A stretch of 63,305 nt of DNA, filler included, from Lophium mytilinum (taxonomy: Eukaryota), in NCBI GenBank assembly GCA_010093605.1. It is 15 parts of 8 records of this genome, joined end to end, with 100 filler letters (N's around TTAATTAATTAA, not from the genome) between each part and the next. Parts side by side here need not be neighbours in the genome. Positions count along the whole stretch, not along the records: positions 8,703 to 32,774 come from MU004201.1; 14 more parts are not named here. The stretch is one strand, 5' to 3'. The translations under genes were made by a program, and so were the position numbers. Positions within the stretch are counted from its first letter, which is position 1; each line of letters starts with the position of its first letter. Of this stretch, positions 1 to 63,305 are shown in pieces. The notes beneath the pieces were generated by a model. That model was given only the letters and a program-made list of their open reading frames with translations, was not told where the DNA came from and did not search any database.

Positions 1-3000
1 CTTCTATATATATTACTATTACTATATAGATAATACTAATAATACTATTACCTATACTAAAGAATTAGCTCTACCTAATTTTATATATAACTATAACTAT
101 ACTCTAATACTATTAAACTCTATAAACTCTATATAGAGAATAGATATTATAGCTTACCTTACTATATACTATATAGCCGCTATTAAAGGAGACTAGCTTA
201 ATAACTTACCTTAATATATTATAGCTAATCTCGCTAATACCTATAAGAATTTCTTAATCTATTTAAATTACCTCTAGGTTATAGCTATATAAATAAGTAA
301 TATACCCGTCTACCTCTATAAACTAGCTATGCGTAATATTAAGAAGTTTATAGAAGTTAAGTAATACTATACTAAGAAGAAAATATTTACTTAACTTCTC
401 TTTAATCTTTATAAATATATCTAGATCTTTAACTAAGTTAATATAGATAGTTTACTACTATACTAACTAGAAATAGATTATAAAATTAACTAGGTTAACA
501 GCGTTAACCTTACTAAATTACCTAAAGCCCGCCTATACCCTATATTAGCTAATAAACTTTACATTATTAAAAAATAGCTAGATAATAATCTAGCTAAGAG
601 CTATATTAGATAATTATAATTATAAGTCTCTTTATCTATTCTTCTTATTTATAAGCTAGAGGGCGGTGTCTAGTTCTATATTAACTATAGAGCTATTAAC
701 ACCCTTACTATTAAAATATACTACCTAATCCTACTTATCTAGAAAACCCTCTATTAACTAGGTAAAGCTAAATAGTTTACTAAGCTAGATATTATTACTA
801 CCTTTAATAAAGTTTATATAGCCCTAGGCTATAAATATAAAATAGCTTTTATAATATACTATAGTAAATATAAATTACTTATTATACTCTTTAGCGTTAT
901 AGAGGGCCCCGGAACTTTCTAGTTCTTTATTAACTGCACGCTATATAATTTCCTTAATAAATTCTATATAGTATATCTAGATAATATTCTTATTTATATA
1001 GAAGATTTAAAGAAAGATTATAAGGTCTATATAGCTACTATTCTTAAATATTTAGAGGCTATAGGCCTATATATTAACTTATTTAAGTATATATTTAACT
1101 AAAAAGAAGTTACCTACTTAGGCCTAATAATTTCTACTTACGGGATCTATATAGACCTAGAGAAAGTTATAGCTATTCTTAAATAGAATACTCTAATCTA
1201 TATTAAGAATATTTAAGCCTTTATTAGGCTATCTAATTTCTACTAGTAATTTATCTTTAGATTCTTATATATTATTAAACCTCTTACTAATATAATAAAG
1301 CTCTAGAAGAGGTAGAAGAAAGCCCGCTTTTTATAGACTAAGACCTATAATAAGGCCTTCCGCGCGCTTAAGAAAGTATTTATAGAAGCACCCGTCCTTA
1401 TATACTTTTAATATAGTAAGAAGGTTTTTCTTAAAATAAACGCTTCTAATTATATAATAGCTAGCGTTATATTCTAAATTAGACCTAATAGCCTTCTATA
1501 TCTAGTTGCCTTTTTCTCTTCTAAGATATTACTAGCTAAGTATAACTATAAGATCTATAATAAGAAACTCCTTACTATAGTTAAGGCCTTTAAAGAATAG
1601 AGACCTAAGCTTATAAGTACTAACTTTAAAGATTTAACTAATATTCTTATAAATTACTATAACCTTAAATAGTTTATAACTACTAAGAAACTTAATTAAT
1701 ATTAAGCCTATTAGGCTAAATTTCTTACTAGGTTTAACTTTAAGATTATATACCGCCCCGGTGTTCTAGAGGGTAAACCTAATAGCCTTACGCGCTATTT
1801 ATAAGACCTATCTTACGGGCCTAATAATCTATAGAATTAATTTTAATATTAAACTATACTTAAATCTTATAACCTTAGACTAGAAGTTATACTAAGTAGT
1901 AAATTACTCTTACTCTTACTAAATAATACTAAGCTAAGTAAGCCTAGCTTTCTTAGGCTATTTAATACACTTTACCCGTATACTAAACTACTTAAGCCTC
2001 TTCTAATAACCTTACTATAATTCTCTCTCTAAATATATTCTTTCTTTCTCTTACCTTTTTAACTTGCCCCTGCTAGGCTGTGCAGCTATAACTATACTAG
2101 TAATAATAGTAATAGTAATAGAAGTACTAATAAGAACTTTATAGTACTATCTAGTAACGCTAATAAGATTTTTATAGCTCTATTAGCTAATAAGAATATT
2201 ATAGCTACTAATAAGGTTATTACAGTATAGCTAGTTTAAGGTAATAATAATAGTAATAATATTAACTATAATAATAATAATTTATAGCATCTTATTAATA
2301 AAGCCTATATATATCTACCTTATTTTAAGCCTCTATATAACCCTATACTATATAAGCTTATTAACCTTATTTAAAGTAGCGCTTGCTCTATTCTAAAAGC
2401 CTTCTACAACCTTATTAGCAACCTTAATATTAATAGATTTAAAGTATAGAATAACTAGCTATACTACTATAATTATTTATATATTCTAGCCTATAAATAG
2501 CTTTATACTAAGCTACTTAGTCTCTCTTATAATACTTCTATTACTAGCTATTCTAGTAAATATAGCTTCTATAAGCTACTTTAATACTACTACTTCTAGC
2601 CTAACTTCTATAAAGATATTAAGCGTTATATAGGCGCCTGTTATAGCTACCGCTAAGTAAAAGCTTTCTAAGATAAATAGTAAGAACTACTCTATAGCCT
2701 TAATATACTAGATAAGTAATAGACTAAAATTACTATAGATTTTATTACTAACCTTTCTCCCTATATAAGAAATAGATAAATATATATACTTATTCTTATT
2801 ATAGTTAATAGACTATCTAAAGAATACTACTATATTTCTATAATAGGTAATACTATTAAAAATATTACTAATACCTTTATCTATAAAGTATTTTAACTAT
2901 ATAGCTTACTTAAAGTAATTATTAGTAATTATAGCGCCTAATTTATATCTACTATATAGCGTTATCTATATAAATAACTTAGTATTAAGCCTAAGTTTTC

Positions 3001-3921
3001 TACTACTTTCTATTTTAAAACTAATAGCTAGACTAAGAATACTAACTCTATTATAAAAGCCTATCTATAATAGTTTATTTTATACTACTAGAATAACTAG
3101 ATTAACTATTTTCCCCTTAGAGAATTTACTATAAATAACTATAAATTAGCCTTAATAGGCTTTACTCTTTTCTTTACTACTTGCGGCTTCTACCCCTAAT
3201 TAGGTATTAAGCTAGCTATACTAGTTACTAGCTGCGCTATAGCGCGTAATAAATAATTACTTACTAACTAATACGCGGAATAAATAAAGAATATACTTAG
3301 GGAGTACTATTATATAATTACCTAGGCTATAGTAGTATAAGCTTACTTTACTAATTAATATTACTAACCGCCACTATATCTTAAGGTAGATAACCTAGTC
3401 TAGCTTAACGCGCGTAATATTAAGATATAATATTCTAATTACTTACTTAACTATAAGAACCTAGAATTCTTCTATATTACTAAAGTTATTAACTAAGAAT
3501 ATACTTTCTAGCTTAACTTTACTAAAATATTACTTAAGAGGTATTATATATATAATATCTTCTACTTTTACTTTCTTTACCTCTTTAAGCCTAGGCCTAT
3601 ACTAGAATAGAACCTACTACTACCTCTACCTATATAGGTTATTAACCCCTATAGAATAATAAATAATAAGTAAGATTATATTAATATATAGCTAATTAAT
3701 TTTATTATAGATAGCTATTAGCTATAATACGGCTACTATAGGTATAAACTATAATACCGCGCCTAGTATAAAGAATATACTAAGCTATAGATCTAGTAGA
3801 ACTAGACTAACTTTAGTAAGTATAGTTTTAATAAACTTATTAGTAATTTCTATTACTAATACCCTAACGCTAATAGCCCTTATCTAGACTTTAGACCTAA
3901 CTCTAACTAGTAGTAAGTTCT
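1..3921 (+). mobile_element. RIP-inactivated Ty3/Gypsy (chromovirus-type) pol: RT, RNase H, integrase, chromodomain
   Basis: De-RIPed motifs in Gypsy order: PILLxxKxxGGVRFCIDYRAIN (~630-700), YLDDILIY (~974), ETDASD (~1432), YEIYDKELLAIVKAFEEWR (~1547), HHCC region (~2528-2650), MDFIT (~2735), FHPxTDGQTE (~3007), chromodomain-like tail (~3690-3860). Many in-frame TAA/TAG. Confidence 0.93.
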
Positions 3922-4021
3922 NNNNNNNNNNNNNNNNNNNNNNNNNNNNNNNNNNNNNNNNNNNNTTAATTAATTAANNNNNNNNNNNNNNNNNNNNNNN
4001 NNNNNNNNNNNNNNNNNNNNN
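3922..4021. other. Artificial scaffold linker N-TTAATTAATTAA-N (first of 14)
   Basis: The same ~100-nt spacer with six-frame stop codons recurs at 5431, 7153, 8603, 32775, 39239, 41389, 49206, 52350, 55010, 56621, 58366, 60154 and 62101. Confidence 0.97.
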
Positions 4022-5430
4022 ATAAAATTATACTACCTACTATATAAAGAAAGCCTAAACGCTAGAATATATATATATATTAATAAGTGCCTAAACCTAG
4101 GCTAATAAACTATAGAGTACTACTTACTAGACCTTATTACTCTCTCTCTCTAGGCTGGGGGAGAGAATATTTAAATCTATAATATCTATAATTTAAAGCT
4201 ATATAGAATTATAGCTATACTACCCTCTATACTATATAAGAAGGTAGAGTATATACTTATAGGTAATATAAACTTATACTACCTATTCTAGGGAGAAATA
4301 TAGGTAGTTAGCGCGGAAGAGTAAGCTAAGAAGCTTATTTATATTATAATAGAAGTAGGCCTAACTCTAGCTATAAAGAAGGGCATAGAAATATAAATAA
4401 GAGAAATATAGTAGACTATAATTAACCTTATATTTATATTTAAATAGCTAATAAAATATATAATATTCTATATAGTTTAAGAGAAGTAGAACTATTACTT
4501 AGACTACTACCCTATATATATAGAATTTAATATTATACTACTACTAGTAACTAAATAGCCCCTATACTAGCTATAGAAGAATATTATATAGAAGAATATA
4601 TAGAAGTACCTTATAGCCTAACTACTTAAGCTAGAAAACTAGAATAACCCCCTAGATAATAAAGAAGAAGAAAACCTAGATAACTTTATACGCATTCTCT
4701 ACTAACTTATTAAAATTACTATTAATACTATAGTGCTAATAGTACAGCCCTTATAATATATATTACTATTCTAGACTAAAAAGTACTTAAAGAAGGTATA
4801 TAAGACTAGGTAAGTATATAGAATATAGTACTTATTATACTCTATAAAGAATTAGATTTTATACTAAATTTAATATAACTATAAAAAAAGAGCTATATAG
4901 AAAGAGAGTACTAAGGTATAGTACTATATAGTAGAGAAGGTAATAAATAACTCTAAAGAGGTATAGAAACTAGCTAAATAGGGCTGCATAGTTAGAAAGA
5001 AATTAAGGCCCCCTTCTTAATTTCCCCCCCTTTCTTAGCTAGGTAACTCTACCCTATATATAGATAATAAGATAAAAGTATATATATTTACTAAATAGTT
5101 CTTTCTACTACTAGTAGAGGCTAACCTATTTAATCTAGAAGGGTTTTAATACCTAGAACTATATACTATGCCTATAGAAGTTATTATAGAAAATATACTT
5201 TTAGTACTAATAGAAATTATACTAGATAAGGCCTCTAGAATTATAGAAATTATAAATAGATTTCTAAAGAAGTATAAGATATAACTAGTACTAGTACTTG
5301 CCCGCTTTTTTATAAAGTATCTATATAGAGGATACTACCTCTACCTCTTTAAAGAATTAATTATAGTAGTTCTATATAAATCCTAGAAAGTATTCTATAT
5401 AATAGTAAAGGCCTATAGGCCTATTATACT
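4022..5430 (+). mobile_element. Tad1-like LINE ORF2 relic: APE endonuclease C-terminal part and start of RT
   Basis: GDxNLHHPxW-like (~4262), TIDLIF (~4416), SDHHPI-like (~4499), KAxGxxGI-like (~5228), VVLxKP..KAYRPIxL (~5365-5430). Near-identical to the reverse complement of ~61210-62100. Confidence 0.85.
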
Positions 5431-5530
5431 NNNNNNNNNNNNNNNNNNNNNNNNNNNNNNNNNNNNNNNNNNNNTTAATTAATTAANNNNNNNNNNNNNN
5501 NNNNNNNNNNNNNNNNNNNNNNNNNNNNNN

Positions 5531-6190
5531 ATAAAGGGCTAGTATACTAGTATATTAAAATAGTATATAGTAATATATAAAGGGAAATCTATACCTACTA
5601 TAGGCTACTTATAAGGCTAAAGTATAGCTCTAGCTACTATAATATACTCTATAACCTTATAGTAAAGGCTATAAAGTTATATACTAGGTATAAAGATAAA
5701 TTAGATAAAGTCTATAAGTGCTTAAGGTAATTTATAATTAAATATAAATATAAAGAAAGGTAGAAAAAGGTATAGAAGTTTTTTTATAAAATAGAATAGC
5801 GCGGGCTACTAACGCCGGCCCTTAATACTAAATAGAGTAAATAATAAAAGACTATATATAAAGAGCTTATAAAGGTTAAAAGTACTATTCTTATAAATCT
5901 ATAAATAGAGTATATAGGGCTTAATAGATACCTATACTATATATAGATACTAGGCTACCTAATACTAGTCTACCCCTATAGATATAGCCTCTAATTACTA
6001 TACTATATAGTAATAAACTATAAGAGGTATATAGAGAGTAAAGGTAAACTATTTAAGAAAGTAAAGACTTAAATATATAAGAAAATATATAAAAGTAAAA
6101 AGAAATCTAAAATAGTAGCTAGGTAGTTTCTATAGAGAATAGATCTACTACTCTACCTCTTAATAGTAAGAGAGATAGAAAGAAAGTAGA
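5531..6190 (+). mobile_element. LINE ORF2 C-terminal fragment (RNase H end and CCHC zinc knuckle)
   Basis: De-RIPed LxTExIGLNxYL...CPCG...HH.V.NC at ~5890-6020, typical of fungal Tad1-clade ORF2 termini. Confidence 0.6.
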
Positions 6191-6210
6191 CCTAGTTCTT
6201 CTACTTAATA

Positions 6211-6340
6211 CTATAGCTCTACTATTATCTATAGCTTTACTATAAATAATAGCCTTACTATTACCTATAGCTTTACTATAACTAATAGCCTTACTATTAC
6301 TAATAGCCTTACTATTACCTATAGCCTTACTATTACCCCC
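6211..6340. repeat. Short degenerate tandem repeat (unit ~ATAGCCTTACTATTACCT)
   Basis: About 7 imperfect 16-19 bp copies visible directly. Confidence 0.75.
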
Positions 6341-8792
6341 TAACTATACTATAGTAGGCCTTAGCGCCCTCTTCTAACTAGTACTTAGTATAAATAGTTA
6401 GCTTTAGGTCTCTACTATATACCCTATAATATATACTTTCTATATACTTTCTATCTTTTATAGCTCTTCTATTTCTAAATAGCCTATCTACTTTATAATA
6501 GTATATATACGCAGCTTTCTCTCTTCTACTATTAGTTAGTTATACTATAAAGGCTTATACTTACTATAAGTAGCTATATACTTTCTACTTATAGACTATA
6601 AACTATATACTCTATACTTTTAGCCCTTCTATAGCTATTAGCTATACTATAGGGGCTTATACTTACTACTATAGCTATAAACTCTATATAGCTACTTATA
6701 GCCCTTCTACTCTTATAGCCTATCTATAAAATAATAGACTACTTATAAACTATATACTTTCTATATACCTCTACTATATACTATCTATATACTATATAGC
6801 TTTTCTATCTCTAATAGCCTATATAGCTACTATTTATTTTATCTTATTATCTTAGATAAAGGCTCTATAAGCGCACTACTTATATACAGGCCCTTATACT
6901 AATTCTATACTAGCCTTATATCTAGATTCTACTTAGCCTAAACCTAGAAGAATAATAATAAACCTTTCTAGATAGATATAGAAAGATGCATCTTAATAGC
7001 TTATTCTATAGTAGTTTTTATAGACCTACTATATATTCTCTATAGTAAAATATAAAGAAGAAGGGCGCCTAATACTAGATATAATAGAGAATAAGGTTTT
7101 TACCTAAATACTATCTAGTAGTAAATAGTTTCCCCTTATAAATTAGCCTAGANNNNNNNNNNNNNNNNNNNNNNNNNNNNNNNNNNNNNNNNNNNNTTAA
7201 TTAATTAANNNNNNNNNNNNNNNNNNNNNNNNNNNNNNNNNNNNNNNNNNNNAGAGATTTAAAGGTGCTATAAATATAAGGGTTATACTTTAAGACTACT
7301 TATAATCTACTCTATATAAAATACCTATATTACCTTTTTAGGCTTAGAATAGACGCTAATTTTATAAGGCGTAAAAAATGCGCTAGTTTAGAGTATTATT
7401 CTAGTGCAATCCTTATCTTAATAGCTTTACTCTAGAATTTCTTACTAAATCTACTCTTTCTAGTAATAGCTATACCTAATTAGTACTAAGTAAGAGTTTC
7501 TATACTATATACCGATTTATCCGCACTCTATACTTAAATAGGTAGTAGATAAGTTTTAACTTTCTTAGCTTAAGAGCTAGATCTTCTAGAAGTAGGGGTT
7601 AGCTTTATAGATTATTAAACATTTATAATCTTAAGGTATCTAGATCTACTCTATTATTAATCTATATTTCTAAGCTTTAGACTTACTCTTAGCTAACGCC
7701 TAATACTAATTTTATTGCCGATTAGAGCTTTCTATCTTAGTAGAATTATTAGATATAAAAGAACTCTAAGATAACTCTTTATTTCTTTATCTAACTCTCT
7801 TCTCTTTCTTCTAATAATAAAAGATAAGAGCTCTTTTACCTCAAGTAATTATTCTAATAATTTCTCGCGCTTTTAGAGTGCAGAAATCTACTATAAAGGG
7901 TGGAAGACCTAAGGGGAGTAAAACTAAACCTAGAGAGTGTAAGTTAAAGAAGTAAGTTTACTATTTTCTATTAACTTTTTTAACTTTCCCTTTAATGCAA
8001 ACCCTTTTATATACTCTCTAGTATACTAATCTTTTTTTTTAGAAGGGTTAAGACGCTGGAAAGGATTTCTATAAATTTAGAAGTTTAATTGCAAATTCTA
8101 GGTAAATACTATACTAGAGAAATTCGCAATTTAGAAGCAAGTAAGTACTTATTTTTTAACCCTTTTTTACCTTTTATATTAGGCTAATTTATACTTTAAT
8201 TAGAGCTTCTAACTGCTGCTACTGCTACTAAAAAACCCCTTACTTCTCTTAAGGAAAAGGAGAAGGCTTCTATTAAAAATAGCTATTCTAGCTCTTTTTT
8301 TCCTTCTAACTCTTCTACTCTCTATTCTACTAAAGATGCTGGCCCTTCTAACTGGTTTTAAGACCCGTAAGTTAATATCTATTACTTATATTTACTAGAA
8401 AGCTTTAAAAGTTAATATTTTACTATAGAAACTATATATAGGTAGATAAAGATATTAGGGGGAGTATTAATTAGGCTAAACTTAACTCGCTTAACTCGCT
8501 TAACTATTCTAAATTCTTAGTTTAAGTGTAATTTAGCTTACTAGTTATTTATAAAAGGAGTAAGGAGTTAATAGTATAGCTATAAAATTAAAAAAAAATT
8601 ATNNNNNNNNNNNNNNNNNNNNNNNNNNNNNNNNNNNNNNNNNNNNTTAATTAATTAANNNNNNNNNNNNNNNNNNNNNNNNNNNNNNNNNNNNNNNNNN
8701 NNAAGTTATATATACTAAACTTACTTAGATAATCTAATAGTTAGATTCTTAAATCCTTAAAATTCCCTAGATAAATCCTTACTATCTCTTAG

Positions 8793-9167
8793 CTACTTCT
8801 TATAGTTAATACTTCCTTTATGTACTTTAGTAAAAAAGAAAGTATTTCCCTTAGGATAGCTAATTATAAGGCAGAAATCTTTAAGCTGGAACTTTCTACC
8901 TAGATTAATAAGGTAGCTAGTAAGACTATCTAGCTTATCCTTATTAACTAGAAACCCTAAGTAGCCTATAGTAATAGGGCTATCTTTTACTTTAATATTA
9001 TAGACTTCTTTTCCTAGGCTAGTAGTAGTAGTAATAGTATAGTCTTTAAGTACTCTAGTTATAAAGAATCTAGCTCTAGAAAGGCTAGAAAACTTATAAT
9101 CTAGATTCTTCTTATAGCCTTTAGTAGAAGATCTAGAAGAATAGCGTTGGGAGTTATAGTAAGGCAT
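8793..9167 (-). CDS. Hypothetical 124-aa basic protein, divergent from the TLH gene
   Basis: Intact ATG-to-stop ORF in the supplied track despite surrounding RIP. No recognisable motif. Confidence 0.35.
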   Translation of the reverse strand: MPYYNSQRYSSRSSTKGYKKNLDYKFSSLSRARFFITRVLKDYTITTTTSLGKEVYNIKVKDSPITIGYLGFLVNKDKLDSLTSYLINLGRKFQLKDFCLIISYPKGNTFFFTKVHKGSINYKK

Positions 9168-9499
9168 AGCTATTTAGTATTATTAGTTAGAATTTATCTT
9201 CTTAGTAGATATAGCTTCTTACCTATAGATTCTACTTTCTATCTAGAATAGAATAGTATAGAGTAGAGTAGATATCTAGAAAGATAATAAGATAGATAGT
9301 AAGTAGAGATAGTATAGTATAGTACTATAGAAGTAGAAAGTAGAGATAGCTAAATAGAATAGAAAAGTAGAAAGATTATATAGCTAGAAAGAGTAAACTA
9401 AGCTAACTATTATAGTATTAGAGTTTTTCTAAGTTTAGAATTAAGTACTTAGTTTAGAAGTTATTAATCTAAATAGAATAGAGTTTAATACTCTAATAT

Positions 9500-10100
9500 A
9501 ATAGCTAAGTAGATTAAAACCCTAATAGCTAGAGTTAAAAACCCTAATACTATAAAACCCTAGTATTTAACCTAAATAGTATAGGGCTTTACTAAAAAGA
9601 AGATTTTTTAATATAGAAACTATAGAATAAGAATCTAAAGTATAGTATTTAACCTAGAGAGTAGGGTTTTTTACTATAGAGCCTAGTTTTTAACCTAGGT
9701 AAACTAAAGTAGGTATAGAGGTTTAATACTAGCTAATAGTATTTAACCTATATAGTATATAGTAAATATAGTTTTTTACTTAAAAGTAGAGTTTTTAACT
9801 AAGATAGACTAGAGTAAGTATAGAGGTTTAATACTAGGTAGTAGTATCTAATCTAGATAGTATATAGTAGATATAGTTTTTAACTATAAAATAGAGTTTT
9901 TAACTACTCTAGTATATAGTAGATATATTAGTTTAATAGTAGCTATAGTATTTAACTAGAGTATTATAGTTATAATAGTATTAAAAACTAGTTTATTAAT
10001 AGTAGTATTAATATATTAATTAAGCTTTAATAGTTTACTATACTTTTTAATATTCTACTTAGGTTATTAACCTAGGTTTTTAACTACTAACTAGATATAC
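9500..10100. repeat. Degenerate tandem repeat block (~105-bp period) with three AAAACCCTA telomere-like motifs
   Basis: GTATAGAGGTTTAATACTAG at ~9713 and ~9818, recurring TAGTATTTAACCTA and GTTTTTAACT, and AAAACCCTA three times at ~9516-9562. Confidence 0.7.
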
Positions 10101-10744
10101 GCTAACTACTAGCTTACTTTAACTTAGGTATAAAATAACCTTCTATCTCCTTCTAATTCTCTTTTCTTTTCTTACCCTTTACTCTACTAGTATTACTTAG
10201 CTACTTATTTAAGCTTATACTATTATCTATCTACTATCCTAAGCTAACGCTAGCTTACTCTTTTATACTTTAACTACCTATCTATCTACTATCTACTACT
10301 ACTTAAACTTCTATTCCTTTTACTTTTAAAGTAAGTAAGTTACTATAATAGATTTTTATTTATACTAACTAGAATATAGCTTTAAAATCTAAACTCTAAA
10401 AAAAACCTTTTAGCTAAGTTCTTTTTATAACGCTTTTATTCTATCTAACGTTCTACTTTTATTCTAACTCTAGTAACTCTTTTTTCTTATCTAACTCTTT
10501 AGCTTAAACTCTCTATCTAGGTAATACCTCTTTTTTATCTAACTTTATAGGGTTTCTATAACGCTTCTATTCTATCTAACTATCTAGCTTTACTTTTTAC
10601 CTTCTAACTCTATTTACTCTATCTATCTATCTAGCTACCTTCTTATACTTTAGTAATTTTTCTATAGTAAGTTATTTCTTTAGATTCTTTCTTATACTCT
10701 TTAGTATTAAGCTAATATATATTTAGAATAGCTAAACCTTTAAA

Positions 10745-13700
10745 ATAGACGCATTACTATCTAATAGTAAAATTAATACTACAGAAGTTATAGACCTAGT
10801 CTATAATTTAGAATATAATCTAGAATATAAGATTATAATCTATAAAAGTTGTAATATAGTTCTAAATCCCTTAGCTAATATTAAAGAACATTTAAACTAT
10901 AAGTATAATATTACTTCTTCTACTACTTCTAATATAGATAATCTATATAAAGACTTAAAAGACTTAGAAATTTCTAATAAAGAGGATATTTCTATACCTC
11001 CTAATTATAGTATTTACTTTGCTAGCCTACCTATAGTAGAAGGATTTAAGTGTACTATTAAAAAGAATAGTAATTTACCCGAATGCGGCTTTCTTACTAG
11101 TAGTGAGAAAGTACTACGTGTACACTTTAATAAAACGCATAATCTTAATAATATCTATAAGAATATAGATTTTAATCTAATAGGAGAGTCTAATATATTA
11201 ATGCAAACATTCTTTACTAATAATAGAAATATTAGATACTTTATTAGTAGTCTATCTAGACTAGTTGCTATAGATCGGCTATTAGAAAGTAATAATACTC
11301 TAGAAGACTCTTCTACTTCTAATAACTTAGATACTATAAGAGAGTATCTAGATGACTATAATAGAGAAGAAGAAGAAAGAAATAGAGATAGTATACTTAA
11401 CTTTAATAATCTAGAAACTAGAGATCTTAATCCTATTTATAAAAAGCTACACTGGCATAAATATCTAGATAGCCTTAATATTCCTAGCTTAATAGAAATA
11501 GTTACTAAGAATATTCCGCCTACTACTAAAGAAGAAGAAGATAAAGATATCTGCTATTTTATCTATAAAGAAGTAATAGAATTATGTAAATACTCTAGTA
11601 CTTTAATAGATAGCTATAGTAGAGAGATTTTATTCCATATTAATATAGAAAATCTAGATTCTAATAGAAAGGCTATACAAGAGTTTAAACCTTTAGAAAA
11701 AAGTTCTGCTAGGCGGTATTATTCTATATTTACTAATTTAATTATCTATCTTATTAAGTTTATAGATAATAAACTAGTAGATAAATATAAATACCCTATT
11801 ATAGAAAAGGGTACTACTAAGCTATTAGTTACTATTAAGGATTACGCTAAATACTATAGAGAAGACCCAACTAATCTAACCCTAAAAAGTAACTTCTATC
11901 TTCTAATACTATATCTACTTCCTAAGTTATTAAAACAATCTACTAAGCAAATTAGATTAGGAGAAGAGTCTATATTTAATAGCCCAGTTATTACTTATCT
12001 AATTATTATTAGCCTAGACCCTAAAGATAATACTCTTAAGGGGTCTAGTTCTATACAGCAGTACTATAGCTATCTTATTTATAATTTTAGACTATTAAGC
12101 TTAGGATACTTCTACTTTAAAGGATTAAAAGAAGAAGTAGAAGGAAACTCCTTTAACTTAGACTTAGCTTTTAATTCTTACTATAGTACTTATTTAACTA
12201 ATAAGTCTAATAACTTCTTTAGCGAGCTTTATACTAGTAGGGCTTTTACTAAAGCTATTACTCTAAGTATACCTGCTAAGAATAGAATAGTAGATATTAA
12301 TCCTAGTACTATTACAGTAGATAATAAAGAAGTATCTATACCTACGCTAGCTAGTTCTTTTAATTCTATTTTAGATGATTTAGAAGATATACTATTTAGG
12401 CAGCTAATAGAAATAACCCCTAGTTTATTAATATTAGATGTAAATCTAATTAAAGATAATATACATAATAAATCCAAAGGATTCTACTTTTATAAACTAA
12501 GTTCTTCTAACTATAATATTAGTAGATTTAAGAATTACTTAGCTACAGTATTACTAGAATAGAATAATAACTTTTCTACTAAGTACTTAGCTAGTTTTAA
12601 TAAACAAACTAAAGAAGTTAAATTTAAGAAAGAAATAGATAACTAGCTTAATTATAGATTAAACTTTATAGACTTATTAAGTTTAGCTATTTACTTATTA
12701 GCTGGTAGCCCTATTAGGGGAACCGAAGTAGAATAGATTAAATACTATAATAGTAATAAATTAGGAGATAGAAATCTCTATATAGATAATACTTTAGGCC
12801 TATTTAGAGTAGAAACTACTTATTCTAAAGGCGGTAGTATTACTAGCTTAGATAATAGTACTATTAGATTTCTAAGCCCTAGGCTTTCTAATATTCTAAA
12901 GATATATCTACTAATAGTAATATCTTTTTATAAGTATATTAGTAATAAACATCTAGGTATACCTAGAATAAGCCCTTACTTATTAGAGCATAATAATATC
13001 CGTATTACTAGTAATAGAATAAGTACTCTTTTAGGTATTAGAACCTTTAAAGATATAGGGGTTTCTATTACTTTAAATCCTTATAGGCAGGTTATTAAGT
13101 ATATTCTTAAAACTAGACTAGGAATAGATTCTAATAATATAGAAGAAGAGGAAGAGCAAATAGAAGATATTACTAGTAACTACTAAACTTTTACTGCAGC
13201 TATAAATTATGGCCAAGAGTATAATCTATTTATTAACTAAAATAGCTTAATAGAAAAGTAATCTATAGATTTTAATACTAAATTCTTTAAGTATTTTAAG
13301 CTAGATAACCTATACTTTAACTATAGTAAACTAAGTACTACTCTTATTATATCTTCTAAGAAAGGTAGAGCTAGGTTAACTAGTAGTATAGATATAGGTT
13401 ATAAGAAAGTAAAACCTACTATATATAATATAGAAGAAGAAGAAGAAGAAGAATTAGAAGAATCTAATATACTATATAATAGCCCTACTCCTATTAATTC
13501 TAGTAGTAATACTAAACCTTTAAACTTAAGCCAGCCTAGTAATAATAAGTAAGCTTATAACTTAAATAGATTAAGCTAATCTAATAGTAGTTTTAGCCTA
13601 GAATCTACTCCTCCTATTTTAAAAAGTAATTCTAGCTCTAGTACTATTCCTTTTAGTAGTTTTAATAAACTTTCTACTAGTAAAAAACTAAAGATAGTAT

Positions 13701-14647
13701 AAGAGAATATTAAGTTAAGAAAGCTAGCTTTAAATACTAGCTTTACTAGTAGTAATTCTCTAGAAGTACAGATAACTAAGCTATTTAAAAACCCGAATGC
13801 TAAATTTAGAAGTACTAAGTAAAAGGAAGTTATAGAGAATATTATAAATAAGGTTTCTTTTATTACTTATATTAGTAGTATAGGATCTAGTAAAAGTCTA
13901 CTATTTAATCTACCTAGCTATATTTATTCTAATAGAAAGTATATAGTAGTAGCTCCTAGAATTAGCTTAGTAGAAGATTTAAATAAGCATGCATTAGAAT
14001 TAGGGCTTAATAGTACTATTTGGACTTCTACTACTAATATAGATGCTAATCTTATATTTATTAGTATAGAGAATATAGTATTAGAAGAATTTAAAGGCTA
14101 TATCTATAATCTTAAAGCTAATAACTTTAGTACTACTCTATTTTTCAACAAAGCCCATCTATTAGTATACAAAGTAGATTTTAGGCAAAAACTAAATAAA
14201 ATAGATAATATTCTTACTTTAGAACTATAGCTAGTATTTCTAAGCGCAACTTTACCTATACCTATACTAGATTTACTAGAGCAAAGGTTTCTTATTACTT
14301 CTCCTCTTATTATTAGAGATTCTACTACTAGAAAGAATATTAAGTATATTACTAAAGAGCTACCGGACTATAATAAAGATACTATAGTAGAATGCTTAAG
14401 AATTACTATTAAAGAAGCTATTAGTAAATGTAGTAATAATAAAAGAGGTATACTATTTACTAATAGTATTAAATATAGTAAATATATAGCTAAAGTATTA
14501 AAGATTCCTTTTATCTTTAGCTCTAAAGATTCTAAAGAAAAGGAAGCTAATATTAAACTATTAAACTACTACCTAGATTCTAATAGTCCTATTAAAGTAT
14601 TTATTTGCACTAATATAGCAGGCGTAGGATTAAACTAAGATTTCTTA
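10745..14647 (+). pseudogene. Telomere-linked RecQ-like helicase (TLH), RIP-mutated and 3' truncated
   Basis: One frame from a RIP-mutated start (ATA at 10745) through ORF 11201-12562 and beyond. N-terminal CxxC..H..H zinc motifs and QTFF (DUF3505-like), GSPIRGTE (~12704), motif I de-RIPed TGSGKS (~13880), VVAPRISL (Ia), FNKAH=FDEAH (~14143), LSATLP (~14240), motif V CTNIAGVGLN (~14606-14635). Motif VI is absent. Candidate 5' UTR introns at ~10331-10378 and ~10666-10726. Confidence 0.88.
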
Positions 14648-14661
14648 ATTGTAGGGGCTGG

Positions 14662-14676
14662 AGGGTTAGGGTTAGG
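14662..14676 (+). repeat. Short internal telomere-like tract (AGGGTTAGGGTTAGG)
   Basis: Seen directly, in the same orientation as the terminal tract. RIP-mutated equivalent at ~35016-35030. Confidence 0.8.
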
Positions 14677-14759
14677 TGGGGAGAAGCGAGTTTAACATAG
14701 AGAAAATCAACCTTTAAGAATTGCGTGCAGTACAACCTTGCACCGCCGCATTTAACTAC

Positions 14760-15450
14760 CACGACGTAAAATAGAGTATGCATGCGAAGAATAATGCTTA
14801 GAACGCAATGCAATAGCGTTCTATTAACTTTAATTTAATTTACAAGCCGTAGTAGTGGCTTAAGGTGGGTATAGAGAGGCCGCAGAGTGCGCAGGCACAG
14901 GATAGAAATTACTTAAAGGGTTTAGCGTAAGAACAGCCTCGCGCTTAAGAATTAGTGCAACTACTACTGCATGCAACTACTATAACATAGCATAGAAGAA
15001 ATATACAAAGGATTATATATAATATGTAATGCAATAGCAATCTATTAACTTAGAATTAATATGCAGGCTGTAGTAGTAGTGGCAGTTACGTACGGAGGTA
15101 AGATCCCGAATAATGGAAGTTACTTAAAGAGTTTAGCGTAATACTAGCCTTGCACTTAATAAAGACCTTAACTAGCGCTGCATGGAACTACTATAATATA
15201 AGGTTAAAGATATTTACAAGGAAAATTACTTATTATATAATGCGACAGCATTCTAGCAATTTAGAAATATTTTACAGGCTGTAGTTATAGCTCCAGGTGG
15301 GTGCAGAGGGTAAGGAAAGAGGGCGGCCAGCAGCGTAGAGTATAGCCCTATAATTAAGCAGCCTTCTACCGCTGCATATAATAACTCCTAGATATTAAGA
15401 TACTATAACGGAGCTATAATACTATATATAGTATGCGCAATTAAATTTAA
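14760..15450. repeat. Degenerate ~210-220-bp tandem repeat, about 3 copies
   Basis: AATGCAATAGCGTTCTA-like at ~14807, ~15028 and ~15239. TTACTTAAAGxGTTTAGCGTAA at ~14909 and ~15120. GCATGxAACTACTATAA at ~14969 and ~15180. Confidence 0.75.
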
Positions 15451-16266
15451 AGTATTATAGAAAAGGCGAAGTCCTAGTAGTAGGTGCCTATAGAGGGTAA
15501 TAGATATAATAGAAAGGGTTTCGCGTTGTAATAGCCTCACCTTAGCACGGGTTGCTGCTAGATAGTATTCTTATGTAATAGAAATTTCAGCCGCATTAAA
15601 TAAAATATATAAAGTAAAGGGCAGAATACAGTTTATACAACGTTTATAGATAAAGCAATTAATAGGGCTACCGCAGGAAGCCTTTCTGCTAGGGCCCTTC
15701 CCCAGCGACCTTGACCAAGTGGCCGTATCCGTAAGGGGTGTTAAAACGGGTTAGGCGGGGTAAGCTCCACAACAAGAATGTTAATAAATCCTTGTTTTCA
15801 ACCAATTACACTCCCTAACCGCTTTCCGCTCCTTAGCTCTATATTCTAAACTATTATCCCCCTTACTACTACACCTAGTAGTTAGTATAGAACGCCCCTA
15901 AAAGTACTAGAATAAAGAAGAGTAAAAAGCAGCTAAATTACATTTAATAGTGGATTTGAACCGACGCAAGAGAGATAAAAAGAAGAGGGCTGTAGACTAA
16001 ACAGCTGCAGTAGGAGAGGCTAGCGAGCCTACTTCTACTTCTATCCTAGATCCGTTTCTAATTATCTTTAAAAACCCTAGAGGTCTTTCTAGTATAAATA
16101 TTAGGGCCCCTTATCCCACCCGCCCTGCGCCCACGCCCTTTTAATAACTAATTGCACCTTAGGAGCCTTTAGAGGAAACTATTGCATAACTTACAATTAG
16201 TATATCTTTTGTAATCTCCTAGTATTTACAGTTAGGTTCTAATAAACTTAAGTAGAACCCGTCTTA

Positions 16267-19200
16267 ATAGAAGAATTATTACCTTCTACCTCTACTTAAT
16301 CTACGCAATATACTCCTCCGCAGCGGTCTACTTATAGTAGTACCCGTTCTACTATTCCTCCTCTATCTACCTAACCTACGCAACCTACGCAATATACTCC
16401 TCCACAGCGGTCTACCTATAGTAGTATCCGTTCTACTGCTCCTCCTCTATCTACTAAACCCACCTAATATTCTACTCTAGGGCGGGCTACTTATAGCAGT
16501 ACTTGTTTGCTCGCTCCTCTAACCTCTCAACCTACTTAACTAATATAACTTTCTTATACCCAGCAGTCTACTAGCAGTAGTACATACTCTAGTAAGTTAA
16601 GAGCGGCCTAATATATACCTGAAATTTAAAGTAATATAGAATTAACGGAAGCTGCAGAGCAAGATTAGAGTAATAGTAGTAAGCATACTGTTATATAGAC
16701 TATTAAGAGAGCAGTAGTTAAAGGAGAAAAAGAAGCGGCTAAAGAAAGCGAAGCAAATAAAGAAGTAGCCCAAGCAGATAAAGAAGTAGAAGAGGCAGTA
16801 TTAGAGTTACTGTTACCTGCATCTTCCGCGTTATCTCCTTATACACCTGCGTTACCACCGCCTCTAGATGCTAGAGAGGTGTTGCCCTCTCTATTACCAC
16901 CTTACAGCGTAGGGACACCTTAGTAAGCCGCAAATAATAATAATAGAGCTCCGGGCTAGGTTCTACCCGCTATACGCTATCTCTATAAAGCGTTTCTTAA
17001 ACCTACAGCTACACTATATATATATACAGGCGTATATACTATCCTCGCCCTCTAGAATACCCTATAGACGGCTATAACACTACGCGCGAGTTCACGCGCT
17101 TAACAAACTACAGCAGCTCCTACTCCTGCACAACTAGAACTAATAACACAACGCTAAATACTAGCCCTTATTACTATATTACTGCTCTACGTACTTGCGC
17201 AAATAACTAACAAAGAGATTACAGCGGAATCGTTCTTAGCGCAACAAAATAAGGCCGTAGAAGTGCTCTCTAGAATGGACGCTGCGGAATAAATAGATAA
17301 GAAGAAAATGCTGGCTAATATAAGTTAGTTCATGCGACTAGCGCACAATAACAGTTGGGTTTAGATAGAGTGGTACGCTGCCTTATTATCTCTCCGCCCA
17401 ACGCCAGTAACTAAGGTTGTAGAAGAGGAATTTACCCAATTTAAGAACAAGGTAGAAGCAGGTGCAGATATAGATAAGGTATTAGATAACGGAGTTAAAG
17501 AGGGTAGAGAAGGTATATATACGCAAGGACAGCAAGACACTATAGATAAATTACCGGGTTTACTTAACGAAGTTACGCTAGAGAATTAAGGCAGTAGGGC
17601 AGATAATACAGCCTTAAATAGTAAAGGTAACAGCGAGATTATAGATAAAGTTGCAGATAAGATAGACCCTAATAGGTAAGTATTATAAGCTCTATAGTTT
17701 ATATAAAGCTAATATACGTAGGCATAATAATCTATTAGTAAATACTCTACATGCAGTAAGTATAATCTAATTAGCGTTAGAAGTCTAGTGTACTTGCTGT
17801 ATATCTTAACTCTTTCTATTTAGATAATATAGTAGCTAATATTATAATATAGCAAGTAACTATATAATAGTTTCTTAGAGTAGATCTCTTAGCTAAGTTA
17901 CTAGCTTTCTCCTAGCTTAGAACCTTTCCTCCTAATAAGAGCCTATTACAGCCAATGCAGCCTTCTATCTAATAAGCCAACTAGAGCTATTATAGAGAGA
18001 GGATAATCCCAATAACTTTAACAATGTCCCATGGAAATTAATGTTAAGCGGAGAAACTAGTAACATAGAAACTCTAAGGCTTAGTTTTATAAGGTCTAAA
18101 GCTAGCTTTATAGTAAATAAAGAGATTAAAATCCAGCAAGTGTATAACATTAATAGCGTTATTATTGGTATCTCTACTTTAGCGGCCTATAATTTATACT
18201 TCTTACTATCTCTATAACCGTCCTTTCTCTAAAGTATTACTTAAAACCAACGCATTATAATACGCGGCTATAAGCTCCATATAATAAAGCAGCTTTATAT
18301 AGGGCACGGGTGTAAGCATTAATTTAAAACTCATGTGTTTTTCCCCTAGATGCTGACACCGAATAAGCAGAAGGGCGACACTTTGCATCTACTAGATACA
18401 ATGCAAGCAGCTTGGCTTAACGATATTATCTTACCCGCAGTAAAGCATACTCTAACACCCGACAAGTGGCAGCATATACCACACAGTTTTAATATTATAC
18501 GGGGTAAAGCAAGCGTTAAGAAAGAAAAATATATAATATTATCTAGAGACTCTTATATTAATACTAAGTATATAATTCCATAGTGTTGACTCTAAGAATT
18601 CTAGAACTAAGTTCTTTATAACGTAGAAAACTTTGCAGAAATAGATACTATACCCGAAGATTTATTTAAAGGAGTATTCCTAGTAGTCTCGGGTTACAAT
18701 CTAAAAATGGCATATAAGTCCTTAAGTATAATTTAAAGCAGGGATTAGCTACTATATACTTTAACCACTACTTTTAATAAAAACCTAATTAATATGCTAG
18801 ATAAGGGGATATAGGTTAACTATAGATACGAAGATGTCCCAACTACTAATTAGCTAGATACCGGGGTTACCCTTCTACGCAAAACTAGCTGCAACAACCA
18901 CTGGGCCACTTACTTCCACGACAGCGGAAAAGAAAAGATTTATACAATATTGTACCCCTACCATCTTACCCAGGGCGCGTCATCTCTAACAGTAGAGCTC
19001 TAAGCAGGCAACTATAGCCGTATTAGTGGTATGGCATACAATAAAATCTATAATAGTAATAAGATTATGCTTAAGTTACCCGTTAAGGATATTACGCCCT
19101 TTTATAATACTTAACTAGAAGCTCTTGCGTTCTTAACTAAAATAATTAAGCGGTGGTTTAAAGCGGCAGGTAGCTCCAGAGGATTATTAAAAAGAAAACA

Positions 19201-20750
19201 GCTTTAGGATAGTCTTGCTGCTATTCTCTAACGCCACTATACTGTACTCTAGAGAGACAGACACTCATCCTATAGGGTTTAAACTGAGTTCCAAGTACTT
19301 CTTACTATACTTAAGCAACTTAAAGAAAGCGCAAGTCCCAAATTTACTATAAAGGATGGGCCGGATAATAGTAGCGAGCCTTATTGCCCCTACTAGGTTC
19401 TTTCTATAGAAGAAGTTAATGCCTTTACTATTGCAAACCTTAATCGCTAGGTATTCCTTTTCCAGGTACTGTCTCTTTAGGTTACCCCCGGGCGTAATGC
19501 TAGGCATATAGCAACACTAGATAAACAGCTAGTAAATAGTTATTTAGCATCTCTTTGTATCCGCCTTGCGCAAATTACTACTAGATATAGTAATCCTACT
19601 TAATTATCCGTACTATAGAAAAAAAAGTGGATAAATTAAAAAGACCCCCGGAATCCTGTAACCTTATATAGCCTTAGGTTATTAGACTCCCTTAAGAAGT
19701 ATAGCATGGCTTGGCTAAAGTTAGAGTACTTAGATTGGACAACAACGCCCCCACAACTTAGCCCTTAAGGCGTTGATCGACTGCAAGCCAGCCTTAGGAA
19801 TTAATTCCAAGCTACATTTACTAAAGCTTGGATCTAGGTATCTCTCACTAGGGAGGATATAGAGATGCAGTATCTACAGTATAGTATTGCAGCATGGTAC
19901 ACGCTAGCTATTTAACGCGAAAATAGGACTAAAGTGTAAAAAGATTAGCGATTAGCACCGCCATAGATGGGTAAGGCAGCTGCGCTTATTATTAAGGCAT
20001 ACTATACCGATATATATAAGCTTCTAAGCAGACGGTACGCAGGAGAAGATAGAAATACTAAGACGCAACAGGAGAGTAAAGAACTACGCGACTAATTTCT
20101 TAGAAGTATTCTAAATAGATCTACAGTTGCGCTTTATCCCAACATGCTTACAAAGCTATATAGAAAGTTGGGACTTATAGTAAGCTACGCCTACGTGCAG
20201 AACATAGCTAGAAATGGTAATACAAATTATCTAAGGCACTTAACTAGACGCTGGATTAATTAAGTCTAGCCGCTATTTAACATCACGGATCTAGCTGCAG
20301 AAACTTAAAAATGGAACAACAGTCCCTTCCGCATGAAATTGCGAAGATTAAATGCAATAATTAGAAACAAAGCGTCACCAAAAACGGCAGAACAATTCCT
20401 TAACAATCTACGAGCGAGAGCCGCCTTATCACTCTAGGTTCTTCTAAGATACAACAACGACAAAATTTTAACCACGTGTTAAGCTAAATAAAATAACTCT
20501 AAAGATACACAAGATAATATTAGGGGAAGAGATGTAATTATAAATATACAGTAGATCTATATGCAACTACTAAATAGCTACTACTATAAGGTAGCCTAAC
20601 TAAGCCAATATATTAAAGAACAGGCTTAAGGGGGGGCAGTTAACCTTAGCATAGACGTAGTTGCAAAGGAAGTATAGAACATAACCTAGGGAAGCCCAGG
20701 AAAGTTAAAGATAATAATAATAGAGGATAACATTATAGGCCCTAGAGGTT
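16267..20750 (+). pseudogene. Large hypothetical protein (~1400 aa): P/S/T-repeat and acidic N-terminus, globular-looking C-terminal part
   Basis: Near-continuous frame broken by TAA/TAG at Gln/Trp/Arg-type positions, including ORF 18350-18583. Candidate GT-AG introns at ~16592-16630, ~17676-17721 and ~17756-17823. De-RIPed motifs HVFFP, QHIPHSF, WVDYGYED, YNKIYNSNK, SYGVRTEF. Ends are approximate. Confidence 0.65.
16300..16590 (+). repeat. ~84-bp coding tandem repeat (TQYTPPQRSTYSSTRSTxPPLST), 3-4 copies
   Basis: CTACGCAATATACTCCTCCxCAGCGGTCTAC at ~16301 and ~16385, with degenerate copies after. Confidence 0.8.
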
Positions 20751-21799
20751 AAGTTAATCTAAAACGTGTCTAGCTTAGGTTTAAGCACTGTACACTAAAT
20801 AGCCCAAGGGCTTATTTAGGCAGGATTCCAATAATCAAAGAATTCCGGAATTATTTAGCGATATAGAAGGAGCAAGAGGGGGATATAAGTAGTTAGTTAT
20901 TAGACGAAGAGTATAAGTATAAAGAGAGTTCAGGTAACTACAGCTTAGAAATAGAGGACTTGGAGAACTCGGGGCAAGAGGCCTAGGAGAATAAGGCTTA
21001 AGTAGAAGAGTTCTAAGGAGCATATAGATTTAAGCGTTAATAGGTGGACTAGCAGGGGCGGCGTTACAAAGAAGAATTATTAACAAGAAAGGTAGTAAAG
21101 TATTTAGTATAAGATATAAAGGGCGTTAGTAGAAAGGCTTCTAGCCAGGCTCTTATATAGTACGCAAATGCTTATCTAGTAGGTGCGTAGCGGTAATATA
21201 TATAAGAAGAGAGGCAATAATAGGCGTGCTTAATACAAGTAGCAAAGGGCCCTAGCAGGAAGGCTTTCTAGCAAGACCCTTATACTATAGGCAAATAGTT
21301 ATATAACAACGCGCAATGTTCTATTAACCTATCTTAGCGCAGTGCTGTGTTACTAGAACTAGGTAATACGTAGCGTAGTATTATAGATTAACCGCAAACG
21401 TTTATATATTAGCGAAATTAAGCAAAACGCTAATATATTTATACCCGCGATATTTTAACCTTATATAATATACAGCCATTACATTAACCTTAAGAGTTAA
21501 CTTAAGCAGTTTACTATTAAAGGCTTGGCGTCTTAGCGGCCGGCGGCTATCGGCCCGGCCGCCCACAAACTTATCCGCCGCCTAGCAGCTTTAACTTCCT
21601 TACTTCTATACTAACCTCTCCTTCTATACTACCGCACCCCCATTACTTCCACTTATCTAGCTACCTGCGGAACGGTTACGCGCTAGACCCTTACTTGCTA
21701 GACAATAGTTAGCAGCTTCCTAGCTACGTTGGAGCCGCAATTGGCTTATTTTAGGCGTCTTTTTGGCTAGCGGTTAAGCCTTTTAGTAAGTTTGCTGTC

Positions 21800-24700
21800 C
21801 AGCAGGTAAAATTAAGTTACGTTATAGCTAATTCTGCTAACAGGTTTATTCCATCGCAATTTCTCTAAGAGTGGAGTAAGGTGAGCGTATTATAAGAATT
21901 ATTGCAGGAAGGCTTCCTACCAGGGCCCTTTACTAGTCTTAGTAGATTAGTCTGCCTTAATTTTAAAGATGCGGCGGCAGGAAATGTCGAGAAAATAATA
22001 ATACTAAAAATACCCGGCATAGTGTAAAGGGTCTTAGCAGGAAGCCTTCCTACTAGGGCCCTTTGCCTGCCTCCTTTCTTCTATTATTTAAGATAGGCTG
22101 ACACATTAACAGGCTGGCTATAAATACCTTAAGCGATGGGGACCCTAGTAAAGCAGCAGTAAAGGTTGCATCCCTGCGCATATTACCTGCAACCGACCTA
22201 GTAGACAGCTATAAGAAATAATCTACTTCTTCTAAAGTGCTAGAAGATCTAAATTCTACCTCCCTACCGGTCACTAAATTGAGGGTCGATGCCTATATCA
22301 ATTTAAAGCGCGATTAGCCGGCCACTACAATAGATCCGGAGACGCTTGCATTAGCAAATAGCGAAGTAGTTTATCCAGATAGTAATAACTATAGTAACAA
22401 CTCTAATGTCCCTAAGAACTCTAATAAAGAGCAGGAGAAGCTTTAAGCGCTGGTTACTAGCACTAGAAAAGATAAAGAGTTAGAGAAGTTATAGGCCTTA
22501 GTAAACACGCTGTATGCTAGTAGAATAAAGTTGGCTAAGCTTTATAGTTAAACAAAAGCAGAACTCGAAGCAATTCTAGCTAAGCCTAATTTCTAAGCAA
22601 TTTAAAATAAGTACAAGAATGGGTATTTAGACCTAAAGCGCGCCGTGCATAGTTAGAATTAAGGGGCCAGTTTTGCCACTATCCTAAACGCTTTTAAGAC
22701 TAGCAAGTTGCATAATCTGCAGCGATATACTACTCCTTAGCCTAAAATAGATAACTATAAACCCGTGGATTAGGTAGCTTAATTTATTAGTCAATGCTTC
22801 AATTACTACCGGAAGCGGTTTAGTGGGTTTTTACACAACCGCGCTAATGTTACTAATAACAAAGCGCTTAGAATCTTCTTCAAATTAAAGAAAAATATAG
22901 AGTTTAAGAGTGGCCCGTCTTAAGCCAGCAGAACCGCCTGTACTAAGAACTAAATTAAGATACAGGACGTTCTTTAAAAAATAAAGCTCAGTCTAGCACC
23001 GGCACCTAAGACCCCGGCCAAAACTATTGCTTGTAGTAGTAAGGATGTTAACAGAAAGCCTTCCCGTTAAGGCTCTTCTAGGCCTCCCCGTTGGCAGTCG
23101 CCCTCTCGTTTTACTAAGGAGGAACTCGCGGCTATTAATATAGAGGTTAACGCAGACGACCCTATCTAGGGGTTATTTAAAGAGGAAATTGCTGCAAACC
23201 TAGTTAATAAGGAGAAAGGCAACGTTAATGTTACTAGCGCTAAGTACATCACCGGCACCATAAAATAGGAGCTTAAGTTGGCAATTATGCATGCTAAGCG
23301 CACCGGAGCGATAATTAACCGGAACTCGTTAAAGTTTCAATACAACGCATATCGGGTGATTAGATAGATGGCAGGAGATTTTATATATGCTATTAAATAG
23401 CACCTAAACATGCGCGCTGCAGATCTAAATAAGGACGAGTACGCTGATTAGGACGGTATTAAATATGCCTAAGACATAGAGGCTAATATAAGGGCTACCG
23501 CTATTAATGCGAAGGATATTATCCCCTTTACTACACTAACCGCGGCAGATCTTATAATGCAGAGTACACTCCGCCTTCTAATAACTAACAAAGCCTATTA
23601 GCTAGATAACCTAAAAGAAGCAATAAAGGCTCTACGCATTTATAACTATTGGGAACCCCGCCTTATTATAATAAATGGCAATATTTACTTAAGGTGGTGG
23701 CAGATTACTGGGGCTTACTATATATACTATATTATATAGAAAGGCTTTCTTAGTAGGGCTTTAATTGCAGATAAGGTTGGCATTAGGAAGACATTTTTAA
23801 TGGCTACCCTTATTAGATATATAAGCAATTTCTCTTTAAAGGGTGTTAATAGGAAGCCTTCCTACTACCCCCCTAATAGTTTCTCTTGGCATCTACTAAT
23901 TCAATTATAGCTTATTACTAAGCGCCAGCGCAAAGTTGCGGATAAGAAAGACCCCGGGCCGGCGAAGCCCTTCCTTTTTCTTATGCCTCCCGTTTTAGTA
24001 CACTAAATAGCGAATAAACTTATAAAGTTTAGTTCTAAACTTAAGCTCTACATCTATTTATTAAAGGGCCAAGTCGCTTTCTATAGCGCCACGTTTCTAC
24101 ACGACACCTTAACTAGGGACCATCCCTTATTTAACACTAAAAACAAGGCTAATGCTAAGAGCATCGTGATTGCTAGCTATTAGGTAATGGCCGGTCGGCA
24201 CGGTCCCCAGCCCGCATTAAAGTGGTATAGCAACAACAATCTTACTAAGCTAAAGAATTGGGTTAAATATCGCCCAAGCTCTACCTGGCCCGGTCTCTTA
24301 AGTGGCTGTTTTAACGTCCAATTTATAGACAAGTGCCAGCTTATTAAAAGCGACTAAGTAAACCTCCACCTAACCGCGTCGTGGCTTTACTTAGACTTTA
24401 CCGTGCTCTATAGTAGGACCCCGCTATATATAGGCATTACTAATATGCCTACTTATATATCTTTTATAGAACCGAGAGACAAGTATCTATAATTCCGCAC
24501 GTACCGCTTAAAACCCGGTAAAGCCAAGTTTATTCCGGGTACCAATAATCTATTTAAGCTTCCCGACAACTATTTAGGTGTAATTTTCTAGTATACACGC
24601 AAGGCTTTTAAAAATTTTATTCTGCCTTTATTTAACCCGTAAGTCATTACATAAAGGGCCCCAGCAGGAAGGCTTCCAGCTAGGGCCCTTATCTCTCCTC

Positions 24701-27493
24701 TTATTTGCTTTAATTTTCTAACATTTCTCTAGAATTATACAGGGGCTTTATTTGCGCTTAATTTTTAGCAAGTGCATAATTGCTCGCTTATACCCTTCTA
24801 CATGCCCGAACAATTCCACTAATTCTACCACCCGAATTAGAGGATCACTTCCGCGGTTAGTTACGCGAGTAATCGAGCTACAGCCTATAAAACTAGGCCA
24901 TATTATCTATGCCAATAAATTACTAGCCTACCTTAAGTTATTAATAGTTCCTACTAAGAACCGCGTAGGCTAGCGCACCTATGCATTTAACGCATACTCC
25001 GTGCGTGCTCTCAACCTTATAAGCACTGCGCTATTTTTAGTCTACTCTAAGCGCGCCATAATGGCATATCCGTAAGAGGAGGTCTTAAATTTAGAGGGCA
25101 ACAAGATTAAGGACGGCCCGAAAATCATCCCTCTTAAGAATAATGGCGGTTACTAGTTAAAGAAAATAGACGTTTTACGAGGCATAATAAAGCAAATTGC
25201 CCGGAATAAGGACGTCTAAACTAACCCTAATTAGAAAGACTTTAAAGCAAAGTCCGCATTCTTTCGTTACGTTGTTACTCTTTTTATCCGCGATGCCCCT
25301 AAAGTGGCTGCACTACTATACTATTTGGCCGACGACGTTATTAAGCGTATAGAGAAGGTTATTATCTAGACTAACTACCTGGATAAGTAAATAATTCTCG
25401 CTAAGATTATTAACTATTATAAAATGGATGCTTGTATATTAGCCTCCGATCTCTCTACTACTAACCGGGACAACCTTATCTTAGTATTTAACGACCCCGA
25501 CTCTAAAGTAAAGATCCTTATCACTAGTTACTAGGCTAATAGAGCTGGGCTTAATCTGCAGTCTACTTACTACAACGTATATCTTTTTAACCCTGCAGGC
25601 TCTATTTAGATTGAGGAGCAGGCGATAGCGCGTTTATATAGGATTGGCCAGAAGTTTACTATTATAGTAACCGCGTTCTTTATCTAGGACACATTTAATG
25701 CCTTTACTCTCTTGCGCCAGGTATAGATAGCGCTTCCCGGTCTTACTGCTGCGTTAAATACTAACCAGATTAAGGTAGAGGGGACCTCTAAGAAAAAGCT
25801 AACCCCAGATGGCCAGTATGCGTGGGTAACCTATAATAATAAGAGCATTGCACCCCGCCTTATTACAGGCGAAATGGATATTTTAAATGTGCCGGTGGGA
25901 TTACACGTTAAGCGCTTTAACTCCCTATAAGACATTCTTGTATTTCTAACAACCCTCACGCGAGGCAATATAACTTTTTAGTCTAGTAGGTTTAGTAATA
26001 AGTTCTAAGAAGAACAAGCGTACAAATTCACTAAATCAGAATTAGAAGAAGAGGAGGAGAATAGTGCAAGTGGAGCGCCCAAGAAACCGCGTGTTAATAA
26101 GCCAGGTTTAAGGCTTAAGCGTTGTCCTGCGAGTAGTAAGTTCGCCCTTATAGGTTCTAGCGGGAAGGCTTCCTGCTAGGGCCCTACTTGCCTCTTTATA
26201 CTTTGCTAATCTGTATTTTATAGTAAAAGCCACCCCAAAGCCAAAGCTAAAGACGCTAGAGCAATAAAACGGCAAAGCTTTAAAGTAGAAGCGCAAAGCT
26301 GGTGCTGCACCAGCGGCTGCCGTTAAGAAGTGCAAGCCTAACCCTAAGTCTACTATTACGGTTAAAGACTTAGATTCTGCTAAATCTAATATGCCCACCC
26401 CCATAAAGAGCGCTACTAGAAATGCTCGTGCCCCTTTTATCCGTTAATATGGGCCGGAGCGTAACCCTTCGCGTTAAGTACCCGCTGTTTTTAGTAATAT
26501 AAACGGCGACAACCCTTTTAGTAGGCTAAATAGTAACAACTCTGAAGGCGAAGAGTATAAGGATAATACTTCGTTCCTTGCGAAGTATACAGGTAAGAAT
26601 TCATCCTAGGGCCTTTTTAGAAAGCCTTCCTGCTAGGGCCCTTTAGCATCGCCTATTGTATTGCTTAAGTGCTAACTATTATAGCAGCTCCTACTTCTGC
26701 CCGTCGACCCACTTTAACCCCACCTTCTAGCCCTCTTAGCACCTTTAATGGACGCCTTATCAGGACCCCTTCTATAGACCCCGTCCCGTTGCCTAATACG
26801 TAGAAGAAGAGGCAGCGCGGAATATCTACTATCTCCTCGCAGGATTCTATAGATAATTTTATTTTTTATTTGCCACTAAAAGCCAACGTTAATATAGATA
26901 ATAAGCAGAACAAGGAGAATGTTAAAACCCCCAACGTTAATATAGAGAACGTCCCGTCTAAGACTAATAAGTAAAACGGGGGGTATCTTAATAATTACCC
27001 GGATTTTACTACTACGCCATCTGAAGTTGCCTTTAAGCGTAACAGCAACTACGGTAGTAACTTGGACGACCCGCCGGAATTTATAGAAGGGGCCTCGCAG
27101 CCAACCCTAAAGACTGTATCCTCTAGCAATGCTAATAAGGGTCGGAAGCGCTAAGGCGCAAAAAAGAAGCCCACTATAAAGAAGAATAAAGCGGCTAAGA
27201 AAGACCCTATGTCTAAATCCCTTATATATCGTCCGTACAAGTACATAACAGAGAAAGAGATTGCCGAGTAGCGCCCTCAGCGCGAAAGGAAGGCTACTAA
27301 GAAGAAAGCTGCCGCGCAGAAGTCTATAAACTCTACTGGACTAAAAATAGACCTACGCAGGCGGAAGAATAATCCCGATATTAGCTAACCGCCCGCGGCA
27401 TTAGGTGTAGATACTAACCCTAATAGTAAAGAGGATAGTAGTGAATTAGAGGGGACTAGTATAGCGCTGGAGAAGTCTAATAGTAAGGTATAA
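21800..27493 (+). pseudogene. SNF2-family (SF2) ATPase/helicase, multi-intron, RIP-mutated
   Basis: LRWWQ (~23689), ALIADKVGIRKT=ADEVGIGKT (motif I, ~23758), FLMPP (Ia), IDKCQ=DECQ (24325-24339), SRTP=SGTP (~24412), KVIIW (~25355), AGLNLQ (~25543), QAIARLYRIGQ (~25619). Removing intron 24639-24732 (94 nt) joins the two helicase-lobe frames. K/S/E-rich low-complexity C-terminus. Start is uncertain. Confidence 0.88.
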
Positions 27494-27889
27494 CTAGTAG
27501 GGTCTTTATAGGAAGGCTTCCTGTAGGGGCCCTTGCCCTACTTTTTAGATTTAGTTTAGCATCTCTTAATGTCTTTTTCTTTTTCTTTCTAACGGTTCTA
27601 ATTAGGACCACTTTCCTTGCTATTAGTTTGCACCTACTTACTTAGTGCTGCTAACTTTTTACTATCCTAATTTCTTACTTGCGTTCCATCCCCCACCCCC
27701 TAATAGTTAGTACTGCTCCGCAGTAGTAGTACACTTTATACCCTTAAAATCTCCCAGTTTATATTTAGCCTCTAGATAGCGGCTTGCTTAACTATAGAAT
27801 ATAGCGTAATATTTACTACTATAACTATGCCTTGCGTATCTTATGCGTAATATAATATTTATTTTATTTATCTATGTTATATGGGGCGG

Positions 27890-28800
27890 TCTTATCCGCC
27901 GTAGTTTACGTAGTCGTGGAGGGCAATTGCATTCCAATACCGCTCCGTCGTATCTATACTATTGGCATGTGCTCCCTATCTTTTTTACGGTAAAGAATCT
28001 GCTATTATATACTCTGTAATTCAACCCTCTTCGCTAACATTAGTTATACGGCTGGGCCAAGTCCTCTCTATAGACCCCATCTATTAACACGCTGTATACA
28101 ACTTTATTCTGCCTATAGTTCCCTAAAGCGTGTATTATTATATAATGCCTAAACTAACCGGAAGGAGAGTTATTTGCACGTGTTATTGTTAAGTCTTTAG
28201 CGTGCTGGGCGGCGGAAGGCAATTTAGGTGTCGCAGTTGTACTTTCTAGTTTATCGGCGATGTATTCGGACCTGCTTATTATTAGCAAGGACAGTAATCC
28301 TTAAGGGGTTATAGTCTTACCGTTTATCGCTTTTAATATAACTTTCCTCCTCCTTACAGTTATAAATAGTCTCTATATTATAAATAGAACTACTCTTTCA
28401 TTCTAGTATTTTCCTTCGCTTCTATTCTTATAGCCGTCTTAACGAGCGCTTTAGCCGTGTAAGCTTCCTCCTTGCAACCAAATCTGGGGTGGCATTTGCA
28501 ACCTCGCGCCTAGACGGGGTATTAGGCGTAGTAAGGAGAGAAGCCAACCGCTCTATTAGAATATACGTATTGGGCAGACGTGGATATATCTACCCCTGCC
28601 GAACGTTATTCTCGGCGTTTAGAGTTGCTGTGCTGCTGCGCGTTAACCTTAGTGTGCCGGGCTGTATTTTATATACTTTAGCCTAGTTTAGGGTTGCAGC
28701 CGTCTCTATGTTAGGTTGGGCCGCTTCTTATCTCGCAAATATCCGCCGGAACGCTCTAGGAAGGACGTATATAGTATACCGATTAAGACTTGCATATAGT
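27890..28800 (-). pseudogene. Possible degenerate hypothetical gene
   Basis: Minus-strand frame reads mostly open across ~28320-27893 with a candidate intron at ~28114-28159. No family recognised. Confidence 0.3.
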
Positions 28801-29264
28801 ATTGTGCGTGGGCTGCTGCTATACTATAAGGGGTAGGTAGTAGTTGGAAAAAGGTTTAATGCGCTAGTTTCTGTTAATCTTAGTATATTACGTGCTAACC
28901 ACTCGTATTATACCCACACTTATAATTAACCTTTAGAGGTTAACTCTATATACTATACGCAAATAGCAACTCTAAGAGTTTTATTTCGTCACTATACTGT
29001 ATATATATTTTACCTTAGGCGGGACTAGTAGGTCCCTATAACGTACAGTTTACGTAACTATACCCTGCGTCGCTTCAGCGCCCGCCCGATTTACTCTTCC
29101 TCTCTTCCCTTACTCCTTTAGCTTGTTCCTCTCTACACTATAGCTGCAGGCAAACTAACAGCTAGAACTAGCACGGGAGAGACTCTTAATTGCATTTAAA
29201 GCACTTTAGAGAGATAGTTTAACAGTGCGTAAAGTTTTAAAGCCGGCAGGCCGTAGAAATACCT

Positions 29265-29953
29265 ATGCAACCAACTTAGAAGAGCAGCACGCTAAGAACA
29301 GCACCGCCACGACAGGCACACTAATGGGCTCGGGTACTATTACTTAGGACCCTCTCCTTAACCCCAATACACCTAGTAATGCCGCGGATCTTGCCGCATA
29401 AAACGCTAGAGAGGAGTTCTTATTATTTATTCCTAAAATAACTCCTAAGCTAGCTAACATGGACTAACCCCACACGACTAAACCGCTTACCGCGGAGGAT
29501 ACTGCCGACCCTACCTGCATCCGTGCCTAGAGAGAAGCACTTCTTGCAACTATCTAGAATTAAAACGGAGGTTCCCTCTTTAGTAATAGCCTAGGCACGC
29601 CTACTAATACTACTCTTAATATGCAGCCTACTACAATTAAGTCTTAAACTCTCCATAACTATGCTAACCCCCTATCCCAAGCCTCTAGAGATAGCGCCCT
29701 ACCTTCTAAGTCCAATATTAACATTAAGCCTAAACTAGCCGACGAAGTCAACGTAAAGATCGAGCCTGGTATTAAGATTAAGCCCGGCCTTACAAGCAGC
29801 CCGGATACTACGAGTTTTTCGAGGACAATTCTAAGGACAAGGAGCTCCTGCGCTTGCGGATCAATGTGGAAGAGAAGAAGGCGAGGGCTGCATAAACAAG
29901 GTTTAAGGCTATAGCTAGAGAGCGGAAGCAGCAGGGCCTAATCCACTCCTAAA
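29265..29953 (+). pseudogene. Degenerate hypothetical low-complexity protein gene (KxEP-like repeats)
   Basis: GC-richer coding-like sequence with IKPK..VKIEPGIKIKPG and a charged ELLRLRINVEEKKARAA stretch. Stops and an apparent frameshift. Confidence 0.35.
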
Positions 29954-29984
29954 TCTAAACCTCGGACGGGAGTAGCAGCGCCCT

Positions 29985-30135
29985 AACCTATCCCTATTTC
30001 TACGCGCTCGTTAGCAAACACCCAACTCTTCGTCCAGCGCTGCTAGGCCCTTGCTATCCCCCAACCCATCTTCTCCTTTAATAGCAACGCGTCCCTGCCC
30101 TCCTAGAACTATACCCTAGCCCTCCACGCCGCCTA
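29985..30135 (+). pseudogene. Partial paralogous copy of the first dsRBD coding segment
   Basis: Aligns by eye without gaps to ~31074-31220 (GTTAGCAAACACCCAACTCTTCGTCCAGCGCTGC vs GTTAGCGAATACCCAGCTCTTTATCCAGCGCTGC). Confidence 0.8.
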
Positions 30136-30360
30136 CGCGGAAATTGTCTAATAGGCTTCACTCTTTTACTTTACCTTACTCTTATTTCCTTCTTTAATAG
30201 CTTTATCTCTGCTCTTCTACTATTAGTCTTATCTTCTTCCACTATAGCGGAGCCTCTAGACTTAACCCCTAGTAACAGTACTGGTTCACCCTTTACTACT
30301 ATAGCGAAACCTAAAGATTTATCTTCCATTACTACTACTACCGCGTTGCCAACTCGCGAG

Positions 30361-30468
30361 CCCCAAAATTGCAGATATTGCAGGAAGAAAGCCACTCTAA
30401 GGTGTAGTTACTGCGCCAGCGTTATCTACTACAATGCGGATTGTTAAAAGGCTAACTAGAAATTATCT
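30361..30468 (+). pseudogene. MYND-type zinc finger fragment
   Basis: PQNCRYCRKKATLRCSYCASVIYYNADC*KAN*K fits CxxC...CxxC..xYCxxxCQxxxW after de-RIP. The final H-x3-C pair is not evident. Confidence 0.75.
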
Positions 30469-30890
30469 AATGCGCCGCCTTCTTGCATAAAGGTTGTTGC
30501 ACCGTAATAAGACTCCTATGCTTTAGCTTAAATTTACTAATAGACGGCGAAGAGCGTAAAGTTTAGCGGATTATCTAAGGGGTAGAAATTAAAACGGGCT
30601 CCAGCTCTATTATATAACTATAAGCTGCAATACACTTTACCTCTTATAAACTCAGCCCGCTACGCATAAATATAGAGTCTCTCCTGCCTAAGCGCCGAAG
30701 AATAACTTCTAGTAGAGCAGCTGTAGCTACCCTAGCTCGTGTAGATTAAACTAGCACCCTACCTTAGCCTTCTTAGGCTAGCCTTTAACCTTATATATAC
30801 ACCAGCGTAGGCAGTAATAATTATTCTTATCCTTCCTTTATACTAAGCTTAATTACCACGCCGCTTCCTAGCTTTAAGAAGAAAAGAAAA

Positions 30891-32052
30891 ATAGAGGTCG
30901 CAGCTCCCCTTAGCAGTTAGAACTCCACCCCGCCGTTAATAGATTAGACACGTGGAGGCTCTATTCCAGGTGCCCTAAGTATACTATAAAACCTTCTTAG
31001 CATTAATAAGTTTAAGAAGCAGCATAAAGCCGCCGTTGCCGCCGCTAGAGCCTAAGCCTAATCTACTCCCTAACCTATCCCTATCTCTATACGCTTGTTA
31101 GCGAATACCCAGCTCTTTATCCAGCGCTGCCAGGCCCCCGCCATCCCCCAACCTATCTTCTTATTTAACGGCGACGCCTCCCTACCCTTCTGGAACTGCA
31201 CTCTAACCCTCTACGCTGCTAGCTCCCCCTACTTTCTTACTACTACTAGCCCCTTCACCTCTAAGAAAGAAGCTAAAGAAGCCGCCTCTACTCTTGGCCT
31301 TAGCCTCCTCTCCTCTCTTAAAGCCTCGGGCATAGTCTCTACCCCTAGTAAAACTAAAAAACGCACCCCAACCTTAACTTCTACTACTACTACCCCTAAG
31401 AAACCCTAGGAAAACTTTACTAGCATTCTTATAGAATTCTACTAAGCCTCTAAAATCTCCGTCCCGACCTTTACTAAGTTTAAAGCCGGCACCTGCTTCT
31501 CCGCCGAGCTATTGCTGGCCTCGCACCGCCCGGAGAACGCCCCCTTCGGCGGCCGCGCTGTGCTCCACCCGTTAAAGAAAGCGGCTCGTGCGGCTGCGGT
31601 AAGGAAGGCAGTGCTCTAGCTGCGCGTAGGAACAGCTGCCCGCTATATACTAGCCCGCGTCCGTAAAGAAGTAGCGGAAGACGGCAGGGGGTTCTAAGGA
31701 CGCCGCGGTGCAGCTGCCGGGCAGTATAGCGGCGCGGGTGCTGGCGCTAGCAAGCGAGCTAGGGCTACCGCAGCCGGAGTATTAGTAGGCGGCGCTAAGT
31801 GCGCTAGCGCCGGGGCTGTCTATAGTAAGTAGTTTGTTCCCGGGGAGTAGAGTAGGCGGGGAGGATAGGGTAGTAGTAGCGGCAAGGCATATAGTTAGAA
31901 AGAAGGCGGCAAGAAAGAAGTATGCGCGGTTAATAGTAATAGAGTTAGAAGGAGTATTAGAGAGGAGGAAGGGGGTGTTAGGAAAGGTATTAGAGAAGGG
32001 GAAGAGGGAGGTAGAGATAAGGGAGGGGGATAAGAACTATTATTCTTGTTAG
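30891..32052 (+). pseudogene. Protein with three double-stranded RNA-binding domains (dsRBD)
   Basis: Three units ending in the dsRBD KKxA helix: FTSKKEAKEAA (~31255), HPLKKAARAAA (~31566), VRKKAARKKYA (~31894). Preceded by LxxxCQ/EFxQ..P-type first helices. Includes ORFs 31095-31409 and 31834-32052. RIP stops and a probable frameshift. Confidence 0.78.
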
Positions 32053-32340
32053 GAGTATAGAGAGACATATAATAGGAACTTATTTATACTTACTTAATTT
32101 AGGTTATAGTAGGGGAAGTATATTAGAAGTATAGTAAGTAGGAAGTATAATTACTTCCGCAGTAATATAAGGGTTACTGCAGGAAGGCTTCCTGCAAAGG
32201 CCCTATAAAAAATATTAGTATAATATATATATATAAAAAAGATATATAAATTTATAATAAAAAGGATCCCTATAGAAAGCCTTCTAGTAAGAACACTATA
32301 ATATACATTAAAATAGATATAAACTTAATAGAATTTAAAG

Positions 32341-32660
32341 AAGTGTTTTATACTATATACTAGTATATAGATATATATTACGCCTAATAAGACTAATAGA
32401 AATATTTCTATACTATATACTAATGTGTAAGTATAGAGTACGCCTAATAAAGCCTTAATAAATATTTCTATAGTATATACTAAGATAAACGTATATAGTA
32501 CGCCTAATAAAATTTTACTAAATGTTTCTATACTATACGCTTAATAGTAGGTATACAGTACGCATCTAGGGATTTTAGTAGATGCTTCTATACTGTACGC
32601 TTACTAGTAGGTATACAGTACGCGTAACAAAATTTTACTCGATGTTTCTATACTGTACTG
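32341..32660. repeat. Subterminal tandem array, exact 60-bp period, ~5.3 copies
   Basis: Consecutive 60-nt lines from 32341 align without gaps, each with TTTCTATACTRTAYRC...GTATAxAGTACGC. Confidence 0.92.
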
Positions 32661-32679
32661 TTGGCCGCCCGCTAGCACG

Positions 32680-32774
32680 GGGTTAGGGTTAGGGTTAGGG
32701 TTAGGGTTAGGGTTAGGGTTAGGGTTAGGGTTAGGGTTAGGGTTAGGGTTAGGGTTAGGGTTAGGGTTAGGGTT
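32680..32774 (+). repeat. Telomere tract (TTAGGG)15
   Basis: Perfect TTAGGG repeats running to the contig end. Confidence 0.98.
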
Positions 32775-32874
32775 NNNNNNNNNNNNNNNNNNNNNNNNNN
32801 NNNNNNNNNNNNNNNNNNTTAATTAATTAANNNNNNNNNNNNNNNNNNNNNNNNNNNNNNNNNNNNNNNNNNNN

Positions 32875-35044
32875 GTAATAGTAACTCTAATACTGCCTCT
32901 TCTACTTCTTTATCTACTTAGGCTACTTCTTTATTTACTTTACTTTCTTTAGCCGCTTCTTCTTCTTCTTTAACTGCTACTCCCTTAATAGTCTATATAA
33001 TAGCATGCTTACTACTATTACTCTAATCTTACTCTGCAGCTTCCGTTAATTCTATATTGCTTTGAATTTTAGGTATATATTAGGCCGCTCTTAACTTACT
33101 AGAGCGTATACTACTGCTAGTAGACTACTAGGTATAAGAAAGTTATATTAGTTAAGTAGGTTAAGAGGTTAGAGGAGCGAGAGAATAAGTACTACTACGA
33201 GTAGCCCGCCCTAGAGTAGAATATTAGGTAGGTTTAGTAGATAGAGGAGGAGCGGTAGAATAGATACTACTATAGATAGACTACTATAGAGGAGTATATT
33301 ACGTAGGTTATATAAATTAGGTAGATAGAGAAGGAATAGTAGAACGGGTACTACTATAAGTAGACTGCTGCGGAGGAGTATATTACGTAGATTAAGTAGA
33401 GGTAGAAGGTACTAATTCTTCTATTAAGACGGGTTCTACTTAAGTTTATTAGAACCTAACTGTAAATACTAGAAGATTGTAAAAGATATACTAATTATAA
33501 GTTATATAATAGTTTTCTCTAAAGGCTTCTAAGGTGCAATTAGTTGTTAAAAGGGTATAGGCGCAGGGCGGGTGGAATAAGGGGCCCTAATATTTATACT
33601 AGAAAGACCTCTAGGGTTTTTAAAGATAATTAGAAATAGATCTAGGATAGAAGTAGAAGTAGGCTTATTAGCCTCTCCTACTACAGCTATTTAGTCTACA
33701 GCCCTCTTCTTTTCTTCTCTCTTGTATTAGTTTGAATCTACTATTAAACATAATTTAGCTGCTTTTTACTCTTTTTTATTCTAGTACTTTTAGGGGCGTC
33801 CCATGCTAACTACTAGGTGTAGTAGTAAGAGGGATAATAGTTTAGAATATAGAGCTAAGGAGCGGAAAGTAGTTAGGGAGTGTAATTAGTTAAAAATAAG
33901 GATTTATTAATATTCTTATTATAGGGCTTACCCCGCCTAATCTATTTTAACACCCCTTATGGATACGGCCACTCGGTTAAGGTCGCTAGGGAAGGGCCCT
34001 AGTAGGAAGGCTTCCTGTAGTAGCCCTATTAATTGCTTTATCTATAAATATTATATAAACTATATCCTACTCTTTACTTTATATATTTTATTTAATGCGG
34101 CTAAAATTTCTATTATATAAGAATACTATCTAGCAGTAACCTATGCTAAGGCGAGGCTATTATAACGCAAAACCCTTTCTATTATATCTATTACCCTCTA
34201 TAGGCACCTACTACTAGAACTTCACCTTTTCTATAATGCTTTAAATTTAATTACATATACTGTATATAGTATTATAGCTCTATTATAGTATCTTAATATC
34301 TAGAAGTTATTATATGCAGCGGTAGAAAGGCTGCTTAATTATAGGGCTATACTCTATACTGCTAGCTGCCCTCTTTCCTTACCCTCTATACCTACCTAGA
34401 GCTATAACTATAGCCTGTAAAATATTTCTAAATTGCTAGAATGCTGTTATATTATATAATAAGTAATTTTTCTTATAAATATCTTTAACCTTATATTATA
34501 GTAGTTCTATGCAGCGCTAGTTAAGGTCTTTATTAAGTGTAAGGCTAGTATTACGCTAAACTCTTTAAGTAACTTCTATTATTCGGGATCTTACCTCTGC
34601 ATATAACTGCTACTACTACTACAGCCTATATATTAATTTTAAGTTAATAGATTACTATCGCATTATGTATTATATATAATTCTTTATATATTTCTTCTAT
34701 ACTATATTATAGTAGTTGCATGCAGTAGTAGTTATACTAATTCTTAAGCACGAGGCTGTTCTTACGCTAAACCCTTTAAGTAATTTCTATTCTATACCTG
34801 CGCACCCTGCGGCCTCTCTATACCTACCTTAAGCTACTACTACGGCTTATAAATTAAATTAAAGTTAATAGAATGCTATTATATTACGTTCTAAGTATTA
34901 TTCTTCGCATGCATACTCTATTTTACGTTGTGGTAGTTAAATGCGGCGGTGCAAGGTTATACTGCACGCAATTCTTAAAGGTTAATTTTCTCTATATTAA
35001 ACTCGCTTCTCCCTACCTAACTCTAACTCTCTAGCCTCTATAAT
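32875..35044 (-). repeat. Inverted copy of 14648-16816 (left end of the 18-kb element)
   Basis: Reverse complement is collinear, and the differences I inspected are almost all C>T/G>A. Confidence 0.95.
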
Positions 35045-38000
35045 ATAAAGCCCCTATATAATTCTAGAAAAATATTAGAAAATTAAAGTAAATAAGAGGA
35101 GAAATAAGGGCCCTAGCTAGAAGCCTTTCTACTAGGGCCCTTTATATAATAACTTATAGGTTAAATAAAGGTAGAATAAAATTTTTAAAAGCCTTGCGTG
35201 TATACTAGAAAATTATACCTAAATAGTTATTAGAAAGCTTAAATAGATTATTAGTACCTAGAATAAACTTAGCTTTACCGGGTTTTAAGCAATATATATA
35301 GAATTATAGATACTTATCTCTTAGTTCTATAAAAGATATATAAGTAGGTATATTAGTAATACCTATATATAGCGGGGTTCTACTATAGAGTATAGTAAAG
35401 TTTAAGTAAAGCTATAAAGTAGTTAGATAGAGGTTTACTTAGTTACTTTTAATAAGCTAGTACTTATCTATAAATTAGACATTAAAACAGCTACTTAAGA
35501 GACCGGGCTAGGTAGAGCTTAGATAATATTTAACCTAGTTCTTTAGCTTAGTAAGATTATTATTACTATACTACTTTAATACGGGCTAGAGACTATACTA
35601 ACTAGCTATTACCTAATAGCTAGCGATTATAATACTCTTAGTATTTACCTTATTTTTAGTATTAAATAAGGGATAGTCTCTAGTTAAAGTATTATATAGA
35701 AATATAGCGCTATAGAAAGTAACTTAGCCCTTTAATAAATAGATATAGAGCTTAAGTTTAGAACTAAACTTTATAAGTTTATTTACTATTTAGTATACTA
35801 AAATAGAAGGTATAAGAAAAAGAAAGGGCTTTACTAGCCCGGGGTCTTTCTTATCTATAACTTTACGCTAGCGCTTAGCAATAAGCTATAATTAAATTAG
35901 TAGATACTAAGAGAAACTATTAGGGGGGTAGTAGAAAGGCTTTCTATTAATACTTTTTAAAGAGAAATTACTTATATATCTAATAAGGGTAGCCATTAAA
36001 AATATCTTTCTAATACTAACCTTATCTATAATTAAAGCCCTACTAAGAAAGCCTTTCTATATAATATAGTATATATAGTAAGCCCTAGTAATCTACTACT
36101 ACCTTAAGTAAATATTACTATTTATTATAATAAGGCGGGGTTTCTAATAGTTATAAATATATAGGGCCTTTATTACTTCTTTAAGGTTATCTAGCTAATA
36201 GGCTTTATTAGTTATTAGAAGGCGGAGTATACTCTGCGTTATAAGATCTACCGCGGTTAGTATAGTAAAGGGGATAATATCCTTTATATTAATAGCGGTA
36301 GCCCTTATATTAGCCTCTATATCTTAGGCATGTTTAATACTATCTAGATTAGTATACTTATCCTTATTTAAATCTATAGCGCGTATATTTAGGTGCTATT
36401 TAATAGTATATATAAAATCTTCTACTATCTATCTAATTACCTAATATGCGTTATATTAAAACTTTAATAAGTTCTAGTTAATTATTACTCTAGTGCGCTT
36501 AGTATGCGTAATTACTAACTTTAGCTTCTATTTTATAGTGCCGGTAATATACTTAGTACTAGTAATATTAATATTACCTTTCTTCTTATTAACTAGGTTT
36601 ATAGCAATTTTCTCTTTAGATAATCTCTAGATAGGGTTATCTATATTAACCTCTATATTAATAGCCGCAAGTTCCTTCTTAGTAAAATAAGAGGGCGACT
36701 ACTAATAGGGAGGCCTAGAAGGGCCTTAACGGGAAGGCTTTCTATTAATATCCTTACTACTATAAGTAATAGTTTTAGCCGGAGTCTTAGGTGCCGGTGC
36801 TAGACTAAGCTTTATTTTTTAAAGAATGTTCTATATCTTAATTTAGTTCTTAGTATAGGCGGTTCTACTAGCTTAAGATAGGCTACTCTTAAATTCTATA
36901 TTTTTCTTTAATTTAAAGAAGATTCTAAGCGCTTTATTATTAGTAATATTAGCGCGGTTATATAAAAACCTACTAAACCGCTTTTAGTAGTAATTAAAGT
37001 ATTAACTAATAAACTAAGCTACCTAATCTACGGGTTTATAGTTATCTATTTTAGGCTAAGAAGTAGTATATTACTATAGATTATATAACTCGCTAGTTTT
37101 AAAAGTATTTAGAATAGTAGTAAAACTAGCCCCTTAATTCTAACTATATACAGCGCGCTTTAGGTCTAAATATCTATTTTTATACTTATTTTAAATTACT
37201 TAGAAATTAGGCTTAGCTAGAATTACTTTAAGTTCTACTTTTATTTAACTATAAAGCTTAGCTAACTTTATTCTACTAGTATATAGCGTATTTACTAAGG
37301 CCTATAACTTCTCTAACTCTTTATCTTTTCTACTACTAGTTACTAGCGCTTAAAGCTTTTCTTACTCTTTATTAGAGTTCTTAGGGATATTAGAGTTATT
37401 ACTATAGTTATTACTATCTAGATAAACTACTTTACTATTTACTAATATAAGCGTCTCCGGATCTATTATAGTAGCCGGCTAATTGCGCTTTAAATTAATA
37501 TGGGCATTAACCCCTAATTTAGTAACTAGTAGAAAGGTAGAATTTAGATCTTCTAGTACTTTAAAAGAAGTAGATTATTTCTTATAGCTATCTACTAGGT
37601 TAGTTATAGGTAATATATATAGAGATGCAACCTTTACTACTACTTTACTAGGGTTTCTATTACTTAAGGTATTTATAGCTAGCCTATTAATATATTAGCT
37701 TATCTTAAATAATAGAAGAAAGGAGGCAGGTAAAAGGCTCTAGTAGAAAGGCTTTCTACTAAGACCCTTTATACTATGCCGGGTATTTTTAGTATTATTA
37801 TTTTCTTAATATTTCCTGCCGCCGCATCTTTAAATCTAAGGTAGACTAATCTACTAAGACTAGTAAAGGGCCCTAGTAGAAAGCCTTTCTATAATAATTC
37901 TTATAATACGCTTACCTTACTCTACTCTTAGAGAAATTATAATGGAATAAATCTATTAGTAGAATTAGCTATAATATAACTTAATTTTACCTACTAGACA

Positions 38001-39238
38001 GTAAACTTACTAAAAGACTTAACCGCTAGCTAAAAAGACGCCTAAAATAGGCTAATTGCGGCTCTAATATAGCTAGAAAGCTACTAACTATTATTTAGTA
38101 AGTAAGAAACTAGCGCGCAACTATTCCGCAGGTAGCTAGATAAGTAGAAGTAATAGAGGTGTAGTAGTATAGAAGAAGAGGTTAGTATAAAAGTAAGAAA
38201 GTTAAAGCTACTAGGCAGTAAATAAGTTTATAGGCGGCCGGGCTAATAGCCGCCGGCCGCTAAGACGCTAAGCCTTTAATAGTAAACTACTTAAGTTAAC
38301 TCTTAAGATTAATGTGCTAGCTATATATTATATAAGGTTAAAATATTGCGGGTATAAATATATTAGCGTTTTACTTAATTTTACTAATATATAAGTATTT
38401 ATAGTTAATCTATAATACTATACTATATATTACCTAGTTCTAGTAATATAGTACTGCGCTAAGATAGGTTAATAGAATATTACGCGTTATTATATAACTA
38501 TTTACCTATAGTATAAGGGTCTTACTAGAAAGCCTTTCTACTAGGGCCCTTTACTACTTATATTAAGCACGCCTATTATTACCTCTCTTCTTATATATAT
38601 TACTGCTATATATCTACTAAATAAGTATTTGCGTACTATATAAAAGCCTAGCTAGAAGCCTTTCTACTAATACTCTTTATATCTTATACTAATTACTTTA
38701 CTACCTTTATTATTAATAACTCTTCTTTATAACGCCGCCTCTACTAGTCTACCTACTAATACTTAACTCTATATACTCCTTAGAACTCTTCTACTTAAGC
38801 CTTATTCTTCTAGGCCTCTTACTCTAAGTCCTCTAAGTCCTCTATTTCTAAGCTATAGTTACCTAAACTCTCTTTATACTTATACTTTTTATCTAATAAC
38901 TAACTACCTATATCTCTCTCTTACTCTTTCTATATTACTAAATAATTCCGGAATTCTTTAATTATTAGAATTCTACCTAAATAAGCTCTTAGGCTATTTA
39001 GTATATAGTGCTTAAACCTAAGCTAGATATATTTTAGATTAACTTAACCCCTAGGGCCTATAGTGTTATTCTCTATTATTATTATCTTTAACTTTCCTAG
39101 GCTTCTCTAGGTTATATTCTATACTTTCTTTGCAACTATGTCTATACTAAGGTTAACTGCCCCCCCTTAAGCCTATTCTTTAATATATTAGCTTAGTTAG
39201 GCTACCTTATAGTAGTAGCTATTTAGTAGTTATATATA
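35045..39238 (-). repeat. Inverted copy of 20558-24751 (truncated inside the SNF2 gene)
   Basis: Collinear reverse complement, more heavily RIP-mutated. Abuts the element left end at 35044/35045 with no gap. Confidence 0.95.
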
Positions 39239-39338
39239 NNNNNNNNNNNNNNNNNNNNNNNNNNNNNNNNNNNNNNNNNNNNTTAATTAATTAANNNNNN
39301 NNNNNNNNNNNNNNNNNNNNNNNNNNNNNNNNNNNNNN

Positions 39339-41388
39339 GCTTTAAACTACTACTTAATTATTTTAGTTAAGAATATAAGAGCTTCTAGTTAAGTATTATA
39401 AAAGGGCGTAATATTCTTAATAGATAACTTAAGTATAATCTTATTACTATTATAGATTTTATTATATACTATACTACTAATATAGCTATAGTTACCTACT
39501 TAGAGCTCTACTATTAGAGATAACGCGCTCTAGGTAAGATAGTAGGGGTATAATATTATATAAATCTTTTCTTTTCCGCTATTATAGAAGTAAGTAGCCT
39601 AGTAGTTATTATAGCTAGTTTTACATAGAAGGGTAACCCTAGTATCTAGCTAATTAGTAGTTAGAATATCTTTATATCTATAGTTAACCTATATCCCCTT
39701 ATCTAGTATATTAATTAGGTTTTTATTAAAAGTAGTAGTTAAAGTATATAGTAGCTAATCTCTACTTTAAATTATACTTAAGGACTTATATACTATTTTT
39801 AGATTATAACCTAAGACTACTAGAAATACTTCTTTAAATAAATCTTTAGGTATAGTATCTATTTCTATAAAGTTTTCTATATTATAAAGAACTTAGTTCT
39901 AGAATTCTTAGAGTTAATACTATAGAATTATATACTTAGTATTAATATAAGAGTCTCTAGATAATATTATATATTTTTCTTTCTTAATACTTACTTTACT
40001 CTATATAATATTAAAACTATATAGTATATACTACTACTTATTAGATATTAAAGTATACTTTACTATAGGTAAGATAATATTATTAAGCTAAGCTACTTAT
40101 ATTATATTTAGTAGATGCAAAGTATTACCCTTCTACTTATTTAGTATTAGCATCTAGGGGAAAAATATATAAGTTTTAAATTAATACTTATACCTATACC
40201 CTATATAAAGCTACTTTATTATATAGAGCTTATAGCCGCGTATTATAATATATTAGTTTTAAGTAATGCTTTAGAGAAAGGATAGTTATAGAGATAGTAA
40301 GAAGTATAAATTATAGGCCGTTAAAGTAGAGATGCTAATAATAACGCTATTAATATTATATACTTACTAGATTTTAATCTCTTTATTTACTATAAAGCTA
40401 GCTTTAGACCTTATAAAACTAAGCCTTAGAGTTTCTATATTACTAGTTTCTCTACTTAATATTAATTTCTATAGAATATTATTAAAGTTATTAGAATTAT
40501 TCTCTCTCTATAATAGCTCTAGTTAGCTTATTAGATAGAAGGCTATATTAGCTATAATAGGCTCTTATTAGAAGGGAAGGTTCTAAGCTAGAAGAAAGCT
40601 AGTAACTTAGCTAAGGAATCTACTTTAAGGAACTATTATATAGTTACTTACTATATTATAATATTAGCTACTATATTATCTAAATAGAAAAAGTTAAGAT
40701 ATATAGTAAGTATACTAGACTTCTAATGCTAATTAGATTATACTTACTATATATAGAGTATTTACTAATAGATTATTATACCTATATATATTAGCTTTAT
40801 ATAAACTATAGGGCTTATAATACTTACCTATTAGAGTCTATCTTATCTATAACTTTATCTATAATCTTACTATTACCTTTACTATTTAAGGCTATATTAT
40901 CTACCCTACTATCTTAATTCTCTAGCGTAACTTTATTAAGTAAACCTAGTAATTTATCTATAGTATCTTACTATTCTTATATATATATATCTTCTCTACT
41001 CTCTTTAACTCTATTATCTAATACCTTATCTATATCTATACCTGCTTCTATCTTATTCTTAAGTTAGGTAAATTTCTCTTCTATAACCTTAGTTACTAGT
41101 ATTAGGCGGAGAGATAATAAGGCAGTATACTACTCTATCTAAACCTAACTATTATTATACGCTAGTTATATAAACTAACTTATATTAGCTAGCATTTTCT
41201 TCTTATCTATTTATTCCGCAGCGTCTATTCTAGAGAGTACTTCTACAGCCTTATTTTATTGCGCTAAGAATAATTCTACTATAATCTCTTTATTAGTTAT
41301 TTATATAAGTATATAGAGTAGTAATATAGTAATAAGGGCTAGTATTTAGTATTATATTATTAGTTCTAGTTATATAGAAGTAGAAGCT
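39339..41388 (-). repeat. Inverted copy of ~17115-19164
   Basis: Both ends and the interior match the reverse complement, with heavy RIP. Confidence 0.93.
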
Positions 41389-41488
41389 NNNNNNNNNNNN
41401 NNNNNNNNNNNNNNNNNNNNNNNNNNNNNNNNTTAATTAATTAANNNNNNNNNNNNNNNNNNNNNNNNNNNNNNNNNNNNNNNNNNNN

Positions 41489-44400
41489 AGTATTATTACG
41501 CTTATTAGTAATATATAGAGAAAATAATATTATTTAGATATAGTAGTATTTAAGAGAAAGAAAAGTATTAAAATATTAGATATTAGTAAAAAACTAGTAC
41601 GCTTATAGATATAGGCGCAATTTATATTATACCTTACTAATACTAATAGAACTATTCTAACTATGCCTATTAAAGCCTATATTATTCTAAAGCTAGACTA
41701 TAGTCTACTTCTAGAAATTAATAACTTATAGCTAGTAGGCCTTAGTATTATATAGAAAGATAAAGACGGCCTAAATAGACTTTAGGCGCAATAATATATA
41801 TTTCTACTAACTATCTTAGCTAAGAACCTACCGCCTAAGGTAAAACTACTAAAGGTAAAAGTATCTAGAGCCTTTCTTACTAGAGATATTATTATAGAAC
41901 TAGGATAAGGCCTAAATATCTCTATCTATAGCGTAAGTAGAGTTATAGGCCTATATTTATTTAAACCCTATATAGACTTTATTAATAAATATAAAGGTAT
42001 TTATAGCCTTAAAGTAAAAGTATTACTTTTAACTATAGATAGTAGTATACTATTTTTAAACTTTAGTATATATACGCTTATTCTTAAGAAAGAATAATAG
42101 CTAGAATATGTCTAGCTATATTATAATAATACTTCTATAAAAGACCTAGATATAGGTATAGACTTTATTAATATTTTTAAAACTAGCGTTAAAAGTAATA
42201 TAGAAAATAGAGATATAGATATATTAAACGCCGCCGCCTAGAATACTAACGTCTAGAATATAGATATATAGAACGCCGGCTTAGTAAAAGAAGAAGCTAT
42301 TAAGAAAGATACTAGTAAGAATACCGCCGGCGTATTTATTTAAGCTCTTAACGCTACTATAGATAAAGATAATAATAAAGGGGATATACTCTTTATTATA
42401 AACCCTATAGAGGGCGATATAGATCTCTCTAAAGCCTATATCTTAAACTATTTTAGATAGAACTTTAGTAATAAGCTATATATACAGCTCTATAGTTACG
42501 CTAAACTTTTTAATAAATATCTAGACCTTTTTAATAATAGTATAGAAATGCCTATCCTATTTATAGATAAGATAGATATTAAGAGCTTAAAGTAAAGAGC
42601 CTATAGACTCTTAAAGTAGAATAAGCGTACTATAGATAAGGTTCTAGATCTACTTATAGAGTAAGGGCGCGTAGAAAAAGTCCCGCTAGGGTAACCTTTA
42701 GTAGCTGTATTACTAGTATTTATAGTCTAGAGAAATAGTAAACTAAGGGTTATTATTAATCTTAAAAAGATTAATATAAAACTATATCTAGATACCTACC
42801 TACTACTATAGTAAGATAATATCTTTAATCTTTTAGGTAGTATAGTTATCTTCTTATCTATAGATATAACTAAAGGCTTCTTCTAGTAGAGTATAAGAAA
42901 AGCTAATTACTAGAAGATAGGCTTTATAACTATATATAGAGGGTATAAATAGCTTATAGTTTCTATAATAGGCCTAGTAAATATACCCGGCTTCTTTTAA
43001 TACTATATAGAAACTCTATTTATACTATACCTATAGAAATTTATAGCTATCTATATTAATAATATTCTTATCTACTCTAGATCTAAAGAAGACTATCTAT
43101 ATTACCTTAATAAAGTTATAAACGCNNNNNNNNNNNNNNNNNNNNNNNNNNNNNNNNNNNNNNNNNNNNNNNNNNNNNNNNNNNNNNNNNNNNNNNNNNN
43201 NNNNNNNNNNNNNNNNNNNNNNNNNNNNNNNNNNNNNNNNNNNNNNNNNNNNNNNNNNNNNNNNNNNNNNNNNNNNNNNNNNNNNNNNNNNNNNNNNNNN
43301 NNNNNNNNNNNNNNNNNNNNNNNNNNNNNNNNNNNNNNNNNNNNNNNNNNNNNNNNNNNNNNNNNNNNNNNNNNNNNNNNNNNNNNNNNNNNNNNNNNNN
43401 NNNNNNNNNNNNNNNNNNNNNNNNNNNNNNNNNNNNNNNNNNNNNNNNNNNNNNNNNNNNNNNNNNNNNNNNNNNNNNNNNNNNNNNNNNNNNTATAGAT
43501 GCGCTATATATTAAATTAGATCTAATAGAATTAAATAGCTAGTTCTTTTTATTAGCTAATTACTAAAAAAGTATAAGTAAAATTACTAGGCTATAGAGTT
43601 AAAAGTAGGCGCCCTAGTCTAGGTATTATAGAAACTCTAATACTATCTAGATAGTAATAACTTTACTATATATATAGACTATAAAGCCTTAAAGTTAGCC
43701 TTATAGATAGGCGGTAAGAATAGATAGTTAGCGCGCCTAAGAGAATAGAAGCTATATCTATCTATATTTCTATCGCGGATAATAATTATTTATAAGCTAG
43801 AGAAATACTATAAGAATATAAATAGGCTTTTATAAATACCTACTATCTATAATAATATTATAGCTAAGGGCGTAGTAGATACTACTACTACTAGCCTTAC
43901 TACTATAGTTATATATATTAAGAACGCGTATAAGAAATAAATCTACTTAAAGCTAAAGAAGAATAAAACCTTTAAAGTTATTCTAGAATACCTTAGAATA
44001 AGAGTAAAATAAGGTAATAAGATCTACTATTACGGGTTTTTCTTAGATAATAGCCTCTTATACCTAAAAGGTAGTAGTAATAAGTAATATCTATACTTAC
44101 TAGGTAGTATAGTAGACAACGCCGTTAAAAAGGCACATAATAAAAGCGGCTATAATAGCGCTAACTAAGCCTACTATTATCTTAGGTATAAAATCTATAT
44201 ATCTAAACTATATTAGAAGATTAATAAATAGATACTAGTATACCTAGTATATAAGACCTTAAAACTAAAAAATTAAAAGCTCTATAGATAGCTCTAGCTA
44301 GTATAAATACTAAATAGGCCTTTTATAACTCTTATAATTAACTTTATAGTAGTACTACTCTTATCTACTAATAGTAATAATGCAATTATAATAACTACTA

Positions 44401-45380
44401 ATAAGTTCTTTAAGGCTATACGCCTGCTACTAGAAAAGAAGATAGATATAGCTAAGATATAGGCGCATTACTTCTTTAATTAGATCTACTATAATTAGAG
44501 CCTACTAGAAGTAATTATTAGTAATAGAGACCTAAAATTTATAAGCGCCTTTTAGATAGAGCTATTTAGATAATATAAGGTAGACCTTTAGATAATAATA
44601 TTATACTATCTATTTATAGATAGGTAGGTAGAGAGAACTAACTAAATAGTAGAAATAACCTTATACTATCTACTTATAGAATAGTATAAAATATAGTAGT
44701 AGAAGCTTCTACTATAGATAGAATATACCCTTAATATAGTAGTTAATGCCTCTAGTAGGTATATACTATATAAGATTATATATAGTCTTATACTAAAAAT
44801 ATTCTATAGTACTAATATAGATAATATTTCTATTCTAAGAAATAGAAAGGTACTATACTTTAATATAGTTAATACTCTTAAACTAGCCTAGGCTAAGATA
44901 GTAGCGTACTATAATAAGAACTATACGCCTCTAGACTTAAAAGATTCTATCTACCTTAAGGTTATTAGGGGCGTCTATTATAGCTATAGGCTTCTAGATA
45001 GTAGCTTACTATTACTAATTTAAGTAGGCCTATTTAAGATTATAAAGTATATTAGCTACTTAGCCTATAAGCTTAAACTCTCTAAGAAATATAGATAAAT
45101 CTACCCGGTTATTAGTATTACCTATCTAGAATAGGTAACTCTAGATTCTTTCTATAGGAAGCTTCTACCTCTATAGCTAATTATTATAGATAGCTATAAT
45201 AAATACATTATAGAAAAGATTATTAGGCGTAAAACTATAGAGGAAGGGGACGTCTATAATATTAAATAGAAAGGGTATAATAATAAAAAGAATATTATAG
45301 TAGAGCCGGTTAAATAACTATATAAAAATATTCTATAGATAGTAGAGAAGTTTAAGGCCTATAGGCACTCTTATTAGTAA
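41489..45380 (+). mobile_element. Second Ty3/Gypsy family pol relic (RT, RNase H, integrase, chromodomain)
   Basis: YPLP..DDIF (~42795), DMTKGFFQ-like (~42862), MGLxNTPGFFQ (~42967), YIDDILIYS (~43052), ELEVGALVW and TDHxAL (~43596-43690), HHCC (~44135-44255), DGQxERTNQ (~44618), chromodomain IKWKGY (~45260). Spans an N gap. Confidence 0.92.
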
Positions 45381-48300
45381 TATAATTATGATATTTTTAG
45401 TATTTTTAGTATTTATAGCGAAATATAGTTCTAGCATTACTAAGCTAAAAAGGTAGTAAATTACTAAAACTATAGATATTAAACCTACTATTTATAACTT
45501 TACTATAATAAACTCTTTCTCTATAATATAACTCTCTAATAATATCTACTACAGCGCTACTATTATAGAGCTAAAATTCTAGCGCCCGGGTAATAGAGAT
45601 AGTACTATTTTAGATAATATTATAGAACGCTAGTAAAGCTACCCTAGTAAATCTATCCCGCTAGCTAAATATAACTTTATACTATATCTATTCTACTATC
45701 TAATTAACTATATATATTTACCCCTATTATAAGTACTATTTATAGACTAGTATATTAGAAAACTTCTAGCCTTACTTACTACTAGTAATATTTCCCTCTA
45801 TAAGCTTTATACTAATTAGCCGGCTACTTTTACTAAGAAAGGTAAGGTATTACTTATAAGAGAACTAATAGGCCTATCTAGCATAGAAGCTAATAGTAGG
45901 GTCTATATTACCTATAATAAGGTTATTCTTTTTAATACCTATAGTATATAAAGGGGCCTTACCTATAAAATACTTAAGCTAATACTAGTATAAGTAAAGA
46001 TTATTATTATACCCTTTAAAATAGTTATAGACTATCTTCTAGAGCTAGAATTAGTTATATACTTAGATCTAAATTATACTAAGAATATTACTATTATAGC
46101 GCCTCTACTAGGTAATATCTAACTAGAGTATAAAGTATACCTAGTAGGTGGTATATAGAATTATAACCTATATATAGTAGCTAGTATTAATATTAGCGGT
46201 AATAATATTAGCTAGCCGCATAATAGAAATAAGGGCCCTAGAGAAGTAGATACTAAAGCTAAAGGCGTTAAAAGCTATAATATTTTTAATAAAGTTAATC
46301 TAGCCGCTAATAGAAGTACTAAAGAGAAGCTACCTTCCCTATTAGATAAAGTAGCTCTAGCTAAAGTAGAGGAATATTATTATAATAAATAATTTAAAGA
46401 GACGGGCTAAGTTCTAGATAATTTAGGTAACCTAGACACGTTTACTATAGAAATAGTAGAGAGAAGAGTAAAAAAGATAGAGCTAGAAGTATAGCCTTTA
46501 CTAACTCTATCTAGGTAGCCCTAATATAGAATAGATACCTAGTAGATAAAGCTCTAGATAGTAGTTAATATACTACTTATACTCTTAATAATAGCGTTAC
46601 TTAAGACTAAAATTATCCCCTATACTTCTACGCCTAGGCCGCCGCTAGAATTATTAAATATAATAGACGTAATAGGGGATTATATAGAAGTATAGAAGCT
46701 TAATAGAAAGATAGATACCGCTATTATAGTACTTAAAGGCTAGAAAGAAGTTAATAGTAATAATAGCGCCGGTATAGTAAATATTAGTAACTTAATTAAC
46801 TTACCTAATAATATTATTCTAGAGTAAGGAAGCCGGTAGCGCATATATAAAAATGCATCTACTCTAATTAGTAAAATAGTATATAGCGCTAGTAATATCT
46901 TATACGCGTATAAATATAATAAATAATAGTAGAATATAGTTTATAATAACTAGTAAGCTATAGTAGCTATAGGTAAGTACGCTATATTTATATATATAGT
47001 ACTTAGAGAAGAGATAAAGATAAGAAATAAAGAGTACCTAAATACCCTAGACTATAATACTTTTCTAGAAATATTAAAGTAGTAATTCTACTTTAAGTAG
47101 AACTAGAAGACTAAAGAAAAGAAAGAAAATAATATTAAACTTAGCGTAGCAATTAATAGAATTATTAAGTATAAGACTATTATTAATACCTTTAATAGTA
47201 AATAGGCGCGCCTACTAGCTAAATAATATATTCTATCCTACTATTCTATCTAGGGCCTTAGATATAGCTACTAGAAATATAAGGCCTAAATAGAAAGCTA
47301 TAAGAATACTATTAAATCTCTTTATATAGAATTATATAAAACGCGCGTAGAGCTAGTAATAATAAAATAAGTAGTAAGAAAGATATTCTTATCTATTATA
47401 GCTCTAGTAAAGATAACCCCCGCTAAAGCCTAGCCTATAGCAATGTAGCTAACTCTAGTAATACTATTATTAAAGTAAGCTATAGTAATACTAGTAGAAA
47501 TAGCGGCGCGTACTATCTATACTTAATTTAACTATAAGAAGGCCGCATAGTAATTAATAAAAACATACATAAGCCCTATCTAGAAGTAATTATTATAAAT
47601 ACTATAGATAGTAGTAAATTTAGTAGTAATAGTAGATCTAAAGCTTTAATATAAGCTATAAATCTATAATAAGTAGATATAGCTTCTATAAGATACTATA
47701 GGTATATATATAGGCTACTATAATATAGTATATCTTAAGATAAGTTAAATAGTATAGATAAGAGTAAATAATCTCTATAGCTATAGGTGCACTAGTAGTA
47801 ATATAGCTATAGGCGCTAGTAGACTTAATATTATTACTATTAAGAATGCTATAGTAGATACTATAGTTAGATTAATTACTAAGATATACCTATATCTACT
47901 ACTAGACTTTTTTTACTTTACTAAAGACTAATATACTACTACTTCTATATAAGATATAGAGCTTATAAATAATAATACTATACTATAGATACTACTAAAG
48001 AGAAAAGAAAAGCCTCTACTAGTAATTTTTACAGCGCTAGATAGATAGATTTATCTCTTACTAATAAATAATAGTACCTAGTAAGTAAGTATACGCGCTA
48101 TAAAGGTAGTATCTATATCTATATTAGTAACTACTAAGATACTTATAGTATTTTTAGTGCTAATACTCTCTACGCCTACTAAAGCTACTGCGGCGCTAAT
48201 ACCCTCTATACTATAAGCTAGCACGCTAATACTATTAAAGCCTACTAAAGCTACTATAGTAATACTACTAAAGATAATACTACCGGCTATAAGTATAAGA

Positions 48301-49305
48301 GGTATAGTAATACTATAACTAAAGTAAAATATATCTATACCCTCGCTAGCTAATATTAAACGCCGGTAGGTACTTAAGGCTATAAATAAGAAGCGTAGAG
48401 CTATAGGCGTTACCGGTAATATTCTTAAGAAGCTAAAGCTAAGCTAATTACCTAGCTTAACTACCTAGAGCTAGTTACTAAGGCTTAATTACTCTCTAAT
48501 ATATATATTCTAGATGTATATATTCTATATATACTTACTACTAGTATACTTACCTTAGTCTTTCTTTTTCTTTCTCTAGGTATAGGTAGTATAGTTACTA
48601 AGATAGTAACTTTCTCTATAGGGGCTTCTATAAGAAATATAGCTATTAAGTATATATATATCTCTAGCGTATATATACTAGCTAGTATATATACACCCTA
48701 TATAGTTTTATTATAAAGAGCCTTATACTTAATACGCTTTATAATATAAACTTATCTTTAATAACTTAATATGCCTATACCCTATATTTATACTACACGC
48801 TTATATTTCTTATATATAGTAAGATATATTTCTAGGTATTCTTCTATAGTTCTTATATAGCTAGTACTAATAGTTAGGGCTAGGCTACCTCTATCTTCTT
48901 AAGAAACTCTCTTTAGGTCTCTTAGCTCTTATTAATATTATACTATATAATAGTAAGTATATTAAGTTACTCTAATATTAGGTATCTATAGAGTCTTTAG
49001 AGTTATTTATTATAGCCTAGCTAGCCTTAGTATAGAGCTAATAGCTTACTACCTCTTCTTTCTAGATAGATAGCACCTAAGTTATATTAAATTATAATAG
49101 TCTAGCGTTATTACTATAGATTATTATTTAAAAGTAGTATAGTATTTTATAGATAGGCTATAGAGTTCTATAGAAAGGCTATAGGCTATTATAGTAAGGC
49201 TATAGNNNNNNNNNNNNNNNNNNNNNNNNNNNNNNNNNNNNNNNNNNNNTTAATTAATTAANNNNNNNNNNNNNNNNNNNNNNNNNNNNNNNNNNNNNNN
49301 NNNNN

Positions 49306-51895
49306 CTATCTTCTCTTTATATATAACTACTCTAGGTATATATAGATAGAAATAATAAAGATAAAAGGTAAAGTAGTAAAAAAGATTTAAAAGTTCTATA
49401 TTATAATTAAAAATTAGTATAGCTATTAGCTAAAAATACTCTATAGTAATAATAGCGGCGAATTTATTAACTTTTTAGTTAAATAGATCTACTAGAAATA
49501 TAGAATCCTTTATAAACTTACTACTTCTTATAACCTAGAATAAAATAGTATAGTAGAGATTAGAAATAAAAAGATCTAGAATATTATATAAGTGTTACTA
49601 AAAGATATAAATATATTTTAACTTACTTAGTCTAAATTAGTTAAGACTACTATCTATATTCTAAACTAATTACTAACCTCTAGACTTAAGAATAATATTA
49701 CGCTATATAAAGCCCTATTTAGTAAGAAGCTAGATCTCTTTTATATGCATATTATTAGCTTAACTAGCTATATATCTATCCTATAGACTATATTACTAAG
49801 AAAGATAGATAACCGCGCCTATAAATATATTCTCTTAGGCTATAGAGGCACCTACTAATACTAAGTATAGCTACTAAAATTAGAGAAGATTATCCTTATT
49901 TACTATACTATTTTTAATAAAGAGAAAATATATAAATTATATAAATTCTACCTATAAGTTAATATAAACTAAAAAGTACTAGAACTAGCGCTAGAACTAA
50001 TAGTACTATAGAAGCAGCTATAAACCTAAATACTTACTATTAACTAGCGCCTAGAAGATAAGCTATAGCTATAACTAGTTAAAACTAAGCTTAAGGGGGG
50101 ACTATTATACTGCATAAGGTTAAAATACTATATTAGAGTTCTTATAACTAATACTAGTAATATCTATAATTTAAATATAGCTAATACGCGGGAGCTTATA
50201 ATTAAAGAGCTTATAGCTAAGGTTAAAACTATAATTACCTACCTATAATAATCTAACTTTATTTATACTAATATTAGTTATACTATATAGAGCCTAATAT
50301 ATATAGTTAAAGCCCTCTAAGCCTACGCCTATAATATTATTACTATACCTACTAAAACTAACCTAACTAAACCTACTATATATAAGTAGGCTATATAATC
50401 TAAGTAATATACTAAATAGAATATAGCTATAAAAGATAAACTAGCCTTACTAGTAGAAAATAATATATAGTTTATAGTACCCTATTTAAGAGATATAATA
50501 AAGGTTCTATAAGGTAAATAGATATATAAACTTAAGTAAGACGCTAATAGCTATATTAGCTATTTTAAAGTATAATAGGTAGTACGCGGTTTTAAGTAAC
50601 GCTATAGAATTAACTTTAATAAAACCTTTACTATAGTAGTTAAACTAATAAGCTATAAAGCTCTATTTACTCTTACTATCTAAAATAGTTAGTATATCTA
50701 CTAAATAGATATTAAAATAGCTTTTCTCTATAGTAATATTAATAGAGACGTATATATAGAATTACTAGATAGTACTAATACTTTAGGCTAAGTTTATAAG
50801 CTTAACCGCGCACTCTATAGGCTAAAATAGTTACTACGCATTTAGTATTAAACGCTAGCTAAATTCCTAGCTATAATTAACTATCTACTAGCTTTAGAAA
50901 ACTATAGCGTCTTTATCTATAAGAAGAATAGTATAATTCTAATAGTATATATTAATAATCTACTTATCTTTAATCTAAATAAAAAGAATATTACTAGCCT
51001 AAAGGTAGTACTTACTATATACTTTAGTATAACTAATATAGATAATATCTTCTACTATCTAGGTATATAAGTTATAAGGGATAATACTATAGTCTACCTC
51101 TACTAGTTATAATATATTAATAAGATTCTTAAAGACTTTAACTTTAAAAACCTCTCTATAGTTAAATAACTAATAGTTAGTAATAGCTACCTACTACTAG
51201 CGCTAGATAAATACCGCGCCTTAGAGGAATTTAGAGTATATTACTAATTAGCTATTAAATTACTAATATACCTTATACTAGGCACGCGGCCTAATATTAT
51301 ATATATAATCTTATAAGTTAGCTAATTCTCTACTAATCTAATAGAAGCCTACTAGAGCACTATTAAAAAGATCTTCCGCTACCTTAAAGGTATAAAAACT
51401 CTTAGACTTATCTTTAGTAAAGTAGACCTTACTAGCTTCTTTAATACTAATTAGGCTAGAGACTATAATTAACGCTCTACTAGCGGATATATTTTTAAAC
51501 TTAGAAACGCCGCTATTAGCTAGTTATCTAAGCGCTAAAATACTACTACGCTATTAAGCTATAAAGCTAAATATATTACCGCAGCTAAAGTAGCTAAAAA
51601 AGCTATCTAGCTAGAATACCTACTAGTATATATTAGATATAAAGGGGACTCTAAGATTATACTTTATATTAATAATAAGGGCGCTATTAGCCTAGCTAAG
51701 AACCCTATTAGCTATAACTAGATAAAATATATTAAACTCTAGTAGTACTTCCTCTATAAGAAAGTTAAGAAAGAACTAATTAATATTAAGTTTATTAGTA
51801 CTAAGAAATAAATAGCTAATAGACTTACTAAGCCGCTATTAGGAGATACCTTTAACTAATTTATTAAAGATATAGGCCTTAAATACTATCTTTAA
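49306..51895 (+). mobile_element. Ty1/Copia pol relic (integrase, RT, RNase H)
   Basis: SDNGGEF (~49445), PEQNGxxE (~49535), QMDIKTAFL (~50702), ALYGLKQ (~50810), VYIDDLLI (~50945), TRPDI (~51283), DADWA (~51443), KHI (~51724). Integrase precedes RT. Confidence 0.93.
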
Positions 51896-51904
51896 GGTGT
51901 AAGT

Positions 51905-52349
51905 AAGGGGAAGTATATACTAATAAAGTACGCCCTATATTAGTTATAGTAAGACCTATATTAGTTATAGCTTATATTCTTTAAGTAGCGCTAGTAAGGG
52001 CCTATAATATACCGCTTTATACTAAGAATTCTTTAACCTATATTAGTTATAGTAGTTAGCGCTAGTAATTCTAGTAATCTATATTAGTTAGAAACATCCC
52101 TAGATATATAGCTAGTCTACTTTTATACTAGAAAACTAGCTTAAAAGATATATAGATATAGCTATAATATATAACCTAATATTATATATAATATATATAC
52201 TACGCGGAAATATACTCTAGAGTATAGAAGAACTAAGATAGTATTATCTTTATACTAATAATATTAATAGCGTCTTCTTATATAATTAAGGTAGAAAATA
52301 AACTATAGACTTGCCTACCTACTATTTTAATACTAGATACTCCCCCTAA
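51905..52349 (+). repeat. Probable polypurine tract and 3' LTR of the Copia relic
   Basis: AAGGGGAAG right after the pol end, then TA (RIP-mutated TG) and non-coding DNA with short internal repeats (CCTATATTAGTTATAG x3). No partner LTR in the window. Confidence 0.5.
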
Positions 52350-55109
52350 NNNNNNNNNNNNNNNNNNNNNNNNNNNNNNNNNNNNNNNNNNNNTTAATTA
52401 ATTAANNNNNNNNNNNNNNNNNNNNNNNNNNNNNNNNNNNNNNNNNNNNAATAGATATAAATAAATATTAAGGTAGAGGCTAATTATTACTAATTATTAG
52501 GTAGTAGAGTTTTTTAAGCTATATAACTCTTTACTTCTATTATATTATAATATAGTCTATTTACTAATTATATACTTAATTATACGCCACTTTAAACTTT
52601 ATCTTCTATCTAGCCTTTTAATTCTAATTTTTATCTACTATTCTTACCTATTTTTTCTTTCTTATTCTTCTCCTTCTTTATCTCTCTCTTTTCTCTCTCT
52701 CTTCTTTTTCTTCTTTCTCTCTTATACGCTAACTTTCTTCTCTATACCTTAGGCTTACCTATACTTACTATATTTCTAGTACTACTCTATAAGTACTTCT
52801 TTAATAAATATTATACCTATTTAAAAGTATAACTAAGAGTAGCTACTTCTATTACTAGCGCGCGTGGATTTATATATTTTCTACTATAGTTGCCTTATTT
52901 TTTAACGCGTATAATTCTAAGGTTAATTATACTATAAGTAGTATCTACTATTATAACTTTATAGATAAGTAACTACCTTACTTATTACTTACTATTACTA
53001 TTTATCTAATATTATTAGCCTTCTATCCGCCCTTGCCTATATTACTATATAACGCTATTCTATCTACTAACTCTACTCCCTTCTATCTACCTTTCTTATA
53101 CTCTAACTTCTTATCTTATTTACCTAATATAGCTAAAGAATTAGATTAATATACTAGTTACTAATAACGCCTCCCTAATAATTAAAATAATAAGAAGTTT
53201 AATCTAGATAAATAGTTATTAAGTATAGACTCTAGTTAAGTAGACTATAATAGTAATTTAGAGCTAGATAAGCTAGATAACTACTATAGCCGCCGGCCTT
53301 TCTATAGTAGCTACTAATACTCTAGACCTACTTAGAGGAAGGCTATAATACCTCTAGTAGATCTACTATATAATATATCTATATAGAGTAAAATAGCATC
53401 TAATTTTACTAAAAACTTTAAAGGCTACTTAAGTTAAATAAATATTATAGCTAGTTTAGGTCTAGCTTTTAAGATATAGTACTAGATAGAAGCTAACTTA
53501 TTTATACTAATAGAGAACTCTAAAGTATATCTATAAATAAAATATCTCTTATAACTAGGCTAAAATAACTATAGTAAGAATAATGCCTACTTAGATACTT
53601 AGTCTAAAATATATATGCTTTTTATAGATATATAGAGTTATATATTTAAAAAGTCTTCTATATTAGCTANNNNNNNNNNGGTAATATTTTTATATACTAT
53701 CTAAGTAGTATACTAGTATTTATTATCTAGACTTTACTTCTCTATATTAGAAGTAGTAACCTTAAAATAGAGAATATAATCTAGATCTATATACTTACTT
53801 AAAGTATTAATAGAAGAGTAGATATAGTAGTTATACTAGAGTACTAGTAGGTTTTCTATAATTTTAATAAATAGTAGGTTAGTTTAGGTAAGAAGTTTAG
53901 CCTTCTATAACTCTAGAAGTAGAGATATAGTTTATAGTAGATTTAGAAGCTACTTAAGGCTATAAAATTCTCTAGCTTATACTTTTATAGATACTAACTT
54001 CTCTAGAGTATCTAGTATAGATATAACTAGGTGCATCTAGGTAAAACTATCTATTATTATAGCCTTAAACTTCTTATTAGTATAGATAGTATTAAGTAGA
54101 GAGTCTACTTAGCTATAGAATATAATCTAGTATAGCTTATTAGTATATAGTAATTTAAATACTAGAACTATAAATATAAGCTATATTTATAAGGCCGGAC
54201 TTTTATTAGCTAATTCTCTATAGATTATATATAAGATAATAGGTATATACTATTTAGAATATAAATTCTAAAGTAGACTAATATAAGACTTATACTTATC
54301 TTAAACTCTTATATAGTAAATAGTATTTTATATTAACCTTTTATAGAGTTCTACTAGCTTAGTAGAGGTAGCTAGTTAGGTTAGAATAATAGTAAGGAAG
54401 ATAGGGACCTCTACTAGCTCTTTACTAGCGGTTATATTAGTATTATACCTAATTATCCGGCCTCTAAATAAGGGTAGTAGGTATTCTTCTAGAATCTTAA
54501 GAACCTTAAGAGTGCCCTTAATAGTAAGGTTATAGTAGTACTTAGGCTTATTTATAGAGGCTACCTTTTATAGTTTATATATATCTAGATTAAAATAATA
54601 AGAGTAAGTATACTATTATATACCTAGTATATTAGTAGATAGGCTAGAGCGCATTTAAGTAGAGATTCTAAATTAGTACTTAATTATAACTTACTTTAGT
54701 AGCTCTTAGTTTTATAGCGCCTTAATAAGCTTTACTATATAGGTAGCATTAGGTATAGTTATTAGAATAATAGTAAGGGTGTAGATATCTATTACCTCTA
54801 TTTAGCCTTTTAAGATTAGAATATTTACTATAGAATTAAGTTAGTATTTAGTATATTTCTAGCGCTTTTAAAGGTTACTATATTTCTCTTTAAAGGTTAC
54901 TATAGACTTAAACCTATTAGTAGACTATATTATAGTTATTTAAGTAGTAAGTATCTTCTTAAGTTTTACTCTTTATAGTTTATTTAATTTATTTTTTATA
55001 ACTAAGATTNNNNNNNNNNNNNNNNNNNNNNNNNNNNNNNNNNNNNNNNNNNNTTAATTAATTAANNNNNNNNNNNNNNNNNNNNNNNNNNNNNNNNNNN
55101 NNNNNNNNN

Positions 55110-58100
55110 TAGAGAATAACTTCTATTTAACTATACTATTAGAGAAAATAAAGAGCATATCTAAAAAGATAGTACTTAGTTTTATAGTAAAGGGCCTTAA
55201 TATTAGAAAGGTAATATTTAAACTTAAGACTAGATATATATTAATTATTATTAATTATTAAATATTACTACTAACTAATATATAGCTAGGTCTATACTTT
55301 CTTAAGTCCCTGCCCCCTAGTATCCGCCCGGCTAAGAAACGCCCCCGCTATAGTAAGTCTAAGGCTACTATAGCTAAAAGTCTATCTAAATCTACTACTA
55401 CTAATACTCTAGATAAAATAATTATTAATTTAACTATAAGTCTAGATATATATATAGCTAATATAGATAGAGTTAATTCTACTATAGAGTAGAATAAAGA
55501 GAAGAAGTAGAAATAGCTAGTAGATATAGTAAAAGAAGAGAAAGAAAAAAAAGAGAAAGAGCTAGTAGAAATAGCAAAAGTAGAAAAAGAAAAGAAAGAG
55601 AAAGAAAAGAAGAAGAAAGAGTTAGTAGAGAAAGAGCTGGCGGAGAAAGCGCTAGTAGAGAAAGCGCTAGTAGAAATAGTAAAAGTAGAAAAAAAAAGAA
55701 AGAAGAAAGAGATAAAGAAGAAAGAGATAAAGAAGAGAGAGCTAGTAGATATAGTAATAGTAGAGAAGGCTAAAAAGTAGATAGAATAGAAGAAGAGAGA
55801 GCTAGCTAAGACTATAACTAAAGAGAAAGTAAAGAGATAGAAATAGCTAGAAGAGATAGCAGAGTAAGAGAAATAAAGAAAGTAGAAACTACTAGTAGAA
55901 AAAAAGGTATAAAAGCTATAAATAGAGAAAAAAGTATAACTAATCTAATAGATACTTAATATTATTTAGCTATATACTAAGTTAATATATAATTCTATTT
56001 AGCCTAGTATTATCTATAATAAGATTATATAGTAGCTTAAAGCGCTTAAACCTAAAACTACTTAGTATTTAACTATCTAAAAATAACTCTATATACTTAT
56101 AGTTACTATAGAGAGTAGCTAAACTATTTCTAGTAATACTTAAGTTATAGGGGATATAGTAATTAGTAGTATTAATATTATAGCTATATTTAAATTTAAT
56201 ATATATAGTTTTAGTAAGACTAAACTCTCTATAGATATAAATAAGATAATTATAGCTAATATAAAGAAGGTAGATACTATTAATATTACTACTATAATAG
56301 CCCTAATATTAAGCTCTATAAAGAATATCTTAGTAGTAGCGTTTAAGAAGGTACTATAGTTTTTTAGTTTACCTTTAATATATAGGAATTTTTCTAGTAA
56401 TATAATCTTTAAGCTATTAAAAATAACTACTAATTTAAAAATATATATAGCTCTATACTAGGTAGCTAGAATATATAGTATTATCTAAGGTCTTACTAGT
56501 AGAGCGCGTAGGCTAATTTTTATAGACTTCTCTAGAATAGAAAAAACTCTATAAATATTAATAGTATTTACTACTTATACTAGAGAGGCTAGTACTAATA
56601 CTCTATATTCTAGTAGTATTNNNNNNNNNNNNNNNNNNNNNNNNNNNNNNNNNNNNNNNNNNNNTTAATTAATTAANNNNNNNNNNNNNNNNNNNNNNNN
56701 NNNNNNNNNNNNNNNNNNNNTAAATATTAATAGTATTTACTACTTATACTAGAGAGGCTAGTACTAATACTCTATATTCTAGTAGTATTAAAGGCTATAT
56801 TATTTAGCTTACTAAAAAGAGTCTACTAAATTAGACCTATAAAAAGGTAAAATACTAGCTAAATATTAAATATAAGAATAAGAATTTTAAGGTTTCTAGT
56901 AGAAGACTTTATATCTAGTATATATATAAAAGTATTATAAAGGGTAACCTTACCCCTAAAGACTAGAAGAACCTAGGCCTATTTACTAAGAAATAAATAG
57001 TTAGGTATAGTATAAGCTAAATCTAAAAGTAAAAATCTACCTTATTATTATAAGCGCGGAGACCTTTAATAAAAAATATAATAAGAATTTAAACTTACTA
57101 GAGACCTTTATAATATTCTATAACCTATTATATAGTAATAAAGTAACCCCTATATATATATATAGGGCCGTTTTTTTTAATAAGTTCTATCTAGAATTTA
57201 ATAATATATCTCTATATATTATAGCTTTTAGCTATATTAAGTCTATATAGTATTAGTATATATTCTACCTAACTACACATAAATAGGTAAATATTAACTA
57301 TACGCTTAATTAGGTTTATTAGGGCTAGAACTTAAAAAGATTTAATAAGGCTACTATTCTATATAGCTACCCTAGAGGCTTATTCTATAGTAAAACTTCT
57401 TTTCTCTATAGCTCTAAAACTCTATTATATCTAATAGTTATACTATATAGAGATTTATAGACGCTAACTTAAATAGTAAACCTAACTAACTTAGACGCTA
57501 ATATTAAAGATAATCTAGATAATACTCTTTTAAATAAGAAGTTAAAGAAAGAAAATATAGATAAAGGAAATAAGTTTAATATTCTTTATTAAGGCTCTAC
57601 CCTCTAGCATATTAATTAAGAAGACTTTATAGGGGCTAGAGGTTACTACTACGCCTTAAAAATAGAGAAAGAGCAGTAACTATAGAATAATTCTAAATTA
57701 TCTAGATATCTCTAGAAAGTATTAGATATAATTATAGCTATAAGTATCTATAGAATACTAATAAGCCTTAGCCTAAATAGCCTTTTTTTAAGAAATATAC
57801 TACTCTATATTATATAGTAGGTAATAGTTAGTATACTAGACTATTTTAAACCCTTTATTAAGAAGTACTATATAGTTATTAGAGAAAGATATATAGACCT
57901 TAAAGAAGAGTATAAAGAATAGCTAAGGCATAGAGTAGTAATTAATAAGCTGCTACCTTTCTTTAGCCTAGGCGCCTTTCTAATAAGCTTAGGTAAGAAA
58001 AGGCTGCCCTAGATTTTTATATTAATTCCTAGGCTAGCTAAGTTAAAGATATAATAGAAAGAGATTAGCTTAATAAGTAACCTAATTTTTACTCTAGAAG

Positions 58101-58800
58101 ATATTAAAAATATAGGCTAAATAGATTATATAGACTTAGAAAGTACCCTTACTAAATAGTATACTAACCTACTAGCTAATTTAGAGAAGCTAAAGAAGAT
58201 TTATAGCATAGTTTAATATATTTAAGCTAAGAAGAAAAAGATACTAATTATTAGTAAGGAGCCTATAGTTAATTTAGTTATCTATATTATAAGTTACTAC
58301 CTATCTCTATCTATAATTAGTAATTATTATCTAATAAACTAATATAATTAATACTAGATAATTANNNNNNNNNNNNNNNNNNNNNNNNNNNNNNNNNNNN
58401 NNNNNNNNTTAATTAATTAANNNNNNNNNNNNNNNNNNNNNNNNNNNNNNNNNNNNNNNNNNNNTAGGGATAAAGTTAGTAATAAGGGGATAGCTATATA
58501 TTATAATATTAATACCTCTATTAGGGCCTCTAACTTAGCTAGCTATCTATCTAATAATATAGAATATAAAGTCTATAATCTCTTAACTAACTACTATTTT
58601 AATAGTATAGAAGATGCTATCTAGAAATAATAGTAGAAGGTAGTAGCGCGCATATAGTAATTAGTAGAAGTTAATATAAGTATATAAATATAAGCTCTAG
58701 TCTAAGATAATATAATAGAAGAGGTAATTATATAGATAAAAGTATTTAATTATATAGAATAATAGAGCTTTATTAAGGGGGGGATAGAGAAGAGGTATAT
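55110..58800 (+). pseudogene. Second, heavily degenerate SNF2-like ATPase gene with a K/E-rich coiled-coil N-terminus
   Basis: K/E repeats at 55490-55930, LIFIDFSRIEKTL* (motif I-like, ~56513), AVFFNKFY=FFDEFH (~57167-57190), LEKLKKI..KKKILIIS (motif IV-like, ~58180-58256). Spans gaps. Confidence 0.55.
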
Positions 58801-60253
58801 AACTAGCTAAAGATACTAAGTTAATATATATAGACTATATCTAGCTAGCTCTATTATATTCTATTATAATAAACGCATAACTTACTTCCTCTTTATTTTC
58901 TTCTCTCTATACTACTTAATTATAATCTACTTTACTTCTCTTTATAGTTATTATTTTTATACTCTATTTTAAGAAATAGAATATTCTTTTACTATATACC
59001 CTCTATCTATTATTTAGTAAGGCTTAATATTATCTACTTAAATATAGTAAAAGGTAATATAAAACTATCTCTCTCTACCCTAAATAGAGACTTACTATAT
59101 AACTTAAATATACTATACTATATACTCTATCTATAGTATATATTAATATATATATAGCTAACGCGTATAACTATAGATAGTAAAAAAGTAAAAATGCGCT
59201 GCCTTAAAACTAATTAATATAGTAACGCGCCTAGCTCCCTTAACTCTAACGCCTGCTAACTAATAATAAATATATAGAACTTAATAAGTAAAAGAAAATA
59301 TACTACTAGAATATTCTAAGATAGTAATACTATATTATCTTAGCCGTCTAGCCGCACCTTATCTCTTACTAGAAAGAGAAAATGCGGTATAGAGAATAAG
59401 AATAGGCACGCGCCTATTTTCTAATCTAGTAATACTAACTTCTATATATAAATAGACTTTAAGTATAAGATTAGCTTATATATATATTATAGCTACTCTA
59501 CTAAGTAGTATATACTAATAAATACCTATTAGGGTACTACTATAGTCTAAGATAAGATAGTAGCTAGAATAGAAGCCTATAGAGCTATTAACTAAATAAC
59601 TAGATTTAATACCTTTATATTAAGTAGTCTACTATTCTTCTCTTCTACTAGCCGCTTCTTAGATATAGGTAGAGCTATACCTATTTATAACTATATTAGC
59701 TCCCTTAGTATAAAATAACGCAGTAAAATAATTTAGATATAAAATAGTATAGATAGGCATACTAAAGTACTAACTATAAAGGTAAAATATATAGTAGTAG
59801 AAGAATAAATAAAATACTAAATACTTAGAAGTATAGTATTAGATACTAATATAATTAGAAAATATAGTAATAACCTTATAGCCTAAACTAAGAGTATTAG
59901 GCTAGATATATTTTAGTAAGTACTAATATAAATATAGATAGATATATATAAAGACTAACTATTCTATACTTAAGCTAATATCCCTACTACTCTAGACCTT
60001 TTTTACGCGTAAAAGGTATATTACCCTCTCTCTACTTCTATAACCTTATATAATAGCTAATTATAATATATAACCTAGATTTATAATACTTTTAGTTATT
60101 TCTATAACGCTATAATAAAGGTTACTTATAATATTATATAAGAATACTATAGTNNNNNNNNNNNNNNNNNNNNNNNNNNNNNNNNNNNNNNNNNNNNTTA
60201 ATTAATTAANNNNNNNNNNNNNNNNNNNNNNNNNNNNNNNNNNNNNNNNNNNN

Positions 60254-62100
60254 GCTATTTTAAGCTACTTAATCTTTATCTTACTAAGCTACTCTAGTAT
60301 ATCTAGTATAGTATACTAGGTAGTGTATCTATATATAATAGTAGGCTAGACTACTACTAAGTATATTAGGCGTGCTTTTCTAAAGCTAGCGCTCTAGGTA
60401 GATACTATAAGCCGCGTAAGTATCTCTATCTAGGTTATAGCTTTATTCTTTATAATACTAATATGCGGGCCCTATTTAAGCTTTAAGTCTACCTATACTT
60501 CTAGTACTCTTAGATTTATTATAGAGCCCTCTATAAAGCCTTATATATTAACTATAGCTCTTAAATTAACTTTTTTATAGGCTCTTATAAAGTATATTAG
60601 GTAATATTTATCTAGTATAAATACTATACTATACTTTCTTATCTATTCTATATATCTATTATAGGCTCTCTTAATAGCCCTATAGTTTACCTTTATAGTT
60701 CTACTATATATAAGGATATTTATATTATCTATAAATCTATAGGCCGTTATATTACTATTCTAAAGAGTTAGTAGTAGTATACTAGTAAAGAAAAGAAAAA
60801 AAATAGGTAATAGAGAGGAGCCCTATAGAATACCTATAGTAACTATAATTAGTTCTACTATATAGCTTTCTATAGAGAGCCTAGTTATATAGTCTTATAG
60901 AAAGAATCTAGTAAACCTTATTATCTACTCTAGTATACTCTAGACCTATAGATTATATATTATTTATTTATATAAGACTTAATTAAATACTTCTAATATA
61001 TCTAGGCTAAAAAGTAATACTATAAGCTATAGGTTTTCTTTCTATATAGTATAGATTTATTCTATAAGAAGTTTAAGTACTATCTATATAGAGCGTTCTA
61101 GTTATACCCCTATTTAGCTAGGTAGTAGTATATTCTTTTTCTTTACTATCTTAGAGAGCCTCTTAGCTATAATATATTTAAATAGCTTACCTATTATTTC
61201 TAGTAGTATAATAGGCCTATAGGCCTTTACTATTATATAAAATACTTTCTAAAGTTTATATAGAACTACTATAATTAATTCTTTAAATAGGCGGGGGTAG
61301 TATTTTCTATATAGATACTTTATAAAGAAGCGGGTAAATACTAGTACTAGTTATATCTTATACTTCTTTAGAAATCTATTTATAATTCCTATAATTCTAG
61401 AGGCCTTATCTAGCGTAATTTCTATTAGTACTAAAAGTATATCTTCTATAGTAACTTCTATAAGAGTAGTATATAGTTTTAGGTATTAAAACCCTTCTAG
61501 GTTAGATAGATTAGCTTCTACTAGTAGTAGAAAAAACTATTTAGTAAGTATATATACTTTTATCTTATTATCTATATATAGGGTAGAGTTACCTAGCTAA
61601 AAAAGGAGGAGGAATTAAGAAGGGGGCCTTAATTTCTTTCTAACTATACGGCCCTATTTAGCTAGTTTCTATACCTCTTTAGAATTATTTATTATCTTCT
61701 CTACTATATAGTACTATATTTTAGTACTCTCTTTCTATATAGCTCTTTTCTTATAGTTATATTAAACTTAGTATAAAATCTAGTTCTCTATAGAGTATAT
61801 TAAGCGCTATATTCTATATACTTGCCTAGTCTTATATACCTCCTTTAAGTACTTCTTAGTCTAGAATAGTAATGCGCGTTATAAGGGCTATACTATTAGT
61901 ACTATAGTATTAATAGTAATTTTAATAAGTTAGTAGAGAATATATATAAAGTTATCTAGGTCTTCTTCTTCTTTATTATCTAGGGGGTTATTCTAGTTTT
62001 CTAGCTTAAGTAGTTAGGCTATAAGGTGCTTCTATATATTCTTCTATATAATATTCTTCTATAGCTAGTATAGGGGCTATTTAGTTACTAGTAGTAGTAT
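60254..62100 (-). mobile_element. Tad1-like LINE ORF2 relic (RT), same family as 4022-5430
   Basis: Reverse complement of ~4540-5430, extending into RT with QGSxLxPIFFLF (~60790-60826) and an FIDD-like motif (~60725). Confidence 0.88.
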
Positions 62101-63305
62101 NNNNNNNNNNNNNNNNNNNNNNNNNNNNNNNNNNNNNNNNNNNNTTAATTAATTAANNNNNNNNNNNNNNNNNNNNNNNNNNNNNNNNNNNNNNNNNNNN
62201 TAATTTCTATATATAGGTACCCTCCTCTATTATTTAAGTTAGTATTATAAGCTCTACTAGATTAGTAGCTAATAGATTAAGGTTCTTAAAATAAAAAGAG
62301 AAGTTAGCTATAGCTACCTAAGAAGGTACTATACTACTTATTATTACCTAAGCTGCTACACGCCTCTCTATCTCTAATAGTAGCTTATTATCTACTAAAG
62401 TTGCGCCCTATAAGCTAGTAGATAGTAGCACTAATTTATATATCTTCTTACTATCTACCCTTTTTATAAGTATTACTAATTTAGCTTATACTATAGAATA
62501 GCTTACTTATCTACTTTCTTTCTTACTAAATAAGTACTTTTACCCTCTAGCCTCTCTACTAGCGCGTATACTGCCTCTATATAGAGAACATCTACTTTAA
62601 TCTATCTAGAAAGACTAGTATTACCTACCTATATATTTATTATACTTTTTATCTACTTACTTACCTCTACTAGCGCTAGGCTAACTATAGTTTATATTTA
62701 ACTAGCCTATATATCTCTCTCTCTTATAGCTCTCTACTACTCTAGGCGGCGCTTTCTAGAGGCTCTACTTAGTAGTTTCTACTCTCTCTCTATCTCTTAT
62801 AGCTTGCGCTCTAATAACTAAATTAGCGCGCTTCTTCTTATAGATTTAGCCTTTTTAGAAGTAGTAGAATTATATAGTTATATTTTATAGGCTACGCCTC
62901 TAGAATATATATAGGTTAGTAATACTTAGGTTTACCTATTATAGTATACTATAAGGCTAACCCTTAAGTATAGCTTAAAATTAGTAGAGGTAGGTTAAAA
63001 GTAAATAAAAAAGATAATAGAGTAATACTTAAATATTTAGGGGACTAATTAACTACTATATAGTATTTATATTCTACTAGGTAATTTAGCTATTAAATAC
63101 GCGTTTAGATAAAAGCCTCTTAATATAACTAATATCTTACTAGATATAATAGTACTTAGTTCTAATCTAATTATTAGCCTAATATTATACTAGCCTTAAC
63201 TCTAACCCTCTAAAAGGTAGCTACTACTATAGTAACTTACACCTTCTATAATAATAGCTAATATACTACTAGCGCATATTAGACTAAAGCCCTAAACTCT
63301 TTTAA

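Follow-up and report, generated by a model that had tools for sequence, protein, structure and literature searches.

Systems which invite comparison with the introns described here are foldback MITEs inserted in introns and the algal introners, which are derived from DNA transposons. The introner-like elements of the Capnodiales are, in the available sections of the reports, nearly identical over their full length and present in hundreds of unrelated host genes (PMC3609843, PMC4457414). Each symmetrical sister (stw)intron of the Hypoxylaceae forms an imperfect inverted repeat over its entire length, with arms of 45-55 nt around a 10-nt palindrome; the sisters are similar throughout, and the available part of that report suspects the symmetry to be the driver of their propagation (PMC8469720).

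The window analysed here is the whole stretch of 63,305 nt of Lophium mytilinum DNA (GCA_010093605.1, filler letters included). It holds two copies of a subtelomeric element with an SNF2-type helicase pseudogene, the introns of which carry a short palindrome. The palindrome resembles a MITE in having two inverted arms that nearly abut, in its many copies and in occurring in either orientation, but at 35 bp it is far smaller, no target-site duplication or partner transposase was found, and it clusters strongly in the introns of a single gene.

To the extent that the available sections describe them, the introner-like elements share with these introns a length of about twice the usual, a stable predicted hairpin, several copies per gene and no transposon hallmarks (PMC3609843, PMC4457414); here, in contrast, the 35-nt core alone is common, it also lies outside introns and it is known from just one repeat element. 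A strict introner-like family is not supported. The earlier note had offered an introner family as one reading; this failed the test of full-length similarity and is further weakened by the copies outside introns, by the split between G and C centres and by the hint that the position of 23821-23910 is old in the gene family. The Hypoxylaceae introns (~93 nt) are likewise canonical and internally symmetrical, are integrated seamlessly and lack a target-site duplication in the part of the report covered (PMC8469720), whereas at our locus the symmetry is a near-perfect block of 35-41 nt placed off-centre, the flanks are unrelated and so are the sequences. The element itself is like the subtelomeric helicase elements (yeast Y', fungal telomere-linked RecQ helicase genes) in that a multicopy helicase unit adjoins the telomere and short telomere tracts mark the joints between stacked units, and unlike them, as far as the sections cited go, in that the helicase is SNF2-type, not RecQ or DEAD (PMC8381367, bioRxiv 10.1101/2024.02.27.582403). 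The term SNF2 is absent from the searched parts of the fungal telomere review (PMC8381367).

The element and its helicase pseudogene

The left end of copy 1 consists of ATTGTAGGGGCTGGA and two telomere units, and this terminus was found attached to two unrelated sequences. The SNF2 region is covered by more than 1000 variant contigs from two DNA runs of one sample. The element which bears the SNF2 gene is multicopy, 18 kb long and ends in a TTAGGG telomere. The RIP indices of copy 1 are 1.77 and 0.67, and of the 512 differences of copy 2 from copy 1, G>A or C>T changes make up 474. Both copies carry the SNF2 gene as a pseudogene, and the element is now inactivated by RIP. No ordinary host gene is seen in the window.

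Upstream of the SNF2 gene lies a neighbouring reading frame of 3.2 kb (17900-21061, 1054 codons) for which no Pfam family and, in the protein search, no homologue was found. In those frames of the element which were covered by Pfam, no transposase family was detected. A MYND-like cysteine pattern noticed by eye at about 30360-30480 was rejected, a Pfam match being absent. An Rfam scan of 14600-32700 with E up to 1 had zero matches.

Pfam detects Helicase_C directly in the SNF2 pseudogene (1.5e-6). The N-lobe has no Pfam match in the RIP-damaged translation, yet it aligns to homologues with SNF2-rel_dom; these homologues contain both SNF2-rel_dom and Helicase_C, and one of them (P0024) matches solved chains of SNF2/Rad54, RAD5, Fft3 and DDM1. 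With an N-lobe as well as a Helicase_C domain the predicted product belongs to the SNF2 family of ATPases. A protein search for 'longer' relatives of exon 5 found zero. The spliced reading has 56 stops in 1688 codons, every one TAA or TAG, against 176 stops in 1839 codons in the unspliced reading. Since all in-frame stops are of the type that RIP makes, the gene was open before RIP.

Introns of the pseudogene

The features are collected in Table 1. Five introns of 88-94 nt with the palindrome 14-19 nt from the donor had been described before (i1, i3, i4, i5 and i6), and all five are confirmed; the palindrome starts 14, 19, 16, 15 and 15 nt past the donor, respectively. The RIP-mutated donor claimed for i3 is present as ATAAGC in both copies in the window. 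The earlier note added two candidates which stand in part. The one at ~22017-22112 has the intron signals, but its donor moves to 22022 (GTGTAA, which keeps the frame of the ATG) or to 22024 (GTAAAG), and the palindrome begins just 4-6 nt past it. The one at 27488-27605 also has donor, branch and acceptor, but a clear coding frame after it is absent and the unspliced frame stops after two codons; it may be a 3'-UTR intron or may never be spliced. The seven segments noted for the gene left out an eighth palindrome, around which 23039-23143 is the sole in-frame canonical splice solution; this candidate is uncertain because the homologues do not cover the region.

Table 1. Features of the window, as assigned from the sequence
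Feature	Position	Strand	Details
Subtelomeric multicopy element, copy 1	14648-32667	+	RIP-decayed
Palindrome copy outside gene	15664-15698		centre C, E 4e-11
Degenerate palindrome copy	21117-21154		between upstream frame and SNF2, E 6e-6
Palindrome copy	21246-21280		between upstream frame and SNF2, centre G, E 6e-11
SNF2-type helicase pseudogene	21969-27487	+	ATG at 21969
SNF2 exons	21969-22021, 22113-23820, 23911-24638, 24733-26135, 26224-26592, 26685-27487	+	
Intron i1	21881-21968 (88 nt)	+	GTGAGC...AAAG, just 5' of ATG 21969; palindrome 21895-21929, centre G
Intron i2	22022-22112 (91 nt; 89 nt if donor 22024)	+	CTGAC, CAG; palindrome 22028-22062, centre C
Candidate intron	23039-23143 (105 nt)	+	GTAAGG...ATATAG; palindrome 23041-23079, centre C
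Intron i3	23821-23910 (90 nt, in frame)	+	ATAAGC, CTAAT, TAG; palindrome 23840-23874, centre C, right arm imperfect
Intron i4	24639-24732 (94 nt)	+	GTAAGT, CTAAC, TAG; palindrome 24655-24689, centre G
Intron i5	26136-26223 (88 nt)	+	GTAAGT, CTAAT, TAG; palindrome 26151-26185, centre G
Intron i6	26593-26684 (92 nt)	+	GTAAGA, CTAAC, TAG; palindrome 26608-26642, centre C
Candidate intron i7	27488-27605 (118 nt)	+	GTATAA, CTAAC, TTAG; palindrome 27499-27533, centre G
Palindrome copy	32170-32204		centre G, ~460 nt from telomere
Degenerate second palindrome copy near telomere	32261-32297		
Telomere repeat (GGGTTA)n	32668-32775	+	end of contig 1
Linker N/TTAATTAATTAA	32776-32875		directly after telomere repeat
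Element copy 2	32876-41388	-	second contig, inverted, RIP heavier than copy 1
Palindrome counterparts in copy 2	33992, 35104, 35921, 36718, 37731, 37864, 38513, 38647		

CTAAC-type branch sites precede a YAG acceptor (AAAG in i1) by 9-15 nt, and these signals are confined to the coding strand. A strict pattern of donor, branch and acceptor is passed by four of the seven segments, i5 and i6 among them, on the + strand only, and by 25 of 2000 random centres; donors that are weak or of RIP type mark the remaining three (ATAAGC in i3, GTGTAA in i2 and GTATAA in i7). The assignment of i1 is by splice signals only.

Removal of i3-i6 restores the reading frame: exon frames 0, 0, 1, 2, 1 agree with the intron lengths 90, 94, 88 and 92, with a shift from frame 1 to 2 across i5 and from 2 to 1 across i6. 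As judged by alignment, the homologues skip both i3 and i4. At i4 the alignments end at 24621-24639 and pick up again in the next frame at 24728-24740, leaving 0-8 residues unaligned, which bears out the claim that splicing here restores the helicase frame; compared with the homologues, i4 is exactly one additional segment and therefore is not former exon sequence. At i3 four homologues (P0024, P0028, P0030 and P0036) are gapped exactly at the intron (~22-30 residues). Among 42 homologous gene models 13 start at most 12 residues just past the i3 position and 11 span it, and a gap is present at i3 in four of the five spanning models with an inspected alignment. This gives a hint that the i3 position is old in the gene family and older than the palindrome. 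One possible RNA run with the same species label gave no matches on the stretch. No intron-less copies were seen among the short DNA contigs, a weak test as these are only ~160-340 nt long. By splice signals, frame and homologues the five confirmed segments are genuine short U2-type spliceosomal introns of the SNF2-type pseudogene.

The palindrome and what the introns share

The 35-nt palindrome, AGGGCCCTAGCAGGAAG-S-CTTCCTGCTAGGGCCCT, is built of two complementary 17-nt arms around a single centre base and often extends to 41 bp. Beyond 17-20 nt from the centre the symmetry is lost, and of the 12 positions at a distance of 21-32 nt only 1-4 still pair. With up to two mismatches the core 13-mer has 30 strand-matches in the window, compared to a mean of 2.5 in shuffled sequences, none of which (0/100) reaches 30. 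A profile scan found 13 solid copies in element copy 1 together with their counterparts in copy 2, and none better than E = 1 elsewhere in the window. The centre base is G in six and C in five of the 11 copies with an intact centre, and G in four and C in three of the seven introns first noted. The outer ends read GTAAGG on either strand, and the donors GTAAAG of i2 and GTAAGG of the 23039 candidate overlap such an end or are supplied by it. The copies at 15664, 21895 and 32170 have in common a variant left arm on the + strand. The predicted hairpin persists in copies which RIP has spared, with z-scores of -2.9 for i2, -3.0 for i4 and -2.0 for i5; the hairpin is weaker in two of the seven segments and lost in the two most mutated ones. 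A degenerate 25-nt pattern of the palindrome gave one metagenome match, zero viral and two prokaryote matches in the three collections; the metagenome match was read as chance, as the core only is present within unrelated GC-rich sequence. In full-text literature, searches with the core and arm strings gave only unrelated human or mouse matches. A half-palindrome at 23737-23759, in coding sequence beside the Walker A motif, has E = 0.23 and is possibly due to chance.

The earlier statement that only the palindrome is shared between the introns holds. In a self-BLAST of the element, the similarity between palindrome sites never exceeded 48 nt. When palindrome and splice signals were removed, shuffled sequences were as alike as the remaining parts in 34 of 500 cases downstream and 338 of 500 upstream, whereas for the palindrome itself 0 of 500 shuffles were as alike as the real introns. 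The intron flanks are no more alike than shuffles, and no global or flank similarity was found beyond palindrome and splice signals. Since the introns are unlike outside the palindrome, and the palindrome is also present at five sites which are not introns, the repeated unit would be the palindrome and not the intron. With 41 nt subtracted the intron length becomes 47-53 nt in six of seven introns. Introns of filamentous ascomycetes are usually about 50-60 nt; the remainder fits this size, and the 88-94-nt introns are about twice as long. No direct repeat which could be a target-site duplication was seen beside the palindromes; the flanking TAA...TTA is inverted and the context is AT-rich.

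The SNF2 gene has eight palindromes, and every detectable intron has one copy. The five copies outside the gene fit an intron frame in 0/5 cases on either strand. The profile scan found no palindromes in the 3.2-kb upstream frame and none in the 4.6 kb between 27534 and 32167. Eight palindromes in ~420 nt of intron, as compared to five in ~8 kb of the element's remaining DNA that looks non-coding, is a ~30-fold excess, and this intron excess needs intron-linked insertion or selection.

Origin of the palindrome-bearing introns

The analysis shows the introns, the palindrome family, the absence of other similarity and the copies outside introns; spread at the DNA level, neutrality in splicing and the reason for the intron excess are what we infer. 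The explanation which we favour, tentatively and with somewhat less than even confidence, is that each spliceosomal intron is an ordinary fungal intron of ~47-53 nt plus one self-contained 35-bp palindrome, placed after the 5' splice site and before the branch point. As a tiny foldback module (MITE-like or by template switch) the palindrome would have multiplied at the DNA level, with orientation ignored, and would survive where its hairpin is harmless. In the pre-mRNA it would fold into a stem of 15-17 bp which keeps the effective distance from donor to branch normal, and we propose that splicing therefore tolerates it. Several observations are at variance with this explanation. Random insertion with purifying selection does not account for the ~30-fold intron excess; a target-site duplication is not visible and a transposase is not recognised; the donors supplied by the palindrome suit an intron-creating element better; the + strand bias of the variant left arm is not predicted; and both gene copies in the window are pseudogenes for which the one possible RNA run gave no transcripts.

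The intron excess, with one copy per detectable intron, would be understood if a palindrome intron or its core had been multiplied by a route linked to splicing or transcription and had created or colonised all introns of the gene, the flanks having later diverged or been recruited locally. Long introns with stable hairpins are traits of the introner-like elements of fungi in the sections cited (PMC3609843), a target-site duplication is likewise absent in the Hypoxylaceae sister introns as partly described (PMC8469720), and the donors of i2 and the 23039 candidate come from a palindrome end. Such an origin is nevertheless unlikely, if to be taken seriously: similarity is absent outside palindrome and splice signals, palindromes also lie outside intron frames in either strand, a strand-specific RNA route would not be expected to give four G and three C centres, i4 is exactly one additional segment and the i3 position looks old. 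That the palindrome is conserved between sites far above any flanking intron sequence might instead reflect a selected cis element, either a DNA site bound by a dimeric protein, from the element or the host, or an RNA hairpin acting in splicing control or in small-RNA silencing of the subtelomeric repeat. An exon can hardly encode a perfect 35-bp palindrome, introns would be the only room for it inside a 5-kb reading frame, and copies are found near both ends of the element and upstream of the gene. The lack of copies in the upstream frame and in 27534-32167 gives no regular spacing, however, and it is left unexplained why the SNF2 gene has eight and the neighbouring stretches zero; an Rfam match is absent, and for Dicer a stem of 15-17 bp is a short substrate. 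We regard selection of this kind as rather improbable. That both copies in the window are pseudogenes would agree with the segments not being introns at all, simply insertions of a small repeat that broke the gene, which is hard to believe in view of GTAAGT-type donors, CTAAC-type branches and YAG (AAAG in i1) on the coding strand only, the exact frame bookkeeping and the in-frame stops, every one of which is of the type that RIP makes, so that the gene was open before it.

The most far-reaching reading, which we consider quite doubtful, is that in the palindrome we have an introner's minimal active core, copied from intron to intron or seeding introns by a transcription- or splicing-linked route within a selfish subtelomeric helicase element. 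The setting is new, an SNF2-type and not a RecQ-type helicase element being stacked at chromosome ends. It is not settled how fungi gain new spliceosomal introns and how these spread, or what part is played by the hairpin which all known introner-like elements and symmetrical sister introns have in common. In the present gene the hairpin is a discrete conserved module in every intron while the remainder of the introns is unrelated. If this module is the part that is copied or selected, the hairpin would be separated from the splice signals as the propagating part, and the question could be tested with a 35-bp sequence. The arrangement is unusual and may reveal how introns spread jointly with repeated hairpin modules.

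Introns and reading frame of the SNF2 gene

The few-stop frame of the SNF2 gene, a helicase pseudogene, shifts 0, 0, 1, 2, 1 over five blocks along the + strand, which is exactly what is expected if segments of 90, 94, 88 and 92 nt are removed. Splicing yields 1688 codons, 56 of them stops; every one of these is TAA or TAG, such as repeat-induced point mutation (RIP) produces from CAA, CAG and TGG. The same span unspliced has 176 stops in 1839 codons. The fourth block matches Helicase_C (1.5e-6), and an exhaustive profile search turned up 1046 relatives, the closest of them sharing 36% identity. SNF2-rel_dom was present in 8 of 9 relatives scanned, as was Helicase_C, and one homologue matches solved SNF2/Rad54-family chains. 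Both copies of the gene in the window are pseudogenes.

The seven segments given in the earlier note as introns (five) or further candidates (two) are here named i1 to i7 (see table). At i4 the alignments of six homologous SNF2 proteins (P0002, P0003, P0004, P0013, P0023 and P0097) end at 24621-24639 and continue in the next frame from 24728-24740, leaving 0-8 residues unaligned, which bears out the claim that splicing of this segment restores the helicase frame. The in-frame i3 corresponds to a gap of about 22-30 residues in P0024, P0028, P0030 and P0036, directly after the GxGKT motif. A CTRAY-type branch site is found 9-15 nt upstream of the acceptor in all seven segments. Four of the seven match the strict pattern, a GT[AG][ATC]G[TCA] donor with branch site and YAG, on the + strand; the - strand gave no match, and among 2000 random centres 25 matched. 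The donors of the three failing segments are weak or changed by RIP. The donor of i3, said earlier to be RIP-mutated, is indeed ATAAGC in copy 1 and copy 2 alike, which is consistent with a TpG-to-TpA change. Judged from these signals and alignments, the intron calls are well supported for i3-i6 and plausible for i1, i2 and i7, and it is very improbable that the segments are not introns.

An eighth palindrome of the gene, absent from the earlier list, lies in the non-conserved N-terminal part, where 23039-23143 is the sole in-frame canonical solution for a candidate intron around it. It should be noted that, among 42 homologous gene models, 13 start no more than 12 residues past the i3 boundary (two at 23914) and lack motif I. 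The boundary is spanned by 11 of the 42, and four of the five spanning models with printed alignments have a gap there. Together the starts and the gaps hint that the i3 position may be a family-wide exon boundary older than the palindrome; the starts would reflect either a conserved boundary which gene callers fail to bridge or a split form of the family.

Positions of features along the window
Feature	Position	Detail
Frame with SAT-like and helicase C-lobe motifs	12002-14650 (+)	883 codons, 13 stops
Left terminus of element, copy 1	14640-14700
Left terminus of element, copy 2	35000-35070 (-)
Element copy 1	14648-32667 (+)	GC 0.35-0.53
Element copy 2	32876-41388 (-)	inverted
Copy 2 match to copy 1	39238-35045	20558-24751, 87.8%
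Copy 2 match to copy 1	35044-32876	14648-16815, 91%
Copy 2 match to copy 1	41388-39339	17115-19164, 88%
Palindrome outside gene	15661	profile scan
84-nt tandem repeats, near left part of element	16292-16459; 33149-33391	both copies
Frame upstream of SNF2 gene	17900-21061 (+)	1054 codons, 3.2 kb
Palindromes between upstream frame and gene	21117; 21244	profile scan
SNF2 gene	21969-27487 (+)	8 palindromes including those in i1 and i7, profile scan
i1	21881-21968
i2	22022-22112
i3	23821-23910
i4	24639-24732
i5	26136-26223
i6	26593-26684
i7	27488-27605
Eighth palindrome	23041-23079
Half palindrome	23737-23759	E 0.23
152-nt repeat	29981-30132; 31068-31219	81%
Cys-rich stretch	30350-30480 (+)
Palindromes near telomere	32167; 32261	profile scan
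60-nt tandem repeats	32335-32660	immediately before telomere
Telomere, end of first contig	32668-32775	~18 GGGTTA units
Artificial linker	32776-32875	N/TTAATTAATTAA/N

A RIP-decayed element at the chromosome end

Copy 1 of the repeat is the 18 kb preceding the telomere. Since the telomere terminates the first contig, the SNF2 gene ends about 5 kb from the chromosome end. Copy 2, on the second contig beyond the artificial linker, is more mutated. G>A and C>T make up 474 of the 512 differences that separate the copies, and the dinucleotide indices of the element (TpA/ApT 1.7-1.8; (CpA+TpG)/(ApC+GpT) 0.67-0.72) are, by the thresholds used for reading such values, those of RIP. More than 1000 short contigs from two DNA runs of one sample match the SNF2 region with 80-100% likeness, and their differences are chiefly C>T and G>A; the element is thus a family with many copies. 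It has a defined left terminus, ATTGTAGGGGCTGGA followed by two telomere units. This terminus abuts a truncated helicase-like frame in copy 1, and in copy 2 it abuts SNF2 exon 5, broken off at the position that corresponds to 24751. The same terminus on two different broken neighbours indicates that units stack onto broken ends, much like the Y' elements of yeast.

The frame broken by copy 1 lies in very heavily RIP-mutated DNA of 24% GC and is truncated in motif V by the terminus. Its Helicase_C match (E 2e-4) is below the cut-off and a search for a solved relative found none; the frame is possibly an older telomere-linked helicase gene. The frame upstream of SNF2 has neither introns nor palindromes, matches no Pfam family and gave no homologue in a word-index search. 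Tandem repeats of 60 and 84 nt are also present, and a 152-nt repeat lies near the Cys-rich stretch, which looks MYND-like by eye (CxxC...CxxC...C) and has no Pfam match.

The palindrome and what the introns share

The palindrome has the consensus AGGGCCCTAGCAGGAAG-S-CTTCCTGCTAGGGCCCT, often lengthened by TAA(A)/(T)TTA. Its 13-nt core, with at most two mismatches, has 30 strand-matches in the window versus 2.5 expected, a number reached in none of 100 shuffles. A profile scan found 13 solid palindromes in copy 1, with counterparts in copy 2, and no match better than E = 1 in the rest of the window; ordinary host genes are absent from the window. The palindromes of i1, i4, i5 and i7 are centred on G, those of i2, i3 and i6 on C; the 11 copies with intact centre comprise 6 with G and 5 with C. 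Where RIP has spared the palindromes they are predicted to form RNA stems, with z-scores of -2.9 (i2), -3.0 (i4) and -2.0 (i5); i1 and i7 have weaker stems, and i3 and i6 have lost theirs. The palindromes at 15664, 21895 and 32170 carry on the + strand a common variant of the left arm, with YTAYYGCAGG in place of CCCTAGCAGG, which makes them asymmetric, and are possibly a subfamily. A half palindrome (core and one arm) lies in coding sequence just upstream of Walker A; its differences are RIP-type with one indel, and it may be due to chance or be a clue to the origin of the palindrome.

A scan of 14600-32700 matched no Rfam family at E up to 1, and the palindrome string had no match in the open literature searched. 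In metagenome, viral and prokaryote collections the pattern hit bacterial records only; the match inspected was the core alone in unrelated sequence.

In a self-comparison of the element, similarity between palindrome sites never exceeds 48 nt. Complementarity ends 17-20 nt from the centre, and at distances 21-32 only 1-4 of 12 positions pair. With palindrome and splice signals taken out, the observed score of the introns was reached by 34 of 500 shuffles downstream and 338 of 500 upstream, and for the palindrome itself by none of 500. Outside the palindrome and splice signals the introns are thus no more alike than shuffles, in line with the earlier note, which had only the palindrome shared, and what is repeated is the palindrome rather than the intron.

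Origin of the palindrome-bearing introns

We tentatively favour, at somewhat less than even confidence, a reading in which the palindrome is a module duplicated at the DNA level. It would have been placed between donor and branch point, where alone such an intron could accommodate it, and a hairpin stem there would keep the effective spacing unchanged. Subtracting 41 nt from each intron leaves 47-53 nt (77 nt for i7), and 47-53 nt is the usual intron size in filamentous ascomycetes. An ordinary intron plus the module would account for the "uniform ~90-nt cassette" look reported earlier, and a full-length introner is not needed.

An introner-like origin is rather unlikely. Fungal introner-like elements are defined by full-length near-identity over many host genes (PMC3609843; PMC4457414). 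The SNF2-gene introns share with these the double length, the hairpin and the occurrence of several copies per gene but lack the near-identity, and the proposal that they form an introner family, taken strictly, is not supported. The symmetrical sister introns of Hypoxylaceae are about 93 nt long and free of target-site duplications, and their symmetry is suspected of driving their propagation (PMC8469720); there symmetry and similarity extend over the whole intron, which is not so here. An intron-linked route is nevertheless favoured by i2 and the 23039 candidate, whose donors (GTAAAG, GTAAGG) overlap, or are formed by, the palindrome's outer end, by the left arm variant common to three palindromes on the + strand, and by the search for a target-site duplication and a transposase, which found neither. 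The five palindromes outside the gene show no intron frame on either strand, weak signals possibly having been erased by RIP.

That the palindrome is a selected cis element is a minority possibility, to which we give a little less credence than to an introner-like origin. 

The favoured reading does not account for the density of palindromes in introns: about 420 nt of intron contain eight, the remaining element DNA that appears non-coding, about 8 kb, contains five, and the 3.2-kb upstream frame contains none. Random insertion followed by purifying selection is insufficient for such a 30-fold excess. Either insertion would be linked to transcription or splicing, which is close to the mechanism of introners, or hairpins would be selected in the introns.
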